Both the position numbers and the translations under genes were made by a program. A stretch of DNA of 64,000 nt, taken from the NCBI GenBank assembly GCA_964420065.1, contig CAYQQK010000007.1:5462-69461 (forward strand), given 5' to 3'. Origin of the DNA: an uncultured Syntrophomonadaceae bacterium. Lineage in GTDB: Bacteria > Bacillota > Dethiobacteria > DTU022. Shown here piece by piece: positions 1 to 64,000 of the stretch. The notes beneath the pieces were generated by a model. That model saw nothing but the letters and a program-made list of their open reading frames with translations, did no database searches and had not been told where the DNA came from. Numbering within the stretch: position 1 is the stretch's first letter; every line of letters starts with the position of its first letter.

Positions 1-1157
1 AAAAATTCGTGTTTGACCAGCGCCCAAACTTTGCGGGCCTGAAGGTAATAGCGCGCGTAATATTCCTGGCTCAGGAGGACGGTGCCGAAAACACTGTGGC
101 GAATTCCTTCTTCGCCCAGGGAGGCGGCCCGGGTTTCGCGGTACCGTTGTTCCAGATCTTGTTCTTCCGAGACGGTGCCGAAGCGGATTCCATCAAAACG
201 ACTCAAATTGGAGGATGCTTCGACCATGGCGATCACGTAATAGGCTTGCAGCGCTTCGCGGAATAAGGGCAGGGTAATTTCCACCGGTTCGATTCCCAGG
301 GCGGTGCAGGCCGCACGGGCTTGCTCCAGAACGGCCCGGACGGGCTCGTCAAGCATGGCGAAAACCTCCGTCGGAAAGCCGGCTTTGAGCTCTCCGGGCA
401 AAAAGTTCTTTCTTTCCCCGGGGGCCGGAAAACCCACCCCGGCGGCGGTTGTGGCCGGATCCCGCGGGTCGGGGCCGGCAATGGCCTGTAAACCCAAAAG
501 GGCGTCGGCGGGGTTCCGGGCCACGATTCCGGCCCGGGCAAAGGAGGGGGCGGCGCTGCACAAACCGTAACGTGAAACCAGCCCGGGGGTGGGGAGAAGG
601 CCGTACTGGCCGCAATGCGAGGCCCCGACCCGCAGCGCGCCCCCGGTATCGGAACCGAGAGCCAGGAGCGCCTGCCCCGCTGCAACGGCGGCTGCGGCGC
701 CGTCTCCGGCGACCCGGGACCGGTCCCAGGGGTTGGACGAAACGCCTGCGGCGGAGCGCACCGTGGATGAACCGAGGTCGTATTGGTCAAGGTTGGTTTT
801 ACCGAGAATGATGGCCCCGCTTGCAATAAGTTTGTGTACGGCGGCGGCGTCGCCGGGAGGCCGGAAGTCGTGCAGGGCGGCGCTGCCGCAGGTTACCGGC
901 CCGTCCCGGTAATAGAAGTTGTCTTTGACCACGACGGGTACGCCGGCCAGGGGCAGATCCAGACCCCGTTTAATTTTTTCATCCACCGCTCCGGCCTGGT
1001 CCAACGCCGAATCTGCAAATATCCGGGTCAAGGTATTGAGCGCTTCATTGGCGTCGTTGCACCGGGCCAGGTAGATCCCGGTCAGTTCCCGGGCGGTTAT
1101 CCTTCCTGAACGAACGGCTGCGGCTGTTTCAGCAGCGGTCAAATGGACCGGATCCAC
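1..1157 (-). CDS. gatA: GatA-like amidase-signature protein (Asp/Glu-tRNA amidotransferase subunit A homolog), 3' end outside the window; catalytic serines absent
   Basis: Not in the ORF track; translated by hand from GTG at 1157 (SD GGAGGAG at 1164-1170): MDPVHLTAAETAAAVRSG...PLAGVPVVVKDN...GKTNLDQYDLGSST...NPWDRSRVAGDGAAAAVAAG...LGSDTGGALR...YYVIAMVEASSNLSRFDGIRFG...YYLQARKV. Open to position 3. Lies directly downstream of gatC. Confidence 0.85.
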   Translation of the reverse strand, partial: MDPVHLTAAETAAAVRSGRITARELTGIYLARCNDANEALNTLTRIFADSALDQAGAVDEKIKRGLDLPLAGVPVVVKDNFYYRDGPVTCGSAALHDFRPPGDAAAVHKLIASGAIILGKTNLDQYDLGSSTVRSAAGVSSNPWDRSRVAGDGAAAAVAAGQALLALGSDTGGALRVGASHCGQYGLLPTPGLVSRYGLCSAAPSFARAGIVARNPADALLGLQAIAGPDPRDPATTAAGVGFPAPGERKNFLPGELKAGFPTEVFAMLDEPVRAVLEQARAACTALGIEPVEITLPLFREALQAYYVIAMVEASSNLSRFDGIRFGTVSEEQDLEQRYRETRAASLGEEGIRHSVFGTVLLSQEYYARYYLQARKVWALVKHEF

Positions 1158-1175
1158 GGCATCTCTCCTCCCGTT

Positions 1176-1460
1176 TTACTCGATAATAACCGGGACACGG
1201 TAAAAGCCCCCGGCAAAGTGTGTTCCGGAATGCTCCAGCCGGCCGGCTTCGATGTCAACCGGCTCGTCCTTGCGAAAAACATTAACCGCTTCATGGCCGT
1301 AGATGAGGGGTTCGGTTCCGTCCGGATCCACGGCCAGTAACGGTTCCAGCCATCGTTTAAACCCGGCCAGTTCCCGGACCAGCCGGTCTTCCGCGGCGCC
1401 GTTCAGCCCGATCATGATCGCTGCGGCAGCGCGCCGGATCGTCTCCCGCTCATTTTGCAT
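1176..1460 (-). CDS. gatC: GatC-like amidotransferase subunit C
   Basis: 94 aa; TEPL..HEAVNVFRKDEP and C-terminal GGFYRVPVIIE resemble GatC (VEP..H....NV.RED; FxVPxI); immediately upstream of the gatA-like gene. Confidence 0.75.
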   Translation of the reverse strand: MQNERETIRRAAAAIMIGLNGAAEDRLVRELAGFKRWLEPLLAVDPDGTEPLIYGHEAVNVFRKDEPVDIEAGRLEHSGTHFAGGFYRVPVIIE

Positions 1461-1558
1461 CGCAATCCCTCTTTTCTTGCACGATTCTTCCCATAGTATA
1501 GCATAATTATAAAAAGTTCATGGGCAAATATGTTATATTATGTGAGGGGTTCCGTGTC

Positions 1559-4500
1559 ATGATCACACTCATCTATTCGAATCAAACCGAACGCCTGCTC
1601 CGGGAATTGGCCCGGGATATCCGGGAATGGCGTGAAAACGGAGCACACCCGCTCGAACCGGTCGAGCTGGTGGTACCCAACCGGAATATGGAAACATGGC
1701 TCACCCTGGGCCTGGCCCAGTCGGCCGGGGTGGCCGCCAACTTGCGCTTCAACTGGCTCAACCGTTTTATCGGCGATCTGGTTGCCCGGGTCCGCCCCGG
1801 GGAGATGAAACTGGTCGACCTGGATACCGCCGAGGCGGCTGTTTTGGCGGTGTTGATGGATGAGGTGCTGCTCAAAACACCGGCCCTGCAGCCGGTGCAC
1901 CGCTACCTGTACGGTACCCGAACCGGAACAGGGGAAGGGACAGCGGTGGCAGGCGATCTCAAATGTCCGGCTCCTTGTAGCGGGTTTGACGCCTACCTGA
2001 CCCCGGATGGCGTCGATCTGCGCCGGGTCCAGCTGGCCGCCCGCCTCGCTTTTCTCTTTCAAGAGTACACCTTCTCCCGACCGGAAATGATTGCCACCTG
2101 GCGGGAAAACGGCGCTACAAAATTACCCGACGGTTGCGCCGGGCTGCCCTTTGCCGACCCGGTGCTGTTCGATCCGTCAGTTGAGGTAATCGTAACCTGG
2201 CAACGTGCTCTCTGGCGCGCCGTCTTCGGTCGCGACGGTGTTCTTGCCCGGCACCCTCCCCGGGAAGGAGGGCGTTGGGTGACCATGGATCTCCTGCTCC
2301 ACGACAGCGCTTTTTTCCAAAGTCTCGGCCGGAGCAAGCCGCCGCCGGTTCATCTTTTCGGGATTTCATACATGGCCCGCATCTTCCAACATTTCCTGGC
2401 GCGGTTGGGGGAGGTCATGACATTGCGCCTCTACAGCCTTAACCCTTGCGCCGAATTCTGGGAGGATGTCGAAACCCACCGGGAATTTTATCTTCGCCTT
2501 GATCAGGAACAAAACCGGCGTGAACGACGAGTTTGGCGGGGAGTGGGCGAGGGCGAAACAGTGGAAGATCCGTTCGGCCTTTTTGCCAAGGATACCACGG
2601 CGCTCCATTACTGGGGCCGTCCCGGCCGCGAAAATGTCCGCCTGCTCGGCGAATTGACAGATTGCGATTTTACCGGCGCTTTCGAACATCCTTCTGCTGT
2701 GACAGGCGGGCTTTTGCAGCGGCTGCAACTGGATGTGCTTTTGCGCGAACCGGAACGGAACGTCGACCGGGAAGAGGGTGCGGCAGAACCCGGGGCGGCA
2801 ACGGCCCCGACGGCGGATGAAACGATTCAACTCGTGGCGGCACCGTCGGTGCGCCGCGAAGTGGAGTGGGTGGCCGACGAAATCTGGAAATTGATGCGCG
2901 ATGAGGGGAACGAACCGCCTCTCCGGTTCAGCGATGTGGCGATTATCGTCAACAGTGCCGGAAAGGAGCTTTACCTGCCCGTGATCGAGACCGTTTTTGG
3001 CTCCTGCTGCGATCTGCCGTGCAGTATTTCCGATCTCCCCGGGGCCTCGGGCAGCCGGATCATCGAGGCCATGAACCTGCTTTTAAAACTGCCTTTCGGC
3101 CGTTTTTCACGGGCCGAAATGCTGGCGCTGCTGGGACATCCGGCGGTCGCCGGCGGTTTGGAAGATCTTACGCCCGCTGATTTGGCCGTCTTGGCCGAAA
3201 GACTGGGGATCGTCCATGGCGCCGATCACGGCGATCATGCCGGCACCTATATCAACGAAGATGTCTACAATTGGGACCAGGGCCTGCGGCGACTTGCTCT
3301 CGGCGCCTTCATGACCGGCGAAAAAAGCGGTGATGAACGTATATTGACCACTGCTCGGGGCAGATGGCTGGTCGAGGAAGTTTCCGGATCGGCGGCGCCG
3401 GCGACGGCGCATTTCGGGTTGATGGTGCGATCGCTTTTGGCCGATGCCCGTTTCGTGCGCCGGCAGCAGATGACCCTGGCCGGCTGGGCCAGTTTTTATA
3501 CGGCTCAGGTCGAAAACTACTTTCATGTGGCCGGCGGTGCCGATGAACGGGATCGCCTGCAACTGCTCCGTGCTCTCGGCAGGCTGGAGAAGATGGATCT
3601 GGGGCAGAAGGTGAGCGGCCGTATTGCAGCCGCGATTGCCGGCCGGGCAATTGATTCCCTGGGCGGCGGCCGGGGTCAGTACCTCACCGAGGGGGTGGTC
3701 GTTTCAACCTTTTTGCCGATGCGGGCGATTCCATTCCGTGTTGTTTTTTTGCTCGGGCTCGGGGAAGGGCTTTTCCCGGCCTCGGCTCAGCGGGACGCCC
3801 TTGATCTGCGTGCGGTACGGCGTCGGGCCGGGGATGTCGATCCGGCTGAACGGGACCGCTACATGTTCCTGGAAACGCTGCTCTGCACCCGGGAAAGATT
3901 TTACCTATCCTATGTCAGCAGGGACGAACATACCGGCGAACCGCTGCAGCCCTCGGCGGTGGTCCAGGAGCTGCTGCATATCATCCAGTTGAACTACCTT
4001 GGGCGGGAGGGGATCAGGCCGTTGCGTGCGGGACCCCCCGTACCGCTGCGCCGTTACGATATAGCGTCAACGCGGGGTGAAACGTTTTTCGATGAAGCGC
4101 GGGTGGAAGCGCGGCTGGCGGAGATTGCCCGGGCCCGGGATGCCGGGAGGAACGGTTACGGGGAAGAGGGGGAAGGGTGGGAAGATCGGGATGGTCGGGA
4201 TCGGCTGGGCCGGCGGTTGATGCGCTTTTTGAACAGGATCAACCCGGAACATCGCATCAATCTTTCGGCGATGCTCGCTTTACCCGGGGAACCGCCCCCG
4301 ACCGCCGCGGTTGATGCAACCGCTCGGTTAACCGGCGCCGGCAGATCCGGCGGAACCGAGGGGGCAAAGGTGATCGAAGCGCCGCGCCCGCTGGCGCTTC
4401 CTGTTTTACAGCGTTTTTTGGAATGCCCGCTGCAGGGCTGGGCGGCGGCGCTGCTCGGGTTAACCGCGGTTGAAGAAGATCCGGCTGACCGGGAAGAAGA

Positions 4501-5416
4501 GGACTTTGAAATAAACCCGCTTACAGAAACAGTGCTTTTAAGCGATGTTTTTTATGCGGCGGCGGCCGGAGGAGAATGCCCGGAAAAATTGTACGCAGAA
4601 CAGTTGTTGCGCCTGCGCCTGGCCGGGCGGATTCCGGCCGGTGCTTTCAGCGAAGCGATCCGGGCACGGCACCGGCGTATCATCGCCGGCTGGCGATCGC
4701 TTTTAAAAAAAGTGCAAAACTGTGCCGGCGGCGACGGGCCGCCCCGCCTCCTCCGCTACCGGCTGGGGCGTTCCGTCCGTCCCGTCCCGGCCGTGCGTGT
4801 TCTCGATCCGCTGCGCCTGGAAGTGGCCCCGGGCGAGTCGGAAAACCGGGACCGGAGCATCGTTCCGCTGATTTTAAACGGGCTTACCGAAGGGCTACTG
4901 AACGAAAACGGTGATGTCACCGCGGTCGTGATTCGAGCCCGGAAACCGCCCCGGAGCGATCACACAGAAACATGGGCCGGACAGTTTCGTTACCTGTTGC
5001 GGGGCGCGGTTACCCTGGCCGCCCTGAGTGCTGCGAACGTTGCCCGGGACGGAGCCCGGCAAATCGCGGTTCTTTACTCTGACGGTGATCATACCGGCGG
5101 ATTGCGGCTCCGGTTGCGCCCGCAACAACCGGAGCAGGCTCGCCATTGGCTGACCGCGATTGCGGAAGAGTTGCTGGCCGGCCCGCATGCTTACCTGCTC
5201 CCCTGCGAGGCCGTTTTCACCGCATATGATTCCGGTGCCGATCTGTGCGCTGAAATCGAAAAAATGGCCGGCGACGAATGGGTTCGTTTCTCCAGTTTGT
5301 GGGGCCCGGTTTCTTCACCGCGCCTTTACGCTCCGCCGGCGGCGGCGGTCAAACAGATGGCCGAGCGGCGTTTTGGCCCGTTTTTGAGAGAAATCCTGAG
5401 CCGGGAGGTATTCTGA
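1559..5416 (+). CDS. recC: Exodeoxyribonuclease V subunit gamma (RecC)
   Basis: N-terminal LIYSNQTERL, LVVPNRNMETWL, STFLPMRAIPFRVVFLLGL, DRYMFLETLL..RERFYLSYV, LQRFLECP; likely start ATG 1559 after GAGGGG; its stop overlaps the recB ATG. Confidence 0.9.
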   Translation: MITLIYSNQTERLLRELARDIREWRENGAHPLEPVELVVPNRNMETWLTLGLAQSAGVAANLRFNWLNRFIGDLVARVRPGEMKLVDLDTAEAAVLAVLMDEVLLKTPALQPVHRYLYGTRTGTGEGTAVAGDLKCPAPCSGFDAYLTPDGVDLRRVQLAARLAFLFQEYTFSRPEMIATWRENGATKLPDGCAGLPFADPVLFDPSVEVIVTWQRALWRAVFGRDGVLARHPPREGGRWVTMDLLLHDSAFFQSLGRSKPPPVHLFGISYMARIFQHFLARLGEVMTLRLYSLNPCAEFWEDVETHREFYLRLDQEQNRRERRVWRGVGEGETVEDPFGLFAKDTTALHYWGRPGRENVRLLGELTDCDFTGAFEHPSAVTGGLLQRLQLDVLLREPERNVDREEGAAEPGAATAPTADETIQLVAAPSVRREVEWVADEIWKLMRDEGNEPPLRFSDVAIIVNSAGKELYLPVIETVFGSCCDLPCSISDLPGASGSRIIEAMNLLLKLPFGRFSRAEMLALLGHPAVAGGLEDLTPADLAVLAERLGIVHGADHGDHAGTYINEDVYNWDQGLRRLALGAFMTGEKSGDERILTTARGRWLVEEVSGSAAPATAHFGLMVRSLLADARFVRRQQMTLAGWASFYTAQVENYFHVAGGADERDRLQLLRALGRLEKMDLGQKVSGRIAAAIAGRAIDSLGGGRGQYLTEGVVVSTFLPMRAIPFRVVFLLGLGEGLFPASAQRDALDLRAVRRRAGDVDPAERDRYMFLETLLCTRERFYLSYVSRDEHTGEPLQPSAVVQELLHIIQLNYLGREGIRPLRAGPPVPLRRYDIASTRGETFFDEARVEARLAEIARARDAGRNGYGEEGEGWEDRDGRDRLGRRLMRFLNRINPEHRINLSAMLALPGEPPPTAAVDATARLTGAGRSGGTEGAKVIEAPRPLALPVLQRFLECPLQGWAAALLGLTAVEEDPADREEEDFEINPLTETVLLSDVFYAAAAGGECPEKLYAEQLLRLRLAGRIPAGAFSEAIRARHRRIIAGWRSLLKKVQNCAGGDGPPRLLRYRLGRSVRPVPAVRVLDPLRLEVAPGESENRDRSIVPLILNGLTEGLLNENGDVTAVVIRARKPPRSDHTETWAGQFRYLLRGAVTLAALSAANVARDGARQIAVLYSDGDHTGGLRLRLRPQQPEQARHWLTAIAEELLAGPHAYLLPCEAVFTAYDSGADLCAEIEKMAGDEWVRFSSLWGPVSSPRLYAPPAAAVKQMAERRFGPFLREILSREVF

Positions 5417-8400
5417 TGGGCACTACTTACTACCCCCGGCCGGAAATCCTGGCCGGGGCTACGCACCGGTCGGGGCACATGGTGATCGAGGCGTCGGCCG
5501 GTACCGGCAAAACTTTTACCCTCGAGCACCTCGTGCTCGATCTGATCATCGGCAGGCAGGCCGGGATCGAGCAGATCCTTGTCGTTACTTTTACCGATGC
5601 GGCCACGCATGAATTGCGCGAGCGCATCCGAACCTTGATCCGGGCTGTCTGCGATTCCGGTGTAGGGGAGCTGGAATCCGGTGCGGATAGCAGTCGCTAC
5701 TGGGAGATCAACCGGGCTACCCGGGGCCGCTTGCGCGAAGCCCTGTTTCGTTTTGATGGGGCCGCGATCGCGACGATTCACGGTTTTTGTCAGCGCATTC
5801 TGTCCGAACAGGCGTTTCTTGGGGGGCGATTGTTCCGGCAAGAACATGCGCATGGTCGGGAAATGTTCGGGCAGGCTTTTCGGGAGGAGGTCCGCCGGAC
5901 CCTGGGTCAAGAAAACCCGGCCGGAGCCGCTCTACGGCGCTGGATCGATCAGGAACGTTCCCTGCAAAAAGTTCAGGATTTGCTTTACCGCTGCCATCGG
6001 GAGGGCTGCCCGGAACGTTGCCCGGTGACCCCGCAGTGCGACCCGGAGGGGTTTCTTGATGCCATGGGCAGGCTACCCCGTCTGGAAGCATTGTTGCACG
6101 CAGCAGAAGATTACTTCGCGGATCGCCATTCCAGGCGGGGTTATCAAAAGCTGTTTCGCGGCCTGTTTGCTCTTGCCGGCATGATCGAGTCCGGTCCGGC
6201 TCTCTTTGAAACGGTGCCGCCGTTCCTGGAATGGGTGGTCGAAGATTGCGGGATCAACTCGGTTCAACAAACCCGGTTGAACCACGTTCATTGTGCCGCG
6301 GCGAGCGCCGGGGCGCCGCCGGAATTCAAGGCACTGGCTGCCTGCCTCGATCGAATGATCTTGCGGGCGGTTTCCGAGCCTGCTTGTTTTATCCACCGGT
6401 TGCTGCCGCGTGTGCAGGCGCGCCTCGACCTGCGCAAACGTGCTCTTGGTTTGATTGATTACGATGACATGCTCCTCGGGGTTCGGGAAGCGTTGGCGGG
6501 CGAAAATGCCCCGGTCCTGCTTGATGTGCTCAGGAGACGCTGGAAGTATGCCCTGGTTGATGAATTTCAGGATACAGATCCGGTTCAGTGGGAAATTTTC
6601 AGGCGGATTTTTGTCGACGGTGCAGGGGAACAGCGCCTTTTCATTATCGGTGACCCCAAACAGGCCATTTACGGCTTTCGAGGCGCAGATGTTCATACCT
6701 ACCGCACGGCCCGGGATCACCTGCTGACGAAACAGGGGACCGTCCGGTTGCCGCTGATCAAAAACTACCGATCCACCCCGGCGCTGATCCAAGCGGTGAA
6801 CGCAATTCTGACCGCAGCGGACGGCACCGGATCCGGTTTCTTTGACGGTCCCAACCGTTACGATCTACCGGTGCAGTGTGGTGACACCACCCGGGGCGCC
6901 ATCGAAAACGGGAAAGCGGCGGTCCCGGTGCATCTGGTCCATCTTTACGGTGTCGGGGCCCCCTTGAAGGCCGCTCTGCTCAGGCGGGGTCTGGCCAACT
7001 TTATTGCCCAGGAAATACAACGCTTGACGGATCCGCAAACCGGTCTGGCCACGATGCGGCGCGGGGGGGCGCCCGTGCCGGTCAAGCACAGCGATATTTA
7101 TATTCTCACCCGTTCCGGCTGGGAAGGTCGCCGGATCGGTGCGGTCCTGCGCCGTTACGGCATTCCCCATGCCTTCTACAAATTGGACGGTCTTTTTGCC
7201 ACCGACGAAGCCCGGGATATCCACCGTTTGCTCCTGGCGATCGACGCGCCGCAGGATCCTTCATTACGGATGGCGGCCTGGTTGACCCCCTTCTTTGGGG
7301 TGCCGCTGGAGGATCTGCCGCGTTGGCAGGATGCCGCTGCGCACCATCCGTTACCGGCGCGGTTGCTGCGTTGGAACCGGCTTGCCGCCGCCCGGGAGTG
7401 GGCCCGTCTCTTTGATGATATCCTGAACACATCCGGCCTGATCCGGCGTCTTATTTTCGCCGGCGGCGAGCGCGAGCTGACCAACTATATTCACCTGTTT
7501 GAGCTGCTCCTGGCCGAAGTGTATACCCACCCGATTTCGGTGACTGAATTGGCCCGTGGGCTCAAAGCACGCATCGACGGCCGGGATATGCCCGAGGGGC
7601 GTGAGGGGGACCTGCAACGGCTGGAGACGGAAAAGGATGCGGTGCAAATTTTAACCATGCACAAGGCCAAGGGTCTTGAGGCGGAAGTGGTTTTTGTTGG
7701 GGGAGGGTTCAGCAACCCGCCCGGCGATCCCCTCCAGGTTAACATTTACCACCGCAACCGCCGGCGCTGCCTGCACCTCGGCCGGGCCGGCGGGGAGATC
7801 GCTGCGGCGATCGAGGCGGAAACACGCCAGGAAAACCAGCGCCTGGCCTATGTGGCTCTGACCCGGGCCGGCGCGCGGCTTTACCTGCCTTATTTTGGCC
7901 CGGCCCCCGCCGGTTGCAACGCGGATGATAAAAGTTTCGTTTTTTGTAAACTCGGGGACTTTTACCGGCCCTTGCAAAAACAGCTTGATCGTTTGTGCGA
8001 TCAGGGGCGGCTCGGTGTCGGGCAGCTTTTTATGCGGCGCGAAGCACCGTGCCGGGTACGTTTCCCGCATGAACGCAGTGTCCCGTCCGGTCCGGAAGAT
8101 TGGCTGGGAAAATACCTGCCCTGGGAACCTCCGACCAAAACGGCCGAAGCCGTAAAGATTAAAACACGGCGCCGGGGGGTGATCCTGACCAGTTATACCC
8201 GGATCAAACAGGGGCGGGGCTGGCAGCCTTTCGACTCCGGCGAAGACGGGGGAGGTGACCGGCGCAATGAAGAGGTGGCCGGTGAGGTTTCGGACGCTCT
8301 TGTCCTTCCGGACCCGGGTTCAATTGAACCGGCCGCCCCGGAAAATTTCCCCGGGTTGCCCGGCGGCCGGGAAAACGGTATATTTTTACATGCTCTCCTC

Positions 8401-9171
8401 GAGGAAATCACGGCCGCGGAAATAGCGGGACAAAGTTTTGCTGAATGGTCGGCGCAGGCGGCATTGCGGGCGCGGGCCGCAGCCATCGCCAGGCGGCACG
8501 GGTTTCCTGAAATCTGTCTGCCGGTTGCCCTGAAGCTGGTTTACCGTGCCTTCCGGACGCCGCTTCGGGTGCAAAACCGGGAAGGTGGTTTCACCCTCGA
8601 TCTGCCGGAGGGGATCGCCTCCGGCGAGCACCTGCGGGCCGAGATGCCCTTCGTTTTCCCCATTCCGGAATATTTTCATCCGCTCCTGGGTGAAGGGAAA
8701 AAGGAGTCCGGGCCGGGCATCAATCCGGATCGTTTTCCCTTTCAGGCCCGGCGCGGCTACATCCGGGGTTTAATCGATCTTGTTTTTGAACATCGCCAGC
8801 AAATATATTTGCTCGATTGGAAAAGTGACAGTCTGGCTTCTTTCGAGGCGGACCGGGTCCGGGAGCACGTTGAAGCCAATTACCGTCTCCAGGTGCAGTT
8901 TTACCTGCTGGCCGTGGTTCGCCTGCTCGGCCTCGGGTCAAGAGAAGAATATGACTTGCGTTTCGGTGGGGTGCTCTACTTTTTTTTGCGGGGCCTCACC
9001 GGGGAAGCCGGGCGGCCGGCCACGGGTGTCTGGTTCTCACGCCCGCCCTGGGAACGGGTGGTTTTTCTGGAACAGGAATTGCTCAAACGTCAGGAATGGG
9101 GTGGCGCGGTAATTGCCGCTACGGAAGAGACGGCGCCGGAAGGAGGGCGGGCGCGGTGCAGGCAAATTTGA
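5416..9171 (+). CDS. recB: Exodeoxyribonuclease V subunit beta (RecB), UvrD-type helicase plus C-terminal nuclease
   Basis: Walker A IEASAGTGKT, LVVTFT, LVDEFQDTD, IGDPKQAIYGFRGAD, LTMHKAKGLE, YVALTRA; nuclease motif GLIDLVF...LLDWKS; ATG 5416 overlaps the recC TGA. Confidence 0.95.
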   Translation: MGTTYYPRPEILAGATHRSGHMVIEASAGTGKTFTLEHLVLDLIIGRQAGIEQILVVTFTDAATHELRERIRTLIRAVCDSGVGELESGADSSRYWEINRATRGRLREALFRFDGAAIATIHGFCQRILSEQAFLGGRLFRQEHAHGREMFGQAFREEVRRTLGQENPAGAALRRWIDQERSLQKVQDLLYRCHREGCPERCPVTPQCDPEGFLDAMGRLPRLEALLHAAEDYFADRHSRRGYQKLFRGLFALAGMIESGPALFETVPPFLEWVVEDCGINSVQQTRLNHVHCAAASAGAPPEFKALAACLDRMILRAVSEPACFIHRLLPRVQARLDLRKRALGLIDYDDMLLGVREALAGENAPVLLDVLRRRWKYALVDEFQDTDPVQWEIFRRIFVDGAGEQRLFIIGDPKQAIYGFRGADVHTYRTARDHLLTKQGTVRLPLIKNYRSTPALIQAVNAILTAADGTGSGFFDGPNRYDLPVQCGDTTRGAIENGKAAVPVHLVHLYGVGAPLKAALLRRGLANFIAQEIQRLTDPQTGLATMRRGGAPVPVKHSDIYILTRSGWEGRRIGAVLRRYGIPHAFYKLDGLFATDEARDIHRLLLAIDAPQDPSLRMAAWLTPFFGVPLEDLPRWQDAAAHHPLPARLLRWNRLAAAREWARLFDDILNTSGLIRRLIFAGGERELTNYIHLFELLLAEVYTHPISVTELARGLKARIDGRDMPEGREGDLQRLETEKDAVQILTMHKAKGLEAEVVFVGGGFSNPPGDPLQVNIYHRNRRRCLHLGRAGGEIAAAIEAETRQENQRLAYVALTRAGARLYLPYFGPAPAGCNADDKSFVFCKLGDFYRPLQKQLDRLCDQGRLGVGQLFMRREAPCRVRFPHERSVPSGPEDWLGKYLPWEPPTKTAEAVKIKTRRRGVILTSYTRIKQGRGWQPFDSGEDGGGDRRNEEVAGEVSDALVLPDPGSIEPAAPENFPGLPGGRENGIFLHALLEEITAAEIAGQSFAEWSAQAALRARAAAIARRHGFPEICLPVALKLVYRAFRTPLRVQNREGGFTLDLPEGIASGEHLRAEMPFVFPIPEYFHPLLGEGKKESGPGINPDRFPFQARRGYIRGLIDLVFEHRQQIYLLDWKSDSLASFEADRVREHVEANYRLQVQFYLLAVVRLLGLGSREEYDLRFGGVLYFFLRGLTGEAGRPATGVWFSRPPWERVVFLEQELLKRQEWGGAVIAATEETAPEGGRARCRQI

Positions 9172-11189
9172 ACTGGAACCCGCTTGGCTGCGGTTCCTTG
9201 CACGACAATGAACCCGATTATCCGGGTGACCTGGTTCCCCGTTTGAAACCGTTCGATCTAGATCGCGGCGATCTCTACCTGGCCTGGGAGCTGACCCGCC
9301 TCGCCGGCACGGCCCTGAAACCGGCGCAGGTCCGGGCGGTAATTTTGCTGGTACTGGTGCTTCGCCTGCTGGCCGCCGAGGGAAGCACACGCCTGCCGCT
9401 TGTCCCCGGCGGAGTGCTTGCAGAGATCCTTGCCGCATTTCCGATCACCGTGGAGGAAAGGGCCGCGATAGAAGAGCTGTTCACAGCGCTCCGGCAGGGA
9501 GCCGGACCGGCCGATCTGTTCGGCGGGCCGGAAGATTACCGACCATTGATCATCGATCAAGGTTATCTCTATATCCAAAAACTGCATGTTTTGGAGGCCC
9601 GTGTTGGTCGGGCGCTGCAGGCACGTATTGCCGATGACGCAGCGGATGGGCAATCGGAGCAGGACTTTGAAGGGGCTTTGCAAGAGGTGTGCGATAATCC
9701 GCCCGAAAGTGAAGCGGGGCGCTTTGAACTGGATCCCGAACAAATTGAAGCGGTCCGAACGGCATTGTGCGGTCGGATTGCCATTGTCAGCGGGCAGCCG
9801 GGGAGCGGTAAAACATCCATTGTCGCCGCCCTGCTCCGGGTGTTGGCCCGGGTGGGACGCCCGCCGCTGGAAGCGATCGCGCTTACGGCGCCGACCGGAA
9901 AAGCCGCCGACCGGATGCGCCGGGCTATCACCGGGCATCTGGACGCCATCCCCGTTCTCGCCCCGGCCGACCGCCGGCTGGCCGAAGCCGGCCCGCCGGC
10001 CTTGACCCTGCATCGTTTGCTGGACTATTCGCCCGGCCGGGACTGTTTTTGTTATGATCAGGACAACCCGCTTTCGGAGCAACTGATTATCGTCGACGAA
10101 AGTTCGATGCTCGACCTGGCGATGACCGATCACCTGCTGCGCGCCCTGCAACCGGCCGCACGGGTAATTTTTTTGGGCGATGCCGATCAGTTGCCCCCGA
10201 TCGGAACCGGTGCGGTTTTGAGGGATCTGTGCCGTTCAGAAGCGGCCGCCCGGCGCAGCCGGGCGGTGGTGTTGCAAAAGAGCTATCGCGCCCGGAAGGA
10301 GGATCCCGGCGGCAAGATGATCCTCGACGCCGCTACGGCGATCAATGCCGGCCGGATGCCGCTTGGCACCGCTGACGGTTGCGCGCCGCCGTGTCGGAAA
10401 GCCGGTTCGCTGCGGTTTACCGGGGTCGAGCATCTTGAGGTGGATGCACCGGCGGAGCTGGCGGCATTTCTAGTGCGGTGGCACGAATTCTTCCACCACG
10501 CCCTCCCCGGGCTAGGCGCGTGCCTGCACCGTGAATATTTTTCGGGTCCGGAAGGTTTTGATGCTGAAACCAGCGCCGCCCTGCGGATTGTCATGGAACA
10601 TTACGAGAAGTTTCGCCTCCTCTGTGTGACCCGGGTTAGCGCCGGCGGAACCGGATCGGAAGCCGTCAACGCCTGGTTTCGCCGTTACCGGCGTGAAGAA
10701 ACGAAAGCTGCGAGCCGGACCGCCGCCCCGAATTTCTTATTTCCGGTCGGTGAGCCGGTCTTGGTCACGCAAAATGATTACCGGCTTCGCCTTTTCAACG
10801 GCGACTCGGGCCTGGTGCTGACGGTGAGGGCGTCAACTGAAACCGGGCCCGGAGACGCGGTTTCCATGGCTGTATTTGCCCGGGGCGGCGGCTATGTCGC
10901 CTATTCCCCGGAGGCGCTGCGCGGTAAATTGGAGCCGGCCTGGGCGACGACCGTGCACAAAGCGCAGGGTTCGGAATATGATCATGTGGCCATATTATTA
11001 CCCGGGGTACCGGTGCGGCCGTTAACGCGCGAGTTGCTTTACACGGCCGTCACCCGCGCCAGGAAGTCGGTTGTTTTTGTCGGCACGTACGGGATGATCA
11101 GGGCTGGCATAAAGGCGAAAACGGAACGCTTTTCCGGCCTGGCCGGCATGCTCTGCCAGGCTGGCTGCGCCGGTGAAAAAAAACCTTGA
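9156..11189 (+). CDS. recD: Exodeoxyribonuclease V subunit alpha (RecD)
   Basis: GQPGSGKT, APTGKAADR, TLHRLL, IVDESSMLD, LGDADQLPPI, ATTVHKAQGSEY, LYTAVTRAR; GTG 9156 after AGGAGG (9141-9146). Confidence 0.9.
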   Translation: MQANLNWNPLGCGSLHDNEPDYPGDLVPRLKPFDLDRGDLYLAWELTRLAGTALKPAQVRAVILLVLVLRLLAAEGSTRLPLVPGGVLAEILAAFPITVEERAAIEELFTALRQGAGPADLFGGPEDYRPLIIDQGYLYIQKLHVLEARVGRALQARIADDAADGQSEQDFEGALQEVCDNPPESEAGRFELDPEQIEAVRTALCGRIAIVSGQPGSGKTSIVAALLRVLARVGRPPLEAIALTAPTGKAADRMRRAITGHLDAIPVLAPADRRLAEAGPPALTLHRLLDYSPGRDCFCYDQDNPLSEQLIIVDESSMLDLAMTDHLLRALQPAARVIFLGDADQLPPIGTGAVLRDLCRSEAAARRSRAVVLQKSYRARKEDPGGKMILDAATAINAGRMPLGTADGCAPPCRKAGSLRFTGVEHLEVDAPAELAAFLVRWHEFFHHALPGLGACLHREYFSGPEGFDAETSAALRIVMEHYEKFRLLCVTRVSAGGTGSEAVNAWFRRYRREETKAASRTAAPNFLFPVGEPVLVTQNDYRLRLFNGDSGLVLTVRASTETGPGDAVSMAVFARGGGYVAYSPEALRGKLEPAWATTVHKAQGSEYDHVAILLPGVPVRPLTRELLYTAVTRARKSVVFVGTYGMIRAGIKAKTERFSGLAGMLCQAGCAGEKKP

Positions 11190-11213
11190 CAAACGCTTTT
11201 TTTGGTTTATAAA
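11186..11213 (+). promoter_or_regulatory. Putative sigmaA promoter for the ATP-grasp/kamA pair
   Basis: TTGACA (11186-11191), 16 nt, TATAAA (11208-11213). Confidence 0.5.
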
Positions 11214-11318
11214 TAGAGAATAAACAGGTTGTAAAAAACAAAGCCAAAGCGTAACCATACCCAAGGCGACACCCGGGAGTTGCGGGCGAGGGGCCTGGAA
11301 AAATGAGGCGATCACTGG

Positions 11319-12416
11319 ATGAGAGTGGCCCTGCTGTACAGCTCCAAAATAGGCATGAAAGCGGCTTTGTTGCGCCGTCGGGAGAAAGTTGCGGACGAAG
11401 ACAGCGAACCCCCGCCCGACCTGCTGGCCGAGTGTGACAACGACGCTACGATCGCGGCTGTCGGGCGGGTTCTTGAAGAACAACACCGGGTCTACTATAT
11501 CGAATCCGATGAACGGGCCTATACCCGCTTGCGACGGCTTTGCCCGGATCTCGTCTTCAACATTTCCGAACGCCTTTTTGGACCAAACCGCGAATCACAT
11601 ATTCCTACCATCTGCGAAATTCTTGGGTTACCTTACACCGGTTCCGACCCCCTGACTTTGGGTATTTGCCTGGATAAATCCCGGGCCAAGGAAATTCTGA
11701 GCCATTACGGTATCCCCAACCCGTCGTTTACCGTGGTCGAGGACCCGGCCTACGTTCCGGCCCACTTTCCGTTGCCGGCTATCGTCAAGCCGCTTTACGA
11801 AGGATCGAGCAAGGGGATCACGAACGATTCCGTCGTTCGTTCGTGGGAAGCACTGCTTGACAAAACTGCAGCCACCATCCGGGCATACCGGCAACCGGTG
11901 ATCATTGAACGGTTTTTTTCCGGAAGAGAATTTACAGCCGGTGTTCTGGGCAACTATCCGGATTATGAGATCCTGCCGGTTGTCGAAATTGACTACAGCG
12001 GGCTTCCGACCGGGGTTGAGCCGGTCTACTCCTACGAGGCGAAATGGATCTGGGATACACCCGACCGGCCCCTTGAAATTTTCCGGTGCCCCGCAGTCGT
12101 AACGGACCGGCTTGAGAAAAAGATCCGTGAAGTCGTGCGTCGGACGTGCACCCTGCTGCGAATCAGGGACTGGTGCCGCGTCGATCTCCGGCTTGACCAT
12201 GCCGGTGATCCGAATGTGCTCGAGGTCAATCCTTTACCGGGTATTTTACCCCGTCCGGAGGATAATTCCTGCCTTCCCAAGGCCGCCGCTGCGGCCGGTT
12301 ATACCTACCGGGATCTCATCTGCCGGGTGGTGGACGAGGCGATGAAACGTTGTGGAGAACGACAGGCTGCAGAACGAACCTGGACCGCCATGCTTGTTAC
12401 AGGCCGGGCAAAATGA
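11319..12416 (+). CDS. D-Ala-D-Ala-ligase-like ATP-grasp peptide ligase of unknown substrate
   Basis: PYTGSD...LDK, IVKPLYEGSSKGI, ERFFSGREFT, YSYEAK, RVDLR, LEVNPLPG; lacks the Ddl N-terminal GGxSxEH motif. Confidence 0.85.
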   Translation: MRVALLYSSKIGMKAALLRRREKVADEDSEPPPDLLAECDNDATIAAVGRVLEEQHRVYYIESDERAYTRLRRLCPDLVFNISERLFGPNRESHIPTICEILGLPYTGSDPLTLGICLDKSRAKEILSHYGIPNPSFTVVEDPAYVPAHFPLPAIVKPLYEGSSKGITNDSVVRSWEALLDKTAATIRAYRQPVIIERFFSGREFTAGVLGNYPDYEILPVVEIDYSGLPTGVEPVYSYEAKWIWDTPDRPLEIFRCPAVVTDRLEKKIREVVRRTCTLLRIRDWCRVDLRLDHAGDPNVLEVNPLPGILPRPEDNSCLPKAAAAAGYTYRDLICRVVDEAMKRCGERQAAERTWTAMLVTGRAK

Positions 12417-12517
12417 GACGGAAGGGTCGTTGCCGCATCGCATCCAGTTTAACCGGTACCCGGGGTGGGGCCGATCCCTGAACCCAGTACTTTCTGGTCA
12501 AAAGGAGTAGGGAAGAA

Positions 12518-13633
12518 ATGGATGACTGGCAGAAGTTACTGCGGGGTTGTCTGCGGAAACCCGAAGCAATTGCCTTGCGTTTCGGACTTGAAGTTGACGA
12601 GGTGCGTCGGATTACGGCTGTATTCAGGGCCGGTATTTCACCGTACTACGCCGCTTTGATCAAAGCCAAGGACGATCCGATCTGGCGGCAGGTAGTGCCG
12701 GACCCGGCCGAGTTGCACGCATGTTCCGGCGAAGCCGATCCTCTTTCTGAAGATGAGGATTCGCCGGTACCGGGTATCGTGCACCGTTATCCCGACCGGG
12801 TTTTATTCATGGTGTCGCACAGTTGTGCTTCCTATTGCCGGTTTTGCACCCGGAAAAGGAAAGTCGGCGATCCGTCGAAGGTGCATCTCCGCGACATTGA
12901 AGCGGGGATCGGTTACATCAAAAGTCATAAAGAAATACGCGATGTTTTGCTTTCGGGCGGTGATCCGCTCATGTTAAGCAACGCCAAAATTGAGCGAATT
13001 CTGATCAGCCTGCGTTCCATACCCCATGTTGAAATTATCCGGATTGGCACACGTATGCCCTGCTTTTTGCCGCACCGGATTACTGAAAAACTGGCCGCGA
13101 TACTCAAAAAGTACCACCCGCTCTATGTAAACGTTCATTTCAACCATCCGGATGAAATCACGCCCGCTTCCGCCCGGGCGCTCAACCTGCTGGCCGATTC
13201 CGGCATCCCCCTCGGCAACCAGACCGTCCTGCTCAAGGGGGTCAACGATGATCCGCCGGTAATGCGCCGGCTCATGCAAAAACTGCTGACAGTCAGGGTG
13301 AAGCCGTATTATATTTACCAGGCCGATCACGTCGCCGGGACGGAACATCTGCGCACGACCGTGGAGAAAGGGATCGCGATCATGGAAAATTTACGCGGCT
13401 GGACATCGGGCCTGGCTGTGCCGCATTACTGCATCGATGCGCCCGGGGGGGGCGGCAAGATTCCTCTTCTGCCGCAGTATGTCCAATCGATCGATCATGA
13501 AAAAGTGATTTTGCGCAATTATGCCGGAGATACTTTCACCTATCCTCAGGTGCGCCGCCGCCCGGAACCGGCGTGGCGAAACCGACCCGGGGCCTGCATC
13601 ATGACGGAGCAGCCGGCCCCCCGGCAGGCCTGA
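12518..13633 (+). CDS. kamA: KamA-family radical SAM/PLP enzyme (lysine 2,3-aminomutase-like)
   Basis: HRYPDR, CASYCRFCTRK (CxxxCxxC), LLSGGDPL, NQTVLLKGVND, YIYQAD, IDAPGGGGKIP (PLP lysine). Confidence 0.9.
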   Translation: MDDWQKLLRGCLRKPEAIALRFGLEVDEVRRITAVFRAGISPYYAALIKAKDDPIWRQVVPDPAELHACSGEADPLSEDEDSPVPGIVHRYPDRVLFMVSHSCASYCRFCTRKRKVGDPSKVHLRDIEAGIGYIKSHKEIRDVLLSGGDPLMLSNAKIERILISLRSIPHVEIIRIGTRMPCFLPHRITEKLAAILKKYHPLYVNVHFNHPDEITPASARALNLLADSGIPLGNQTVLLKGVNDDPPVMRRLMQKLLTVRVKPYYIYQADHVAGTEHLRTTVEKGIAIMENLRGWTSGLAVPHYCIDAPGGGGKIPLLPQYVQSIDHEKVILRNYAGDTFTYPQVRRRPEPAWRNRPGACIMTEQPAPRQA

Positions 13634-13668
13634 AGGCGAGGGTTCCGCCTTTTAATTCCTGCAATCCG

Positions 13669-13698
13669 AAGCTCGGACCTAAGACATCCGGGCTTTTT
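13669..13698 (+). terminator. Rho-independent terminator after kamA
   Basis: Stem AAGCTCGGA / TCCGGGCTT (one G-U pair), 9-nt loop, followed by a T run. Confidence 0.6.
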
Positions 13699-13829
13699 CA
13701 TGCTTCCGTCCCGGTTCAAACTTGATCGGATCATGCGCGGTACGTTATTCTGAATATGGTTTCGCCGGAAAAAGGAAACAGGTACAATTTGTAACGGCGT
13801 TTTTTTGTAAACGGAGGGAGACCGAAAAG

Positions 13830-15173
13830 GTGAGACTGGATCTGGTGTTAAAGAACGGTATTGTTGTCTCCCCGGGACGCAACGTGCAAATAGATATCGC
13901 GGTTAAAGAGGGCAAGATCGTCGCCCTGGGCCGGTCGGAAGAATTTTGTGACGCCGCCCAAACGCTTGATGTGACGGGGAAATATATTCTGCCCGGTGTT
14001 ATCGATGTGCACTGCCACTTTCGCGACCCGGGGTTAACGCACAAAGAAGATTTTTTGAGCGGCACCCGCGCCGCGGCCATGGGTGGAGTGACCACGGTCT
14101 TTGATATGCCCAACACGATCCCCCCGGTTACAAACTTGATCGCGCTGCACCAAAAAATGAAGGCAATCAAAAATCGGGCGTATGTTGATTATTGCTTATG
14201 GGGTGCGGTGACGAGCAACGACCCGGTACAAATTGATAATCTGGCCGGCCTGGGTGTTATCGGTTTCAAGATATTTCTGGCCCAAACCACTGGAGACCTG
14301 GCCGCCCCCGGTGACGGGGCTCTTCTGGAGGTGTTTGGGCGTATTCGGGCAACCGGTTTAAGGGCTGCTCTCCACGCTGAGGACGAAGGTTATATCAATT
14401 ATTTTACCCGTAAATTTCAAAAAGAAGGGTGCCGGAATTACGAAGCCGTGGAAACGGCGCGGGATGCGACGGCGGAAGCGCTGGCCATTGCTCGCGTGCT
14501 GGTTTTAGCGCACCGGTCCGGCAACAAGATCCATATTGCCCACCTGAGCACCCGCGAAGGAGCTGAACTGGTCAAACTGGCCCGCGAGAAGGGGATCGAT
14601 GTCAGCGCCGAGACCTGCCCGCAGTACCTGCTTTTAAAAAATGATGATTATGCGCGCCTGGGGCAGGTGGCGAAAATGTTTCCCCCGTTGCGCCGGGCCG
14701 GCGATATGGAGGCCCTTTGGGCGGCGATTGCCGATGGTGTGGTCGAGGTTATCGCTTCGGATCATGCGCCGCACACCCGGCAGGAAAAACTTGGCACCGT
14801 AGATATCTGGGATGTTCCGGCCGGCATGATCGGCGTCGAAACGAGCGTGCCCCTGATGCTCGAACAGGTAAACCGGGGGCGGTTGACCCTGAACGAGTAT
14901 GTACGCATTGCTTGTGAAAAACCGGCCCGGTTGTTCAACCTTTATCCCCGTAAAGGGACGATCGGGGCCGGCGCCGATGCTGATTTTACCATAATCGATC
15001 TCAACCAAACGTATGAAATTAAAGCGACCCGCCTTCACTCCAAGTCCAGGTTCACACCCTTTGAGGGTATAACAGGCAAAGGTTTCCCGGTCTATACGAT
15101 TGTCAGAGGCAACGTGGTGATGGCACATGGGCGGCTGCTTACCGAGCCGTCCGGCCTTTTCGTCAGCCCGTAA
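13830..15173 (+). CDS. Cyclic amidohydrolase, dihydroorotase/allantoinase family
   Basis: PGVIDVHCHFRDPG, AAMGGVTTVFDMPNT, GFKIFL (carbamylated Lys position), HAED, HIAHLST, ETCPQYL, ASDHAPH; GTG 13830 after GGAGGGA. Confidence 0.8.
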   Translation: MRLDLVLKNGIVVSPGRNVQIDIAVKEGKIVALGRSEEFCDAAQTLDVTGKYILPGVIDVHCHFRDPGLTHKEDFLSGTRAAAMGGVTTVFDMPNTIPPVTNLIALHQKMKAIKNRAYVDYCLWGAVTSNDPVQIDNLAGLGVIGFKIFLAQTTGDLAAPGDGALLEVFGRIRATGLRAALHAEDEGYINYFTRKFQKEGCRNYEAVETARDATAEALAIARVLVLAHRSGNKIHIAHLSTREGAELVKLAREKGIDVSAETCPQYLLLKNDDYARLGQVAKMFPPLRRAGDMEALWAAIADGVVEVIASDHAPHTRQEKLGTVDIWDVPAGMIGVETSVPLMLEQVNRGRLTLNEYVRIACEKPARLFNLYPRKGTIGAGADADFTIIDLNQTYEIKATRLHSKSRFTPFEGITGKGFPVYTIVRGNVVMAHGRLLTEPSGLFVSP

Positions 15174-15295
15174 CAGATCGGGGGGAAAAGCCGTCCATGA
15201 ATATAATCCGAATAGGCAGAATAGATCTAACTAGAGGATATTTAGAAACATTGTCGAAATTAGAAATATGGCTTTCAAATAAGAGTTCGGAGGAT

Positions 15296-16156
15296 GTGAT
15301 AGCCATAAAAAAGCATATTGATTTGCATGCCCACATCATTCCGGATCTGGATGACGATGGTCCGCCTGATCTGGAAAGCGCACTTGCAATTGCCGGGGAA
15401 CTGGTAAAACAGGGTTTCGAAACAGTTATCGCCACGCCGCACTGTTTTGAGGGGACACCGACCGCCGCTGAAGTACTGGATCGGTGCCGACTTTTTCAAG
15501 CAGCACTCAAACAAAGGGGAATTCCGTTGCGGGTTTTACCCGGGGCCGAACTGGCCATCGAGCCGCAGCTATTCAAGCGTATCGTCAACGGGCAGGTGAT
15601 GACCCTGAACGGGGGCCGCTATCTGCTGATCGAACTGCCGCTGTTTTTGGACCTCCCTCCCTATGCCGAAAGACTATTTTTTGAGCTGCAGGCCCGGGGA
15701 TACTACCTGATCCTGGCCCATCCGGAGCGGATCAGGGCTTTCCAGGAGGATCTCCTGCTCTTGTACCGTCTGGTGACCCGGGGCATCTATACCCAGCTTA
15801 CCTTGAGTAGTCTGACCGGTTTTTTGGGTCCCACGGTGAAAAAAATTGCCTGGAAGATGCTTACCTGCCGGTTGGTTCATTTCCTGGCCACCGATGCCCA
15901 TGACGTGGAGGGCCGCCTTTCCCGGACCGGGCCGGCGTTGAAATTACTGCAAAAACAGGCCGGGGCCGGAGTTGCCGAAACAATGCTTGGGGAAAGGCCG
16001 ATGCGGCTTTTGCACGGTGAAAAGCTGGAAGTTCCGGAACCGCTCCCGGTACAAAAAAGCAGTTTCCGTTTCATAAACAAACAGATTCCGTTGACGAACC
16101 GGAAGAAGGGAATACCCCCCGGGAGAAGGATTTCAACGGTTTGGGTCAAAGAGTAA
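15296..16156 (+). CDS. CpsB/CapC-family PHP tyrosine-protein phosphatase
   Basis: IDLHAHIIPDLDDDGP, IATPH, PGAE, LAHPER, ATDAH; start uncertain (GTG 15296 chosen). Confidence 0.85.
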   Translation: MIAIKKHIDLHAHIIPDLDDDGPPDLESALAIAGELVKQGFETVIATPHCFEGTPTAAEVLDRCRLFQAALKQRGIPLRVLPGAELAIEPQLFKRIVNGQVMTLNGGRYLLIELPLFLDLPPYAERLFFELQARGYYLILAHPERIRAFQEDLLLLYRLVTRGIYTQLTLSSLTGFLGPTVKKIAWKMLTCRLVHFLATDAHDVEGRLSRTGPALKLLQKQAGAGVAETMLGERPMRLLHGEKLEVPEPLPVQKSSFRFINKQIPLTNRKKGIPPGRRISTVWVKE

Positions 16157-16305
16157 GGGTGCCCCGGTTTTTGAACCGGCAAAGAATGTTCGATCGGTAT
16201 CCCTGTCAAGCCGGCAATTTGATTGAACCGTGAAAATGGTCCCGGCTCCGCGGCAGGCAATCCGGGGGCCGGGACCGGTGCCGGCAGGCAGGGTGGAGGG
16301 CCAGA

Positions 16306-17310
16306 ATGCATATTCTTGTTACCGGCGGTGCCGGCTTTATCGGTGCGCATACCTGTGTGGCTTTGCTTGAAGCGGGCCATCACGTTATTGTTGCCGATAA
16401 CCTTTCCAACAGTGATCCCGGGACCCTGCAGAAAATTAAACAAATAACCGGCAAGACAGTTACTTTTTACCGGATCGATGTCACCGGCACCGTGGCACTG
16501 GACCGGCTTTTTGCCGCTCATGCCATCGATGCGGTGATTCATTTTGCCGGGTTGAAAGCGGTGGGTGAGTCTGTTGCAAAACCGCTCGAATATTATCGTA
16601 ACAACATCATTGGCACCATGACGCTCGCCGAGGCCTGCCGGAAAAACGGGGTGAAACGTTTCATTTTTAGTTCTTCGGCAACGGTTTACGGGGACAACCG
16701 GGTTCCTTTTGTAGAAACGATGCCGCTCCGTCCGGCGAAAAGCCCCTACGGACGGACAAAAGCGATCAGCGAACAGATTCTCGTTGATCTGGCCCGGGCC
16801 TGGCCGGGATGGGCGGTGGTGCTGCTGCGCTATTTCAACCCGGTTGGGGCCCATGAAAGCGGTCTTATTGGCGAAGCGCCGGCCGGTATCCCCAATAACC
16901 TGATGCCCCATATCACCCGGGTGGCCGGGGGAAAGCTGGACCAGCTACGTATTTTCGGGGACGATTATCCTACCGTTGACGGTACCGGCGTACGCGATTA
17001 TATTCATGTTTGCGATCTGGCCGAAGGGCATCTGCGGGCCCTGGAGCGGCTCTCTCCGGGCGTTCGCGTTTATAATTTGGGCACCGGCCGCGGGACCAGT
17101 GTTTTGCAGTTGGTCCGGGCCTTTGAACAGGCAAGCGGGATCGAACTGCCTTATGAAATCGTGGCCCGCCGGCCCGGTGATGTTGCCGAGAGCTACGCCG
17201 ATGTAACCAGGGCCAAAGAGGAACTGGGCTGGGTGGCCGGACGGGATATAATTGATATGTGCCGCGATGCCTGGCGTTTTGAGCGGGGCCGCACTGAAAC
17301 CGGGAATTGA
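16306..17310 (+). CDS. galE: UDP-glucose 4-epimerase
   Basis: ILVTGGAGFIG, HFAGLKAVGES, SSSATVYG, YGRTK (YxxxK), LRYFNPVGAH, GTGVRDYIHV. Confidence 0.95.
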   Translation: MHILVTGGAGFIGAHTCVALLEAGHHVIVADNLSNSDPGTLQKIKQITGKTVTFYRIDVTGTVALDRLFAAHAIDAVIHFAGLKAVGESVAKPLEYYRNNIIGTMTLAEACRKNGVKRFIFSSSATVYGDNRVPFVETMPLRPAKSPYGRTKAISEQILVDLARAWPGWAVVLLRYFNPVGAHESGLIGEAPAGIPNNLMPHITRVAGGKLDQLRIFGDDYPTVDGTGVRDYIHVCDLAEGHLRALERLSPGVRVYNLGTGRGTSVLQLVRAFEQASGIELPYEIVARRPGDVAESYADVTRAKEELGWVAGRDIIDMCRDAWRFERGRTETGN

Positions 17311-17526
17311 CCGGGTTAACCCCGCGTTGGAACTTTTTTCACCGTTTTCCAGTCACCTTTGAAGCTGCGCTTGCAGATGTCGGCAGATCCAAAGAAGTAG
17401 CCGCTAAATAATTTTTATTCGACACAAGGCACCCGCTTGCGGTCAAGTTCCATCCCCTCTCTTCGCTGCATTGAAATCAATGCATTCCGTGAATATATGC
17501 GAACTTTTCTTACAAGACACAACGGT

Positions 17527-17628
17527 TTCCATCTCACGGTGGACACCCTTGCCCTTGGCTGTGTGCTTGGCACTATCAACCCACACCTGGGATTCGCACC
17601 CGTTGGACTGTGCCCATGCCGGGCGTAC
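17527..17628 (-). mobile_element. Group IIC intron 5' remnant (part of domain I only)
   Basis: Minus strand reads GTACGCCCGGCATGGGCACAGTCCAACGGGTGCGAATCCC...AGCCAAGGGCAAGGGTGTCCACCGTGAGATGGAA, matching the IIC 5' pattern (GTGYGCCCGGCATGGG..CAGTC...GGGTG.GA.TCCC...GCAAGGGTGTCC...TGGAA). It begins a few nt after a terminator hairpin, the known IIC target. No RT ORF or domain V seen. Confidence 0.75.
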
Positions 17629-17630
17629 AT

Positions 17631-17661
17631 AAAGAAATCAGGGTTGGTTTTTACCCTGACT
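17631..17661 (-). terminator. Terminator of tRNA-Leu(GAG)
   Basis: Minus strand AGTCAGGGT-AAAAACCA-ACCCTGATT followed by TCTTT. Confidence 0.7.
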
Positions 17662-17674
17662 CCTTGCATCAAAG

Positions 17675-17759
17675 TGGTGTCGGAGGGGGGACTTGAACCC
17701 CCACGGTGTAAACCACACGCCCCTCAAACGTGCGCGTCTGCCTGTTCCGCCACTCCGAC
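17675..17759 (-). tRNA. tRNA-Leu(GAG)
   Basis: GTCGGAG acceptor, anticodon loop TTGAGGG, long variable arm, GTTCAAGTC T-loop, encoded CCA. Confidence 0.97.
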
Positions 17760-17775
17760 CCGTTTTTCAATTTAA

Positions 17776-17804
17776 ATTATACGGTGTCCGCCGGGCAGTG
17801 TCAA
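17776..17804 (-). promoter_or_regulatory. Consensus sigmaA promoter of tRNA-Leu
   Basis: TTGACA-17 nt-TATAAT on the minus strand. Confidence 0.85.
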
Positions 17805-17998
17805 GACAAGGAACCCGTCGGGTTGCAGTTGGCAACGGATCCTCCGCCTGGTGTTGCATCTGCAGCGATAACCGGAACGGCGGTTCAAGAGACATATCTT
17901 CACACAATTGGCAAGAGGGTTTATATGCCCACGTGTCCAAATATATATTACATACCGCGACATGTTTATGTTGCCCTCGTTCGAAAGGAGACAGAGCA

Positions 17999-19339
17999 AT
18001 GTTATCCCGGCAGCTTGGCACCTACATTGCCTCACTGCGTTTTACCGATTTGCCCCCGGAAGTGGTGGCGGCGGTCAGAACGGCCGTGATGGACTGGCTC
18101 GGTTCGGTTGTGGGAGGGTCGGTCGAGGAGCCGGCCCGGATTACCGCCCGGGTGGTCGAGCGGAGTGGAGGCGCCCCCCAGGCCAGCCTGATCGGTTTTG
18201 AAGCAAGATCTTCGGCCTCGGGGGCGGCTCTGGTTAACGGAACATCGTGCCACATCCTGGAACTGGACGATCTGCACCGCAGTTCAATCCTTCACGCCGC
18301 GGCGCCCGTGATCTCCGCTGCGGCTGCAGCGGCGGAGATGGCCGGTCTTTCCGGAAAAGAATTCATCGCCGCCGTGGTTGCCGGTTACGAAACGGGTATT
18401 CGGATCGCGGAAGCGGTGACGCCGTCCCACTATTATTACTGGCATACTACCGCCACTTGCGGCACCTTTGGGGCCGCGGCGGCCGCGGCCCGGGCAATCG
18501 GCCTGGATGCAGCCCGGACGGCGCATGCCCTGGGCAATGCCGGTTCCCAGGCGGCCGGCCTGTGGGAATTTTTGCGGGACGGAGCGATGACCAAGCACCT
18601 GCATGCCGGGAAAGCCGCGATGAACGGCTTGCTGGCGGCGTTGTTGGCCCGGGAGGGTTTTACCGGGGCTTCGGCCATTCTGGAGGGGGAGAAAGGTTTC
18701 TTCAGGGCGACCGCCCCGGAATATGAAACAGGGAAGGTTACCGCCGGTTTGGGGCGGGAGTACCGCCTGCTCGAAAATAGTTACAAGATCTATCCCTCTT
18801 GCCGCCATACCCACAGCGGAACGGACCTGGCGATCAAGATGGCCCGGGAGGGGCTTGATCCGGAAACAGTTGAGGCGATCCGGATTAAAACCTATGGCGG
18901 GGCGCTAGATCTGGTCGGAAACGCCAAGCCGTCCACTCCGTACCAGGCCAAGTTCAGCTATCCCTACTGTGTTTGCCATGCCCTGGTGCACGGCAAGCTG
19001 GATCTGGATAGTTTCGATGTAACGTGGGGGATCGAGCCGGCGGTGCAGCGCTTGCTTTCCCGCTGCCGGGTTGAAGCCGATCCGGAGATTGAAAAATTGT
19101 ACCCGCAGCGCTGGCCGGCCGGGCTTGAAGTTGATCTGGTGGACGGGCAGGTTTTATATGAACGGACCGACTACCCCTGTGGCGATCCGGAAAATCCGGC
19201 CTCACCGGAGGAGATGCAGCGAAAATTCGGCGGGCTGGCCCGCCGGGTTTGGCCCAAGGGGAAAATTGGCCGGGTACTGGAGATGGTGGGCCGGTTGGAA
19301 GACCTGGCGCAGATTGGAGATCTTTTTAACGGAACGTAA
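17999..19339 (+). CDS. MmgE/PrpD family protein (2-methylcitrate dehydratase fold)
   Basis: HILELDDLH, HAAAPV, WHTTATCG, KHLHAG, KIYPSCRHTH, AKFSYPY; ATG 17999 after AAGGAG. The track start at 17693 overlaps the tRNA. Confidence 0.9.
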   Translation: MLSRQLGTYIASLRFTDLPPEVVAAVRTAVMDWLGSVVGGSVEEPARITARVVERSGGAPQASLIGFEARSSASGAALVNGTSCHILELDDLHRSSILHAAAPVISAAAAAAEMAGLSGKEFIAAVVAGYETGIRIAEAVTPSHYYYWHTTATCGTFGAAAAAARAIGLDAARTAHALGNAGSQAAGLWEFLRDGAMTKHLHAGKAAMNGLLAALLAREGFTGASAILEGEKGFFRATAPEYETGKVTAGLGREYRLLENSYKIYPSCRHTHSGTDLAIKMAREGLDPETVEAIRIKTYGGALDLVGNAKPSTPYQAKFSYPYCVCHALVHGKLDLDSFDVTWGIEPAVQRLLSRCRVEADPEIEKLYPQRWPAGLEVDLVDGQVLYERTDYPCGDPENPASPEEMQRKFGGLARRVWPKGKIGRVLEMVGRLEDLAQIGDLFNGT

Positions 19340-19396
19340 CCGGTTCCTGGGATGAGAAACAACTGCCGCAGGTGATCTATGGGGAGGCAATAGACA

Positions 19397-20074
19397 ATGG
19401 TAAAAACAGTTTCAGTTTATTACATGGGCAAAGAGTACCTGGTGCCGGAGGGGGTGACCATTCAGAAAGCAATTGAATATTCCGGTTACCGGATGATTCG
19501 GGGCTGCGGTTGCCGGGGCGGTTTCTGCGGGAGTTGTGCCACGATCTACCGGATCCCCGGCGATCACCGGTTAAAAGTAGGGATGGCCTGTCAGACCAAG
19601 GTCGAACCGGGAATGACTTTTTTTATCATGCCTTACTATCCCATCCAAAAACCACATTATGAACTGGCGGTCATTGATGATCCGGCCAAGGCGCTGCACC
19701 GGCTCTACCCGGAGTTGTTCAGTTGCCTGGGCTGCAGCGCCTGCACCAAAATATGTTCACAGGATCTGGAAGTCATGGACTACATCGCCGCGGCCCAGCG
19801 GGGCGATCTGGCCGGGACGGCCGAGTTGTCGTTGGACTGCATCATGTGCGGCCTTTGTGCTTCCCGGTGCCTGGCCCAACTGGTGCCGTACCAGATTGCC
19901 ATGACCGCCCGCCGTCTGCATGCTTTCTTCAATTTGACCCGCCCTCCTTACGTGGGTGAACGCATTCGTGAAGTAGACGAGGGAAAGTATGCTCCTGAAA
20001 TTGACCGGTTGATGGTCGCAGATATCGAGCATCTTCAAAAGCTTTATGCGGCCCGGGAGATCGAAAGCATTTAG
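19397..20074 (+). CDS. Iron-sulfur protein (SdhB/FrdB/TfrB-like; 2Fe-2S plus 4Fe-4S dicluster)
   Basis: GCGCRGGFCGSCA...MACQT; CLGCSACTKIC; CIMCGLCASRC. Confidence 0.85.
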   Translation: MVKTVSVYYMGKEYLVPEGVTIQKAIEYSGYRMIRGCGCRGGFCGSCATIYRIPGDHRLKVGMACQTKVEPGMTFFIMPYYPIQKPHYELAVIDDPAKALHRLYPELFSCLGCSACTKICSQDLEVMDYIAAAQRGDLAGTAELSLDCIMCGLCASRCLAQLVPYQIAMTARRLHAFFNLTRPPYVGERIREVDEGKYAPEIDRLMVADIEHLQKLYAAREIESI

Positions 20075-20096
20075 GATACAAGGAGAGAACAAAACC

Positions 20097-21719
20097 ATGT
20101 CATATTCAGGTCACTTTCAAACATCACTGGAAAAGCTCAAGGCAACGCGCCGCTTCCGTCGCACCCAGGAAATCCCCCGTCTGGGTGATGACGAGCGAAT
20201 GCGGCTCATTTCCGCTTTTCACCCTGATTATCGCGCCGAGGGGATGTGTCCCTTGAACCTGGGTCCCAACCGGGGGGAGCCGGTGCCGGTGGAATTTGCC
20301 CGGGTGATCGAAGCGTACAGCATTTGTGATCCGGTCAAGCTGCGCCTGGAAGAGCCCGATTACAGAACCGATGTTTTGGTTGTCGGCGGTGGCGGTGCCG
20401 GGGTTGCCGCCGCCTTGACGGCCCGGGAAGAAGGACTGAAAGTGCTTTTGGCGACCAAGTTACGGGTGGGAGATGCCAATACGATCATGGCCGAGGGGGG
20501 CATGTGTTCGGCGGTGCATCCCGGCGATAATCCTTACCTGCACTACCTGGATACGATCGGCGGCGGCCATTACACCAATGTGCCCGATCTGGTCAAAGCC
20601 CTGGTTTTGGACGGGCCGGAAGTGGCCGGCTGGTTGATGAGTCTGGGGGTCATGTTTGACTATGAACCCGGGGGCATTCTGAAACTGAATCACTGCGGGG
20701 GGCACTCGCGCAAGCGGATGCTTTCGTGCAAGGACTTGACCGGGATGGAGTTGATGCGGGTTCTCCGGGATGAGCTCGAAAACCGTTCCATCCCCCGCCT
20801 GGAGTTCACGGCGGCGGTGGATCTGCTTCTGGACGAAAACGGGAGATGCGCCGGGGCGGTGCTCTTTAACCTGGAAACGGGAGAGATGATGACGGTGCAT
20901 GCGGGGGCGGTGATCCTCGCGACCGGGGGCATCGGCCGGCTGCATATCCAGGATTTTCCCACGACCAACCATTACGGGGCGACCGCGGACGGGCTGGTCC
21001 TGGCCTATCGTGCCGGGGCACGCCTGATTCACATGGACAGTATCCAGTACCACCCTACCGGGGCGGTCTGGCCGGAACAGTTGATGGGCCAGCTTATTAC
21101 CGAGGTCATGCGCGGCCATGGCGCTCAACTGGTCAATGCCGAAGGGGAACGGTTTGTAAACGAGCTGGAATGCCGCGATACCTGCGCTTCGGCCTGCATC
21201 CGGGAATGTGTTGAACGAAATAAAGGGATTGAAACCCCGACCGGCACACTCGGGGTATGGCTCGATACGCCGTTGATCGAGGGGGTTGAAAATCATTTTG
21301 TCGGGATATACACCCGTTTCAAAAAGTACGAGATCGATATTCGTGATGAACCCATCCTGATCTATCCGACCCAGCATTACCAGAACGGCGGTCTGATGAT
21401 CAACCCCTGGGGCGAAACAACCGTGGGCGGTCTTTTTGCGGCCGGGGAGGTGGCCGGGGGGGTGCAGGGCAAGAACCGTCTGGCCGGGAACAGCCTGCTC
21501 GATCTATTTGTTTTCGGACGGAGGGCTGCCCGGCGGGCCGCTGCAGCAGCACGCGATCACAGTCCCGGCAAACCTTCCCTGGAACACGTTTGGGCCTATC
21601 ACCGGGAGCTGGAACTATTGGGGGTGGAGCACAGTCGCCGCTCGCCGCTGCTGTTGCCCAACTATGTCCGGCCGGAGACAAAGGCGCGGCGTCTCGATGA
21701 AAACCCGGTCTGCTTGTAG
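20097..21719 (+). CDS. SdhA/FrdA/NadB-family flavoprotein, soluble, probably non-covalent FAD
   Basis: DVLVVGGGGAG, ANTIMAEGG (Asn at the covalent-His position), GGHSRKR, QYHPTG, LITEVMRG, ECRD, HYQNGG, NRLAGNSL; about 85-aa N-terminal extension; ATG 20097 after AGGAGAG. Confidence 0.85.
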   Translation: MSYSGHFQTSLEKLKATRRFRRTQEIPRLGDDERMRLISAFHPDYRAEGMCPLNLGPNRGEPVPVEFARVIEAYSICDPVKLRLEEPDYRTDVLVVGGGGAGVAAALTAREEGLKVLLATKLRVGDANTIMAEGGMCSAVHPGDNPYLHYLDTIGGGHYTNVPDLVKALVLDGPEVAGWLMSLGVMFDYEPGGILKLNHCGGHSRKRMLSCKDLTGMELMRVLRDELENRSIPRLEFTAAVDLLLDENGRCAGAVLFNLETGEMMTVHAGAVILATGGIGRLHIQDFPTTNHYGATADGLVLAYRAGARLIHMDSIQYHPTGAVWPEQLMGQLITEVMRGHGAQLVNAEGERFVNELECRDTCASACIRECVERNKGIETPTGTLGVWLDTPLIEGVENHFVGIYTRFKKYEIDIRDEPILIYPTQHYQNGGLMINPWGETTVGGLFAAGEVAGGVQGKNRLAGNSLLDLFVFGRRAARRAAAAARDHSPGKPSLEHVWAYHRELELLGVEHSRRSPLLLPNYVRPETKARRLDENPVCL

Positions 21720-21828
21720 GGGACGGTTCTTGCGGATGGTTAAAATAATTCTATAACGGTTGCCATTGGCAACTTCAACAATTTGATAACATTGGGGATT
21801 TGATATTTCACCGCAAGAACCGTCCCCT
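21718..21828. repeat. REPIN/MITE-like element: perfect 18-bp terminal inverted repeat with AT-rich core
   Basis: AGGGGACGGTTCTTGCGG (21718-21735) and CCGCAAGAACCGTCCCCT (21811-21828); 75-nt spacer with 23 G+C (about 31%) containing the palindrome GTTGCCA-T-TGGCAAC. Confidence 0.85.
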
Positions 21829-23231
21829 CATCTGCCTCGAAGGCGGGCCTGGTATCGATCGTCCCGTAAAACGAAAAAGAGAGCGGCGGCGGCCAGATCT
21901 GCCGCGCCGCCGGGGCTCAAGCCGAGACGGAAGAATTCGTGCTTCAATGAGGCCAGTTTCGTCCACCCCTTTTCGGTAAACACTCCGCCTGCAGCAAGGA
22001 TGGCGGCCGCCCTTTCCCGGGCCAGGTGCAAGGCGGCAATTCCCCCACGCCCGACAAGAGTAGTGTCCTCGGCCCGGGCCATCGCCGCCAGGAGAGCCTG
22101 GAGAGCAGCGCTGTTGAGGGAGGCGCCGCCGGCCAAAGTGACCCGGGCGGCGGGCAAAGCCGCTTCAAAAACGGTTGCAAAACCGCTTTCAGCCTCACCA
22201 CGCACCCCGCCAAGCCCGTACTTTCGGTATGCTTTCTCTCCGGCGCTTGACCGGTCGGCTGTGGGGGAGCGTTTCAGTTCAGTTTCAACCAAACCCCGGG
22301 TCATGGCCCGGATCAGGCGGCGCAACTTTTCTTCTTCGGTCCGGCCATTCAGTGCCCCCAGGGCGGACAGGATCAAACCCATGACAAAAATGTAACCTTT
22401 TTGTGTATTAACCCCACGGGTGGCCCGCAACATTTTGCGTTCACCGCAGGCTCCGACAGCTCGGGCCTGTACGAAAAGCCGGTCGGGAAAACGGTATTTT
22501 TCGCCGGCGCTGTAAAGCGCCGTAAAAACTTCGGTCAGTGCGGTCGAGCTAAGGATGAAGGTCCCCAGGTCCATGTCCCGGTGAGTGCCGTTTTCCCGGC
22601 TGGAAACCAGCCCCGGTTTAGGATAGGCTGATACTTCCAAAAGGGCCGCGGCAACGGCTGTCTCTCCGGCCCGCCGGGCGTCCCGGCTGGAAGGCTGCCC
22701 CAGGAAGTAATCTTCCAGGTGTCGCCGGAAGGCTCCGGTTACGGCGGGGCGCGGGTGTAGGCCTGCGCGATGGCACACTTTGGCCGGTCCGCCGCAAAGG
22801 ATGCAGGGGCGGGGTGGCAGGTTTAATTCTTTTCGGGAAAGGGGACGCCCGGCGGGGCCGATCACGTCCAGATCCAGAAAGAAACCGAGCGGCGACTGCT
22901 CTTCCAGCTCCATCACGGTTTGCTTCACCTTCAGGGCATCACCGGGCAGGGCAAAGACCCGCCATCCTTCCGGGGCGACGTGGGTTTCACGGGTTTGCGC
23001 CAAAAGGGGCTGTGTGGCTGCCAAGTCCGCAGCTTCGGCTAGAAGCGCCCGGCCTTCCGGGGAGGGCAGCAGTTCTCCGGGCAAGCGCAGGCTGATTGAG
23101 AGAAGCGGAGGGCCATACCGTGCGAGCAGTGTCCGCTGCACCCCAAAGCGTTCTTCCTTTTGCCGCAGCGTTTCCCGCTTTGTGACGGAGTCCGGTTTCC
23201 GGGGATGCCGGAGGTGTTCGGAAGTGCTCAT
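21828..23231 (-). CDS. citXG: CitX-CitG fusion (holo-ACP synthase plus triphosphoribosyl-dephospho-CoA synthase)
   Basis: N-terminal ERF..QRTLL...LSISLRLPG, FLDLDV, RPCILCG (CitX); LLEVSAYPKPGLVS, GVNTQKG, GGVRGEA, LSPGGAADL (CitG). Confidence 0.85.
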   Translation of the reverse strand: MSTSEHLRHPRKPDSVTKRETLRQKEERFGVQRTLLARYGPPLLSISLRLPGELLPSPEGRALLAEAADLAATQPLLAQTRETHVAPEGWRVFALPGDALKVKQTVMELEEQSPLGFFLDLDVIGPAGRPLSRKELNLPPRPCILCGGPAKVCHRAGLHPRPAVTGAFRRHLEDYFLGQPSSRDARRAGETAVAAALLEVSAYPKPGLVSSRENGTHRDMDLGTFILSSTALTEVFTALYSAGEKYRFPDRLFVQARAVGACGERKMLRATRGVNTQKGYIFVMGLILSALGALNGRTEEEKLRRLIRAMTRGLVETELKRSPTADRSSAGEKAYRKYGLGGVRGEAESGFATVFEAALPAARVTLAGGASLNSAALQALLAAMARAEDTTLVGRGGIAALHLARERAAAILAAGGVFTEKGWTKLASLKHEFFRLGLSPGGAADLAAAALFFVLRDDRYQARLRGR

Positions 23232-24043
23232 AAGGTGTTTGCCTCCAGGCAGGGCAGCCCTGCTTCACGGAACAGGGGCCGGGCCCGGCTGTTGTAGGTT
23301 TCGGCACCGGGCATGAGCACTACGCCGCTCAGGGAAAGGGCGGCGGCTGCTTTGATAAAAAGCCGGGCCTGAAGGAGGGCCCAGGCGCGGGGAGCTGCAG
23401 CCGCATCTTCAATGTAGTAGGATGGGAACAAGGAACAGGGTCGGAAATAATCTTCTCCTTCATGGCAAAGCAGACCCGGGGGGGGTGACTGCACAGCAGG
23501 CGCCCCGGCCAGGATCAGGACTGCCGGTTTGGACCCGGCCAGGGAGAGAAAAGCACGGATTTGTTGGGGGGACAGGTTTTCATGGGTAACTGCCGCCACC
23601 GCCTCCGGGGGGACAATTTTCCGGAACCGGCTCAGGTACCGGTCAAAGGAACCGAAGCCGGCTTCCAGCAGCACCGACCACGGTTCAGCCCGGCTAACTT
23701 CACGAAAACCCATCACCCGGAAAAAAGGCGACGCTTCGGGAGAGGTGTAAACGATGGTATGAACGATGCCCCGGAGGCGTTGCCGGGCTATCGCCCGTCC
23801 GACTATGTCACGGCCGGTACCGGTGCCCCGCAGATCCGGGCGCACGGCTACGCCCTTGATAATTTTGTTCCGAAAGGAAGCTGTCGCCGCCGGTCCGGCG
23901 TCATCCCAAAAAACAAGGGTCAGATCCGACGGTCCTTCCCAGCGCAACCCGGCGCCGGCGAGCAGTTCACCGGCACCGGGCGGCGCATCCATGGCGCCGG
24001 CCCATGATTTTTCTTCAAAACGGTGTTGAAAAAAGTATCCCAA
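23228..24043 (-). CDS. citC: Degenerate CitC ([citrate lyase] ligase)-like protein: GNAT domain intact, nucleotidyltransferase motif lost
   Basis: IKGVAVRPDLRGTGTG (GNAT motif A), YTSP, GFREV, LFPSYY, TYN; canonical MNANPFTxGH replaced by VTHENLSPQQ; only 271 aa; inside the cit cluster. Confidence 0.7.
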   Translation of the reverse strand: MGYFFQHRFEEKSWAGAMDAPPGAGELLAGAGLRWEGPSDLTLVFWDDAGPAATASFRNKIIKGVAVRPDLRGTGTGRDIVGRAIARQRLRGIVHTIVYTSPEASPFFRVMGFREVSRAEPWSVLLEAGFGSFDRYLSRFRKIVPPEAVAAVTHENLSPQQIRAFLSLAGSKPAVLILAGAPAVQSPPPGLLCHEGEDYFRPCSLFPSYYIEDAAAAPRAWALLQARLFIKAAAALSLSGVVLMPGAETYNSRARPLFREAGLPCLEANTL

Positions 24044-24069
24044 GAGAACTGGCTCCCTGCAAAACCGGC

Positions 24070-25626
24070 TTAATCGGCCATTTTGTGGATTACATCGATC
24101 ACACTGCCGTTACGGTACTCGACCACGCCGATGATCTCTTGTGCCAATGCGGGTGACCGGGGCCGGCCGGTAACCCTTTCAATGGCGGCCTTGAGGTCAT
24201 GGATCTCCTTTACCGGCAAGCCTGCTTCGACCAGCCGTTCCCGTAAGTCCGCGCGACGCGGGTTCACGGCAATGCCGAGTTCGGTGACCACACAATCTAC
24301 CGTTTCGCCAGGCGTGGTCAGGGTTACAACCCGATCAACAATGATCGGCAGGCGCCCGCGCCAGGCCGGGGTGACGACGATGGCCAGTTTGGCTCCGGCG
24401 GCGGTATCGGCATGTCCTCCGGAGCCGCCGATGATCAACCCGTTTGAAGCCGTGTGGGCGTTGACGTTGAAGGCGGTATCGACTTCAATCGCACTTAAGA
24501 GCATGATATCCAGGCTGTTGACGGCGCACCCTTTGGCATGGATGTTGGCGTAGCGTGAAGAAGAGATCTCTACATGGCGCGGGTTGTCCCGGAGCGAGTG
24601 GATCGAGGGGAGGTCGAAAGTTTGGGTGTCCAGAAGACACTTGAAAAAGCCGTCTTGCAGCAATTCGACCAGGTAAGATGTAATCCCGCCCAGGCCGAAT
24701 GATCCGCCTACCCCTGATTGCTCCATTCTTTTCCTTAAAAACCGAGCTACCGCCAGGGAGACTCCACCGGTTCCGGTCTGGAAAGAAACCCCATCCTGAA
24801 GCAACCCCGATGCGGCGATAACCTTGGCTGCCTGCGCGGCGATGGTCAGCCCAAGTGGATCGCGAATCATGCGCACCGCGCCGGTGGTAATACCGGCCGG
24901 ATCTCCAACCCGTTCCATGCGGACAACATAGTCTACCTCGCTTTCATCGGCGCTGGTCGGAACGAGCGGATAGGGCAGCAGGTGGTCGGTCAGAACCACC
25001 ACTTTCCGGGCATAACGGCTGTCGGAAAGGCAGTAGCCCAGGGAACCGCAGGCCAACGGGCCGCTGACGCCGTTGAAATTACCGGCCGGATCGGCTGCCG
25101 GGGCGCCGATAAAAGCGACATCGATCTTTTCCTCTCCGGCCTCGATGGCCCGATCCCGTCCGCCGTGGGTCCGGAAAACTATGGGGAAGGGGAATTCGCC
25201 CCGGCAGGCCGCTTCCGCAACCGGACCGTTCATAAAATTGCAGGACAGCCGTGTCACCGTGCCGCGTCGCATATAATCGACCAGCGGAGCGTGAACGGGG
25301 AAAACCGAACTGATTGCCACTTTCAGTTCCCTTATACCCAGGGAGGAGACGGTTTCCATGACCGCGTTGACCACCGCATCACCATTCCGGAAGTGGTGAT
25401 GAAAGGAAATGGTCATGCCGTCTTCCAGCCCGCACCGGCGGATTGCTTCGGCGATGTCGGGCAGCAATTTATTATCTCCCGGACGGGCCCGGCCGCCGGT
25501 CCACGCCGCGGCCTTTTGCGGTTCCGGTTCAACGGTGAACGGTCCCGTGTACGGGATGACGTCCTTGTATCCTTTTATTTTTCCCGGCAGTTCCCGGCCG
25601 GCGGAATTAACCAGCATCGTTTTCAT
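24070..25626 (-). CDS. citF: Citrate lyase alpha chain (CoA/ACP transferase)
   Basis: LEDGMTISFHHHFRNGD, FRTHGGRDRAI, SFQTGTGG, GGSGGHADTAAGAKL, VVTELGIAVNP. Confidence 0.95.
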   Translation of the reverse strand: MKTMLVNSAGRELPGKIKGYKDVIPYTGPFTVEPEPQKAAAWTGGRARPGDNKLLPDIAEAIRRCGLEDGMTISFHHHFRNGDAVVNAVMETVSSLGIRELKVAISSVFPVHAPLVDYMRRGTVTRLSCNFMNGPVAEAACRGEFPFPIVFRTHGGRDRAIEAGEEKIDVAFIGAPAADPAGNFNGVSGPLACGSLGYCLSDSRYARKVVVLTDHLLPYPLVPTSADESEVDYVVRMERVGDPAGITTGAVRMIRDPLGLTIAAQAAKVIAASGLLQDGVSFQTGTGGVSLAVARFLRKRMEQSGVGGSFGLGGITSYLVELLQDGFFKCLLDTQTFDLPSIHSLRDNPRHVEISSSRYANIHAKGCAVNSLDIMLLSAIEVDTAFNVNAHTASNGLIIGGSGGHADTAAGAKLAIVVTPAWRGRLPIIVDRVVTLTTPGETVDCVVTELGIAVNPRRADLRERLVEAGLPVKEIHDLKAAIERVTGRPRSPALAQEIIGVVEYRNGSVIDVIHKMAD

Positions 25627-26461
25627 CCTCCCCGGCCGCTTCCAAAACCCGGCGTGCTTTCCGGATCAGCGGTTTGTCGATCATTTTACCCTTGAACTGT
25701 ACCGCACCCAAACCTTTTTCCGCCGCTTCACGAGCTGCCCGGAGCAGCTGCCGCGCTTCCTCTATTTCGGCGGCCGCCGGAGTAAAGAGCGGCTGGATCA
25801 CTTCAATGTGGAGCGGGCTGATTGCGGCCTTGCCGGTAAACCCGGTTTCCCTGGCCCGGATTGTGTCCCGGCGCAGGCCTTCCAGATCGTCGATGACGAT
25901 AAAAGGCGTGTCGATCGGTTGCACCCCGGCGGCGCAGCAGGCCAACGCGATCGTAAACCGGGCGAAGGTGATCTCGTCACCGCCGGGAGTACGGGTCAGG
26001 CCCATCTCTGCGGTTAAATCCTCCGCACCGAGCATGAGCCCCCTGATTCGGGATGAAGCTGTCGCCGTGGCGAAGGCTTGTTGCAAGCCGATCGGAGTTT
26101 CGATAATACCGATGATCTTCTTGTCCGTGCCTTCCAGAGCCAGATCGAGCTCCCGGATCGTTTCCGGATCGGATTTGGGGAGCACAATCGTGCTTACGAT
26201 CGGCATACGGGTTACCACGGCCAGGTCTTCCTCTCCCCAGGGGGTATTTAAAGGGTTGATCCGGACCGTGACCGTTTTATCACCAAAAGGCAGTGCGGCG
26301 CAGGCGTGCTTGACCAGGATGCGACTGTTTTCCTTTTCCGTGACGGCAACGGCGTCCTCCAGGTCAAGGATCACTGCATCCACCGGCAATACAGCGGCGG
26401 TGCGAAGCATGGCCGGGCTGCTGCCCGGTACAAACAGGTAAACACGTTGGGTTTCGCTCAT
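25607..26461 (-). CDS. citE: Citrate lyase beta chain (citryl-ACP lyase)
   Basis: LFVPGSSP, DAVILDLEDAV, VRINP, IETP, LGAEDL, GFTGKAAISP, GKMIDKP. Confidence 0.92.
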   Translation of the reverse strand: MSETQRVYLFVPGSSPAMLRTAAVLPVDAVILDLEDAVAVTEKENSRILVKHACAALPFGDKTVTVRINPLNTPWGEEDLAVVTRMPIVSTIVLPKSDPETIRELDLALEGTDKKIIGIIETPIGLQQAFATATASSRIRGLMLGAEDLTAEMGLTRTPGGDEITFARFTIALACCAAGVQPIDTPFIVIDDLEGLRRDTIRARETGFTGKAAISPLHIEVIQPLFTPAAAEIEEARQLLRAAREAAEKGLGAVQFKGKMIDKPLIRKARRVLEAAGEDENDAG

Positions 26462-26781
26462 GACAGTACACCTGCTTTTCGGGCCCGCATTACGGCCGCC
26501 TCAACCCGGGCGACAACAGTGCAATCGAGGGCGCCGTTGTCTTCAGCGTAGATCGTGACCCCGGTCACTTTCAATTCGCGCAGGGTTGTTTCAATTTGAG
26601 CCCGAATATCTTCGCCAAAATGTGTCTCCAGTTCGCCGGTAAGGTTGATCCGGTTCCCCTTTTCTCCGGTGCAAGTAAGTGTGATCAGAATGTCGCTTGA
26701 TTCCAGGGATCCGGCCTGGGCTTGATTCGCGTCCACTTTTATCACCGTCCCATTGTTAATGTTGATCCTGATCTTACACAC
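26458..26781 (-). CDS. citD: Citrate lyase acyl carrier protein (gamma chain); true start may be some codons downstream
   Basis: AGSLESSD prosthetic-group attachment motif, HFGEDI, DNGALDC..VARVEAA. Confidence 0.9.
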   Translation of the reverse strand: MCKIRININNGTVIKVDANQAQAGSLESSDILITLTCTGEKGNRINLTGELETHFGEDIRAQIETTLRELKVTGVTIYAEDNGALDCTVVARVEAAVMRARKAGVLS

Positions 26782-26806
26782 CGTGTCCCATATTTCCTAT
26801 TAATCC

Positions 26807-26824
26807 GACAAGTTTGCTTGTCAA
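26807..26824 (-). promoter_or_regulatory. Palindrome overlapping a TTGACA box upstream of citD (possible operator)
   Basis: GACAAG-TTTG-CTTGTC (26807-26822); minus-strand TTGACA at 26824-26819; no good -10 box found. Confidence 0.35.
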
Positions 26825-26876
26825 CAACAATCCGAATCCGGGTCTACCGCCATGCCGTACCGATTGTCCGGTGAAG

Positions 26877-27941
26877 TTACGGGTAGAGCAGGAAGTGCGT
26901 GGCGACAGCTCTTTCCCGTCCGTCGGAAGGACGGTTCATGACCTGCCCCTGAAAATAGAGTGTGCTCGATCCGCCTCCGTCCAGATTGTAGGCGTTGACC
27001 GTGCCGAGTTGGATCAGCCGCAGTTGTATTTCCTCAAGGGTCACTCCGTTACTCCATCCCGGGCGACGCCCGTCCACAACAATGAAAAATATTTCATTGT
27101 TGGCAAAAGAACCGGCAATGGTCCGGGGATGAAGGGTTTCACTCCATTCGGAGGGCATCGGCAGCGGCTGGCGGTCCTGAATCAAGATCGGGGTCCAGCT
27201 CACTCCGCCGGCCGGTTGTCGCGCCATCAGTTCATCCGCAGACCCGAATTGCCCTCCAAGGAGTGTTCCGGAACGGGAAAGACCGCAGAAAAAGACGCAA
27301 CCCTGGGCGGGAACAAAGCTGCCCATCAGTTGTCCGTTGACGACAGTGTTGCCGTAGGGCCGGTAAAAAGCTTTCCCGCCCTGGCTGGTGTAAGAAAAAC
27401 TACCTCCGTTGACGGCGAGGACAGCCCCGGCTCGCCGGGCCGCCGCGCTTGTGGTTTCCAGTTTGCCGTAAGTATTCTGGGCCAGTCCGACCCGGAGAGC
27501 GGAAGGATCCAGAAGTCGGATCTTGACCAGGTGACCACGATAATCCTTTCCATTGAAAGGAAAGATCAGGACGGCTGTCCGGGACGAATAAAAGGTCTCT
27601 AGAGGCTGTCCCAACTTTTCCAGAAGCTGTTTTTCGTATATTTCCCGGGATAGTTTTGCCTGGGCCAGACTTTGTTGCAGAAGTTCTTCCAAAAAAAGCT
27701 GTTGTTCACGGAACTGTTGTTCTCGTTCTTCCGCTGATATTTGGAGCCGGTTAACGGCCTCGTTGACGGTAAGGGTAAGATTTGAAACCTGTTCGGTCTG
27801 ATGTTGCAAGCCGTCAAGGGGGAGGATGAGCCCATTCCTGCAAAGATCCGGGGCCATCTCCGAGTGGCCCTGTTGCAGGGCCAGTACCGTGCCCCCAAAA
27901 GGGGCCAGAAGTAAAAGCAGTATCAACAAGATTTCACGCAT
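26877..27941 (-). CDS. Secreted phosphodiester glycosidase (NAGPA/DUF2233 family) with N-terminal coiled coil
   Basis: Signal peptide, heptad-rich E/Q/L segment, AVLAVNGG, HPRTIAG, VVDGR, GVTL.E, AYNLDGGGSSTL. Confidence 0.85.
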   Translation of the reverse strand: MREILLILLLLLAPFGGTVLALQQGHSEMAPDLCRNGLILPLDGLQHQTEQVSNLTLTVNEAVNRLQISAEEREQQFREQQLFLEELLQQSLAQAKLSREIYEKQLLEKLGQPLETFYSSRTAVLIFPFNGKDYRGHLVKIRLLDPSALRVGLAQNTYGKLETTSAAARRAGAVLAVNGGSFSYTSQGGKAFYRPYGNTVVNGQLMGSFVPAQGCVFFCGLSRSGTLLGGQFGSADELMARQPAGGVSWTPILIQDRQPLPMPSEWSETLHPRTIAGSFANNEIFFIVVDGRRPGWSNGVTLEEIQLRLIQLGTVNAYNLDGGGSSTLYFQGQVMNRPSDGRERAVATHFLLYP

Positions 27942-28357
27942 TACCGGTTCTCCTGAAGAAGCTGAATCGCGCGCTGCAGGTCGGCAAGCTGTCGTTCCAG
28001 TTCCTCGAGTTGCGCCTGAAGGTTTGATTCGGTGGAAGCGGAAGCACTGATACTTGAGCCGGCTTCCTCCAGGGTTTTCTTGACCGTTTCCATCTCGGCG
28101 GTAACACCGGACAGGGCTTCGGCCAAAATATCGATCCGGGCATTGTTGTCCTGTTGTATTTCGCTTACGGCTGCGGCTGTTCGTGTTTCAACGGAGGCTT
28201 GCAGCAGGTTAAACTGGTACCCGATATACCGAAAGGCTGCGAAAAAAAGAAGAGCGCCCAGCAAGGGGACAACAACCAGTAAAACGGTACCACCCCGGGC
28301 CGGGCGATGCTGAGGTTGTCGATCTTTGCTTGATCTAGCCTGCGGATTGGGGGACAA
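27941..28357 (-). CDS. Membrane-anchored coiled-coil protein
   Basis: TTG start after AAAGGAGG; one TM segment then heptad repeats; its stop overlaps the start of the NAGPA gene. Confidence 0.7.
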   Translation of the reverse strand: MSPNPQARSSKDRQPQHRPARGGTVLLVVVPLLGALLFFAAFRYIGYQFNLLQASVETRTAAAVSEIQQDNNARIDILAEALSGVTAEMETVKKTLEEAGSSISASASTESNLQAQLEELERQLADLQRAIQLLQENR

Positions 28358-28486
28358 GGAAAGGCACCTCCTTTAATGTAAGTATATTGTAAACCAACAT
28401 CCGGTCGGGCACAAGGCCGGTGCGGAAGGACGGGCAGGGGGGGAAAATCGTTTTTATTTTGCCCTCTTCATGCGGCGGTAAACGAG

Positions 28487-28495
28487 TGGTATAAT
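28487..28495 (+). promoter_or_regulatory. Extended -10 promoter for the symporter
   Basis: TG-G-TATAAT at 28487-28495; weak -35. Confidence 0.4.
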
Positions 28496-28538
28496 CAACT
28501 TCGGTCCAGAGCGGGGGGTTGCCGCCATTGGATAAATT

Positions 28539-30179
28539 GTGGGGGGGAGGTTCTTCGGCGTGGGTGAAGGGATCTTGAATGGAATGCCGGTTTTAACCGG
28601 GGTTTGTTTTTACATGGTGGTGATGCTGGCGATCGGGTTTTGGAGTTCACGCCAGATCCGGTCGGCAACAGACTATATCGTCGCCGGAAGGCGGCTCGGT
28701 CTGCCCCTGGTCACCGGCACGCTTTTTGCGACCTGGTTCTGCGCGGGGACCGTGATCGGTTCTCCGGCGCAGGCGTACCTGTTTGGCAATCAGGGAACCA
28801 TTTTCGATCCTTGGAGTGCGGCGCTCTGCCTGATTTTGGCCGGGATATTCTTTAACCGTCTCATGCGTCGAGGCCGGTATGTGACCGTGGCCGATTTTTT
28901 CGAAGTTCGCTATGGTCGAAAAATGGGCCTGATCGCCGCCATCATTTTGACCATTGCGCAGATGGGCTGGGTCGGCTCGATGTTGGTTGCTTTCGGGGTT
29001 ATTTTGCAATATTTTTCCGGGTTGCCCCTGGCCTGGGGTATTGTGATTTCCTGCTTTGTGGTGGTGGTTTATACCTACCTGGGAGGGATGTGGTCGGTCA
29101 CCGTTACCGATTTGTTCCAGGCGCTTCTGTTGATAGTGGGTTTGCTGATCATGTTGCCCAGGGCGGTCTCTTTTGTCGGCGGCTGGGACTATTTCATCAC
29201 CCATGCCGGTAACCAGGCCGGATTGCCTGCTTTTGCCCTGGCGCCAACGGGTGAGGACGGTTTTTTGGGCTATCGCGCCCTGCCGGGCTGGATTTATTAT
29301 CTTGGGGCCTGGATGTCGATCGGGTTTGGCAGCCTCTGCTCCCAGGATCTGATGCAGCGGACCCTTTCGGCGAAAGACGAAAAAACCGCCGTTTATGCCT
29401 CCTACCTGTCCGGCTTTCTTTATTTAACCGTGGGGCTGATCCCGGTTTTGATCGGGATGATCGCGTTTGAACTCAACCCGGGGTTATCCATTGCCGAAAC
29501 CGAAATGATCATGCCGATGTTGGCCGTGAAATTTTTGCCCCCGCTGCTGATGGTGCTTTTTGTGGCCGGGGTGGTGGCGGCCATTATGTCGAGCTGTGAC
29601 AGTGCGCTTCTGGCTGCATCTTCGATTCTGGGTTACAATCTGGTCCGCTATTTCAAACCCGGTGCCGGAGACAAACTCATTTTAAAAACCACCCGTGTTT
29701 GCGTGCCCCTGGTGGCCCTGGTTTCGCTTTTGATGGCGCTCTACCTGGAGACAATTTATAATTTGATGGTGCTCGCCTGGTCGCTGATGCTGGTCGGATT
29801 GATCGCTCCTTACGCGGCAGGGTGTTTCTGGAAAAAAGCGAACGAACCGGGTGCAATTGCCGCCGTTTTGGGCGGGGTTGTTTCCTGGACCGTGTTCATT
29901 TACGCTTATCTCCCCTTTACAGGTGCGAGCAAGGGGGGGATCGCCACGGACCAGGCGGTCTGGGACGCCGTCTACATGGGCTCGGTCCCGGCCTTTGCAG
30001 TCTCGATTGCCGCCTTGGGCGTGGTCGCCCTGGCAACAGGGAAAAGGTACCGGCCCAGGCCGTTGGCCGACATTGATGGAAACCCGTTACAGTTTGCCCG
30101 TTGGGGCGGGTGGAAATTGAATTCCGGATCGGTCAAGGCAGCAACGCGCCATAACCGGCGGCAAACGCTTTCAGGTTAA
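28539..30179 (+). CDS. Sodium:solute symporter family protein (start may be about 28575-28584)
   Basis: DYIVAGRRL, TLFATWF, TVADFFEVRYG, YTYLGGMWSVTVTD, QDLMQR..SAK, AAIMSSCDSALLA; about 13 hydrophobic segments. Confidence 0.88.
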   Translation: MGGRFFGVGEGILNGMPVLTGVCFYMVVMLAIGFWSSRQIRSATDYIVAGRRLGLPLVTGTLFATWFCAGTVIGSPAQAYLFGNQGTIFDPWSAALCLILAGIFFNRLMRRGRYVTVADFFEVRYGRKMGLIAAIILTIAQMGWVGSMLVAFGVILQYFSGLPLAWGIVISCFVVVVYTYLGGMWSVTVTDLFQALLLIVGLLIMLPRAVSFVGGWDYFITHAGNQAGLPAFALAPTGEDGFLGYRALPGWIYYLGAWMSIGFGSLCSQDLMQRTLSAKDEKTAVYASYLSGFLYLTVGLIPVLIGMIAFELNPGLSIAETEMIMPMLAVKFLPPLLMVLFVAGVVAAIMSSCDSALLAASSILGYNLVRYFKPGAGDKLILKTTRVCVPLVALVSLLMALYLETIYNLMVLAWSLMLVGLIAPYAAGCFWKKANEPGAIAAVLGGVVSWTVFIYAYLPFTGASKGGIATDQAVWDAVYMGSVPAFAVSIAALGVVALATGKRYRPRPLADIDGNPLQFARWGGWKLNSGSVKAATRHNRRQTLSG

Positions 30180-30717
30180 CTTGGTGCAGTTTTGGAGGGA
30201 GCAGCCTCTTCAGGGTCAGTTCCCAACGCTCCCGGGGGAAAGGAAGCAGGCGAGACAGAAGGCCCAGCAAAAGCACGTTTAAAACTCCGGGATTGCTTTG
30301 TAGCGGCGCCAAAGAAGGCCCATCCACAGCGATCACACGGCCGGCGGCGCGCTGGAGGGTTTCTATTATTCCGGACGGGTATTCCTGTTCTCCGCGCAAA
30401 ACAGGGAGCGGTTCCAGCACCCGGGTATTGACGACTAGCGTTCCCGCCGGGGCAAGATAGGGGAGCTGGCGCAGCGCCTCCAGCGGTTCGAAAGCAAGCA
30501 AAAAATCGGCCGCCCCCGAGGGAATCAGCGGCGCGAAAACTTGGGGACCGCAACGGACGTGGGTGACCACGCTGCCTCCGCGCTGAGCCATGCCGTGTGT
30601 TTCGGCGGTTTTAACCGCCATTCCTTCGGCCAGCGCTGCGGCGGCGACCAGCCTGCCGGCCAGGATGGTGCCCTGGCCGCCCACACCGGAGATCAACAGA
30701 TCAATCTTCTGCGTCAT
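30133..30717 (-). CDS. iorB: Indolepyruvate:ferredoxin oxidoreductase beta subunit
   Basis: ISGVGGQGTIL, ETHGMAQRGGSVVTHVR, AFEPLEALR, NVLLLG, VNLKAF; ATG overlaps the iorA stop. Confidence 0.9.
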   Translation of the reverse strand: MTQKIDLLISGVGGQGTILAGRLVAAAALAEGMAVKTAETHGMAQRGGSVVTHVRCGPQVFAPLIPSGAADFLLAFEPLEALRQLPYLAPAGTLVVNTRVLEPLPVLRGEQEYPSGIIETLQRAAGRVIAVDGPSLAPLQSNPGVLNVLLLGLLSRLLPFPRERWELTLKRLLPPKLHQVNLKAFAAGYGALLP

Positions 30718-32453
30718 TGGCAATCCTCTCCCCCGAAAGCACCGTGTCGGCAAAGTTGTCGGCAAAGGCCGCAACCGGTGCAAATACTTTCATTGACCGA
30801 GATTTTTCCCGTAACCGACAGGCTCAGGGCCGGGCAACCCAGTTGCAAACAGAGGCCGCATCCGTTACATTTTTCCGGATCAACCGGCAATGGTGCTCCC
30901 GTACATTTCTTCAAAAGAACGCAGGGCCGGCGGGCGATCACCACCGAGGGTTCCCGGACCTTTACTTCCCGGGTGATTACCCGGCGCAGTTGATCAAGGT
31001 TGTACGGGTCCACGACCGTGACCCGTCGAACACCGGCGGCACGGCACAATCCTTCCAGATCTACTCTGTTTACCGTCTGCCCTTGCAGTGTTTTCCCGGT
31101 GCCGGGGTGATCCTGGTGGCCGGTCATGGCCGTGGTGCAGTTGTCCAGGATCAGAACCGTGGTGGAAGCGCCGCTGGAAACCACATCGATCAGGGGCGTT
31201 ATTCCGGAGTGGAAGAAAGTTGAATCGCCGATAACTGCCACGGTGTAGGCAGCTGTATCCGGGTTTGCTTTTTCCCGTCCCAGGGCGAGGCCGATGCTTG
31301 CACCCATGCAGATGCAAGTATCGATTGCCTCCAGGGGGGGCAGGGCGGCCAGGGTGTAGCAACCGATATCACCCATGACCTGCAGTTTTAGTTTCTTCAA
31401 GGTGTAAAAAACCCCACGGTGAGAACAACCCGGGCAAAGCAGGGGGGGGCGATCGGGGATGGTTACGGTTCCGTTTTCAAGCCGTGGCGGTTGTTCACAC
31501 ATCATTTCTCGGATAATCTCTGTTCCCAGCTCGCCGGTAGGGGGAAAAAGCGACTTGCCCTCGACCGCGATCCCGAGGGCGCGAACCTGCTCCTCGATCA
31601 AGGGATCCAGTTCCTCGATTACAATAAGGCGTCGCACCCGGGCCGCGAAATTCCGTACCAGGTTTACCGGAAGGGGGTAGCTCAGGCCCAACTTCAAGAT
31701 CGGTGCCCCCGGGAGGGCCTCGCGCACATACTGGTAGGTGATACCGGAACAAATGATGCCGGTATCATCCGGGCCGTCCTCGATCCGGTTCAAGGGAGAG
31801 CTTTCCGCCATCGCGCGAAGCGCCTCCAGGCGTTGTTCCACCAGGAGATGGCGGCGCCGGGCGAAGGCCGGCAGCATAACCAGTTTCGCGCTGTCACGGC
31901 GGAACCCGGTCAGGGGAACGGTGCGACGTTTTCCGTATTTGACGATGCTGCGGGAGTGGGCTACCCGGGTGGTGATGCCGAGCATGACCGGAGTATCAAA
32001 TTTTTCACTCAAGGCCAGTGCCGCTAGAACATAGTCTTTTGCCTCCTGGCTGTCGGCGGGTTCCAGAAGAGGAATCTTGGCCAGACGGGCATAATAACGG
32101 TTATCCTGTTCGTTCTGGGAACTGTGCATACCGGGATCGCCGGCCGAAATCAGTACCAGCCCGCCCCCGACTCCCGTATATGAAAGGGTCATCAAGGGGT
32201 CGGCGGCCACGTTTAGACCGACATGTTTCATCGCGACCAGAACGCGTGCGCCCTCAAAGGAAGCCCCTGCACCCACCTCCAGGGCTACCTTTTCATTGGG
32301 TGACCAGCCACAATGCACCCCGTCATTGCGGGCCAGCACCTCCATGATTTCGGTGCTGGGGGTGCCCGGATAGGCCGTGCCCACGGTAACGCCGCCCTCG
32401 AAGGCGCCCCGGGCGATCGCCTCGTTTCCGGTCATGAGCGCTGTTTTTTGCAT
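30714..32453 (-). CDS. iorA: Indolepyruvate:ferredoxin oxidoreductase alpha subunit
   Basis: MTGNEAIARG, YPGTPSTE, NEKVALE, MKHVGLNVAADP, SSQNEQD, RPPLLCPGCSHR, GDIGCY, IGDSTFFHSG, two C-terminal ferredoxin motifs. Confidence 0.93.
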   Translation of the reverse strand: MQKTALMTGNEAIARGAFEGGVTVGTAYPGTPSTEIMEVLARNDGVHCGWSPNEKVALEVGAGASFEGARVLVAMKHVGLNVAADPLMTLSYTGVGGGLVLISAGDPGMHSSQNEQDNRYYARLAKIPLLEPADSQEAKDYVLAALALSEKFDTPVMLGITTRVAHSRSIVKYGKRRTVPLTGFRRDSAKLVMLPAFARRRHLLVEQRLEALRAMAESSPLNRIEDGPDDTGIICSGITYQYVREALPGAPILKLGLSYPLPVNLVRNFAARVRRLIVIEELDPLIEEQVRALGIAVEGKSLFPPTGELGTEIIREMMCEQPPRLENGTVTIPDRPPLLCPGCSHRGVFYTLKKLKLQVMGDIGCYTLAALPPLEAIDTCICMGASIGLALGREKANPDTAAYTVAVIGDSTFFHSGITPLIDVVSSGASTTVLILDNCTTAMTGHQDHPGTGKTLQGQTVNRVDLEGLCRAAGVRRVTVVDPYNLDQLRRVITREVKVREPSVVIARRPCVLLKKCTGAPLPVDPEKCNGCGLCLQLGCPALSLSVTGKISVNESICTGCGLCRQLCRHGAFGGEDCQ

Positions 32454-32673
32454 TCCGGCCGCGCCTCGCTTTCATCGTTGTTTTCCTGTTTTTGTCTGTT
32501 GTTGGTACGGGCTGCTAATTGCGGTCCGGTTTCTTGCCATGCTACTAGTTCTTTGTTCAAAGGGAGGTTCCTGCCTTCCCACGGGTGTCTCCGGCCGGAA
32601 GATAGAGGGAAAGGTTCCCGACGGAGCGAAATAGATCGTTGCTCTGGGAGAGATATAAATTTCCAGGAGGTGT

Positions 32674-33558
32674 ATGCTTGTGTCGCAAATAACCATCGAC
32701 CGGAACCGCTGTTCCCGGTGCGGCTTGTGCGCCAGGGTGTGTACCCGCGGTTGTCTGGTCATGGAAAAAGGCGAGCCTATTTTTACCCGAGCCGAACGAT
32801 GCATTGCCTGCGGGCATTGCCTGGCGATCTGTCCCCGCGAAGGGGCGCTTGTCCATGCCGGCCTGACCGCAGAGACATGGTTACACCCGGCGGAAGAAAA
32901 TTCCTTGCCGGAACGGGGACAGTTGGCGCAGCTATTGTGTCACCGCCGATCCGTGCGTCATTACCGGGCCAAAGCGGTGCCTGCAGGAACGGTGCAGGAG
33001 TTGCTTAACCTGGCCTCCTTCGCCCCCACCGCTAAAAACAGGCAGGAGGTTTGCCTGATCGTGGTCGACCGGCCCGACCAGATTGCCGCCCTATCCGCGG
33101 CAACGGTGCGTTATTACGGCAGTTTGCAGCGCCTCCTGGGCCGCCGGGGTCATCCGGCGGCTGCAAACCCGACCAAAGGGATGCCATTACCGGAGAAAGC
33201 GGAGCCGCCGTTACACGGTGTTCTTTTTGAACGGCATGCCGCCGGAGAGGATCCCATATTTTACGGTGCACCTTTGTTGATCGTTCCATATGGACCGAAA
33301 CGGGATCTGTTTTCCAAGGACGACAGCCTTTTCGCCCTTTACAATATGATTCTCGGGGCTGAGCTGGCCGGCCTGGGAAGCTGTCTGATCGGTTATTTTG
33401 TGGCCGCCGCCAACCGTAGCACGGAGATCCGGCACACGCTTGGCCTGGGCCGGGGGGAAGAGGTACAGGCTGCCTGCGTTTTTGGGTACCGGCAGTACAG
33501 ATTCCACCGTCCGGTTCCCCGTCGTCCGGTGCAGCAGCGCGGATTGCCCGGGGTTTGA
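32674..33558 (+). CDS. Nitroreductase family protein with N-terminal 2x[4Fe-4S] domain
   Basis: CSRCGLCARVC, CIACGHCLAIC, RRSVRHY, APTAKNRQ, GLGSCLIG. Confidence 0.88.
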   Translation: MLVSQITIDRNRCSRCGLCARVCTRGCLVMEKGEPIFTRAERCIACGHCLAICPREGALVHAGLTAETWLHPAEENSLPERGQLAQLLCHRRSVRHYRAKAVPAGTVQELLNLASFAPTAKNRQEVCLIVVDRPDQIAALSAATVRYYGSLQRLLGRRGHPAAANPTKGMPLPEKAEPPLHGVLFERHAAGEDPIFYGAPLLIVPYGPKRDLFSKDDSLFALYNMILGAELAGLGSCLIGYFVAAANRSTEIRHTLGLGRGEEVQAACVFGYRQYRFHRPVPRRPVQQRGLPGV

Positions 33559-33736
33559 TCTGCCGCCGGGCTCCGGCCTGCGCTTGATCTGCCGACGGCG
33601 CTCCCGGATTGAAAGGGGCCCCGCCGGATAAAATAACCCGTAATCCGCGCCCTTGACCTTCATTTTACCCCGGGCTACAATGGAATCGGCGCAGCCCTGA
33701 TGTAGCGCTTGATCTTTTTGCGAGGAGGTTTTAGCC

Positions 33737-34060
33737 GTGTCTACAGTAATGGAAATCGGTGAAACACAATTTGAGGCCACGGTGTTGCAGTCTGCCGAAC
33801 CGGTTCTGGTTGATTTCTGGGCGCCCTGGTGCGGTCCCTGCCAGATGGTTGCTCCGGTTCTGGAAGAACTGGCCGAGGATTACCGGGGGCGTTTAAAGGT
33901 GGTCAAGGTGAATGTTGATCAAAACAACGATCTTGCGGCCCGGTACAGTGTAATGAGTATCCCGACTTTGATCCTGTTCAAGGACGGTCGGGAAATTCAG
34001 ACCGTTACCGGAGCCCAGCCCAAAGAGACTTTGATCGGGATCGTCAAACAGCATCTTTAA
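33737..34060 (+). CDS. trxA: Thioredoxin
   Basis: VLVDFWAPWCGPC, VNVD, SIPTLILFKDG; SD GGAGG. Confidence 0.95.
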   Translation: MSTVMEIGETQFEATVLQSAEPVLVDFWAPWCGPCQMVAPVLEELAEDYRGRLKVVKVNVDQNNDLAARYSVMSIPTLILFKDGREIQTVTGAQPKETLIGIVKQHL

Positions 34061-34087
34061 ACACTGGTTGCATTGATTTATGTAAAA

Positions 34088-34116
34088 AGTTAGCCGCAAA
34101 AACATTGCGGCTAACT
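34088..34116. terminator. Hairpin between convergent trxA and DUF2512 genes
   Basis: Perfect 11-bp stem AGTTAGCCGCA / TGCGGCTAACT, with an A run upstream (T run on the minus strand). Confidence 0.75.
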
Positions 34117-34141
34117 GCGGTTGCATCGGTGCGCGCCGGTT

Positions 34142-34648
34142 TTATTGCTGGTGTTCTTGTTGTTCACCTTCGGGTTTGTTGTTTTGTTCCGGGACCGGCC
34201 CGCCGCCGCTATCCTGCCCCATTTCACTGTCATTTTGACTGGAGGAGACATTTTCGCCGGTAAAGGGAAAAAGGCCGCCCTCGCCGACGGCAGCGCCGGT
34301 TGCCACGCCGCGGACATAGCGGAAAAAGAACCATTCGGCGATCCCGATTACCGCCGACGCTGCGAAAACAGCCGCCGTGGAGAGCGGTTCACGCACGAAA
34401 AGATTGGAGACGCTGAAGGTCAGGACGGCAAGGACGAAGTTGGCGATTGCCGTTGCCAGGGTGCCAAAACGGGGCAACATGAAGCGGTCTCCGGCAAAAT
34501 ACAGCACCAGGGTGACGAAGAGGGCCATAACCAGGGATGTTCCCACACCAAGAGAGGGTATCATCAGATAGGTGAAAAAAATTAGGGTTGTCGCTGCGAT
34601 GTAAATGTACTTGATGATCATCGGCCGCCATTGTTCGATGGAAATCAC
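34142..34648 (-). CDS. DUF2512/YndM-like membrane protein
   Basis: IIKYI, LYFAGDRFMLPRFGTLATAIAN, IGIAEWFF; four TM segments and a polar tail. Confidence 0.7.
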   Translation of the reverse strand: MISIEQWRPMIIKYIYIAATTLIFFTYLMIPSLGVGTSLVMALFVTLVLYFAGDRFMLPRFGTLATAIANFVLAVLTFSVSNLFVREPLSTAAVFAASAVIGIAEWFFFRYVRGVATGAAVGEGGLFPFTGENVSSSQNDSEMGQDSGGGPVPEQNNKPEGEQQEHQQ

Positions 34649-34848
34649 CCCCTTTCGTGTCTATACCTTTCCCAGGCATGCCTTCCTTCATTCCGCGTTT
34701 TTAACGGGGGTTAACCCGATCGGAAACGCCCCGCTATTTCGGAACGGGGTGTTATGATAAACTTTTGCTCCGCCGGGCCGGGGGAAGATCTGCGGCGGTT
34801 ATATTGAAATAAAGCGGTTGGTTTAAATTCTACCCGGGAGGTGCGCCG

Positions 34849-35604
34849 GTGACCGGAAACCGGATCAAACAAAAACATTCCGTTCGCGCTGAACATCCTT
34901 TCCGGCAAGCTCTCCTGGAGGCCCTGCCGATCGTCTGCGGCTATATTCCGATCGGCTTTGCCTTTGGAGCGCTCGCTGTTGCAGCTGGATTATCCGTAAT
35001 AATGGCGGCAGCCATGTCCATTTTTGTCTTTGCCGGTTCCGCCCAATTCATTGCGGTCGGGCTTCTGGAAGCCGGGGCTGGACTCGGGGCCCTGGCGGTG
35101 ACAACCTTCCTGGTCAATCTAAGGCACCTGCTCATGAGCGCCTCCCTGGCCCCCCACTTGAATCACCTTGAATCCTGGCAGCAGGCTTTATTTTGTTACG
35201 AACTGACCGATGAATCTTTTGCCGTGCACAGCGCCGCCCTGGGCAAGAGGGGGAGAGAAGCCGGTCATGCCCTTAGACTATTTACCGTTAACCATGCTTC
35301 GCACTTAGCCTGGGTGGCCGGCACGCTGGCCGGGGCCTGGGCCGGCGGCAGGCTGGAGGTAAACAGCGCCGCCTGGGGGCTGGATTATGCCCTACCGGCC
35401 ATGTTTATCGCACTGCTGGTCATGCAGTGCCGGAACCGGCGTCATTTCCTGATCGGTTTACTGGCCGCGGTCCTGGCGGTCCTTTTTTACCTTGCCGGGG
35501 CCGGGCACTGGCACATCATGCTTGCCGCCGTAACGGCGGCCGCAGCCGGTGCAATCCTTGAGAATATTGGGCGGGTGGAAAACAGGAAGGAGGAAACCTC
35601 GTGA
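34849..35604 (+). CDS. azlC: AzlC-family branched-chain amino acid exporter permease
   Basis: LPIVCGYIPIGFAFG, FAGSAQF, VNLRHLLM, LTDESFA, GLDYALPAMFIAL. Confidence 0.9.
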   Translation: MTGNRIKQKHSVRAEHPFRQALLEALPIVCGYIPIGFAFGALAVAAGLSVIMAAAMSIFVFAGSAQFIAVGLLEAGAGLGALAVTTFLVNLRHLLMSASLAPHLNHLESWQQALFCYELTDESFAVHSAALGKRGREAGHALRLFTVNHASHLAWVAGTLAGAWAGGRLEVNSAAWGLDYALPAMFIALLVMQCRNRRHFLIGLLAAVLAVLFYLAGAGHWHIMLAAVTAAAAGAILENIGRVENRKEETS

Positions 35605-35924
35605 ATAGCGACCTGATCCGGGTGCTGTTTTTGATGGCCCTGGTGACCTACCTGCCCCGTGCCCTGCCGGTGTTGTTTCTTTCCCGACGGCCGTTGCCCG
35701 CTTTCCTGACCCGGTGGTTGGCCTATATCCCGGTGGCGGTTCTGGCGGCTCTGCTGGGCCCGCTGTTGCTGATACCCGGTAAAAGCATCAACCTGAGCCC
35801 GGTTGCCAATTCCTATTTTTGGGTTTCCCTACCCGTACTGGCCGTGGCCCTGCGAACGCGAAACATGTTTGTCACCGTTATCTTCGGGATGCTTTTGATG
35901 GCCGGCTGGCGTGCTTTTTGTTAA
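35601..35924 (+). CDS. azlD: AzlD-family protein
   Basis: MALVTYLPRALP, WLAYIPVAVLAALL; overlaps the azlC stop. Confidence 0.88.
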   Translation: MNSDLIRVLFLMALVTYLPRALPVLFLSRRPLPAFLTRWLAYIPVAVLAALLGPLLLIPGKSINLSPVANSYFWVSLPVLAVALRTRNMFVTVIFGMLLMAGWRAFC

Positions 35925-36000
35925 AATTGGCCGGAAGGAAGAGGAATCACGGTTATACTATCGAATAAACAGAAAATCATTGAAGTGAGGTGCAAAGACG

Positions 36001-37008
36001 GTGCGCGGTGAAAGAAAGATCTACCATTGTTTGCGGGCGCAACAATTTGACCGGGCTTTTTTGGAAAAAATTTGTGACCTGGCCGAGAAGGTGCGGGAAA
36101 TTGCCCGGACAAAGGTGGGAATGGAGTTCCTGTCCTCGACCTTGAACCACAAGCGGGCCATGCTCTATTTCGTGCAACCTTCGACGCGAACATTCCTCTC
36201 CTTCTACAGTGCCTGCCAGATCCTGGGGATAAAGTGCGCCGAAGTCCGCGATCCGAAAACTTCTTCGGAAGTAAAAGGGGAATCGGAAGAAGATACGGTG
36301 CGCATTTTTTCCCTTTATTTCGATCTGATCATCATGCGTCACCACCGGGCCAATTTTGCCGAAGCCATCGCGGCCATGATCGATGATACCGAGCACCCGG
36401 TTCCGGTGATCAACGCCGGATCAGGCAAGGACGAGCATCCCACCCAGGCCCTTCTGGATATTTACACTCTGCAACGTAGTTTTGCCCGCCGGGGCGGCAT
36501 TGACGGTAAAAGCATTGCCTTTGTGGGCGATCTTCTAAGGGGCCGCACCATCCGTTCTCTGGCCTTCCTTCTCACTCGCTACCGGGACGTCAAGCAGTAT
36601 TTCATTGCTCCGCCGCAGTACCAGATTGGGCCGGATATCCTTGCCCGCCTGGATGAGGCGAAGGTCGAATACGAAGTGACTGAAAACTTTGCCGCCGTCA
36701 TTCCCGAGGTGGATGCGATCTATATGACCCGGCTTCAGGACGAATGGGATCAGGCCGACGGAATTGTTTCCAATTATGATCAAGCCGGCTTTTCCTTGAC
36801 CAGCAAGGAACTGCCGCTTCTGAAACCGGATGCGGTGATCATGCATCCGCTGCCCCGGCGTCATGAAATCATGCCGGAGGTGGACAGCGATCCCCGGGCC
36901 GCTTACTGGCAGCAGGTCCGTAATGGCATGTGGGCGCGGGTAGCCCTGATTGCCATGATATTCGGGCGCGATCGCAACATCCTTGAATACCATCTTGACA
37001 GCCACTAA
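36001..37008 (+). CDS. pyrB: Aspartate carbamoyltransferase catalytic subunit
   Basis: FVQPSTRTFLSF, SSEVKGES, INAGSGKDEHPTQALLD, GDLLRGRT, YMTRLQDE, MHPLPR. Confidence 0.93.
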   Translation: MRGERKIYHCLRAQQFDRAFLEKICDLAEKVREIARTKVGMEFLSSTLNHKRAMLYFVQPSTRTFLSFYSACQILGIKCAEVRDPKTSSEVKGESEEDTVRIFSLYFDLIIMRHHRANFAEAIAAMIDDTEHPVPVINAGSGKDEHPTQALLDIYTLQRSFARRGGIDGKSIAFVGDLLRGRTIRSLAFLLTRYRDVKQYFIAPPQYQIGPDILARLDEAKVEYEVTENFAAVIPEVDAIYMTRLQDEWDQADGIVSNYDQAGFSLTSKELPLLKPDAVIMHPLPRRHEIMPEVDSDPRAAYWQQVRNGMWARVALIAMIFGRDRNILEYHLDSH

Positions 37009-37021
37009 AACGAACTCGACC

Positions 37022-37049
37022 GGGGCTGCCCCAAAAGGGCGGCCCCTTT
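37022..37049 (+). terminator. Terminator after pyrB
   Basis: GGGGCTGCCC-CAAAA-GGGCGGCCCC then TTT. Confidence 0.65.
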
Positions 37050-37361
37050 GAGACAGACGACGAATATTTTCTTGACATATTGAAGCACATGATCAAAAAT
37101 TTTCATCCTTATGAACCGGATATTTTTACCTGCCGGAGAAGGCACTACGGCTTGGTTCAACCGGGTCTTTCGAAATACAGGTGTTGTATACTGCCGGACT
37201 TTCCCCGGATTCCGTCTGTTTTTACCTTCCCCTTTTAAAAGGTTTTGATCGGCGGGGATACAGTGTTCAGAAGTTGCGTCGGCCGGACCGATCTACCCGG
37301 CGGTGATGGTGCGGAATTTCCGTATAATCCGGAGCGTCTTTTTCAGAAGCCGCCGTTTGTA

Positions 37362-37390
37362 TTGACTTTTTGACCACGCTTGTGTATACT
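37362..37390 (+). promoter_or_regulatory. sigmaA promoter of the tRNA operon
   Basis: TTGACT-17 nt-TATACT, 14 nt before tRNA-Asp. Confidence 0.7.
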
Positions 37391-37404
37391 GGTGACGATG
37401 TCGG

Positions 37405-37481
37405 GGAGCTGTGGTGTAGTTGGTTAACATACCGGCCTGTCAAGCCGGAGACCGCGGGTTCAAGCCCCGTCAGCTCCGCCA
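37405..37481 (+). tRNA. tRNA-Asp(GTC)
   Basis: GGAGCTG/CAGCTCC acceptor, CCGGC-CTGTCAA-GCCGG anticodon arm, CCA. Confidence 0.97.
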
Positions 37482-37483
37482 TC

Positions 37484-37559
<76 letters not shown>

Positions 37560-37564
37560 TTCGG

Positions 37565-37639
37565 GCGGAAGTGGCTCAGTGGTAGAGCATCGCCTTGCCA
37601 AGGCGAGGGCCGCGGGTTCGAATCCCGTCTTCCGCTCCA
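37565..37639 (+). tRNA. tRNA-Gly(GCC)
   Basis: GCGGAAG acceptor, TCGCC-TTGCCAA-GGCGA, CCA. Confidence 0.97.
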
Positions 37640-37647
37640 TTTTTTAT

Positions 37648-37722
37648 GGCGACATAGCCAAGTGGTAAGGCAGAGGACTGCAAATCCTCGATTCCCCGGT
37701 TCAAATCCGGGTGTCGCCTCCA
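37648..37722 (+). tRNA. tRNA-Cys(GCA)
   Basis: GGCGACA acceptor, GAGGA-CTGCAAA-TCCTC, CCA. Confidence 0.97.
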
Positions 37723-37732
37723 TTTTTTTTTT

Positions 37733-37823
37733 GCCGGGATGGCGGAACAGGCAGACGCAAGGGACTTAAAATCCCTCGGGTACACACTTACCCGTACCGG
37801 TTCGATTCCGGTTCCCGGCACCA
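37733..37823 (+). tRNA. tRNA-Leu(TAA)
   Basis: GCCGGGA acceptor, AGGGA-CTTAAAA-TCCCT, long variable arm, CCA. Confidence 0.97.
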
Positions 37824-37847
37824 CCCGATCTCATCGATTTCATTTTT

Positions 37848-37876
37848 AAGGCAGATCTTGTTTCTGCCTTGTTTTT
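37848..37876 (+). terminator. Terminator of the tRNA operon
   Basis: AAGGCAGA-TCTTGTT-TCTGCCTT then GTTTTT. Confidence 0.7.
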
Positions 37877-38085
37877 AATTGTTATCAGTTATGTTTTCAT
37901 ACTGTTACCACCAGGGTTTGGCAAGAAAGGAACCGGTCAATTACCGGACGCCCGGGTTGAGGCGGCCTTTTATTTTTTCGGTGTATTCTCGGTAGCCCGG
38001 CAGCTCCTTTTGCAGCGCTCGATCTTCCGGATGGGTGCGTGTTTGTGATAAACTAATAAGGTTTCCATTGAAGAAAAGAGAACAA

Positions 38086-40002
38086 ATGATGATCAAAAGA
38101 AATCAAATCATAAACATTGCCGTTATCGCCCACGTTGATGCGGGCAAATCCACCCTGGTTGATGCCTTTCTTGCCCAAAGCGGTATTTTCCGGGAAAACG
38201 AACAGGTGATGGACTGTGTGATGGATTCGAACGACCTCGAAAGGGAACGGGGCATCACGATCTATTCCAAAAACTGTTCCATCATGCACGAAGGTTACAA
38301 GATCAACATTATCGACACACCCGGGCACGCCGATTTTTCTTCCGAAGTGGAGCGTATTATCAAGACCGTTGATACGGTTATACTTCTGGTTGACTCCTCG
38401 GAAGGACCGATGCCGCAGACGCGTTTTGTTTTGCAAAAATCGTTGGAGCAGGGTTTGATTCCGATTCTGCTGATCAATAAAATAGACAAAAAAGACGCAC
38501 GGATAAACGAAGTCGTGGATGAAGTCTACGAACTGTTCATGGACCTGGGCGCGACGGATGCACAATTGGATTTCAAGATTTTGTACGGTATTGCCAGGCA
38601 GGGAGTTGTTGTACGCGACCCGGCGGAGGTAAGGGACATTGCTGTTCAGTCGGGCCACATGAAAATAAAGAAAAGCGCTTCAGGACATAGCGGTTTCAGT
38701 ATCGCGCCGCTTTTTGATGCGATTATTGAACAGGTAAAGGGATACCCCGACCGGTCCGGTGAACCTCTCCAGTTCCAGATATCGTCCCTGGGGTACGATG
38801 ATTATGTCGGACGCCTGGGTATCGGCCGGATAGACAAAGGGTCTATCCACAGCGGTCAAATTGTTGCAGTGGTAGGCTCTGATGGCAACAGCCGGCTCCA
38901 CAAGGTCAGCCGGACTTATGTTTACAAGGGGTTAAAAAGATCGGAAGAGCACCGTGTTTTCTGCGGTGACATTTGTGTCGTATCCGGGCTGGCCGATATC
39001 ACGATCGGCGATACGATCTGTGACGAAGCCCATCCGGTCCGACTGCCGTCAATCAAGATCGAAGAACCGACAATGAGCATGAACTTTATAGTCAACACAT
39101 CTCCTTTTGCCGGTAGAGAGGGTAAATTTGTAACGACACGGCATATAAAAGAGCGGTTGGAAAAGGAGCTGGAGGTCAACGTCGGTTTGCTGGTTGAACC
39201 GACGGATTCCACCGACGCGTTCAAGGTTTCCGGTCGTGGCGAGCTCCATCTTTCGGTTTTGATCGAGAACATGAGGCGGGAAGGATATGAGTTCTCGGTT
39301 TCCAAACCGGAGGTGATCTTTAAAAAAGGTCCCGGGGGGCATAAAACCGAGCCGGTTGAGGAGGTGGTGATTGAAGTACCGGAGCAATATACCGGAGGGA
39401 TCATCTCCGAACTCAATCTTCGCAAGGGGATCATGAAGAGTATGGACGGAAAGAACGGGCGTTCAAGATTAATCTATACGGCGCCCACGCGTGGGCTTTT
39501 GGGCTTCAGAAGTTTATTTATCAACCAAACGCGGGGCGAAGGGACCATGGTCCGGCGTTTTTATGCCTATGAAGCATACAAGGGCGGGATTACCGAAAGA
39601 GCGAACGGGGTTGTTATTGCGCAAGAGGAAGGCGTGACGACGCCGTATGCATTGGTGAATATCAGCGAGCGGGCGGAAATGTTTGTAGCGCCCGGCACGC
39701 ACGTCTACGAAGGAATGATCGTGGGACTTAACAGTCGACACGAGGATATGGTTGTAAACCCGTGCAAGGCCAAAAAAGCCAGCAACATGCGCGCCGCAGG
39801 CAGTGACGAAGCCGTCAAATTGTCTCCCCACAGGGTTTTTTCACTGGAAGAGGCGCTGGAGTTTATCAATGGTGATGAACTTGTCGAAATTACTCCTTTG
39901 AACATCAGGCTTCGTAAAATGTTTCTGCAGGAAATAGAACGCAGAAGATCCGATCGACTTGCAGGTGGGAAAAAGCATAATGAAAATAAAATGAAATGGT
40001 GA
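38086..40002 (+). CDS. typA: Translational GTPase TypA/BipA
   Basis: [72 protein letters not shown]. Confidence 0.95.
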
Positions 40003-40012
40003 TCAGTGTTCA

Positions 40013-40228
40013 ATGAAAATTGGAGCCCGGACAATTAAAACCGGTTTGGTGGTTACATTGACCATACTATTGGTTAATGTCCTGGAAACAAAACTTGATA
40101 TTACGGCATATAATATTGCCGGGATGGCGGCCATTACAGCAATAATAGGCATGCAGCCTTCCATCAGGGGTAGTCTCGAGACCTTTAGGAACAGGTTAAT
40201 CGCTACTTTTTATTGGTACTTTTGTTGA
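40013..40228 (+). pseudogene. Truncated aromatic-acid-exporter (YgaE/FUSC-like) gene fragment
   Basis: MKIGARTIKTG...AAITAIIGMQPSIRGSL..FRNRLIATF matches the family N-terminus; reading then shifts in the T run at 40207-40211 and stops after 71 aa; the other frame also stops within about 25 codons. Confidence 0.7.
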
Positions 40229-40253
40229 CAGCCGTTTACACTTTGCTATAATT
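40226..40253 (+). promoter_or_regulatory. Strong sigmaA promoter for the NifB/NifX-family gene
   Basis: TTGACA (40226-40231), 16 nt ending in TG-C, TATAAT (40248-40253). Confidence 0.7.
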
Positions 40254-40307
40254 ATGGGCATAAGTCAACAACCAACCGGTTATTGACATTACGGAAAAGA
40301 GGGCTAA

Positions 40308-40697
40308 GTGATGATTGTGGCAATTGCAACGGATAAAGGTTGTGTATCACCGCATTTCGGGAGATGTCAGGCCTATACGATGGTAACTATCGCGGGTGGA
40401 AAAGTTGTTACAAAAGAAGAACTGGCCAACCCCGGGCATGCACCGGGTGCAATTCCTGAATACTTGAATAAAAAAGGCGTAAAAAAAGTAATCTGTGGCG
40501 GCATCGGTGCAAAAGCGATGGCACTTTTCGGGCAGTATGGGATTGAAATAATAGCGGGTGTGGAAAATACGGTTGAAAATGTGATCACGGGTCTTCTGAA
40601 AGGAACACTTACCGGTGGGGATAGTCTTTGCCGGCCGGGCGACGGACGCGGGTACGGCATTGAAAAAACGGAATGTGAGCACACCGACGAGGAATAG
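40308..40697 (+). CDS. NifB/NifX-family Mo-Fe cluster-binding domain protein
   Basis: VSPHFGRCQAY, NPGH.PG, VICGGIG..AM..F...GIEI, CRPGDG. Confidence 0.88.
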   Translation: MMIVAIATDKGCVSPHFGRCQAYTMVTIAGGKVVTKEELANPGHAPGAIPEYLNKKGVKKVICGGIGAKAMALFGQYGIEIIAGVENTVENVITGLLKGTLTGGDSLCRPGDGRGYGIEKTECEHTDEE

Positions 40698-40834
40698 GAA
40701 TGTGGATTATAGTGGTAAGCAACCGGGTTTAATGGGCGCACTTTCCTTAAAGCATACCATCTCCCGATCTGATTACTTTAAATGGTATTCCTGCCAACAG
40801 CACTGACCTATGGTAAAATCAATGTAAAAGGAGA

Positions 40835-41665
40835 GTGCCTGAAAAAATGGACCTGCCGGAAAGAATCGTGGTTAAAGGGGCCGGGGATTTGGGCACCGGG
40901 GTGGCCCACCGCCTTTGGAGTTCCGGGTTTGAAGTAATTTTACTGGAATTGCCCGGCCCGCTGGTGGTCCGTCGGGGTGCGGCATTTGCCACGGCGGTTT
41001 TTACGGAGAGTTGGACGGTGGAGGGAGTAACCGCCCGCCTTTGCCACTCTCCCGAAAAAGTGGAAACAGCCCTGGCCCGGCGCGAGGTGGCGTTGCTGGT
41101 AGACCCGAAGGGGGAATACATTCGCAAGCATACGCCCGGGGTCCTGGTGGATGCGATCATGGCCAAGCGTAATACCGGGACCAGCCGTCATGACGCCCCG
41201 GCGGTGATTGCTCTTGGTCCCGGCTTTCGCGCTCCGGAAGAAGTGCATGCCGTAGTGGAAACACAGCGGGGCCCGGATCTGGGCCGGGTATACTACCACG
41301 GGAGTGCTGCTACAGATAGCGGAGTGCCGGGGGATGTGGCCGGAATGAAGATCGAACGACTGCTTCGGGCCCCGGCGGAAGGATTATTTGAACCGCTTAA
41401 AAAGATTGGAGAGCTGGTTAAGCAGGGGGAGACGGTGGCCCGGGTTGAGGGAGAACCTGTTGTTGCCCAAATTGACGGACTTTTACGGGGTCTCCTCTAC
41501 GCCGGTTTGCCGGTTCAAAAGGGGATGAAAGTTGGCGATGTTGATCCGCGGGGGGCAGCGATCAACTGGCGTGCTGTATCGGACAAGGCCCGCGCGGTTG
41601 GCGGTGGGACCCTGGAAGCGCTGCTGCATCTCTCCTGCCCGGAAAAATTTGCGAACGCCGATTGA
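40835..41665 (+). CDS. yqeB: Selenium-dependent molybdenum hydroxylase system protein YqeB
   Basis: VKGAGDLGTGVAHRL, PLVVRRGAAF, VDAIMAKRNTGT, IALGPGF, VETQRG.DLG, RLLRAP, GMKVGDVDPRG, ISDK-like VSDKARAVGGG. Confidence 0.9.
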   Translation: MPEKMDLPERIVVKGAGDLGTGVAHRLWSSGFEVILLELPGPLVVRRGAAFATAVFTESWTVEGVTARLCHSPEKVETALARREVALLVDPKGEYIRKHTPGVLVDAIMAKRNTGTSRHDAPAVIALGPGFRAPEEVHAVVETQRGPDLGRVYYHGSAATDSGVPGDVAGMKIERLLRAPAEGLFEPLKKIGELVKQGETVARVEGEPVVAQIDGLLRGLLYAGLPVQKGMKVGDVDPRGAAINWRAVSDKARAVGGGTLEALLHLSCPEKFANAD

Positions 41666-41729
41666 TTTTTGACAGTCGTTATACTTTTTGGGCAATAACG
41701 GCTCTTTGGTGAGGGAGACGTGATGGTAA

Positions 41730-42551
41730 ATGAATCTAACGGTTTATCGTAAGGTAGTGGAGCTGCTGGAAAAAGGAGAACCGGCGGCGCTGGTGACGGT
41801 AGTCCAGGTCACCGGCTCGGCGTCGGGGAAGCCCGGTTTTAAAATGGTGGTGGATTCCCGGGGTGAAGCGATGGGAACCGTAGGCGGGGGACAGATCGAG
41901 ATCGTGGCTCTGCGGGAAGCCCGCCGGGCGATGGCCGAAGGAAATCCGCGTCAGTTTACCTACGAGTTGACGTCCGAGGAGGCGGGGGGTATCGGGATGC
42001 TCTGCGGGGGAAAAACCACCCTCATGATCGAACCGCTTTTCCCTCCGGCGGAGATGGTTATTTTTGGCGCCGGTCACATTGCCCAACCGCTGGCGGCCAT
42101 GGGCAAAATGCTCGGGTTTGCGATTACGGTTATAGATGATCGGGAAGAATTCTGCAACCGGCAGCGTTTCCCGGAAGCAAGCCGGCTTCTTGTTGCCGGG
42201 CTGGAGGAGGTAAGAGATCGGCTTGCTTTGCATAGCAATAGTTACGTCATTATCGTCACCAGGGGGCATGCCGGGGATCAGCTGGCACTGGAGCAGACCC
42301 TGCGCAGCTCCGTTCGTTACCTGGGGATGATCGGCAGCCGGCGCAAAATAGAGGCTATTTTTGCCAACCTGCGCGAGAAGGGTTTCAAGGACGAGGAGCT
42401 GGCCCGTGTTTACAGCCCCATCGGCCTGGGTATCGGGGCTCAAACTCCGCCGGAGATTGCTTTAAGTATCTGTGCAGAAATTGTGGCTGTCAAGTATGGT
42501 CAATGCGCGTGCCCGGGGGGTCGGGAAAGGAGAAAAGGCGGTGAACTATAG
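41730..42551 (+). CDS. xdhC: XdhC/CoxI-family molybdenum cofactor insertion chaperone
   Basis: GSASGKPG.KM, GTVGGG, GMLCGG, IFGAGHIA, IDDREEF, VTRGH, YLGMIGSRRK, PIGL.IGAQTPPEIA. Confidence 0.88.
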   Translation: MNLTVYRKVVELLEKGEPAALVTVVQVTGSASGKPGFKMVVDSRGEAMGTVGGGQIEIVALREARRAMAEGNPRQFTYELTSEEAGGIGMLCGGKTTLMIEPLFPPAEMVIFGAGHIAQPLAAMGKMLGFAITVIDDREEFCNRQRFPEASRLLVAGLEEVRDRLALHSNSYVIIVTRGHAGDQLALEQTLRSSVRYLGMIGSRRKIEAIFANLREKGFKDEELARVYSPIGLGIGAQTPPEIALSICAEIVAVKYGQCACPGGRERRKGGEL

Positions 42552-42894
42552 CCCTAACTGTAAACTTTGGATTGAGAAAGAGGGTAAAAAAGTTTTCGGT
42601 GACGGGCCCTGTGATATTTTGGTCCGGATCCGGCGTAGTGGTTCCCTGCGGACCGCCGCTGCCGAGATCAATATGTCCTATAGTCAGGCCTGGCGGCTGT
42701 TGGATTCGCTGGACCGCAAGCTTGGTTTCCCACTTTTGGTCAGGCGGGTCGGGGGGCTGGAAGGCGGCGGTTCGGAGCTCACTGCAGAAGGGGAAGACCT
42801 CATCCGCCGTTATACCGGTTACCGCCGTGAAGCAAAAAAGGTATTGCATGATCTGTTTGCAAAACATTTCGGACCACAGGCAGGAAACGAATAA
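42541..42894 (+). CDS. ModE N-terminal-type winged-helix regulator (no Mop domain)
   Basis: KLWIE...FGDG...L..I...GSLRTAAAEINMSYSQAW, GG.EGGGSELT. Confidence 0.85.
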   Translation: MNYSPNCKLWIEKEGKKVFGDGPCDILVRIRRSGSLRTAAAEINMSYSQAWRLLDSLDRKLGFPLLVRRVGGLEGGGSELTAEGEDLIRRYTGYRREAKKVLHDLFAKHFGPQAGNE

Positions 42895-44310
42895 ATGGAC
42901 CTGACAGCACCGCAATCGGAACTGCTATCGGTCTGGCGGGCCCTATCCGGTCTTGAGCCGGGACTGGCGGCTATGTACGGTGCGGGCGGTAAAACTTCCT
43001 TGTTGAATCACCTCTCTGATGCAGCGGTTGCATCGGGTCGGGAAACGGTTTATACCACCACCACCCACATCCGCCCCCGGGACCGGGTCGGGTTGATTTT
43101 GAGCGAGGGCCGCCCCTGGCAGGAACTGATCGCCACTTTACGGGCGCAGTTGGCCCGGGAAAGGTTGGTGGCCCTGGCGGGATGTTTGTTGCCGGAAAGG
43201 AAACTGCGCGGGGTCGAGCCGGCCTTGCTCGAGCGCCTGCAAGCTGTTTTTCCCGAAGCCGTTTTCCTGGTGGAGGCCGATGGAGCCGCCGGGCGATCAT
43301 TGAAAGGATATGCTTCGCATGAGCCGGTGCTTCCACCGCGATCAAACCTGATCTTTCCGGTGCTGGGGCTGTCCGCGCTCGGTTCTCCAGCCGGTCCGGA
43401 GGTGGTACACCGACCGGAGCACCTGCTGCCGGCCCTGGGGCTTTCCCCGGGTCAAATCCTGACCGCAACCGATTTGATCCGGGCCATGCTTTACCTGATC
43501 CGCCACGGCCTGCGGCAGGCGCCGCAGGCGGAGGTGATCCCCGTCTTTAATCAGGCGGACCGGATCGAAGGGATGGAGGCGGAACTGTTGCCGGAAACCT
43601 GTGCCGGTCTGCAGGACTGTCCGGCGGTACAACGGTTTATCTATACCGCTTTGCAGAAAAAACCGCTGCTGCGCTTTTTTCTGGAACGCGACCCGCAGAC
43701 CGGTCGTTTTGTCATCCCGGTTAGCGCGGTGATACTGGCCGCCGGCTTGTCGGAGCGCATGGGTTGTGACAAGCTGGCCCTTACTTTTCGGGGAAAAACC
43801 GTGCTTGAACATACTGTCGAACAGGCTGCATCCGCCGGTTTACGGGAAGTGATCGTCGTCGTGCGTCCAGACAGTCCCTGGCCGGAAAAACTTGCCTGCC
43901 GGCTCGGGGTACGGGTGGTATGTAACCCGCGTTTTCGGGAGGGGATCGCTTCATCATTGCAGGCCGGTCTGGCGGCGGCAACGGCGGGTAACCAGGCGGT
44001 ATTATTTGTCCTGGGGGATCAGCCCCTGGTTTCTGCTGCCGTCTACCGGGCGCTGGTGGCGGCTTACCGGAGTTGTCCGGCACCGGTGATCCATCCGGCC
44101 TACCGCGGCCGCCGGGGAAACCCGGTTCTATTCGATCGCCGGACCTGGCCATACCTGTTTCAGTTGCAGGGAGATACCGGGGGCAGACAGATCTTTCCCC
44201 GGCTTGACCCAACTGATATAAATGTGATTGAAACCGACGACCCGTCCGTATGTATGGATCTGGACTGCCCGGAAGATTACCGCCGCCTGCAGGAACAAAA
44301 GGGCTTCTAG
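42895..44310 (+). CDS. yqeC: YqeC (selenium cofactor protein) fused to MocA/YgfJ-type molybdenum cofactor cytidylyltransferase
   Basis: N-terminal GAGGKTSL, TTTTHI, LVEADGA.GRSLK...HEPVLP; C-terminal VILAAGLSERMGCDKL, GIASSL, LGDQPLV, GNPVLF, GDTGGR, DLDCPEDY. Confidence 0.85.
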   Translation: MDLTAPQSELLSVWRALSGLEPGLAAMYGAGGKTSLLNHLSDAAVASGRETVYTTTTHIRPRDRVGLILSEGRPWQELIATLRAQLARERLVALAGCLLPERKLRGVEPALLERLQAVFPEAVFLVEADGAAGRSLKGYASHEPVLPPRSNLIFPVLGLSALGSPAGPEVVHRPEHLLPALGLSPGQILTATDLIRAMLYLIRHGLRQAPQAEVIPVFNQADRIEGMEAELLPETCAGLQDCPAVQRFIYTALQKKPLLRFFLERDPQTGRFVIPVSAVILAAGLSERMGCDKLALTFRGKTVLEHTVEQAASAGLREVIVVVRPDSPWPEKLACRLGVRVVCNPRFREGIASSLQAGLAAATAGNQAVLFVLGDQPLVSAAVYRALVAAYRSCPAPVIHPAYRGRRGNPVLFDRRTWPYLFQLQGDTGGRQIFPRLDPTDINVIETDDPSVCMDLDCPEDYRRLQEQKGF

Positions 44311-44452
44311 CCCCTGAAATGTTCCATCCCGACCGCAATGGGCCGGGGGCGGTTTGCGAACGGCTTCATCCCGATCATCCCCGCCCCACTTCATCCGTTA
44401 TGATCATGATCTCTTTTGCGCGCTACCGAGGCGATCATGAGCTTTCATGACC

Positions 44453-44543
44453 GATACAACTTTGTCCAAACAGCAGGATATTGTGTGATTTGTATCGAAC
44501 CAGAGAACATTGGATACAAAATTTTGTCAGGGCCTGCTATAAT
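44453..44543 (+). promoter_or_regulatory. opp promoter with three GATACAA motifs
   Basis: GATACAA at 44453-44459; inverted pair TTTGTATC (44489-44496)-N16-GATACAAA (44513-44520); extended -10 TG-C-TATAAT at 44535-44543. Confidence 0.45.
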
Positions 44544-44592
44544 TTGCCGGATAGGCCGGGCCGGTTTTTAAGGTTGGCAAGAAGGGGGCACA

Positions 44593-46209
44593 ATGATGAA
44601 AAGGAAAAGCATAATTGCGGCAACGGTCGTCCTGTTTTTTTTGATTGTCACTGCTACCGGCTGTAACGATATCGCCATGGTAGAAGAACATGGGGAGGAA
44701 CAGTTCATTCGTTGCAACGTGGGTGCACCCCCCGAAAGTATCGATCCGGCGCTGTCGACGGGGTTGAATGAATTTAGCGTTCAGGTCCAGCTCTGGGAAG
44801 GTTTGACCAGGCTTGACCAAAACAGCCGGCCGCAACTGGCCGCGGCCGGGGAATATGAGGTGGACAGCAGCGGCACGGTGTATACTTTTCAACTTCGACC
44901 CGAAGCTCGGTGGTCAAACGGCGATCCTTTGACCGCTTCTGATTTTGAATACGCCTGGAAAAGGGTGCTTGATCCCGAAGTGGGCAGTGAATATGCCTAT
45001 ATGCTTTTTTACATTAAAAATGCGGCGGCTTATTACAGCGGCGAGGCGAAAGCGGAGGATATTGGCGTGAAGGCCCTCGACGAACAAACCCTGCAGGTTA
45101 CCCTGGAGGCGCCGCTTCCTTACTTCCTTGATCTTCTGGCTCTCCAGGTTTTTTTTCCCGTACATCGGGACACCGTTATCGCCGGCGGTGAAGGATGGGC
45201 CTTGCAAGCGAATACGATTGTCGGTAACGGCCCGTTCATGTTGGCAAATTGGACCGGTGAGCAGATGGAACTGGTGCCAAATGCGCACTATTGGGACCGC
45301 AAACTGGTGAAATTGGATCGTCTTGTTTTGACCATGGTTGCAAATGAGGCTACGGCGCTAACTTTGTATGAAACGGGCCACCTCGATGTGACCGGTGCAA
45401 TTCCCGGGCCGGAAATGCTGCGCCTGAAGGATGACGACGCTCTGCATATTTTCCCAGACCTTTCCATTTATTATTACATATTCAATACGGAACAACCTCC
45501 ACTGGATGATGTCAGGGTCCGCCGCGCCCTGGCCCTGGCCATTGACCGGGAGGCGATCACCGATCATCTGACCGGAGCCGGTGAGAAACCTGCCTACGGG
45601 CTGGTGCCGCCGGGGATAACCATGGCCGGGGGGGAGGATTTCCGGAAGAAAGCGGGTCACTGTTTTGACCATGATCCGGTTGAAGCGAAACGTTTGCTTG
45701 CCGAAGCGGGTTTTCCCGGCGGCGCCGGATTCCCACCCCTGGAAATTCTTTTTAACACTTCGGATGTTCACAAAGCGGTGGCCGAGGCCATACAGGAAAT
45801 GTGGGCCCGGGATCTCGGGTTGACCGGGATCACTATTGCCAGCGAGGATGTAGGAACTTACATCAACTCTCTCCGGACCGGCCGGTTCACGATTGCCCGC
45901 CTGGAATGGACGGCGGATTTCGCCGACCCGGTCAGCTTTCTTGATCTTTGGTCCGGTGAAAGCGGTTACAATTTTGGTCGGTGGAGCGACCCGGTTTACG
46001 ATACCCTGGTCGGTGATTTGAAGCAAACAGTCGTGGAACAGAATCGGGTTGAGCTGATGCTTGAAATAGAGCAGCTATGCATGGACGGCATGCCTGTTGC
46101 CCCGATTTTTTTCTCTTCGCAGCCGATGATGATTGCACCCGAAGTGAGGGGATACGTTAAACCGAGTATCGGCGGGATCGATTTTAAAACCGCTTTTCTT
46201 GCGCCCTAG
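44593..46209 (+). CDS. oppA: Peptide ABC transporter substrate-binding lipoprotein
   Basis: Lipobox TATGC, PESIDP, LWEGL, ARWSNGDPLTA.DF.YAW, GNGPF, VRRALALAIDR, W.ADFADP..FL. Confidence 0.93.
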   Translation: MMKRKSIIAATVVLFFLIVTATGCNDIAMVEEHGEEQFIRCNVGAPPESIDPALSTGLNEFSVQVQLWEGLTRLDQNSRPQLAAAGEYEVDSSGTVYTFQLRPEARWSNGDPLTASDFEYAWKRVLDPEVGSEYAYMLFYIKNAAAYYSGEAKAEDIGVKALDEQTLQVTLEAPLPYFLDLLALQVFFPVHRDTVIAGGEGWALQANTIVGNGPFMLANWTGEQMELVPNAHYWDRKLVKLDRLVLTMVANEATALTLYETGHLDVTGAIPGPEMLRLKDDDALHIFPDLSIYYYIFNTEQPPLDDVRVRRALALAIDREAITDHLTGAGEKPAYGLVPPGITMAGGEDFRKKAGHCFDHDPVEAKRLLAEAGFPGGAGFPPLEILFNTSDVHKAVAEAIQEMWARDLGLTGITIASEDVGTYINSLRTGRFTIARLEWTADFADPVSFLDLWSGESGYNFGRWSDPVYDTLVGDLKQTVVEQNRVELMLEIEQLCMDGMPVAPIFFSSQPMMIAPEVRGYVKPSIGGIDFKTAFLAP

Positions 46210-46306
46210 GCCTTTCCTTTTTGACCGGGTCAATAAAGCTTTATCCGGCGCCGGGGGGATCCGGGCAGGCCCGGGTATGCTTTCGATCATGTCCGGAGGG
46301 TTACGG

Positions 46307-47236
46307 TTGAAAAATCTTTTATTCCGGTTGCTGATGGCTGGATTGTCCTTGTGGCTGATTGTTTCAATCACTTTCGCTTTGATGCACCTGATCCCGGGAG
46401 GGCCGTTTCAACGCGAAAGGGCGGTCCCGCCGGCGATCGAGGCCTGCCTTGAAGCTCGTTACAGGCTCGATCAACCGCTCGCGGTACAGTACCGGGATTA
46501 CCTTTGCTGCCTGTTCCGGGGAGACCTGGGGCCTTCCTTTCGATACAGGGGTCGTACGGTCAACGCGATCATTGCGAGCACGTTTCCGATCTCCGCCCGG
46601 CTGGGTCTGGTTGCGCTGGCGATTGTGCTGCTGACGGGGATCCCCGCCGGTATTGCCGCCGCCGTGCATCACCGGAAATGGCCCGATCACCTGGTAATGC
46701 TGGGGAGCACGATTGCTGCAGCCGTGCCCGGTTTCATTCTGGCAACCGTGTTGCTTTATTTTTTCGCCTACCGCTGGCGGCTGTTGCCGCCGGCGTTGTG
46801 GGGCACAGCAAAGCACGTGCTCATGCCGGCCGCCGCCCTGGCGGCCTTTCCTGCCGCTTCCGTCGCCCGCCTGACCAGAGCCAATCTGATCGAAGTTCTA
46901 TCCCGGGATTACATCCTGGCTGCCCGGGCGAAAGGATTGCGGCCCGGCCGGATCATCCTGGTTCATGGTTTAAAGAACGCATTGATTCCGGTTATCGCTT
47001 TTTTGGGACCGCTCGCGGCCATGTTGCTGACCGGCAGCTTTATTATTGAAAACATTTTCGCGATCCCGGGCCTGGGTCGTCATTTTGTGACCAGCATTTA
47101 CAACCGCGACTATACCGTGATCGCCGGGGTAACCGTTTTTTATAGCCTGCTCTTGATTGCCCTGAATTTGCTGGCGGATACCGTCCATGCCCTGCTTGAT
47201 CCGCGGATCAGGTTCCGGCACGGGGAGCCGGTCTGA
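46307..47236 (+). CDS. oppB: Peptide ABC transporter permease
   Basis: LIPGGPF, LDQPL..QY..YL, GDLGPSF, ARLTR, DYILAARAKGL, HGLKNALIPV, IENIFAIPGLG; TTG 46307 after GGAGG. Confidence 0.93.
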   Translation: MKNLLFRLLMAGLSLWLIVSITFALMHLIPGGPFQRERAVPPAIEACLEARYRLDQPLAVQYRDYLCCLFRGDLGPSFRYRGRTVNAIIASTFPISARLGLVALAIVLLTGIPAGIAAAVHHRKWPDHLVMLGSTIAAAVPGFILATVLLYFFAYRWRLLPPALWGTAKHVLMPAAALAAFPAASVARLTRANLIEVLSRDYILAARAKGLRPGRIILVHGLKNALIPVIAFLGPLAAMLLTGSFIIENIFAIPGLGRHFVTSIYNRDYTVIAGVTVFYSLLLIALNLLADTVHALLDPRIRFRHGEPV

Positions 47237-47237
47237 C

Positions 47238-48176
47238 ATGCCCTTTGATGCCCGCCTCTTTCAGCCGCTGCAGACTGCATCCGGTGCAAGCCCGCAGTCA
47301 TTGCCGGTTGCCCCCCGGCAGCGGACCTGGCAGCGGTTGAAAAAAAAACCGGCAGCCATGGCCGGTTTGGTGATAATCTCCATTTTGGTCCTGGCGTCTT
47401 TGCTCGGGCCGTTGCTTTCTCCGTACACCTATTCTCACCAGGATCTTGGCATAACACTGCAGGGGCCAAGCCGGGAGCACTGGTTTGGCACCGATTACCT
47501 GGGCCGGGATCTGTTTGTTCGAACCATGTCCGGGGCGCGTGTTTCCCTATCGATTGGTCTGGTTGCCGCTTTTTCGGCAACGATCATCGGTGTCATTTAC
47601 GGGGGTATGGCCGGGTTGGCCGGGGGATGGCTGGATTTTGCCTTGATGCGCCTGGTGGACATCATCCATGGCATCCCTTTTTTGCTCTGGGTCATTTTGC
47701 TGATCGTTATTTTACGGGAATCGTTTCTTTTTACCGGCGGTCCGGGGCCGGGCCCGGCCGGACTTTACATTGCCCTGGGCCTGGTTTTCTGGTTGCCGAT
47801 GGCCAGGCAGGTGCGGGCACAGGTTCGGAGCTTGAAGGAAAAGGAATTTATTTTGGCGGCGCGCGTTACCGGGGTTTCCCGGGGACGCTTGCTGCGGCGA
47901 CATTTGTTGCCCAACTGCCTCGGTACGATCGTGATCAACGCGCTCCTCACCATCCCCGAGGCTATTTTTGCCGAGGCGTGGCTCAGTTTTGCCGGCTTGG
48001 GTGTGTCCGCTCCCCGAGCCAGCTGGGGGGTACTGGCCGGCGATGCCGTGATCTATTTGAAAACGGCGCCGCACCTGCTCTTTTTCCCCGCCGTTTTGAT
48101 CTGCCTGACCCTGCTCGCTTTTAATTACCTGGGCGAGGGTTTGCGTGAGGCCTTGAATCCGCAAACCGGCCGGTGA
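47238..48176 (+). CDS. oppC: Peptide ABC transporter permease
   Basis: HWFGTDYLGRDL, GARVSL, ARQVRAQ, EFILAA, HLLPN, EAWLSFAGLG, FNYLGEGLR. Confidence 0.93.
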   Translation: MPFDARLFQPLQTASGASPQSLPVAPRQRTWQRLKKKPAAMAGLVIISILVLASLLGPLLSPYTYSHQDLGITLQGPSREHWFGTDYLGRDLFVRTMSGARVSLSIGLVAAFSATIIGVIYGGMAGLAGGWLDFALMRLVDIIHGIPFLLWVILLIVILRESFLFTGGPGPGPAGLYIALGLVFWLPMARQVRAQVRSLKEKEFILAARVTGVSRGRLLRRHLLPNCLGTIVINALLTIPEAIFAEAWLSFAGLGVSAPRASWGVLAGDAVIYLKTAPHLLFFPAVLICLTLLAFNYLGEGLREALNPQTGR

Positions 48177-48197
48177 GCCCGTAAGGGATGGTGAACC

Positions 48198-49193
48198 GTG
48201 GGTGCCTTGCTCGCAGTCAATCGGGTCGAAGTCCAATTCGAAACGCCGGCCGGTGTGCTCAGGGCGGTCCGCGGGGTTAGCTTTACCCTGGAGCCCGGCG
48301 AGGTGCTGGCTATCGTGGGAGAATCGGGTGGCGGCAAAAGTGTAATCGCCCGTTCGATCATGCGTCTGATCCCGGATCCGCCCGGTCAAATTACCGGCGG
48401 CTCGATCCGGTTTGACGGGGAGGAGCTCCTTCATAAAACCGAAAAGCAGATGCAAAAGATCCGGGGCAATAGCATCGGTATGGTTTTCCAGGATCCTTTC
48501 AGTCATCTCAACCCGGTTTTGACCATCGGGACGCAGCTCACGGAAGGTATGCGCCTGCATCGGGCTTTGACTGCCGGTCGTGCCCGGCGCAGGGCCGTCG
48601 CACTGCTGAGCCGGGTAGGCCTTCCGGAGCCGGAACGATGTTTGAAACTGTACCCGCACCAGTGCAGCGGAGGGATGCGCCAACGGATCATGATCGCCAT
48701 GGCGCTTGCCTGCAATCCAAAACTGATCCTGGCCGATGAACCCACCAGTGCTCTGGACGTAACCATCCAGGCCCAGGTTCTGGAGATTTTCCGGCAAATC
48801 AGGGAGGAACGCCGCACCGCCATGATCCTGATCACCCACGACCTGGGAGTGGTCGCAGGCCTGGCTGACCGGGTCCTGGTGCTGTATGCCGGCTGGGCGA
48901 TTGAAACCGGCCCGGTCGAGGCTGTTCTGACCGGCCCGCTGCACCCGTACACGCGGGGGTTACTGCATTCTGTACCGGGCTTGGACATGGGGCCGGAAAA
49001 AAGGTTGGTTCCTGTTCGGGGCCGCCCGCCGGATCCGGTCCTGCAACCGGCGGGACAATGTCCTTTTTTACCCCGCTGTGATTATGCGCGGCAGATCTGT
49101 TCCCGGGTCTTACCTCCATTTTTCCGGAAAAATAGTCTGCACCGGGTCCGTTGCTGGCTGCAACACCCTTTGGCGCCTCATGAACATGAGTAA
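48198..49193 (+). CDS. oppD: Peptide ABC transporter ATP-binding protein
   Basis: GESGGGKS, MVFQDP, YPHQCSGGMRQR, ADEPTSALD, ITHDL, HPYTRGL, CPFLPRC. Confidence 0.93.
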   Translation: MGALLAVNRVEVQFETPAGVLRAVRGVSFTLEPGEVLAIVGESGGGKSVIARSIMRLIPDPPGQITGGSIRFDGEELLHKTEKQMQKIRGNSIGMVFQDPFSHLNPVLTIGTQLTEGMRLHRALTAGRARRRAVALLSRVGLPEPERCLKLYPHQCSGGMRQRIMIAMALACNPKLILADEPTSALDVTIQAQVLEIFRQIREERRTAMILITHDLGVVAGLADRVLVLYAGWAIETGPVEAVLTGPLHPYTRGLLHSVPGLDMGPEKRLVPVRGRPPDPVLQPAGQCPFLPRCDYARQICSRVLPPFFRKNSLHRVRCWLQHPLAPHEHE

Positions 49194-50193
49194 GCGTTCT
49201 TTTTCGCCCGGTGGCGGCAAAGGGATTCTAGACGTGCGCGATATGGCCAAACATTTTCCCCTGCAGGGCGGCATTTTGACCGGCCGGTCTTTCGCCAGAG
49301 CGGTGGACGGGGTTTCGTTTACGATCCGGGCCGGGGAAACACTGGGGCTGGTCGGGGAAAGCGGTTGCGGGAAAACTACCGCCGGGCGCACTGCAATCGG
49401 GCTCTACCGGCCGACCCGTGGGAAAGTATATTTCAAGGGAAGCAATCTGTTTGCTGCCCCAAAAAGCGTACGAACCCTTTTGCGGCGGCAGATGCAAATG
49501 GTTTTTCAGGACCCCTCTGCCGCTTTGAATCCCTGCTTGACGGTGGAGGAAAGCGTGGGAGAGCCCTTGCAGATCTACCGTCTGACTGCCGGGAAAAAGG
49601 AGAGGCGGGAGCGGGTGCGTGATCTGTTACACCTGGTGGGGCTAAACCCCGGGCTCATGCACCGCTACCCGCACCAATGCAGCGGAGGCGAGTGCCAGCG
49701 GATCGGTATTGCCCGCGCCCTGGCCGGTGAACCGGAATTTATCGTTTTTGATGAACCGGTAGCGGCGGTAGATGTCTCGGTTCAGGCTCAGATTATTGAT
49801 AAACTGGAAGGGTTGCAGAATCTGTTCAACCTCTCATATCTGTTTATCTCCCACAATATTGCCCTGGTTTGCTACATCGCGGACCGGGTGGCGGTGATGT
49901 ATCTGGGTAAAATAATGGAGATCAATTACAGCGGCCGGCTCGGCCGTCCGCCGCTTCACCCCTATACCGAAGCCCTTCTTGCGGCTGTTCCCGTTGCCGA
50001 CCCCCGGGTTGAGCGCCGGCGGAAGCAACACCTCCTTGCCGGAGAAGTGCCGGGTTCGATCCACCCGCCCGCCGGTTGCCGTTTTCACAACCGCTGTAAA
50101 AGGGTTCAGCCCCGCTGCCGTTTCGAAGAGCCTGCACTGGTGGAACTGCAACGCGATCACTGGGTTGCCTGCCACCACTATCCCCCGCCCTAA
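49180..50193 (+). CDS. oppF: Peptide ABC transporter ATP-binding protein
   Basis: AVDGVSF, GESGCGKT, YPHQCSGGECQR, DEPVAAVD, ISHN, HPYTEALL, GCRFHNRC, VACH. Confidence 0.93.
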   Translation: MNMSKRSFSPGGGKGILDVRDMAKHFPLQGGILTGRSFARAVDGVSFTIRAGETLGLVGESGCGKTTAGRTAIGLYRPTRGKVYFKGSNLFAAPKSVRTLLRRQMQMVFQDPSAALNPCLTVEESVGEPLQIYRLTAGKKERRERVRDLLHLVGLNPGLMHRYPHQCSGGECQRIGIARALAGEPEFIVFDEPVAAVDVSVQAQIIDKLEGLQNLFNLSYLFISHNIALVCYIADRVAVMYLGKIMEINYSGRLGRPPLHPYTEALLAAVPVADPRVERRRKQHLLAGEVPGSIHPPAGCRFHNRCKRVQPRCRFEEPALVELQRDHWVACHHYPPP

Positions 50194-50202
50194 AAAGAGT
50201 CC

Positions 50203-50754
50203 TCAGGAGCACTTTGTCCTTTCCCGGGCAGGAACTTGCATCCCCTCCTGGATGAAAAGGAGCAGCCCGGCGGCCAGGGCAATATCACCCAGGCTGATTA
50301 CTTTGTGCTTGCCGTAGGGCAAGCGTAAAGTATCAGCCAGGAAGACCAGACGGGTTTCCCCATCCAGGGGGGCATGGACCGGGCTGGCGCTGCCGCTCAG
50401 CAGCTCTTCCCGGTACGGGGATTTGAGGCGGTTCGGGTCCACCGGCATCCGCCCGCCATTGAAACCGATCACCGCCAGGTTCATCACCAGGCCCAGACAG
50501 AACAGGCTCATGCCCCGGTGGCGCCGGTTCAGGAAAATAAAGACAAGCAGGAGCAGGTAGGAGAAGAGGTGCAAAAAAGGGGTCAGAGCAATGAGGTAAC
50601 GAAGGGTATAGAAATCCACCCACAGTGTTGCCTGCAAGAGCAATGCCCCTGCAGCCAGCCAAAAACCGGTTAGGTTGACCTTGTTCAAATGTCTGAAACG
50701 TCCCCGCCGTATCCAGCCGGTGAGAATCCCTATAAGAGCTGCTTCAGGAAACAC
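50203..50754 (-). CDS. DUF5317-family membrane protein
   Basis: Multi-TM protein with GLVMNLAVIGFNGGRMPV, H...D..TRLVFLAD, VISLGD; starts 4 nt after the HD-GYP stop. Confidence 0.8.
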   Translation of the reverse strand: MFPEAALIGILTGWIRRGRFRHLNKVNLTGFWLAAGALLLQATLWVDFYTLRYLIALTPFLHLFSYLLLLVFIFLNRRHRGMSLFCLGLVMNLAVIGFNGGRMPVDPNRLKSPYREELLSGSASPVHAPLDGETRLVFLADTLRLPYGKHKVISLGDIALAAGLLLFIQEGMQVPARERTKCS

Positions 50755-50758
50755 CAGG

Positions 50759-52135
50759 TTAGTCTTCCTTCCGTGTTTTATCTTTTCCCCCGCCGGTTAG
50801 GCCCGACTCCGGTGTTGTTTCCCGGACCAGACAGCTTTCCATTGTTGCGGCGGCTTCTTTTGTAAAAAGAGTGGCACTCTTTCTATTAAAAAAGGTCGTG
50901 GCCAGGTGGGGAAAGAGTTTTTCAAAGGCTTTCACTACCTTTGGGTCAAACTGGCTGCCCGCTCCAGATCGGATCTCCTCCAGGGCTTCAAGGGGCGGAA
51001 GGGCTTTGCGGTATGGGCGGTCGCTGATCATGGCATCAAACGAGTCGGCTATCGCCAGGATACGGGAACCCAAAGGAATGCTTTCCCCTTTCAAGCCGGA
51101 CGGATAGCCGGTGCCGTCCCAACGTTCGTGGTGGTGGCGGATGATGGCGGCGCCGTCCTGAAAGAAAGTAATGTTTTTGATCACATCACTGCCGATGGGG
51201 GCATGTTGTTCCATCTCTTGCAGTTCGGTGGGGGTAAGCTTTCCCGGCTTTTTGAGAATTGCTTCCGGGATGGCTACCTTGCCCACATCATGAATCATGG
51301 CGACGTACTGAAACAGGTTCACCCGGTCTTCCGCCCATTTCATCTGCCGGGCCAGTGCCACGGCCAGTTTTGCCACCCGTGCCGAATGGCCCCGGGTGTA
51401 GGGATCCTTGGCGTCGATGACTTTTGACAGGCTCATCATGGTATCCAGGAACGCTCGTCGCATATCCATATAGGATTGGAAAGAGTGGCGGGCCAAAACC
51501 AGGGGGACCAGGAAAAGGACGAGGCCCCAAAAACCGATATGAACATAGATCAAGGAAACCAGAATACCCAGCGGGGCCATACTCAGAAAGTTGGGGGTAG
51601 CCCACTTGACGTTGGTCAACCAGATCGAATATGGATTTTCGTGGTAGATGATTGCCAGGACAACGGTAAACATCGAACTGTTTGCGATAAAACAAAACAG
51701 CAGGGACGCCAGTACGGCCAGCAAATAACGCTCCGAGATAACCAGCCCGTTCGGATTGATCAGGCGAAATATGGCGGCCGATAACCCGGAGGTAAGCGTG
51801 AGTTGCGCGGCATTAAAAATATATTGAGAGCGACTACGTCCCTTGCGCAATGAGAAAAAATCTCCGGCGACGGTAATCAACACCACCAGAAAAGGCTGGA
51901 AAAGAAGGATCGAGGCAAACATGGAGGCAAAACTGACCGAAACAACACCACCCCGGGGCAGAGTAACCGGGTAACAGTCGGTAAGGAAAGATAAAAAAAG
52001 AAAAATACCCACTGAAAACCAATGGACCTCGTTCCAATCCGTCTTCAGGAACAGGCATGTGGCTGTGATCAACGCGAGGACAACCAAGAAAGCGATATAA
52101 ACCCTGGCTCTTAAAGGCAGTTTCAATTGTTCCAT
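50759..52135 (-). CDS. Membrane-sensor HD-GYP cyclic-dinucleotide phosphodiesterase
   Basis: About 7-8 N-terminal TM segments; IDAKDPYTRGHSARV, HDVGK, HHHERWDGTGYP, AIADSFDAMISDRPYR all intact. Confidence 0.92.
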   Translation of the reverse strand: MEQLKLPLRARVYIAFLVVLALITATCLFLKTDWNEVHWFSVGIFLFLSFLTDCYPVTLPRGGVVSVSFASMFASILLFQPFLVVLITVAGDFFSLRKGRSRSQYIFNAAQLTLTSGLSAAIFRLINPNGLVISERYLLAVLASLLFCFIANSSMFTVVLAIIYHENPYSIWLTNVKWATPNFLSMAPLGILVSLIYVHIGFWGLVLFLVPLVLARHSFQSYMDMRRAFLDTMMSLSKVIDAKDPYTRGHSARVAKLAVALARQMKWAEDRVNLFQYVAMIHDVGKVAIPEAILKKPGKLTPTELQEMEQHAPIGSDVIKNITFFQDGAAIIRHHHERWDGTGYPSGLKGESIPLGSRILAIADSFDAMISDRPYRKALPPLEALEEIRSGAGSQFDPKVVKAFEKLFPHLATTFFNRKSATLFTKEAAATMESCLVRETTPESGLTGGGKDKTRKED

Positions 52136-52186
52136 TATTTTACCCCGTAGTTAACATGGAATGAAGCCGGCGGATGGAGGGTTAAC

Positions 52187-52264
52187 TTACCACTTGAAAA
52201 GGGCCCCTCCGGCAAGGATCAGGGCTGCAAGGGCAACAAGAACTTTCAGGACAGTAAGCCTCAC
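52187..52264 (-). CDS. 25-aa hydrophobic peptide MRLTVLKVLVALAALILAGGALFKW (putative signalling-peptide precursor)
   Basis: Not in the ORF track; GTG at 52264 preceded by perfect SD AGGAGGT (52278-52272) with 7-nt spacing; TAA at 52189-52187; 51 nt upstream of the HD-GYP ATG. Confidence 0.8.
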   Translation of the reverse strand: MRLTVLKVLVALAALILAGGALFKW

Positions 52265-52557
52265 GGTTTTTACCTCCTCTGCACTGTCCTCAGCAGCTTT
52301 CCGCTAAGGGCCGCCGGTATGCGCTCCGCTCTTGTGTCCGCTCGTTTTAAAGATGAAAGCATCTGTGCAATTTCCTTACCGCCGGCTTCAATTTTAAGAT
52401 CTGTTCCAGGTAGTAAACAGGTTTGCTCATTTTTCCCTACACTCACCTTTACTGGGAAAGATGGGGTGGTGGGGTTACTTCTCCTCCTTTGAAAGTAACA
52501 AGATGATGATCTATTTCCTTTCCTTAAAAATAAAACGGGTTATCGGCAGGCAAGGGG

Positions 52558-53268
52558 CTATTTATGGTCAATCACGGCCAACCTGCGGTTCATTGCATCC
52601 AGAGTGGCTTTGGCGGTGGCTTCAAGCGGGTCTCCCTTGTCCAGAGCCGTTCCCAACAGTATTTCTTCCCGGTCACCTAGATGATGTGATACGAACACGA
52701 CAATGATTTCCTGTCCCGAGAGATTGATCTGGTGCACGGCGTCGGCATTCAAGTTTTTGGAGATACATTGTCCATTTATAACCGCATCCAGCGTAGCCCG
52801 GGCGACCAGATGGAGACGGTTGCGGCTGGTGTTGGGGCCGGAGGCTGTGCCTTTGAACCGGTCGTTGCCCAGGGCGATGGTGGTAAAGACATCGATTTCC
52901 TGTCTGCCGGCAACACAGCCTATTTCAACCAGCTTGAAACGTGGGAGGGACCGGGCAATCTGTTTTTCCTTCCGGTCAAGCTGAGCAATGCTGATGCATT
53001 TATGATCGATCGGCAAACCCAACTTGACCAGGATCGCCGATTCGATATCCCGTACAACTTGTTTCGGGGAACGGCTGGAGTCGGCCAGAACATGGATTTC
53101 GACGATCTCCCGATCTTTGCAAACTACCCGGGACGACAGTACACCCTGGACCTGGGCAATGATATTTTCAATACTTCTGTCCGGTTGCTCGGGCTGGCCT
53201 GAAATCGCATTATCCTCCCTTAACCCATTATAACCTTTGATGACAGGTTTGTCCAAATATTGGTGCAA
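52558..53268 (-). CDS. Conserved-looking hypothetical protein with possible LeuA-regulatory-like C-terminal repeats
   Basis: N-terminal VQGVLSSRVV...IVEIHVLA...RSPKQVVRDIESA...IDHKCISIAQL; two similar helices GTASG...LVARATLDAV and GTALDKGDPLEATAKATLDAMNR. Confidence 0.8.
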   Translation of the reverse strand: MHQYLDKPVIKGYNGLREDNAISGQPEQPDRSIENIIAQVQGVLSSRVVCKDREIVEIHVLADSSRSPKQVVRDIESAILVKLGLPIDHKCISIAQLDRKEKQIARSLPRFKLVEIGCVAGRQEIDVFTTIALGNDRFKGTASGPNTSRNRLHLVARATLDAVINGQCISKNLNADAVHQINLSGQEIIVVFVSHHLGDREEILLGTALDKGDPLEATAKATLDAMNRRLAVIDHK

Positions 53269-53342
53269 GTTATGGAAAATGAACGATATTGTATTTCGCC
53301 TTCAAACAGGCAATTCCTCTATTCTCGAGGTGAAATATAACA

Positions 53343-55562
53343 TCAGCACTCACTGAAACCGCACGCTTCACACTTTAAACAGCCTTCGGCTCGAATCAAG
53401 GCGGCGGTGCCGCAATCGGGACAGATCTCGGTGCACGATAGGTTGTTGCTTTCAATTCCGGCATCATCGACCCGGGCCAGTTCCTTCAAGGCCCGTCCGA
53501 TGGCATCGGGGACGCTCATGATCCGGTTCGGACCGAAGCCGACCGAACGAGCGCCGCCGATTCCCGTCAATTGCGCCACGATTTCATCCACGCTCACCCC
53601 GCAGCGCAGGGCCAGGGAAACCAGTCGTGCCACCGCTTCGGTGAAGGCGACGACATCACTGCCGGCTTTGCCGATCTGCGCGAACAGTTCGAACGGTTTT
53701 CCGGCGACGGTGTTTACGGTGACAAAAAGGTTACCCAGGGCGGTGTGGACACTGGTGGTATTACCGACAAGCGTTTTCGGCCGTTTGGTCGGCTTGAGAT
53801 CGTCCTGGGCCGGACCCGTTCCGGTATGAAGGACCTGTTGCTGGCGGGAACCGTCCCGGTAGATCGTAATCCCCTTGCAGCCCGCCCTCCAGGCGGAAAG
53901 ATAGGCTTCCCGGACCTCTTCCGGGGCGGCTTCGTGGCGCAAGTTGATCGTTTTGCTGACGGCATTATCGGTATACTTTTGAAATGCAGCCTGATGGCGG
54001 ATATGCCAGGAAAGATCGATTTCAAGGGCGGTTTTGAACAGTTGCCGCGTTTTTTCGGGAAGCGGTATTTCTTCGGGCAGGCGGCCGGTTTTGGCGATGG
54101 CCCGGATCAGTGTTTCACTGTAAAGCCCTTCCTTTCGGGCTATTTCGAGAAAAACCGGGTTCACTTCGGGCAGGTCGATCCCCCCGAGAATATTCCGGCG
54201 GACAAAGGCGAGGCTGAAATAGGGTTCGATGCCGCTGCTGGCTCCGGCGAGGATGGAAATGGTGCCGGTCGGAGCGATGGTGGTACAGGTGGCGTTACGC
54301 ACGCGATCTTCCGGCCGCCCGGTGTCGTAGATGCTGCCCGGAAAAGCAGGGAAAACGCCCCGTTCTTCAGCCAGAGAGACCGATTCTCGCCGGGCCTCCG
54401 CACTGATGTATCCCATTATTTTTTCGGCCATGACCAGAGCTTCTTCGCTGTCGTAAGGGAGCCCAAGACGGACGAGGAGGTCATGCCAGCCCATCACGCC
54501 GAGGCCGATTTTCCGATTGCCAAATTTGTGCATCCGGGCGATCTCGTCGATAACATAGCTACTGGCATCAATGGCGTTATCAAGAAAGCGTACTGCGGTG
54601 TGCACCACCCGGCCGAGTTTGTCCCAGTCGACGGCGCCTTCGGGCGTGAAAAATTTGCCGAGATTGATCGATCCGAGGCAGCAGGCCTCGAAGGGCAGGA
54701 GGGGTTGTTCACCGCAAGGGTTGGTCGTTTCAAAACGTCCCCGGTGCGGGGTCGGGTTGGCTTCATTCATCCGGTCAATAAAAATAATGCCGGGATCCCC
54801 TTTGGACCATGCTTTTTCGACCATCAAGTCAAACACTTCACCGGCATCAAGCCGCGACGGCCGGTCAGCGAAGGGGTCCCGGTAAGGAAGGCCGGTACGC
54901 GGATTGATCAGGTCGTAGAAGGGATCGGGTTCTTCACCGGTGGCTTTACGCATAAATTCATCCGAGACGGAGACGGAAAGGTTGAAATTGGTGATCTCCT
55001 CTTCCTTTTCTTTGCAGCAGATAAATTCGATTATATTCGGATGGTTGTAGATCAGAGAACCCATGTTGGCCCCCCGGCGGGTGCCGCCCTGCTTGACCGC
55101 TTCGGTGGCGGCGTCGAAAATTTTCAAAAAAGAAAGCGGGCCGCTGGCCACCCCGTTGGTGGAACAGACAGTATCCCCGCTCGGTCTGAGGCGGTCAAAA
55201 GCAAATCCGGTGCCGCCGCCGGTTTTTTGAACCAGGGCCATCTGTTTAAGGGTTGTGAAAATGCCCTCCATGCTGTCTTCGATCGGGAGGACGAAGCAGG
55301 CGCTAAGCTGTTGCAGTTCCCGTCCGGCGTTCATTAAAGTGGGTGAGTTGGGCAGAAAGAGCGCATCGGCCATGATCCGGTAAAATTCCTTTTCCATTTC
55401 CCGTTCCGCCGTTTCATCTTTACCGTATTCGGTTTCCACAGCCGCAATATTTTTGGCGACGCGGTGTAAAAGATCGGCCGGGGTTTCTAGCGGTCGCCCC
55501 TTTTCGTCTTTCTTCAGGTATCTTTTTTCGTAGGTAATGCGGGCGTTTTCGGAAATATTCAA
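53343..55562 (-). CDS. nrdJ: Adenosylcobalamin-dependent (class II) ribonucleotide reductase
   Basis: FLPNSPTLMNAG, QLSACFVL, GGGTG, TTNPCGEQPL, RKIGLGVMG, TIAPTGTIS, DNAVSKTIN, KGITIYRDGSR, C-terminal TSCPD-like domain and CPDC...CEAC ribbon; TTG 55562 after GGAGGAG. Confidence 0.93.
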   Translation of the reverse strand: MNISENARITYEKRYLKKDEKGRPLETPADLLHRVAKNIAAVETEYGKDETAEREMEKEFYRIMADALFLPNSPTLMNAGRELQQLSACFVLPIEDSMEGIFTTLKQMALVQKTGGGTGFAFDRLRPSGDTVCSTNGVASGPLSFLKIFDAATEAVKQGGTRRGANMGSLIYNHPNIIEFICCKEKEEEITNFNLSVSVSDEFMRKATGEEPDPFYDLINPRTGLPYRDPFADRPSRLDAGEVFDLMVEKAWSKGDPGIIFIDRMNEANPTPHRGRFETTNPCGEQPLLPFEACCLGSINLGKFFTPEGAVDWDKLGRVVHTAVRFLDNAIDASSYVIDEIARMHKFGNRKIGLGVMGWHDLLVRLGLPYDSEEALVMAEKIMGYISAEARRESVSLAEERGVFPAFPGSIYDTGRPEDRVRNATCTTIAPTGTISILAGASSGIEPYFSLAFVRRNILGGIDLPEVNPVFLEIARKEGLYSETLIRAIAKTGRLPEEIPLPEKTRQLFKTALEIDLSWHIRHQAAFQKYTDNAVSKTINLRHEAAPEEVREAYLSAWRAGCKGITIYRDGSRQQQVLHTGTGPAQDDLKPTKRPKTLVGNTTSVHTALGNLFVTVNTVAGKPFELFAQIGKAGSDVVAFTEAVARLVSLALRCGVSVDEIVAQLTGIGGARSVGFGPNRIMSVPDAIGRALKELARVDDAGIESNNLSCTEICPDCGTAALIRAEGCLKCEACGFSEC

Positions 55563-55925
55563 AGCAGCTCCTCCCTGTCCCTGTGATCTATTTTTTACGG
55601 CGGGCGCCTGGCCGGGGATCAATCTACTACAACCGGCTCCAGGTCACATTGTAACATTTTCATTCATGGATGAACATACCATGGCGTCGTTTCGGTTTCA
55701 GGGGCGGTCCGGACGGCAGGATACGGCAAATAGCAACAGATTTCAAGGAAATTTTTGATCGGGGTGGGAAGCCCCAATTTACGGCAGGGACGTTTTTCTG
55801 CCACTACTGCTCTTTTCAGCGCCGTTCCCCTCTTTTTTTCTCGAAACAGAACTGCTATAATGAGCAACAGGATTGAAAGGCTTGGTTTGGGCCCTGCCCG
55901 CAGCAGAAGTAAAGGAGGAGACGAT

Positions 55926-56021
55926 CTGTCCAAAAAAGATAGGACCAGCAAGCAGCTCAAGCGTCTGCGGAAGAAGCGGCGCCGGGCGAAAAAGAGGAAA
56001 AGACTCAAAGGCCGGACCTGA
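55926..56021 (+). CDS. Putative 31-aa Lys/Arg-rich peptide (CTG start)
   Basis: SD AAAGGAGG (55911-55918), 7 nt, CTG, then SKKDRTSKQLKRLRKKRRRAKKRKRLKGRT; extended -10 TG-C-TATAAT at 55853-55861 upstream. Confidence 0.5.
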   Translation: MSKKDRTSKQLKRLRKKRRRAKKRKRLKGRT

Positions 56022-56128
56022 TCAACACGGTATTCCTTCCAGGTGAGTCGATAAAGCGGCCGTTCAAGGAAGAAAAAAGTTTTTGGGGTAACGTATGGGC
56101 GTGGTTTGGAGATCAAGGAGGTAGCAAA

Positions 56129-57724
56129 GTGCGTATTCTGGTCAGCGACCCCCTTTCGGCGGAAGGGGTGGCTTTGCTGGAACGGGAAGCCCGGGTCGAT
56201 CAAAAAACGGGGCTTTCTGAAGAAGAATTGGTAGCAATAATCAAGGATTACGACGCCCTGGTGGTACGGAGCGGTACCCGGGTGACCGCATCGGTGATCG
56301 ATGCCGGCAACGCTTTGAAGGTCATCGGTCGGGCCGGGGTCGGGGTGGATAACATTGATGTGGAACATGCTACCGAGCGTGGCATCATTGTCATCAATGC
56401 CCCGGAAGGCAACACCATTGCCGCTGCCGAGCATACCGTGGCCATGCTCACCGCGCTGGCCCGGAACATCCCCCAGGCTTATTGTTCCCTGCGGGAAGGG
56501 TGCTGGGAGCGCGGTCGTTTCATGGGGGTGGAACTGAACCAAAAGGTGCTCGGGATTATCGGTCTGGGACGCATCGGCGGCGAGGTAGCCCGGAGGGCCA
56601 GGGCGATGGGGATGACCATACTTGCTTACGATCCGTACATTGCCCCCGAACAAGCCGAAAAAATTGGGGCACGGCCTGCTTCTCTGGAGCAGGTTTACCG
56701 GGAATCCGATTTTATTACCCTTCATTTTCCCCGCAGCGAGGCTACTTATCATCTCATTGGCGAGGCAGAGTTGGCCCGGATGAAACCGGGAGTGCGATTG
56801 GTCAATTGTGCCCGGGGCGGGCTGATCGATGAGGCGGCCCTTTTCCGGGCTCTGGTTGAAGGCCGGGTTGCCGGGGCGGCACTGGACGTCTTTGAGGAAG
56901 AACCGCTTTGCGACAGCCCCCTTCTGACCCTTCCCAACGTAGTACTCACGCCCCACCTCGGTGCATCCACGCGGGAAGCTCAGGTGAACGTTGCGCTCCA
57001 GGTGGCCGAACAGGTGTTGTTGGCCTTGCGCGGAGAACCGGTGGTCTCGGCGGTCAACGTTCCGGCCATGCTGCCGGAAAAAATGGCCGAACTAAAACCG
57101 TTTTTACCGTTGTTGGGTCTTTTGGGTAGTTTCTATATCCAGAATTATGGCGGTCAGATCAGGGAAGTCGAGATTCATTACGGTGGTGCGGTCGCCGCAA
57201 TGCCCCTTGCCCCGTTGACCGCCTCCTGCCTCATCGGTATGTTGAGCTATATCCTGGGGGAACAGGTTAATTTCGTCAACGCTTCCCATCTGGCTCGTAG
57301 CCGGGGCATTCGCGTGCGGGAGGTGACCAGCCCGGATATTGAGAATTTCACCAATCTGGTCACGCTTACCGTTCGTTCCGGGAACAAGATTCATTCTGTT
57401 GCCGGTACCATCTTTAACCGTACCGACATCCGTCTGGTTCAGATCGATCGTTACCGGATCGAGGTGGTTCCCTCCCGCTACATGGTGGTCTGTCATTATA
57501 TTGACAAGCCCGGGGTGATCGGACGGGTCGGCACTTATCTCGGTCGCTGCGGGATTAACATTGCCGGTATGCAGGTCGGTCGTCGGTCGATCGGGGGCGA
57601 GGCGGTCATGGTTTTACAGGTTGACGACCCGATTGCTCCCGCTCTTGTTGAAGAGCTGGGACAATTGGAAGGGGTTGAATCGACCCGTTTTGTCAGGCTT
57701 GATCCCCGGGGCTACCCGGATTGA
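56129..57724 (+). CDS. serA: D-3-phosphoglycerate dehydrogenase
   Basis: LVVRSGT, GRAGVGVDNID, NAPEGNTIAAAEH, GLGRIG, NCARGG, DVFEEEP, TPHLGAST, C-terminal ASB and ACT domains. Confidence 0.95.
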   Translation: MRILVSDPLSAEGVALLEREARVDQKTGLSEEELVAIIKDYDALVVRSGTRVTASVIDAGNALKVIGRAGVGVDNIDVEHATERGIIVINAPEGNTIAAAEHTVAMLTALARNIPQAYCSLREGCWERGRFMGVELNQKVLGIIGLGRIGGEVARRARAMGMTILAYDPYIAPEQAEKIGARPASLEQVYRESDFITLHFPRSEATYHLIGEAELARMKPGVRLVNCARGGLIDEAALFRALVEGRVAGAALDVFEEEPLCDSPLLTLPNVVLTPHLGASTREAQVNVALQVAEQVLLALRGEPVVSAVNVPAMLPEKMAELKPFLPLLGLLGSFYIQNYGGQIREVEIHYGGAVAAMPLAPLTASCLIGMLSYILGEQVNFVNASHLARSRGIRVREVTSPDIENFTNLVTLTVRSGNKIHSVAGTIFNRTDIRLVQIDRYRIEVVPSRYMVVCHYIDKPGVIGRVGTYLGRCGINIAGMQVGRRSIGGEAVMVLQVDDPIAPALVEELGQLEGVESTRFVRLDPRGYPD

Positions 57725-57782
57725 TCCCAAACACAATCTTTGCTCCCAGTAAAAACCAGGTGATCTGAAAGGAGGCCTTTTT

Positions 57783-57986
57783 TTGCCGCTGTACGAATTC
57801 CTTTGTCCCCGTTGTGGATACAAGAGTGAGCGTCTCTGCCGCGGGCCGGAGGAAACGTCGGAATGTCCGGTCTGCGGGACGGCGGCCCGGCGCCTATTTT
57901 CCACGTTTCGTCGTGGCCGGGGCGCAGGCGCCGCTTCATCTGGTGCTTGCGGTGGGTGAAACATAAAAAATTGCAGCAGTTGCTGA
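57783..57986 (+). CDS. FmdB-family (CxxC_CxxC_SSSS) zinc-ribbon protein, probable selenoprotein (UGA at 57957-57959)
   Basis: Not in the ORF track; SD AAGGAGG, TTG 57783; MPLYEFLCPRCG...CPVCG...LFSTF...SSGACGG-[TGA]-NIKNCSSC-TGA. Confidence 0.8.
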
Positions 57987-57989
57987 CAA
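57971..57989 (+). promoter_or_regulatory. SECIS-like hairpin
   Basis: 11 nt after the in-frame UGA: TTGCAGC-AGTT-GCTG(A)CAA, G in second loop position, loop begins 18 nt from the UGA. Confidence 0.55.
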
Positions 57990-58117
57990 CGATCGATCCA
58001 TTGTCGAATAATAGCAAACCGGATATATTTTAGAGAATATGGAAATTCTTATGTCTCGACAAAGGATCTTCTACCTGCCTGGAGAATAGAACGGAGGACC
58101 AGGTAAGGGGGTATATT

Positions 58118-58711
58118 ATGGTTGTAAAAAAACAAGGGATCGTTTCCGGCTGGAAAGACGGAACGGGGGTTCATTGTTGTTATTTTTACTACGGCATACC
58201 ACATTTACTGTCATCCGTGTCCTCTCTCGTCCGGATGGTGCTTCTTCAAAACAACCGCTGCATACTCAGTCTTGATCCGGAACTACGGCGAAGGGTGGCC
58301 GGCGGCCTGACAGCGGAGGGTTTTGACGTGGCCGAACTAGAACGGCAGGACCGGCTTGAACTGTTTACGGAAACCGAGATCGATCAATTTTACCGGACCG
58401 GTGTTCCGGGTTTGAACCGGCAGGACCGGTACTGGGAGAAACGGCTTGAAATGTCTGGGTTGGCCGGTCAGTTTATGATCGGACAGGCCGAACTGGCGAT
58501 CAAAGCAATCGGTTGGGAAGCATTTCTTCATTATGAACGTGAGGTTGGCCCGGTTCTGGAACATAATCGCATGAATCTGATCTGTCTTTATCCCTTCGCG
58601 CGAACCTGCATGGGACCTTATTACAAGGCGGTCCGGGCAGCACATCCGCAACTGCTGAGCGCCGGCAATCTGCTCGAACAGGGAAAAAGCATGGTTGGCC
58701 AAACGGCATGA
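58118..58711 (+). CDS. MEDS-like sensory domain protein
   Basis: HCCYFY near the N-terminus and FLHYEREV...NLICLYP near the C-terminus resemble the MEDS H-x-C-x-FY and YE...C-x-Y motifs. Confidence 0.6.
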   Translation: MVVKKQGIVSGWKDGTGVHCCYFYYGIPHLLSSVSSLVRMVLLQNNRCILSLDPELRRRVAGGLTAEGFDVAELERQDRLELFTETEIDQFYRTGVPGLNRQDRYWEKRLEMSGLAGQFMIGQAELAIKAIGWEAFLHYEREVGPVLEHNRMNLICLYPFARTCMGPYYKAVRAAHPQLLSAGNLLEQGKSMVGQTA

Positions 58712-58893
58712 AAGAAACCGGCAGGGGGCAAAGCGATATCTGGTCTCTTCTTGCAGAAATAGATGCGCTGCGCGACCTGTTGGAAGAGACATATGCGGCG
58801 GAGGGGGCTTTTTCGCCGAAGGTGCTGCAGGTTTCCAGGGAGCTTGACGAGCGAATCAGCGATTATCTCGGACTAAAAGAAGATTGGCTATGA
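58708..58893 (+). CDS. Spo0E-family aspartyl-phosphate phosphatase
   Basis: EIDALRDLL.......GAFSPKVLQVSRELDERISDY (SxELD motif); ATG overlaps the upstream TGA. Confidence 0.75.
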   Translation: MKETGRGQSDIWSLLAEIDALRDLLEETYAAEGAFSPKVLQVSRELDERISDYLGLKEDWL

Positions 58894-59088
58894 TCTGTTT
58901 CGATCGTTACCACGGCGTCGTTATATGGTGTTAAAGAAAATCCCGGTCTGAATCCCGGGTTTTTGTTTAAAACCGTTTCCGGGTACCGGCGGCAACATGC
59001 CTTGCCTCGGGAAGGGAAAGGAAGGCATTTGTCGAATGACATACATTTGTAAGTCGAACTTTTCTGCGGGCAAACAGGAGGCATACCG

Positions 59089-60714
59089 ATGACCAAGCAT
59101 ATTTTTGTTACCGGCGGCGTGGTTTCTTCTCTGGGGAAGGGCATTACTGCCGCTTCTCTGGGATGCTTGCTCAAGACCCGCGGTTTGAAGCTGACCATGC
59201 AAAAGCTCGACCCCTACATCAATCTTGATCCGGGCACTATGAGCCCGTACCAGCATGGAGAAATATTTGTCACCGATGACGGGGCGGAAACCGATCTTGA
59301 TCTGGGCCATTACGAGCGCTTCATCGATGAAAATTTGACCCGGGATAGCAATGTCACCACCGGACGGGTTTACTGGTCGGTCATACAAAAAGAGCGGAAA
59401 GGCGGTTTCAGGGGGAAAACGGTGCAGGTCATCCCGCACATTACGGACGAGATCAAGGCCCGGGTGCAGACAATTCCACGGGCCAATCCCGATCTGGACG
59501 TGCTTATCACCGAAATCGGCGGGACGGTGGGGGATATCGAAAGTCTTCCCTTTCTGGAAGCCATCCGCCAGATGCGGGCTGATCTGGGCCGAGAAAACGT
59601 GATCTACATTCACGTCACCCTGGTCCCGTACCTGCCCATGTCCGGAGAATTAAAGACCAAGCCGACCCAGCACAGTGTCAAAGAGCTGCGCAGTATCGGT
59701 ATTCAGCCCGATCTGATTGTCTGCCGCACCGAACAACCCCTGCCCCGGGAGCTGAAAGATAAAATTGCCCTCTTTTGCGATATCGAGCCGCATGAGGTGA
59801 TCGAAAATTTGAGCACCCCCATTATTTACGCGGTTCCCCTGATGATGCAAGAACAGCGTCTGGATGAGCTGGTTTGCCGGAAGCTGCACCTGAACTACGG
59901 TCCTGGGGATATGAGCGGTTGGCGCCGGGAGGTGGAGAGGGCGGGACGCCTGCAAAACCACGTCACCATTGCCCTGGTGGGCAAGTACATTTCGCTGCCG
60001 GACGCTTATTTAAGTATTAACGAATCACTTTTTCATGGCGGGCTTCACCATGATACGGCAGTAGAAGTAAAGCTGATCAACGCCGAAGAGATGGAGTGCA
60101 CTCGGCCGGAAGAGTCCCTGCGGGGTGTAGACGGGATCCTGGTCCCGGGGGGATTCGGAAACCGGGGCATAGAAGGAAAGATCAACGCGGTCCGGGTAGC
60201 CCGGGAGCAGAAAATACCTTTCCTTGGAATTTGCCTCGGGATGCAGTGCGCTGTGATCGAATTTGCCCGAAACGTGGCCGGATTGGAGGGGGCTCACAGT
60301 GTTGAATTTGACGATCAAACCCCGCACCCGGTGATCGATTTTGTACCGGGGCAGGAGGAGGAAACCCGGGTCGGCGGTACTTTGCGTCTCGGAGCGCACC
60401 CTTGCCTGCTGAAAGAAGGGACCCTGGCCAGTTCTATTTATGGAACAACCCGGATCTCCGAACGGCATCGTCACCGTTACGGGTTTGCCGATCGTTACCG
60501 CACGACGCTGGAGGATAAAGGTTTGATCTGTAGTGGTGCCGCCCGGGAAACCGGCCAGGTCGAAATTGTGGAGCTGGCGGATCATCCCTGGTTCGTAGGC
60601 AGCCAGTACCATCCGGAATTCAAATCGCGCCTGCACTGCCCCCATCCTTTATTCCGGGATTTTATTGGGGCCGCGCTACGTCGGAAGGGCGGGATCGGAC
60701 CGGAAAACCGGTGA
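59089..60714 (+). CDS. pyrG: CTP synthase
   Basis: [72 protein letters not shown] (glutaminase triad intact). Confidence 0.97.
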
Positions 60715-60773
60715 TCCGGGGTTGACGGAAAGGCCGGATCCGGCAAGAGCTTTGCCGGTTAAGCCGGAATCCT

Positions 60774-61880
60774 TCAATGCGGCCGATGATGCTGGAGGAT
60801 GTTTTCCAGTACCGTCCGTGAGAGATCGTTGATCTCTTCAAAGCGCATGTTTGGGATATAATAAGCTTCCAGTTCGTCGTGAACTTCCCGAACCCGGCGG
60901 AGGAAAGATATGGCTGTTTCAAGGGATTGCTGAAAGTAGGTCCGGGCAATTGTCCGTTCCCCGGCGACTCGGGTGTCCGGGTGATGGACGAAAATGCCGG
61001 TTTCAATGACCCGGTCGCTGCCGCAGGCTTCCATCTGGTGTGGGGGGACGCTGTTCACGACTCCGGTTTTCAGTTCGGGGATGATCACGTGATCGATCCG
61101 GTACGGATCGAGGGCGCAGTGGTAGGCTTCGACGAAAAACCCTCGCAGGATCGCCGCATCTTTGATCCGGGTGATCAGTTCGTTTTTGCCGGTGCCATCG
61201 TCTCCGGAAACGATGTAAAGGTTGCTCACGCCGGCGATGATCGTTTCAAGGTGATCGACTGTTCCATCGGGAGTAATGGCGGTGGCAAAGAGGTGACGTT
61301 CCCGGCGCCGGTGCTCGTAAGGGCCGGTTTTATTGTTAAAAATGGCATCGATTACCTCTAGCGATTGACGTTGCAGGCCGGCCTGGTCCAGGGCGTTATT
61401 TTCCCGGTAATAATCTTCCACCTCGTCCAAAAAAAGCTTGGCCGCGGCCAGATAACGGTAGGTACGGCGATAAAGACGGGCTTTCTCCCGGTTTGCGCGT
61501 ATTATCTTTTCGCGGTGGGCGACCATGGCGGCTTCGTTCCAAAATTCCCCAAGGTGGATGATCTCATCCACTGCGCCCGGGTTCTTCGGATCGACCACGT
61601 GAGGCGCGGTCCCGTCGATGCAGGCGATCTTCAGGGCGGGGATAACAATACCGTCCAGGGAAGTGCTGTCGGCAGAGCAGCAGTGATATTCCAGATCCAG
61701 GCCCCGCCGGAGCAGCTCTCGGCCGATATTGCGCATGAAAGTAGATTTCCCCACCCCCGGGCCGCCCTTGATCACGAAAATGCGGGTGGCGTCTTCCTCG
61801 ATAATCTGGTCGTAAAATGAATAAAAACCATAAGCCGAATTGGAACCGGGAAATACCTTTTTTAACTTTCCGCGGGGCAT
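60774..61880 (-). CDS. PRK06851-family tandem P-loop ATPase
   Basis: FPGSNSAYGFYSFY, KGGPGVGKSTFM, HCCSAD..SLDG, DGTAPHVVDP, FATAITPDG, second P-loop GDDGTGKN. Confidence 0.85.
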   Translation of the reverse strand: MPRGKLKKVFPGSNSAYGFYSFYDQIIEEDATRIFVIKGGPGVGKSTFMRNIGRELLRRGLDLEYHCCSADSTSLDGIVIPALKIACIDGTAPHVVDPKNPGAVDEIIHLGEFWNEAAMVAHREKIIRANREKARLYRRTYRYLAAAKLFLDEVEDYYRENNALDQAGLQRQSLEVIDAIFNNKTGPYEHRRRERHLFATAITPDGTVDHLETIIAGVSNLYIVSGDDGTGKNELITRIKDAAILRGFFVEAYHCALDPYRIDHVIIPELKTGVVNSVPPHQMEACGSDRVIETGIFVHHPDTRVAGERTIARTYFQQSLETAISFLRRVREVHDELEAYYIPNMRFEEINDLSRTVLENILQHHRPH

Positions 61881-62072
61881 CGATCAAGCACCCTCCCCTG
61901 TATTTTAGAACTAACTTATACTATGTGCCAAAAGGGGTTTTGGTTAGTCCCCGGCTGTAGGCCGGGGTGCAGGATCAGCCCGGCCGGGTGCCGAACTAGT
62001 GGCCATTACGGTGATGTTGCATCGGACGGGAGCATAATAGAGAATATGCAACATCAATGGAGGAATGAAACG

Positions 62073-63467
62073 GTGTTCAAAGTTCGGTCAGGCGCACGCC
62101 CCCGGGAAGCCTGCGGCATTTTTGCCATTCACAACTACCGGGGCAGCCGCACCGCCGCCGAAATATCTTTTTTCGGCCTGCTGGCCCTGCAGCACCGCGG
62201 TCAAGAAAGTGCCGGGATGGCTTATTCTGCCGCGGACGGCATGCAGTGCTACCGGGGGGCGGGCCTAGTCGCCCAGGTATTTTCCCGGGAAGCCCTGGCC
62301 GAAATTACGGCGCCCTCCATCTTGGGGCATGTTTGTGATTCCGGTGGGAGCGACATGAAACAGCCGCTGGTGGCCCGTCCAGCCCGCGGTGGAGGCCTGG
62401 CCGTGGCCCATAACGGTAATCTTTTTTTTGCGGCCGCCTTGCGCCGGGAACTGTTCGAACAGGGCCAAATTTTTCACACGGTATCCGATAGCGAGGTCAT
62501 GCTGACCTTGCTGTTCCGCTACCGCCGCCACGGTCCTGCAGCGTCTGTCCGCCGGATGATGCACCTGGCGGAGGGTGCTTACGCCGCCGTCGTTGTTGAT
62601 GCCCGGCGAACCGTTGCTTTTCGGGACCCGCGCGGCTTTCGTCCCTTGTGTATCGGCCGCCTCGAAAAGGCTTATGTTTTTGCCTCCGAAAGCTGCGCTC
62701 TTGATGCCGTGGGCGCGTCATATTTGAGGGAGGTCGAGCCCGGAGAGATCGTTGTCGTGGAGGGCGAGAATCTGATTTCCCATCCCGCACCGGCTTCGAT
62801 TCCCCGTGCGTTTTGCATCTTTGAATATCTCTATTTCGCCCGGCCCGACAGCGTTCTTGGGGGGCAAAATGTGCACCTGGTGCGTAAGGCTATCGGCGCC
62901 GGGTTGGCCCAGCGGCTTCCCGGGCAAATTGATCTGGTTGTTCCTTCACCCGATTCCGGTGTTTCCGCGGCCATGGGTCTGGCCGAAGCGGCGGGATTGC
63001 CCCTCGAGTGGGGGATCCACCGCAGTTCCTATCACGGGCGTTCTTTTATTGAACCAACCGCGCGCAGCCGGGAAATGACGGCACGGCTTAAATACAACCC
63101 GGTTACCGCTTTGGTGTGGGGGAAACGGGTTGCGGTGGTGGATGATTCCCTGGTCCGCGGCACTACCGCTCGGATCATAACCGCCCTATTGCACCAGGCC
63201 GGCGCGGCGGAGGTGCATCTCTGTATCGCCGCGCCACCGCATTTTTATCCTTGCCATTACGGAATTGATATTCCACTGTCTTCCGAACTGGCTGCGGTGA
63301 ATTGCAGTCCGAAATCCCTGGCCCGGTCGGTTGGCGCGGACAGTATCACCTATGCCACTTTGGAAGATCTTTTTGCCGCCGTACGGGGCGACGCTGCAGA
63401 TTACTGCACCGCCTGCTTTACCGGCTCCTACCCGGCCGGTGCGGGCCGAAAGGTGGAGAACGGCTAA
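62073..63467 (+). CDS. purF: Amidophosphoribosyltransferase with degenerate glutamine-binding motif
   Basis: REA|CGIF propeptide/Ntn Cys, LQHRGQESAG, HNGNL, SDSEV, RDPRGFRPL, CIFEYLYFARPDS, VDDSLVRGTT, PCHYGID, CTACFTG; GHVRYST replaced by GHVCDSG; GTG 62073 after GGAGG. Confidence 0.9.
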   Translation: MFKVRSGARPREACGIFAIHNYRGSRTAAEISFFGLLALQHRGQESAGMAYSAADGMQCYRGAGLVAQVFSREALAEITAPSILGHVCDSGGSDMKQPLVARPARGGGLAVAHNGNLFFAAALRRELFEQGQIFHTVSDSEVMLTLLFRYRRHGPAASVRRMMHLAEGAYAAVVVDARRTVAFRDPRGFRPLCIGRLEKAYVFASESCALDAVGASYLREVEPGEIVVVEGENLISHPAPASIPRAFCIFEYLYFARPDSVLGGQNVHLVRKAIGAGLAQRLPGQIDLVVPSPDSGVSAAMGLAEAAGLPLEWGIHRSSYHGRSFIEPTARSREMTARLKYNPVTALVWGKRVAVVDDSLVRGTTARIITALLHQAGAAEVHLCIAAPPHFYPCHYGIDIPLSSELAAVNCSPKSLARSVGADSITYATLEDLFAAVRGDAADYCTACFTGSYPAGAGRKVENG

Positions 63468-64000
63468 TGGATCACTTCGTGGTCGATGACGGTTGGGACG
63501 CCCGGACAGCAGATAAATTTGTTCACGCCGCCGTCGCCGGGATCCGCCGTACCGTCAGCCCGGAGGGACGGGTGGTTTGTGCTTTAAGCGGCGGTATCGA
63601 TTCCAGCGTGGTCGCATTTCTGCTGGACCGGGCGGTCGGTGAACGCACCGTTTATATTTTTGTTGACCACGGACTACTGCGGCGGGACGAGGCGGAGGCC
63701 ATCACCCGCTTTTTTCGGGAACGGTTGCAGGGCGAATTTGTAGCCGTCGACGCCCGAAAGCGCTTTCTGGCGCGCCTGAAAGGGGTGATCGACCCGGAGA
63801 AGAAACGCCGGGCCATTGGCGCGGAATTCATTACGGTCTTTAAGGAAGAAGCCCTTTTACGGGGAGATATCCGTTACCTTGCCCAGGGAACCATCTCTTC
63901 AGACGTGGTGGAAAGCGGCGCTGCCGGCAGCGGTGCGATCAAAGCGCATCATAATGTGGGCGGTCTGCCCGCCGAACTCGGTTTTACCCTGGTAGAGCCG
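63467..64000 (+). CDS. guaA: GMP synthase ATP-pyrophosphatase (synthetase) subunit without GATase domain; runs off the window end
   Basis: Not in the ORF track; ATG overlaps the purF TAA; MDHFVVDDGWDARTADKFV...VVCALSGGIDSSV...FVDHGLLR...DPEKKR..IG..FI...LAQGT...DVVES...IKAHHNVGGLP. Confidence 0.88.
   Translation, partial: MDHFVVDDGWDARTADKFVHAAVAGIRRTVSPEGRVVCALSGGIDSSVVAFLLDRAVGERTVYIFVDHGLLRRDEAEAITRFFRERLQGEFVAVDARKRFLARLKGVIDPEKKRRAIGAEFITVFKEEALLRGDIRYLAQGTISSDVVESGAAGSGAIKAHHNVGGLPAELGFTLVEP

What the first reader, a model, noticed from the sequence alone, without database searches (positions are those of the whole stretch)
17999..26781. PrpD plus anchorless Frd/Sdh-like pair converging on citrate lyase: possible tricarboxylate pathway
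Seen: MmgE/PrpD, an Fe-S protein and a flavoprotein form one operon facing citDEF-C-XG. The flavoprotein keeps the dicarboxylate-site residues (QYH, TE..R, RD, HY, NRL) but has Asn at the covalent-FAD His, an N-terminal extension and no membrane anchor genes. Established: the PrpD fold (de)hydrates citrate/methylcitrate-type substrates; non-covalent FAD Frd-family enzymes have low potential. Inference: a route such as tricarballylate or aconitate to citrate to acetate plus oxaloacetate, or soluble fumarate/aconitate reduction as an electron sink.
Basis: inference. Interest (0 to 1): 0.55.

Follow-up and report, generated by a model that had tools for sequence, protein, structure and literature searches.

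The report
Anaerobic free-acid methylsuccinate breakdown cluster
These eight genes in an uncultured anaerobic bacterium most likely break down the branched five-carbon acid methylsuccinate (not citrate, as first proposed) to pyruvate and acetate, using a specialised soluble copy of fumarate reductase; I found this route in papers only as an engineered pathway in E. coli.

Summary
The anatomy is confirmed and the two gene blocks are co-conserved, but the substrate is probably C5, not citrate. The PrpD-family protein is not a methylcitrate dehydratase. It is 44% identical to the Pseudomonas methylsuccinate isomerase and has all seven site residues in exact register. The flavoprotein/Fe-S pair is a second, sporadic paralogue of an anchorless fumarate reductase, with a reshaped pocket (Phe119-equivalent to Cys, Met to Ala). 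Elsewhere the same three-gene module sits beside three interchangeable lyases: CitEF, a citramalyl-CoA-lyase-like enzyme, or orthologues of the solved citramalate lyase CmlAB. The last two also serve methylaspartate operons. This genome has glutamate mutase and methylaspartase and no other citramalate lyase candidate. Best reading (0.7): methylsuccinate racemase plus soluble methylsuccinate/mesaconate oxidoreductase, an unlinked class I fumarase, and CitDEF as citramalate lyase. Direction and electron partner are unresolved and nothing was assayed. The scan already inferred this free-acid route on other DNA, with a membrane Sdh; the soluble enzyme plus CitDEF form is what this locus adds.

The parts
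17999..19339 (+). MmgE/PrpD-family protein, 446 aa; predicted (R)/(S)-methylsuccinate isomerase (racemase)
   Evidence: Pfam; far below the prpD cut-off; 44% to the P. aeruginosa PA0881 orthologue, and H85, E88, H99, Y145, H149, K199, K263 match its H88, E91, H102, Y148, H152, K202, K266
19397..20074 (+). Fe-S subunit, 225 aa, with a [2Fe-2S] motif and two four-cysteine [4Fe-4S] motifs
   Evidence: Cys 37/39/44/47/65, 110-120 and 148-158; the last cluster has four Cys where E. coli SdhB/FrdB have three; 49% to the paralogue on contig C2
20097..21719 (+). Soluble Frd/Sdh-family flavoprotein, 540 aa, non-covalent FAD predicted; predicted methylsuccinate/mesaconate oxidoreductase
   Evidence: Catalytic residues kept; N128, C200, A463; own clade with 100 support; model pLDDT 87.6 with the Frd/Sdh fold
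21717..21830 (.). Short element with perfect 18-bp terminal inverted repeats between the two convergent stop codons
   Evidence: The repeat ends recur on contigs C4, C13 and C24
21828..23231 (-). CitX-CitG fusion, 467 aa (prosthetic-group synthesis and transfer)
   Evidence: Pfam CitX and CitG
23228..24043 (-). Shortened CitC-like protein, 271 aa; GNAT part kept, ligase motifs lost
   Evidence: TIGR00124 47.7 bits against a cut-off of 262; alignment to E. coli CitC lacks the NPFTxGH motif and the C-terminal part
24070..25626 (-). CitF-type CoA/ACP-transferase (lyase alpha subunit), 518 aa
   Evidence: TIGR01584 over the cut-off; sister to the CitF of module-bearing relatives, support 100
25607..26461 (-). 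CitE-type C-C lyase (beta subunit), 284 aa; predicted citramalyl-ACP/CoA lyase
   Evidence: TIGR01588 222 bits against a cut-off of 443; sister to the CitE of module-bearing relatives, support 99
26458..26781 (-). CitD acyl-carrier protein (the true start may be a few codons in)
   Evidence: TIGR01608 over the cut-off; the domain starts at residue 19-20

Best explanation
The cluster is an anaerobic route for methylsuccinate that acts on the free acid. (1) The PrpD-family enzyme interconverts (R)- and (S)-methylsuccinate with a His99/Tyr145 two-base mechanism. (2) The flavoprotein and Fe-S protein form a soluble Frd-type enzyme whose widened pocket takes the methyl group, and it interconverts one enantiomer with mesaconate. 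(3) An unlinked class I fumarase (contig C2; linked in some homologous loci) hydrates mesaconate to (S)-citramalate. (4) CitDEF, matured by CitXG, acts as citramalate lyase and gives pyruvate plus acetate. In this genome the same lyase also completes glutamate fermentation by the methylaspartate pathway. Shown: genes, residues, clades, co-conservation and partner swapping. Inferred: every substrate, the direction of step 2 (oxidation favoured, about 60:40) and the electron partner (candidate: the HdrABC-MvhD-Flx-like cluster on contig C1).
For: Racemase: seven of seven PA0881 site residues at a constant offset of 3 (residues from PMC12290011). It scores 568 bits on a profile of 15 homologues that sit beside methylsuccinyl-CoA dehydrogenase (Mcd) orthologues; the two Pseudomonas-type cluster members score 521 and 495 when left out, PrpDs near the aconitase-type clade 397-414 or less, and E. 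coli PrpD 47. Partner swap at the dehydrogenase: of 80 metagenome loci of this PrpD subfamily, 13 have an Mcd orthologue (63-71% to the PA0879 orthologue), 19 have an Sdh/Frd-type enzyme, none has both, and none has aconitase, PrpF or IDH within 7 kb. Partner swap at the lyase: L040 has the same prpD-FeS-flavoprotein order directly behind cmlA-cmlB (535 and 100 bits to the solved citramalate lyase, PDB 9ERQ/9EVF), and its flavoprotein and PrpD group with the window's. In L002/4/7/12 the lyase is 70-73% identical to the L039 lyase, as are those found in or near glutamate mutase-methylaspartase operons, and all group with Pseudomonas/Burkholderia Ccl at support 99. Fumarase genes are linked in L039, L096 and L100. 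Pocket: Phe119 is Cys here and Leu or Val in 8 PrpD-linked membrane SdhAs; E. coli SdhA F119L arose in evolution on methylsuccinate and doubles catalytic efficiency (10.1101/2025.11.12.688011; 10.64898/2026.01.16.699985). Genome: glutamate mutase and methylaspartase are present, while CmlAB, family III CoA-transferase, PrpF and a second CitE were not found. citDEF homologues are the proposed citramalate lyase genes (PMC4682846).
Against: No assay. Identity to PA0881 is only 44%, against 64% between two cluster-type isomerases, and Tyr265 replaces its His268, so a related substituted succinate is possible. The clade holding both had support 99 in FastTree but 92 in a short IQ-TREE run. Trees and residues of CitE/CitF do not separate citrate from citramalate lyases, and the nearest outside CitF lies in a citrate-type operon. 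Eight or so PrpD-linked SdhAs keep Phe119. None of the 13 other module-bearing family genomes has methylaspartase. The window has no transporter or fumarase gene. Non-covalent FAD, Glu133 and two [4Fe-4S] clusters favour reduction (own knowledge), which fits poorly with oxidation. The exclusion count (Fisher p 0.03) is over related, often short contigs and overstates independence.
Confidence: 0.7

Rival explanations
1. One reading: the flavoprotein oxidises tricarballylate to trans-aconitate (or reduces aconitate), PrpD hydrates aconitate to citrate, and citrate lyase gives acetate plus oxaloacetate.
For: The nearest sister flavoprotein clade (57-62% identity) sits with aconitase, PrpF, IDH, Tct transporters and, in L099, citD-citE-citF. 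L042 has Tct transporter genes. The genome has a YbhJ-like aconitase-family protein 57% identical to ones beside citDEF and a malic enzyme. CitF passes the citrate lyase cut-off.
Against: Tricarballylate is achiral, so a racemase-type site has no role. The characterised isomerase was inactive on cis- and trans-aconitate (PMC12290011). No aconitase, PrpF or IDH in 80 loci of this PrpD subfamily, and no PrpF over the cut-off in five module genomes. The sister clade has a different, larger pocket (Ala200/Gly463). Identifiable lyase partners are citramalate-type.
Confidence: 0.09
2. Same chemistry on another chiral 2-substituted succinate (for example ethylsuccinate or a carboxyalkyl succinate), or on several of them, giving acetate plus a larger 2-oxoacid.
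For: Moderate identity to PA0881 and the clade-specific Tyr265. PMC12290011 notes that the isomerase site could take larger substrates. 2-Oxoacid:ferredoxin oxidoreductase genes precede several loci.
Against: CmlAB orthologues and methylaspartate-linked lyases point to citramalate itself. The same PrpD subfamily pairs with close Mcd orthologues.
Confidence: 0.13
3. The pair is only a redundant fumarate reductase or an L-aspartate oxidase, and its link to prpD and cit is incidental.
For: All catalytic residues are kept; the best family hits are TfrA and NadB models.
Against: All hits are below their cut-offs. A separate paralogue lies in a TRAP-fumarase-malic enzyme operon and occurs in 54 of 73 family genomes. 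This clade is sporadic (14 of 73), lies beside PrpD and a C-C lyase wherever the contig is long enough, and differs at several pocket positions. Cys200 stands where NadB has its Glu.
Confidence: 0.04
4. Direction variant of the best explanation: the pair works mainly as a mesaconate reductase, an electron sink for mesaconate made from glutamate or taken up, while the rest of the mesaconate is hydrated and cleaved (disproportionation, parallel to the fumarate operon on C2). This confidence overlaps with the best explanation.
For: Low-potential design (Asn128, Glu133, two [4Fe-4S]). The related Hydrogenobacter enzyme is irreversible towards reduction (PMC13147460). This genome makes mesaconate.
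Against: A racemase is of little use if methylsuccinate is an end product. The other module-bearing relatives lack methylaspartase and many have a TAXI-TRAP importer next to the operon. The enzyme takes the place of a dehydrogenase.
Confidence: 0.3

Closest known systems
Itaconate/methylsuccinate degradation cluster of Pseudomonas aeruginosa and Cupriavidus necator (Msi, Ict, Mcd, Ich, Ccl; PMC12290011, PMC9875883)
   Same: MmgE/PrpD-family isomerase with the same site residues; CoA-transferase plus CitE-family lyase; same predicted end products.
   Different: No Mcd orthologue in 73 family genomes at E 1e-100 and no Ich in this genome. Oxidation and hydration are predicted on the free acids, by an Frd-type enzyme and a fumarase, with CoA/ACP activation only at citramalate. 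Anaerobic Bacillota host.
Engineered methylsuccinate module in E. coli (SdhA F119L, FumA, citramalate lyase Cml; bioRxiv 10.64898/2026.01.16.699985 and 10.1101/2025.11.12.688011)
   Same: Same reaction order: methylsuccinate, mesaconate, (S)-citramalate, pyruvate plus acetate; loss of Phe119.
   Different: Here it is natural, has a dedicated soluble paralogue with non-covalent FAD, adds a racemase, and uses CitDEF.
Citramalate lyase of Clostridium tetanomorphum and citrate lyase CitDEF-CXG
   Same: Alpha, beta and ACP subunits with CitX/CitG.
   Different: Not beside glutamate mutase and not in a citrate-transporter operon. CitC is truncated. Five close relatives have only CitE and CitF, with no ACP or CitG found.
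Soluble NADH-dependent fumarate reductase FrdABCDE of Hydrogenobacter thermophilus and the 'incomplete' AB fumarate reductases (PMC13147460)
   Same: Anchorless flavoprotein plus Fe-S pair of the Frd family.
   Different: No C, D or E genes in the cluster; altered pocket; catabolic context. A direct sequence comparison could not be made.
Iminodisuccinate epimerase (PDB 2HP0/2HP3)
   Same: Best solved relative (E 8e-40); the same His99/Tyr145 pair.
   Different: Asp where the window and Msi have Glu88; different substrate and context.

Membership tests
2-methylcitrate dehydratase PrpD | Reaches the curated prpD models and resembles E. coli PrpD | tested here: not met
   20.9 bits against 458; 20% identity to E. 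coli PrpD
(S)-(R)-methylsuccinate isomerase (Msi) | Catalytic His and Tyr plus five carboxylate-binding residues | tested here: met
   Seven of seven, offset 3 from PA0881 numbering; invariant in 120 homologues
(S)-(R)-methylsuccinate isomerase (Msi) | Falls in the clade of PA0881 and Mcd-adjacent homologues | tested here: inconclusive
   Support 99 (FastTree) and 92 (short IQ-TREE); 568 bits on my profile of Mcd-adjacent proteins; the clade also holds uncharacterised proteins
(S)-(R)-methylsuccinate isomerase (Msi) | Gene lies next to methylsuccinyl-CoA dehydrogenase (criterion of PMC12290011) | tested here: not met
   An Frd-type pair is there instead; no Mcd orthologue found in 73 family genomes
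(S)-(R)-methylsuccinate isomerase (Msi) | Score over 550 on the authors' HMM; measured racemisation | not testable with these tools
   HMM not available; needs an assay
Complex II (SdhCDAB / FrdABCD) | Dicarboxylate catalytic residues | tested here: met
   Eight residues map onto E. coli SdhA
Complex II (SdhCDAB / FrdABCD) | Covalent-FAD His, [3Fe-4S] cluster and membrane anchor | tested here: not met
   Asn128; four-Cys third cluster and no anchor homologue found
L-aspartate oxidase NadB | Curated cut-off and the Glu of the REGGH motif | tested here: not met
   305 bits against 452.75; Cys200 at that position
Thiol:fumarate reductase TfrAB | TfrA cut-off; TfrB with CCG domains | tested here: not met
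   338 bits against 718, and 25.7 against 385; 225-aa Fe-S protein with no CCG domain
Hydrogenobacter NADH-dependent FrdABCDE | C, D and E subunit genes in the operon | tested here: not met
   Only the A and B types are in the cluster
Hydrogenobacter NADH-dependent FrdABCDE | Close sequence similarity of subunit A | not tested
   Sequence and paper not available
Citrate lyase CitDEF | Alpha, beta and gamma subunits with CitX/G | tested here: met
   (beta subunit below the citE equivalog cut-off)
Citrate lyase CitDEF | Intact acetate:SH-lyase ligase CitC | tested here: not met
   Truncated, motif lost
Citrate lyase versus citramalate lyase | Substrate specificity from sequence | tested here: inconclusive
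   Citrate-context and methylaspartate-context proteins are intermixed; the assignment rests on context

The most novel reading that the evidence does not exclude
Anaerobic Bacillota have a natural, dedicated, soluble methylsuccinate/mesaconate oxidoreductase and a complete free-acid methylsuccinate pathway. The large anchorless Frd family has split into at least three substrate classes that can be read from two pocket positions: Gly200/Met463 for fumarate, Cys200/Ala463 for methylsuccinate, and Ala200/Gly463 for tricarballylate or aconitate.
Probability: 0.5. Interest if true: 0.72.

Novelty: new variant of a known kind. Interest (0 to 1): 0.56.

Why it matters
PMC12290011 says that gut anaerobes make methylsuccinate by reducing itaconate and describes only an aerobic, CoA-ester route for its use. 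This cluster offers an anaerobic sink. It also supplies a natural candidate for the methylsuccinate dehydrogenase that synthetic CO2-fixation projects now obtain from SdhA F119L, which is only about twice as efficient as wild type and is inhibited by succinate. It warns that 'citrate lyase', 'PrpD' and 'fumarate reductase' labels can hide C5 metabolism. It gives a testable residue rule for an abundant, unannotated flavoprotein family, including a candidate anaerobic tricarballylate/aconitate oxidoreductase in the sister clade.

Tried and rejected
CitE and CitF trees and column comparisons, meant to tell citrate from citramalate lyase, were not decisive. Co-occurrence with methylaspartase in the family was negative (8 of 73 genomes, and only this one also has the module), so the module does not depend on glutamate fermentation. 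The promoter/terminator scan was at chance level. L115 and L117 show an independent Met-to-Ala change beside cmlAB-like genes, but their PrpD belongs to another clade (349-376 bits), so I give them little weight. The first tree run timed out and the careful IQ-TREE run did not finish. The Miura 2008 paper was not held. The window protein was not on record in the contig look-up. No complex prediction was run, because an Frd A/B pair would pass by likeness to solved structures. Ten paper searches found no description of a natural free-acid methylsuccinate pathway or of this flavoprotein clade; the library lacks most subscription journals.
Full report
Observation. The window is part of contig C7 of a 1.86-Mb, 96% complete genome. 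The closest named relatives of the flavoprotein come from assemblies labelled Syntrophomonadaceae or Bacillota; from the sample codes I take these to be soda-lake Dethiobacteria, which is my own knowledge and was not tested. The plus-strand block (MmgE/PrpD, Fe-S protein, flavoprotein) and the minus-strand block (citD, citE, citF, short citC, citX-citG fusion) are as described. The flavoprotein keeps the eight dicarboxylate-site residues of E. coli SdhA and has Asn at the covalent His. These traits and the roughly 90-residue N-terminal extension are shared by a family of thousands of proteins.

Two paralogues. The genome has a second pair, 52% and 49% identical, in an operon with a TAXI-TRAP transporter, class I fumarase and malic enzyme. 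That type occurs in 54 of 73 family genomes. The window's type (67-73% identity) occurs in 14. The window's pair is therefore a specialised extra copy.

Co-conservation. CitF is found in 10 of the 73 genomes, and in 9 it is on the same contig as the window-type flavoprotein. In these relatives the order is prpD, Fe-S, flavoprotein, citE, citF on one strand, usually facing a TAXI-TRAP transporter. Five of them were searched for the ACP and CitG and none was found, so there CitE and CitF probably work on free CoA esters. Four genomes without CitF have a CitE-like lyase just before prpD, and in the three read in full a family III CoA-transferase precedes it. One (G010) is too fragmented to tell. 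Several of these loci were fetched twice by different tools and the genomes are kin, so the counts are not independent.

The PrpD-family protein is racemase-like. It is far from true PrpD; its best solved relatives are IDS epimerase and cis-aconitate decarboxylase. PMC12290011 shows that PA0881 is a methylsuccinate isomerase that uses His102 and Tyr148 and is inactive on aconitates. The orthologue fetched from a P. aeruginosa itaconate/methylsuccinate cluster is 44% identical, and its seven site residues match the window's at a constant offset of three. In 80 metagenome loci of this subfamily the neighbour is either a close Mcd orthologue (13 loci) or an Sdh/Frd-type enzyme (19 loci), never both, and no aconitase, PrpF or IDH was found within 7 kb. 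On a profile of the Mcd-adjacent proteins the window protein scores 568 bits, above the two Pseudomonas-type members left out in turn. I read the Sdh/Frd enzyme as a substitute for Mcd.

The pocket. The family splits by motif and by context. Type 1 (Gly200, Met463) sits with fumarase, malic enzyme, succinyl-CoA synthetase and Hdr genes. Type 2 (Ala200, Gly463) sits with aconitase, PrpF, IDH and Tct transporters, and in L099 with citDEF. The window's type (Cys200, Ala463) sits with the racemase-like PrpD; its two outermost members have Ala200/Gly463, so the rule is not exact. Position 200 is SdhA Phe119. Unrelated membrane SdhAs next to this PrpD in Carboxydocella, Desulfosporosinus orientis, Calderihabitans and five metagenome loci have Leu or Val there, although another group keeps Phe. 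F119L arose in E. coli evolved on methylsuccinate and doubles catalytic efficiency. That these changes widen the pocket for a methyl group is inference.

The lyase slot decides the substrate. CitE/CitF sequences alone do not. But the module's alternative partners can be identified. In L040 the same three genes follow an AtuA/DUF4387 pair that matches the solved citramalate lyase CmlA and CmlB; the same pair follows methylaspartase in 10 of 30 loci. The CitE-like lyase of the second architecture is 70-73% identical to the L039 lyase, as are those in or near glutamate mutase-methylaspartase operons of the same family, and these group with Pseudomonas Ccl. Ca. Formimonas has citDEF, TRAP, a more distant PrpD, the pair and fumarase in one operon. 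The common intermediate of these contexts is (S)-citramalate. This genome has glmS, glmL, glmE and mal with no lyase beside them, and the window's citE is the only hit for any lyase query. PMC4682846 states that citramalate lyase genes are annotated as citrate lyase and that class I fumarases act as mesaconases.

Mechanism and limits. Proposed route: racemisation, then oxidation to mesaconate, hydration by the C2 fumarase, and cleavage by CitDEF to pyruvate and acetate. Direction is open. Non-covalent FAD and two [4Fe-4S] clusters suit reduction (own knowledge), while the racemase, the importer and the replacement of Mcd suit oxidation. The genome has an HdrB-HdrC-HdrA-MvhD-Flx-like cluster on C1, and type 1 pairs often lie beside such genes, so electron bifurcation or confurcation through it is a plausible but untested link. 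With CitC truncated, the ACP could be primed by acetyl-CoA through CitF or through the remaining GNAT domain; this too is inference.

Novelty. Each step has a precedent. The CoA-ester route is published, and the free-acid route is published as an engineered module. I found no paper on a natural version. I reached the methylsuccinate reading. The look-up then showed three earlier scan reports with the same route on other DNA, built on membrane Sdh and an ATP-dependent ligase; these are unchecked notes and not independent evidence. The CmlAB identification came as a lead and was verified here. What this locus adds is a soluble, anchorless paralogue as the oxidoreductase, CitDEF as the lyase, and the residue-context split of the family. 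Verdict: a real, conserved pathway cluster and a new variant of a known kind; interest 0.56.

Noticed in passing
L044, L098, L099, L101, L104: Sister flavoprotein clade (Ala200/Gly463) in operons with aconitase, PrpF, IDH, Tct or TRAP transporters, HdrBC or a cytochrome b/Fe-S anchor, and citDEF in L099: a candidate anaerobic tricarballylate/aconitate oxidoreductase.
   Followed up: partly
window 23228-24043: The CitC-like protein lacks the NPFTxGH motif and the C-terminal part, and five relatives lack CitD and CitG altogether; the lyase may be shifting from an ACP-bound to a free-CoA mode.
   Followed up: partly
window 21717-21830: Element with 18-bp perfect terminal inverted repeats at the junction where relatives have citE directly after the flavoprotein on the same strand; the repeat ends recur on three other contigs, so it may mark the rearrangement.
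   Followed up: partly
G000 C11:44148-49580 (L086, L087): glmS-glmL-glmE-mal operon followed by a conserved 303-aa P-loop protein of unknown function, with no fumarase or lyase gene.
   Followed up: partly
L205, L210, L211, L092, L094: A SucCD-like ligase with a Citrate_bind domain plus a Ccl-like lyase occurs both near methylaspartate operons and in PrpD-Sdh clusters: a candidate citramalate-CoA ligase.
   Followed up: partly
L026-L035: A stand-alone PrpD paralogue (about 46% identity) common in the family; nine sequences in the alignment have Arg at both His99 and Lys263, which suggests a non-racemase function.
   Followed up: no
L115, L117: Type 1 flavoproteins with an independent Met463-to-Ala change, between cmlAB-like genes and a PrpD of another clade.
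   Followed up: partly
G000 C14:15143-17521 (L216): Stand-alone 792-aa YbhJ-like aconitase-family protein, 57% identical to ones beside citDEF and Tct genes in other Bacillota; it may be this genome's aconitase.
   Followed up: partly
L099: The citD-FeS-flavoprotein-anchor-citE-citF-aconitase operon appears twice as an inverted duplicate around a LysR gene; either an assembly artefact or a real duplication (L199 shows a similar mirror).
   Followed up: no
window 17675-17759: tRNA-Leu(GAG) on the minus strand just upstream of prpD, with a perfect sigma-70 consensus at 17804-17776 that points at the tRNA.
   Followed up: no

Follow-up and report, generated by a model that had tools for sequence, protein, structure and literature searches.

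Recurrent association of a 25-codon mini-protein gene and its structured leader with DUF5317 and HD-GYP genes in an uncultured Syntrophomonadaceae bacterium and related loci

MgrB and SafA (with PhoQ), PmrR, MgtS, AcrZ, KdpF and CydX are small single-pass membrane proteins which act as regulators of membrane enzymes and sensors or as parts that complete them. Like the mini-protein described here, they are shorter than 50 amino acids and have a positively charged N-terminus and a single transmembrane (TM) helix, along with packing motifs of small residues. In both cases, the genes often lack annotation and lie together with, or close to, that of the partner. To our knowledge, none of them is linked to an HD-GYP protein or to DUF5317. 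What sets the mini-protein family apart is its occurrence in at least five phyla, together with a structured leader of its own and a dedicated candidate RNA-binding protein.

Among HD-GYP proteins, TM1467 of T. maritima and HdgA/HdgB of S. venezuelae have the same MASE9-HD-GYP architecture as the enzyme encoded in the window, i.e. in the whole 64,000-nt stretch of DNA analysed (bioRxiv 10.1101/2021.11.05.467447, PMC6205966). HdgA is the sole experimentally characterised MASE9 member named in the MASE9 paper, the Streptomyces hdgA and hdgB deletion mutants have no developmental phenotype, and neither this literature nor full-text searches for DUF5317/PF17248 yielded any mention of the mini-protein, DUF5317, the hypothetical protein hyp236 or the leader as partners (bioRxiv 10.1101/2021.11.05.467447, PMC6205966). 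HD-GYP enzymes with membrane sensors are common and their inputs are a long-standing gap, which this locus makes experimentally approachable, as it gives membrane HD-GYPs three fixed partners, namely the mini-protein, DUF5317 and the hyp236 family (∼3,900 clusters), not found as such in the literature searched or in the family libraries used.

All four ORFs are carried by the minus strand (Table 1). The arrangement described in the original prediction, in which a hypothetical gene is followed by a 25-aa ORF with a strong Shine-Dalgarno (SD) sequence, an intact HD-GYP gene and DUF5317, was confirmed, with the start of DUF5317 located 4 nt past the HD-GYP stop codon. The promoter candidate of the operon is located inside the longest hyp236 ORF, at its 5′ end.

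Table 1. Positions of the genes and candidate RNA elements of the locus in the window.
Feature	Position	Strand	Basis and remarks
DUF5317, 183 aa, 5-TM	50203..50754	-	PF17248, 122.1 bits vs 25-bit cut-off, model positions 1-151
MASE9-HD-GYP phosphodiesterase (predicted), 458 aa, ∼8 TM segments	50759..52135	-	Pfam HD_5, HD, MASE9
P1 3′ arm, CCGCCGGCUUCA	52162..52173	-	Begins 13 nt past the stop codon
Mini-protein gene, 25 aa, MRLTVLKVLVALAALILAGGALFKW	52187..52264	-	GTG start; conserved family, codon-position differences, family profile
SD of the mini-protein gene, GAGGAGG	52273..52279	-	Read directly from the sequence
P3 hairpin, CGGCGGC/GCUGCUG	52291..52316	-	Covariance-model alignment; a conserved GAG follows
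AGCGGA repeat 3, in the P3 loop	52300-52305	-	Covariance-model alignment
AGCGGA repeat 2, AGCGGAGCG core	52325..52330	-	Sequence motif
AGCGGA repeat 1	52337..52342	-	In the sole three-repeat cluster of the 64-kb window
P1 5′ arm, UGAAGCCGGCGG	52379..52390	-	Perfect pairing with 52162-52173; in the minimum-free-energy fold; RNAalifold compensatory changes
hyp236, 236 aa as longest ORF	52558..53268	-	True start uncertain; candidate RNA-binding regulator
Sigma-70-like promoter candidate of the operon, TGGACA-17-TATAAT	53227..53255	-	11/12 consensus matches; consensus match alone

The module exists as a recurrent unit. In a set of 40 metagenome loci, anchored on hyp236 alone and required to have at least 3 kb of downstream sequence, the order hyp236, small ORF, one or two HD-GYP genes and DUF5317 was encountered 33 times, which far exceeds chance, and the mini-protein was found in 35. 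Tandem HD-GYP genes, resembling hdgA-hdgB, are present in 10 of the 40 related loci. Comparison of homologous loci revealed hyp236, HD-GYP and DUF5317 as the only recurring genes, the flanking genes being unrelated, and the earlier view of the module, HD-GYP included, as a self-contained set was supported. As a rule, the genes of the mini-protein and DUF5317 share a transcript with those of one or two HD-GYP phosphodiesterases. The explanation considered most likely, held as a whole with a confidence somewhat short of even, is that a membrane signalling module, uncharacterised so far and widespread across several phyla, has one of its copies here, and that in this module an intact single-pass membrane protein would act as a subunit or regulator of DUF5317 and the HD-GYP enzyme under post-transcriptional control.

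The conservation of the small ORF, on which the original prediction depended, was borne out by a peptide profile search, which detected a mini-protein homologue of 24-47 aa adjoining DUF5317 in 36 of the 46 DUF5317-anchored loci (Bacillota, Chloroflexota, Actinomycetota and Deinococcota); in five of the other ten the sequence ends at the expected position, and the hyp236-anchored locus L049 adds Armatimonadota. A strong and well-spaced SD precedes the ORF in every homologous locus, the ORF being 24-26 aa long in every Firmicute-type locus. Among 30 nearest-neighbour ORF pairs, differences at codon positions 1, 2 and 3 amounted to 125, 58 and 252, respectively, and a comparison of L022 with L028 by eye gave eight synonymous changes and one Val-to-Ile replacement. 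Because of this excess of third-position substitutions, and because its homologues adjoin DUF5317, the 25-codon ORF is, on sequence evidence, taken to be a real, conserved and translated gene. In length (<50 aa), in its single TM segment and in the selection acting on the protein, as judged by the profile and the substitution counts, the product corresponds to a small membrane protein.

The mini-protein mRNA has, as judged from covariation, a conserved structured leader, which had been overlooked previously. The leader comprises three AGCGRA repeats, two covarying helices near the SD (P2 and P3) and a long-range helix P1. Two of the repeats lie just 5′ of P2, which pairs with the spacer separating the SD and the start codon, while the third is located in the loop of hairpin P3; P1 closes the leader together with the ORF by pairing the leader 5′ end with the sequence just past the stop codon. 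The covariance model of the leader matched 53 times at E ≤ 1, each time on the strand of the gene and just upstream of a mini-protein start. In the model-fitted alignment, which leans towards the structure of the model, 93.6% of cells were paired vs at most 46% with slid partners, and double-change cells numbered 130 vs at most 36. All six pairs of P3 covary (96.5% of cells paired). P1 outperformed 100 shuffles in 46 of 79 loci, the arm sequences being unrelated between loci, and is followed by a terminator-like U-tract in about half of the loci. The 241-nt element of the window folds with a z-score of -2.9 and has P1 in its minimum-free-energy structure; its leader is a weak match to the covariance model (17.9 bits, E 0.6), with a P2 helix of 4 bp at best. 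Rfam contained no relevant match at E ≤ 10 for the window region, nor at E ≤ 1 for six related loci. It is hardly credible that the small ORF is untranslated and that the element is a purely structured non-coding leader or small RNA with a frame open by chance: the ORF does sit within a structured RNA closed by P1, but the heavy third-position bias, the strong SD at the right spacing in every locus and an amino acid pattern kept across phyla while the nucleotide sequences are unrelated argue for translation.

The leader occurs in lineages carrying hyp236. Of 21 loci with hyp236, 19 had at least two AGCGRA repeats upstream of the peptide gene, vs none of 17 loci lacking hyp236 (raw counts, uncorrected for phylogeny), and the opposite strand of the loci compared had none. 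Within 1.75 Mb, 66 of 98 repeat clusters lie upstream of a catalogued mini-protein gene, and about ten more were attributed, by position, to leaders of uncatalogued copies. The hyp236 protein has no Pfam, NCBIfam or PADLOC match, and its family of 3,872 clusters at 50% identity lacks a Pfam model. According to the AlphaFold2 model (pLDDT 88.7), it is a predicted cytoplasmic two-domain protein, with an alpha-beta-beta-alpha-beta domain and two beta-beta-beta-alpha units, for which Foldseek returned the LeuA regulatory domain (E 3.6e-6) and tandem dsRBDs (E about 1e-4). Because of its co-occurrence with the leader, hyp236 is probably an RNA-binding regulator of it. This link, likewise overlooked previously, suggests that the mini-protein is controlled within the cell, at the post-transcriptional level. 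Regulatory domains which bind small molecules have the modelled fold too, and hyp236 may bind a ligand instead of, or besides, RNA. The leader is a new candidate cis-regulatory RNA, supplied together with its probable binding protein.

Operators of CsrA (GGA), TRAP ((G/U)AG) and HutP (UAG) are similar to this leader in having several copies of a short motif in the 5′ leader, one of them in a hairpin loop, and a structure which abuts the SD; however, the motif is AGCGRA rather than GGA or UAG, and the candidate binder has another fold. The pairing of the 5′ and 3′ UTRs of B. subtilis hbs likewise connects a 5′ leader to the sequence just past the stop codon, in a gene which is short and probably expressed at a high level, whereas in most Firmicute-type loci the leader element is operon-internal, with P1 often followed by the U-tract; it may act in stability, processing or attenuation.

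Members of the mini-protein family (24-37 aa in the 86 profiled, 47 aa in one further member) have a basic N-terminus and a TM helix of ∼18 residues; Gly-Ala is invariant, and an aromatic residue stands one turn further on. In the family profile, Leu at -8/-5/-3, a small residue at -1, G0, A+1, an aromatic residue at +3 and Trp or Ile at +5 fall on one helical face along the entire TM segment, as is expected for helix packing. Only 2-10 residues follow the Gly-Ala. Firmicute-type tails have an aromatic residue at +3, a polar or basic one at +4 and Trp or Ile at +5, in place of which the tails of Anaerolineae and Caldilineae are Pro/Gly-rich and devoid of Trp. The product is predicted to be a single-pass N-in/C-out membrane protein.

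DUF5317 is the tightest, constant genomic partner of the mini-protein. The connection proposed earlier between the two proved strong, and by adjacency it is the strongest linkage in the module; a direct interaction would fit the sequence data. In an alignment of 15 sequences, the motifs N92, N99-G-G-x-M-P-V105, L139-A-D141 and S154-x-G-D157 are invariant or nearly so, and the invariant residues include D141 and D157 as well as Asn, Thr and Ser. The AlphaFold2 model (pLDDT 87.4; five TM helices) places the conserved motifs at the end of TM4, in the TM4-TM5 loop (D141) and at the start of TM5 (D157). The motifs themselves are as originally described, but they appear to lie at the membrane boundary and not deep in the membrane segments. 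By the positive-inside rule, the conserved face (NGGxMPV, T..L.D, SxGD) is predicted to be at the extracytoplasmic boundary. MFS-DUF5317 fusions occur in three loci of a single clade. Tandem mini-protein copies, the U-tract after P1, the MFS-DUF5317 fusions and the two invariant Asp of DUF5317 are substrate-like rather than subunit-like features.

There is some resemblance to LspA (peptidase family A8) and its substrates: the mini-protein has an n-h-c layout ending in L-[AS]-[AG]-G, its partner is a membrane protein with two invariant Asp near the predicted outer boundary, and the SxGD helix of DUF5317 locally resembles the NxAD helix of LspA. In contrast to LspA systems, the mini-protein has no lipobox Cys, and DUF5317 has five TM helices and another motif order. 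A Foldseek search of the DUF5317 model against the PDB gave no match (best E 2.4, NarI; no LspA among the matches), a profile search against PDB sequences nothing at E ≤ 10, and hhalign with E. coli LspA a probability of 5.3% over 29 columns, with the SLGD helix aligned on the NLAD helix only. The role of a signal peptidase II-type processing protease, assigned to DUF5317 beforehand, is therefore not supported. A GxGD intramembrane aspartyl protease (presenilin, FlaK, prepilin peptidase) was rejected as well, as Foldseek found no match and the motif is SxGD, with an invariant Ser instead of Gly.

The HD-GYP enzyme of the window matches HD_5 (1.2e-42) and, over residues 14-216, MASE9 (PF20972; 37.1 bits vs the 24.3-bit cut-off). 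Its catalytic motifs (HD, HHERWDGTGYP, D) are intact, and IHDVGK, HHHERWDGTGYP and ADSFDAM align with PmGH and V-cGAP3. The nearest solved structures are the cGAMP-specific V-cGAP3 (5z7c), followed by the c-di-GMP enzyme PmGH (4mcw), and the protein is predicted to be a c-di-GMP or 3′3′-cGAMP phosphodiesterase. The linked HD-GYPs of Anaerolineae have PAS-GAF or GGDEF as input, or lack an input domain altogether. With inputs varying between MASE9, PAS-GAF, GGDEF and none, sensing of a peptide by the HD-GYP membrane domain, as envisaged originally, is not supported as a general design.

As in SHP/Rgg, ComS/ComR, Agr and Phr/Rap systems, a conserved short precursor-like ORF, usually unannotated, basic at its N-terminus and hydrophobic in its body, lies beside candidate processing and sensing genes. 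Unlike these systems, the locus lacks Rgg/RNPP, AgrBC, Eep, PptAB and C39-ABC, the C-terminal part of the mini-protein is not hypervariable, the sensor domain of the output enzyme is not constant, and the family occurs far beyond Firmicutes. No exporter, receptor or protease of known pheromone systems was found at the locus. Pherotypes were rejected too: the Firmicute-type tail keeps one pattern instead of diversifying between lineages, and the released ...FKW signal postulated at the outset is not supported, the tail being short. Of the quorum-peptide reading, the peptide-DUF5317 link stands, while the protease fold, the diversifying tail and the constant HD-GYP input do not; nothing in the analysis supports a secreted quorum signal.

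An alternative is that the mini-protein is a precursor and DUF5317 a novel intramembrane or membrane-boundary hydrolase which cuts at or near the Gly-Ala, the C-terminal peptide or stub signalling to the HD-GYP enzyme. It seems unlikely, albeit worth weighing: a layout resembling that of a signal peptide, its lipobox-like L-[AS]-[AG]-G-A minus Cys, the position of D141, D157 and the invariant Asn/Thr/Ser at the same boundary as the peptide Gly-Ala, the local SLGD-NLAD alignment (hhalign 5%) and the peptide-DUF5317 adjacency would suit it, as would the tandem peptide genes (L013, L039, L045), a U-tract which would put peptide mRNA in excess over enzyme mRNA and the fusion of DUF5317 with an MFS exporter-type transporter in three loci, but DUF5317 resembles neither LspA nor presenilin/FlaK nor any solved protease in fold or profile, the inputs of the HD-GYPs vary, no known pheromone exporter or receptor is present, the tail of 2-10 residues is constant in pattern in Firmicute-type loci and Pro/Gly-rich without Trp in other clades, and the conserved residues run along a single helical face of the whole TM segment, as for helix packing. 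It is less probable still that the three new parts form one circuit, with hyp236, as a new family of RNA-binding proteins, reading the AGCGRA repeats of a new structured leader and metering the mini-protein, DUF5317, as a membrane-boundary hydrolase of a new class, cleaving it and the product (tail or stub) switching the HD-GYP enzyme; if true, peptide processing would be wired directly to cyclic-dinucleotide turnover across phyla.

L049 carries a second GCGGAGCGGA directly upstream of its HD-GYP gene. This element, the LeuA-regulatory-like, ligand-binding fold of hyp236, the hint of a transported substrate given by the MFS-DUF5317 fusions and an HD-GYP association which holds whichever sensor domain the enzyme has would all be compatible with DUF5317 and the mini-protein forming a membrane ligand-binding or transport unit, its expression or activity being adjusted to the cyclic-dinucleotide level by the HD-GYP enzyme and by hyp236, which would sense a ligand or c-di-GMP and act on the leader RNA; however, no transporter-like fold was detected for DUF5317 by Foldseek against the PDB, the MFS fusion is restricted to one clade and no candidate ligand is known, which renders this scheme rather improbable.

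For the preferred reading, that of an intact membrane subunit or regulator, we infer as follows what the parts of the module bind, in which direction regulation runs and which substrate the enzyme hydrolyses. Binding of hyp236 to the AGCGRA repeats would set the translation or stability of the mini-protein mRNA; at loci where a U-tract follows P1, read-through into the HD-GYP and DUF5317 genes might depend on this binding as well. The mini-protein would insert N-in/C-out, with its conserved end on the same, predicted extracytoplasmic, side as the conserved face of DUF5317. Its small-residue helix face would pack on DUF5317 and possibly also on the MASE9 domain, and the intact protein, as a stoichiometric subunit or regulator, would tune the hydrolysis of c-di-GMP or a related cyclic dinucleotide.

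The mini-protein genes were mostly missed by gene callers.

The four genes named in the original prediction are all present on the minus strand of the window, where their ORFs follow one another head-to-tail: hyp236 (a 236-aa hypothetical gene), an unannotated mini-protein gene, and genes for a MASE9-HD-GYP protein and a DUF5317 protein. A promoter-like TGGACA-17-TATAAT lies at 53227-53255 (-), within the 5' end of the longest hyp236 ORF, and a GGGAGG at ~53207-53212 (-) has behind it an ATG that opens a 28-aa ORF (53124-53210) out of frame with hyp236, an in-frame ATG, GTG or TTG being absent there. Five clustered tRNA genes are found at 37405-37820 (+).

Positions of the module and its neighbours in the window, and of MFS-DUF5317 fusion genes in related loci
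Feature	Position	Strand	Remarks
Opp-type ABC transporter genes	47187-50193	+	downstream, convergent on the module
DUF5317	50203-50754	-	122 bits vs 25-bit cut-off; begins 4 nt past the HD-GYP stop
MASE9-HD-GYP	50759-52135	-	458 aa; MASE9 37 bits vs 24.3-bit cut-off, HD_5 1.2e-42
Mini-protein ORF	52187-52264	-	25 codons, product MRLTVLKVLVALAALILAGGALFKW; GTG start behind GAGGAGG
P1 arms	52379-52390 with 52162-52173	-	UGAAGCCGGCGG with CCGCCGGCUUCA
hyp236	52558-53268	-	longest ORF, start tentative; homologues start ~20-30 residues further in
Class II ribonucleotide reductase, C-terminal TSCPD domain	53343-55622	-	upstream of the module
MFS-DUF5317 fusion	L031 4495-6516		HD-GYP upstream, mini-protein gene downstream
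MFS-DUF5317 fusion	L038 4126-6435		HD-GYP upstream, mini-protein gene downstream
MFS-DUF5317 fusion	L042 4399-6423		HD-GYP upstream, mini-protein gene downstream

Scanning one genome per species with a seed alignment of six DUF5317 sequences yielded 46 loci, and searching their ORFs with the window proteins revealed two recurrent arrangements. In the Bacillota, hyp236 is followed by a 230-300 nt gap, MASE9-HD-GYP and DUF5317; in the Chloroflexales, DUF5317 is followed by hyp236. Every hyp236-to-HD-GYP gap of the Bacillota order contains an ORF of 24-26 aa with a strong Shine-Dalgarno (SD) sequence, e.g. MKGSILKVLLALASLLLAGGAFFTWG and MSKLVKVITAIVTLVVAGGAAFKI. More distant mini-proteins, sought by a pattern scan and then by a profile built from the peptides, were found in Chloroflexota, Actinomycetota and Meiothermus, the gene lying immediately before DUF5317 in Anaerolineae and Caldilineae. 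Carriers in culture include Meiothermus luteus and strains of Desulfitobacterium and Thermovenabulum. The mini-protein gene is present in 36 of the 46 DUF5317-anchored loci (5 of the remaining 10 are truncated at the expected site), which upholds the predicted tie between the peptide and DUF5317, its closest partner. Three loci fetched via hyp236 homologues also carry it, including L049, which belongs to the Armatimonadota to judge from how the source names its hyp236 protein. A metagenome scan anchored on hyp236 alone gave 80 further loci, 40 of them with at least 3 kb downstream; among these 40, the peptide occurs in 35, HD-GYP in 37, DUF5317 in 33 and all three in 33. Since the genes flanking the module (hyp236, leader RNA, mini-protein gene, HD-GYP gene or genes, DUF5317) are unrelated from locus to locus, the module is self-contained. 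The closest relative, L001 (80% identity), is uninformative, having an assembly gap at the expected MASE9 part and peptide; a second copy of the module, L051, resides in the same assembly (FZPS01 contig prefix).

The claim that the small ORF is a real gene was borne out by this conservation and by its pattern of substitution. Over 30 nearest-neighbour ORF pairs, differences at codon positions 1, 2 and 3 number 125, 58 and 252, and in one pair read by eye (L022 and L028) eight changes are synonymous and one alters the protein (Val to Ile). A collection of 15 billion proteins lacks all members below 29 aa and names longer ones only "hypothetical". On sequence grounds the small ORF is thus a coding gene, and that it should be non-coding is hardly credible. 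The 86 distinct members range from 24 to 37 aa, with a median of 26; one more, in L023, has 47 aa. Aligned on a Gly-Ala pair, they have a basic N-terminus, favour Leu at three positions (-8, -5, -3) and a small residue at -1, and share Gly at 0 in all but one case (partly through anchoring there) and Ala at +1 in 81/86; position +3 favours an aromatic residue and +5 Trp or Ile. The conserved positions recur at i, i+3/4 across the hydrophobic segment, a spacing that helix-helix packing would predict. The tail past Gly-Ala comprises 2-10 residues and is Pro/Gly-rich, without Trp, in Anaerolineae and Caldilineae. Proline at +1 blocks type I signal peptidase; because Pro directly follows Gly-Ala in 10/86 members, this enzyme was rejected as a general processing route.

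The mini-protein gene is preceded by a structured leader RNA, a feature missing from the original prediction, in which three AGCGGA or AGCGAA copies lie 5' of the SD. A segment ~100 nt 5' of the SD pairs with sequence 7-50 nt past the stop codon to form a long-range helix, P1. The 241-nt element of the window folds at -91.3 kcal/mol (z = -2.9) with P1 in its minimum-free-energy structure, and P1 with compensatory changes was recovered by RNAalifold. Duplexes predicted from long flanks had too many loops to be interpreted, and P1 was scored as the best ungapped helix against shuffles: the leader/post-stop helix exceeds all 100 shuffles in 46 of 79 hyp236-type loci and reaches p <= 0.05 in 60. 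Arm sequences vary widely among the 79 loci; the control of cognate against non-cognate arms is weakened by arm sequences common to related loci, and sense folding is favoured over antisense only modestly (35 vs 20 loci, p = 0.016). The nine bases 3' of the P1 3' arm contain on average 4.6 T, against 2.2 expected, with at least 5 T in 31/58 loci and four in the window. In Chloroflexales the element is flanked by a promoter-like TTGCAA-17-TACTAT (our own reading) ahead of the 5' arm and a canonical terminator beyond the 3' arm, and there resembles a transcript of its own, with paired ends and an estimated length of 250 nt or so. The distance from the hyp236 stop to the P1 5' arm is ~165 nt longer in the window than in its relatives, and this stretch (52393-52557, -) includes an orphan AAAGGAGGAG that no ORF follows.

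Within P1 the order is AGCGRAGCG, P2 5' strand, hairpin P3 with the loop (Y)UAGCGRA, (C)AGAG and a spacer, SD, P2 3' strand and start codon. A covariance model trained on 15 compact leaders matched at 53 places, in each case on the gene strand and shortly 5' of a mini-protein start. On the leader alignment, which is itself fitted to the model, 93.6% of cells are paired, as against at most 46% with partners slid, double-change cells number 130 as against at most 36, and compensatory changes occur in 6/6 P3 and 6/8 P2 pairs. With 17.9 bits (E 0.6) the window leader is a weak match to the model; P3 (52310-52316 with 52291-52297) is clear in it, and P2 has at most 4 bp. Rfam 15 contains no family matching the leader. 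In both L105 (~950-1000) and L113 (2488-2604), a leader matching the model is followed by a longer and divergent mini-protein (MKYWLTMLLLLVVWATTYGAKLEIYPPPKPPPPPSASY) that the peptide profile missed. Longer ORFs over the window leader (52270-52446 and 52347-52430, -) were rejected as genes, having no SD and being open only in close relatives. The first of these frames is open through the AGCGGA repeats (...KRAER...) in close relatives too (L002 4408-4521, L004 4086-4193, L006 1300-1413), ending 2-5 nt before the mini-protein start or, in L006, overlapping it; this frame probably arises as a side effect of the RNA motif, a coupled upstream ORF being possible.

The repeats go together with hyp236. 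Among 38 peptide-bearing loci, at least two AGCGRA copies occur within 150 nt 5' of the peptide in 19/21 loci with hyp236 and 0/17 without it (Fisher's p = 1e-8, phylogeny not corrected for); the opposite strand of these 150 nt has none, and copies occur at a background rate of 0.08 per 150 nt. In 1.75 Mb, 66 of 98 repeat clusters sit 5' of a catalogued mini-protein gene, and by position we attribute about 10 more to uncatalogued copies; the window holds a single three-copy cluster, at 52300-52342. The hyp236 model is confident (pLDDT 88.7) and has two beta-beta-beta-alpha units behind an alpha-beta-beta-alpha-beta domain; the structures that it matches best are, at E 3.6e-6, the LeuA regulatory domain and, at E ~1e-4, the tandem double-stranded-RNA-binding domains of MLE, TRBP and DCL3. 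Pfam, NCBIfam and PADLOC gave no match for this family of 3,872 clusters at 50% identity, almost all of whose best 150 members are 200-240 aa long. We infer that hyp236 binds the leader RNA; the modelled fold would be equally compatible with binding of a ligand, e.g. a cyclic dinucleotide, and the two could coexist. The consensus of CsrA is A(N)GGA, and CsrA was rejected as the leader binder since AGCGRA does not fit it and half of the copies are AGCGAA.

The AlphaFold2 model of DUF5317 is likewise confident (pLDDT 87.4, pTM 0.81) and has five transmembrane helices, with a 55-residue TM4-TM5 loop containing short strands. The invariant residues of the alignment (N92, N99, G101, M103, P104, T134, D141, S154, G156, D157) are placed at the end of TM4, in this loop and at the start of TM5. 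By the positive-inside rule, this face would be extracytoplasmic, and the Gly-Ala and aromatic end of the mini-protein should be on the same side of the membrane. The predicted LspA-type protease did not emerge: Foldseek against the PDB found no match (best E 2.4), the DUF5317 profile found nothing among PDB sequences, and hhalign with E. coli LspA (sequence entered by hand) gave a 5% probability, aligning only the SLGD/NLAD helices. Three Limnocylindria-type loci encode fusion proteins of 673-769 aa in which an MFS_1/MFS_3 transporter carries DUF5317 at its C-terminus, and two or three tandem mini-protein genes lie directly upstream of DUF5317 in L013 (~5530-5927), L039 (5410-5760) and L045 (1333-1546). 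These fusions and tandem genes, the invariant aspartates, a pseudo-lipobox in the mini-protein and the U-tract behind P1 speak for cleavage of the mini-protein by DUF5317, the main rival explanation, which we regard as unlikely. A transport or sensing accessory model appears quite improbable.

The original prediction of a secreted quorum-type peptide, cut by DUF5317 and sensed by the HD-GYP membrane domain, does not follow from these data, since DUF5317 has no protease-like fold, the tail is short and undiversified, HD-GYP input domains differ among clades, exporters and receptors of known pheromone systems are absent from the locus, and control of the mini-protein is read as intracellular and post-transcriptional. 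Our preferred reading, held tentatively, is that the intact single-pass mini-protein may pack against DUF5317, possibly also MASE9, and thereby tune the HD-GYP enzyme, and that hyp236, acting on the leader, would set its synthesis. This overall logic has precedents in small membrane proteins beside membrane signalling enzymes and in repeat-motif translational operators; neither the components nor their combination turned up in the family libraries or literature searched. NCBIfam, PADLOC, Rfam and PDB sequence profiles showed no match to hyp236, DUF5317, peptide or leader, and literature searches returned no papers on DUF5317 (PF17248) and nothing relevant on HD-GYP combined with small proteins. 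The parts consulted of the paper describing MASE9 and of the work on Streptomyces hdgA/hdgB (bioRxiv 10.1101/2021.11.05.467447, PMC6205966) do not mention the module partners.

In alignments with V-cGAP3 (5z7c, 5.7e-49) and PmGH (4mcw) the catalytic motifs of the window HD-GYP enzyme find their counterparts, so that the enzyme looks active; c-di-GMP and cGAMP as substrates are not told apart by sequence. Tandem HD-GYP genes, the second shorter, occur in 10 of the 40 hyp236-anchored loci (L048, L049, L070, L072, L078, L086 and others) and resemble Streptomyces hdgA-hdgB. In L049, a second GCGGAGCGGA lies at ~6040-6050, past the terminator of the mini-protein transcript but ahead of the first HD-GYP gene, and hence the factor acting on the leader may in this locus act on the enzyme mRNA too.

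Follow-up and report, generated by a model that had tools for sequence, protein, structure and literature searches.

Positions 57783-57986 on the forward strand of the window (the whole stretch of 64,000 nucleotides analyzed here) very probably constitute one gene, encoding a selenoprotein of 67 residues in which UGA at codon 59 is recoded as selenocysteine (Sec). The stretch reads as an FmdB-family zinc ribbon frame with an in-frame TGA and ends C-G-G-TGA-N-I-K-N-C-S-S-C-TGA, identical to the frame given in a preliminary description of this DNA. That description had also proposed that the first TGA encodes Sec and that read-through gives a protein of 67 aa. The frame yields exactly this length, and the Sec assignment is supported by a Cys column in the homologues, an in-frame tail, nucleotide invariance specific to the UGA-containing genes and a geometry resembling that of E. 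coli fdhF. In the following, genes sharing the in-frame TGA are termed Sec-type and those with a Cys codon at this place Cys-type. The features of the locus are:

57771-57775, forward strand: Shine-Dalgarno sequence GGAGG, 7 nt 5' of the TTG start at 57783
57783-57956, forward strand: coding part 1, codons 1-58, MPLYEFLCPRCGYKSERLCRGPEETSECPVCGTAARRLFSTFRRGRGAGAASSGACGG, with TTG start
57804 (C8), 57813 (C11), 57864 (C28) and 57873 (C31), forward strand: the Cys4 set of the zinc ribbon in part 1
57837 (C19) and 57948 (C56), forward strand: further elements of part 1, namely the conserved C19, a Gly/Ser/Ala linker and C56
57957-57959, forward strand: in-frame TGA, proposed Sec codon, residue 59 in the motif C-G-G-U; Cys column in homologues, TGA kept in 37 unique relatives
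57960-57983, forward strand: coding part 2, codons 60-67, N-I-K-N-C-S-S-C; eight codons in every Sec-type gene
57984-57986, forward strand: true stop TGA, inside the invariant element; TGA in 37 of 37 unique sequences
57972-57986, forward strand: invariant 15-nt element TGCAGCAGTTGCTGA, proposed core of the selenocysteine insertion element (SECIS); identical in all Sec-type genes
57974-57977 with 57982-57985, forward strand: core stem CAGC/GCUG
57978-57981, forward strand: tetraloop AGUU, nt 22-25 from the U of UGA
57973, forward strand: G17, possible bulge; closing pair U16:A30
57971-57989, forward strand: hairpin UUG-CAGC-AGUU-GCUG-(A)-CAA, -6.2 kcal/mol (RNAfold), with the lower 3 bp using the first 3 nt past the stop

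Assignment to the FmdB family was based on the N-terminal motif MP[IL][YF]E[YF]xCxxC, a second CPxCG pair about 17 residues further on and a low-complexity tail thereafter. The window protein displays the family motifs MPLYEFLC8PRC11 and C28PVC31G, followed by a linker of Gly, Ser and Ala. It scores 43.3 bits against TIGR02605 (FmdB family zinc ribbon protein; curated cut-off 31.3) and 39.7 bits against PF09723 (curated cut-off 34.4). Within the NCBIfam profiles (June 2026), the 67-aa sequence matches TIGR02605 only; neither a selenoprotein model nor a group-specific model was hit. In terms of translation signals, almost every one of the 38 unique Sec-type genes carries GGAGG 6-9 nt ahead of a TTG, GTG or ATG start. 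The window gene and most Sec-type genes (L005-L120) start with TTG, always after a strong GGAGG; a few start with GTG or ATG. The TTG start may contribute to gene callers missing the Sec-type gene. Public records of the group are stubs of 58-62 aa named "FmdB family zinc ribbon protein" or "zinc ribbon domain-containing protein" (among them the 60-aa stubs MGM0689424.1, MFO7952098.1 and MBM4235176.1 at NCBI), and in a Logan contig the gene caller leaves the gene uncalled. Both outcomes, truncation and omission, had been anticipated for standard annotation.

An exact look-up of the 58-aa ORF in protein records found none on record, and a word-indexed protein search with the window protein returned a single match. 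The relatives considered here were obtained by an exhaustive HMMER search of 1.84 billion representative proteins, complemented by a profile search; none of the sequences in this collection of 260 relatives contains a U residue. The nearest relatives show two types of endings, being either C-x-x-C-x4-C-x-x-C, often followed by H (e.g., P0005, ...CSGCSGKNCGSC), or an abrupt C-[GS]-G (P0001, P0002, P0003, P0007, P0008, P0009, P0020, and P0049). The complete C-x-x-C-x4-C-x-x-C tail is present in 121 of the 260 relatives, in line with the CxxC-x(3-5)-CxxC tail described earlier as frequent in FmdB-family proteins. When 25 Sec-type and 10 Cys-type proteins were aligned jointly, C56, C/U59, C64, and C67 emerged as invariant columns. 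Thus, the alignment of homologues suggested in the preliminary description places Cys at the TGA column, with the proteins extending past it. The Cys-type tail follows the motif C-[SGA]-[GS]-C-x-x-x-[SN]-C-[SAG]-[TS]-C, and the window tail C-G-G-U-N-I-K-N-C-S-S-C agrees with it at all conserved positions. Cys-type orthologues from Bacillota (e.g., P0151 and P0153, both of Dethiobacteria MAGs, P0165, and P0005) share the zinc ribbon, C19, the linker and the tail spacing with the window protein, but carry TGC (Cys) where the Sec-type has TGA. Moreover, the residues between their last two Cys vary (S/A/G followed by T/S/G), whereas the Sec-type always shows CSSC, and their codons and stop are free, without the invariant 15-mer.

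Metagenome DNA was scanned with a pattern consisting of the N-terminal motif, a gap of 129-159 nt and TGY-NNN-GGN-TGA, with the pattern stopping at the TGA. Most of the 118 loci retrieved are chance out-of-frame matches inside longer FmdB proteins. Among the in-frame matches of the MP[LI][YF]EF clade, however, 42 out of 42 loci go on for eight codons, x-x-x-[S/N]-C-S-S-C, and then reach TGA, whereas in-frame matches outside this clade run into a stop after 2-3 unrelated codons (GI, KL, or GS before the stop). Together with the window and L001/L002, the 42 scan loci comprise 37 unique tail sequences. No indels occur between the two TGAs, in a gene whose linker directly upstream is rich in them. 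The first four codons past the TGA vary synonymously (ACT/ACC/ACA, AAA/AAG, AGC/AGT), one MAG gene whose public protein record is truncated reading TGA AGT AAA ACC AGC TGC AGC AGT TGC TGA, and sequence similarity among the relatives collapses directly past the second TGA. Homologues ending at the TGA had been named in advance as the observation that would speak against Sec; instead, the in-frame tail is kept in 37 unique relatives.

One locus is an exception to the scan pattern. L054 (Ga0299912_10040696, gene start 2003, minus strand) contains an FmdB-type gene ...SSGHTCCG-TGA-EERCSTPPCSTDTGCRHK-TAA, whose extension of 18 codons is similar to the tail of P0065 (..TTCCGRTERCDTPPCSAEGTCWRG), where the TGA column is occupied by Arg, not Cys. 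This TGA could be a read-through site, a nonsense allele or an error. A scan of a genome collection with the 67-aa protein gave, among the matches listed, one unrelated Planctomycetia locus (L004).

The last four sense codons and the stop, TGC AGC AGT TGC TGA, are identical in 38 of 38 unique genes and in 33 of 33 distinct aligned sequences. The bodies of these 38 genes are 43-100% identical (median 60%), use TGC and TGT for Cys in a ratio of 153:78 and encode Ser by all six codons. The 15-mer appears once per Sec-type locus and never in roughly 85 other loci (0.9 Mb); in the window it is likewise found once, with 0.04 matches expected at up to 2 mismatches. Cys-type orthologues with the very same peptide CSSC encode it as TGC AGC AGC TGT TAG, TGC TCC TCT TGT TAA, or TGC AGC AGC TGC TGA. 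As the 15-mer is invariant only in genes with the in-frame TGA, this points to a nucleotide constraint tied to that TGA, as predicted for a SECIS. Such a constraint would also explain the fixed CSSC of the Sec forms in comparison to the variable peptide of the Cys forms.

The element can be folded into a hairpin at 57971-57989, recovering the previously described hairpin with a G-containing 4-nt loop 11 nt past the TGA. Counted from the U of UGA, the stem is formed by C18-C21 and G26-G29 and encloses the loop A22-G23-U24-U25. The folding energy of the window hairpin is no better than that of shuffled sequence (z = -1.05 and -0.89 in two runs). Since the genuine fdhF SECIS reaches only z = -1.28 in the same shuffling test, the weak score of the window is no evidence against a SECIS; the significance of the hairpin comes from the comparison across relatives, not from thermodynamics. 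Subclades differ in the lower stem: the largest clade combines GCU/AGC with ACC/GGU, another clade has AAACU/AGUUU, and the window shows UUG/CAA together with a bulged 3' nucleotide. Pairing along the extended stem is seen in 20-61% of the sequences, accompanied by a few compensatory changes. RNAalifold supports the 4-bp core only, and does so without covariation because the core never varies. Rfam returned no family match at either the gathering or a permissive threshold.

The minimal upper hairpin of the E. coli fdhF SECIS served as reference; its sequence was checked against 5419 genomes, giving a 100% match annotated as fdhF. SelB contacts in this element are G23, U24, and the bulged U. 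In both fdhF and the window element the hairpin starts approximately 11-12 nt past the UGA. The fdhF loop, GGUC, likewise occupies nt 22-25 with G23-U24, compared with AGUU in the window, and a 5' bulge of one nucleotide lies one helix turn under the loop (U17/18 in fdhF, possibly G17 in the window). In side-by-side folds, the dot-bracket notation of fdhF is nearly superimposable on that of L005. The gap between UGA and apical loop amounts to 18 nt in the window, within the range of 16-37 nt described for bacterial SECIS elements (PMC10778597). In contrast to fdhF, the window element has a short lower stem, 3 bp here and variable among relatives, and it extends over the last four codons, the stop and the 3' UTR, whereas the fdhF SECIS sits within a long ORF.

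The genomic context relates the Sec and Cys forms to each other. In the window, the gene order is RNR (reverse), serA, the fmdB gene, MEDS, spo0E-like, pyrG, PRK06851 (reverse), and purF, with pyrG located 1.1 kb from the gene and two other genes in between. In the largest Sec clade, the gene is found 40-70 nt upstream of pyrG with an RNR gene on its upstream side. The Cys-type genes P0151, P0164, and P0165 lie directly 3' of serA and are followed by DUF1614, spoIIP, and pyrG; both types are thus located between serA or RNR and pyrG. Cys-type P0153 is 76% identical to Sec-type L052/L063, being closer than many Sec-type pairs are to each other. This identity together with the shared locus argues for Sec and Cys forms being interchangeable orthologues. 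Further observations were made around these loci. In L128, the Cys-type orthologue P0164 is followed, 2.7 kb downstream, by a gene (5951-6210) with the Pfam Se_S_carrier domain. A tRNA cluster Asp-Phe-Gly-Cys-Leu at window positions 37405-37823 recurs in the same order in many related loci (L031, L037, L057, L101, and L116), there at a distance of a few kb from the Sec-type gene.

Three alternatives to Sec insertion have to be weighed. The first, which we consider very unlikely, takes the first TGA as a genuine stop, leaving a 58-aa protein ending in CGG and assigning the 15-mer to a noncoding element, i.e., a terminator, attenuator or operator for downstream genes (pyrG in most relatives). 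Public records treat the TGA in this way, and other FmdB clades truly end C-G-G-TGA (L025, L029, and L049). Moreover, a subset of the pyrG-adjacent clade (L005, L030, L090, and L051) shows a lengthened hairpin with a U-run behind it just 5' of pyrG, the extended stem of L005 reaching -18.4 kcal/mol and z = -3.9; in these four, judged from the sequence, the structure has the appearance of a terminator or attenuator in addition to that of a SECIS. However, the distance between the TGA and the 15-mer is exactly 12 nt, keeping the frame, in 37 of 37 sequences despite the indel-rich linker. The eight codons repeat the Cys-type tail motif position by position, including the [S/N] before the third Cys, and orthologues at the same locus have an invariant Cys at the TGA column. 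In the window itself, no terminator-like site, defined by a G+C-rich hairpin running straight into a U-run, was detected at 57971-57989, and pyrG is separated by 1.1 kb and two genes. Furthermore, a purely structural element would not need 15 out of 15 fixed bases.

The second alternative accepts read-through without Sec: the UGA would be read as near-cognate Cys or Trp, or the Cys-rich tail would belong to a ribosomal peptide precursor modified by a maturase. The tail is indeed short, Cys-rich and of low complexity, the description of TIGR02605 hints at a maturase for FmdB tails, and Sec machinery was not seen in the window or next to the Sec-type loci. Against this stands the fixed hairpin with G-U in the tetraloop at the fdhF position, which is a signature of SelB-dependent recoding. 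The conserved neighbors are serA, RNR, pyrG, and purF, genes of nucleotide and serine metabolism, with no maturase, radical-SAM or other, among them. TGA is also the commonest stop in the window, terminating 16 of 27 large genes, and we regard this second alternative as hardly probable. The same count rules out a reassigned genetic code, since a TGA acting as ordinary stop here cannot be reconciled with code reassignment as explanation of the in-frame TGA. Finally, a decaying pseudogene, or a Cys-type gene whose TGC/TGT was turned into TGA by faulty assembly or sequencing, is a negligible prospect: only one base separates these codons and the Logan caller skipped the gene, but the TGA recurs across many independent metagenomes and MAGs, in 37 unique sequences whose gene bodies are as little as 43% identical, frame, start, and Shine-Dalgarno sequence are intact in all of these, and the divergence of the related loci excludes a single contaminating sequence.

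Regarding the host, the preliminary description had reported YqeB and YqeC selenium genes, and both were confirmed on profile level. YqeB at 40835-41665 scores 331.6 bits against TIGR03309 (cut-off 220), and a YqeC-MocA cytidylyltransferase fusion at 42895-44310 scores 128.9 bits against TIGR03172 (cut-off 73). An XdhC-family maturation factor at 41730-42551 lies between the two; by its gene content, the region 40835-44310 is a putative selenium-cofactor maturation cluster. No molybdenum hydroxylase gene was seen within the window. YqeB and YqeC imply selenium use, which goes with SelD. Genes for selA, selB, selD, and tRNA-Sec were found neither in the window nor in the flanks of the Sec-type loci. 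A tblastn search with E. coli SelA, SelB, and SelD against the window and 0.9 Mb of loci returned only a selA homologue in L039 and a cross-match to TypA in the window. L039 (3851-7122 of Ga0222666_1000004) is a single case, in which the selA homologue (43% identical to E. coli SelA) lies 1.6 kb upstream of a Cys-type FmdB homologue (6883-7122, tail CAGCAGTNCSTCH) with two unrelated genes in between.

Two further regions of the window were recorded. At 1520-11189, homologues of RecC, RecB, and RecD are found in a row (TIGR01450, TIGR00609, TIGR01447; scores under the equivalog cut-offs), in a genome otherwise resembling spore-forming Bacillota (Spo0E-like, MEDS). A citrate-lyase-like cluster on the reverse strand (21828-26461) comprises a CitX-CitG fusion, a short acetyltransferase/ligase-like ORF, CitF, and a CitE-like subunit, adjoined by one further ORF and a sodium/solute symporter gene.

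Taken as a selenoprotein, the gene product would begin with a Cys4 zinc ribbon of the FmdB type, continue with a flexible linker of Gly and Ser and end in the tail C56-G-G-U59-N-I-K-N-C64-S-S-C67. UGA codon 59 would be decoded as Sec by SelB with Sec-tRNA(Sec). The recruiting signal for SelB would be a highly compact SECIS, UGCAGCAGUUGCUGA, made up of the stop and the four sense codons before it. Within this predicted SECIS, a stem of 4-5 bp with a one-nt bulge would present the AGUU tetraloop, whose G and U would lie 23 and 24 nt from the first base of the UGA. As one RNA would also have to encode C-S-S-C-stop, the peptide and all synonymous positions would be frozen in the Sec-type genes. 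In evolutionary terms, Sec would take the place of the second Cys in the first tail knuckle of a Cys-type positional orthologue (RNR/serA - fmdB - ... - pyrG - purF). Both Sec insertion and SelB binding are thereby inferred from comparative data.

With four Cys/Sec residues in two knuckles four residues apart and a CxxU motif, the tail suggests either a selenolate-ligated second metal site or a selenylsulfide redox couple. We tentatively put forward a zinc ribbon with a tethered Cys3Sec site for metal binding or selenylsulfide redox chemistry, a reading somewhat short of an even chance. An AlphaFold model of a Cys-type orthologue (92 homologues) predicts residues 1-40 as a four-strand zinc ribbon with a pLDDT of about 85. 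In the same model, linker and tail are disordered with a pLDDT below 51, the tail having a pLDDT of 46-51 and no confident structure, which makes the metal or redox role of the tail a conjecture.

FmdB-family selenoproteins as such were predicted in 2008 by Zhang and Gladyshev from two GOS marine metagenome reads (PMC2398784), and reviews list them under TIGR02605 without accession (PMC9312934, PMC13188914). They belong to the same family as the window protein (TIGR02605 / PF09723 / COG2331) and were likewise predicted by Cys/Sec alignment and a SECIS-like hairpin, with Sec replacing a Cys of CxxC. In the GOS reads, Sec is found in the first zinc-ribbon knuckle (MPIYEYSUQEUGH..., MPIYDYKCSNUGQ...; PMC2398784, supplementary file 4), whereas the window gene encodes C8 and C11 by TGT/TGC codons and carries its proposed Sec at residue 59 in the tail, so that the GOS-type Sec site is absent from it. 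The GOS proteins also represent another subfamily with the tail ...SFRL.GGWYETD, lacking CxxCx4CxxC. The location in the first knuckle there versus the tail here argues for a new Sec position and a new subfamily. Small bacterial selenoproteins with Sec near the C-terminus are known as UXX-star, KCU-star, and the Cys-Cys-COOH protein SaoC (PMC13188914). As in the window protein, their Sec lies a few residues before the stop, and they are also cut by standard gene calling, but they belong to protein families unrelated to the window protein; their Sec has been proposed as a metal ligand. With Sec this close to the stop, in the UXX-star type as well as here, the recoding signal must extend across the stop codon into the 3' UTR.

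A more far-reaching reading of the element is that the 15-17 nt of UGCAGCAGUUGCUGA (give or take flanking bases) form a complete, self-sufficient SECIS, which would be the smallest natural bacterial one, fixed across a Bacillota group and wholly contained in the final four codons and the stop, with the tail as a Cys3Sec metal site on a zinc-ribbon protein from the nucleotide-metabolism neighborhood of RNR, pyrG, and purF. We regard this as rather unlikely. If true, "U-x4-CSSC-stop" would be a natural portable C-terminal selenocysteine tag, and in the clade abutting pyrG, SelB on the hairpin could couple selenium status to pyrG read-through.

The predicted Sec-type FmdB group is widespread in Bacillota and so far unannotated. 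Systematic cutting of its members by annotation pipelines implies that the selenoproteomes of many anaerobic Bacillota, including MAGs from soda lakes, digesters, and sediments, are undercounted. For the FmdB family, the tail would represent a second, independent Sec site, its CxxU marking it as the putative chemically active part of the protein. The frozen 15-nt element offers an unusually clean natural case of a joint constraint by peptide, stop codon, and putative SelB-binding RNA. It is also a candidate cassette, in the form of a minimal C-terminal SECIS, for producing recombinant selenoproteins in Gram-positive hosts.
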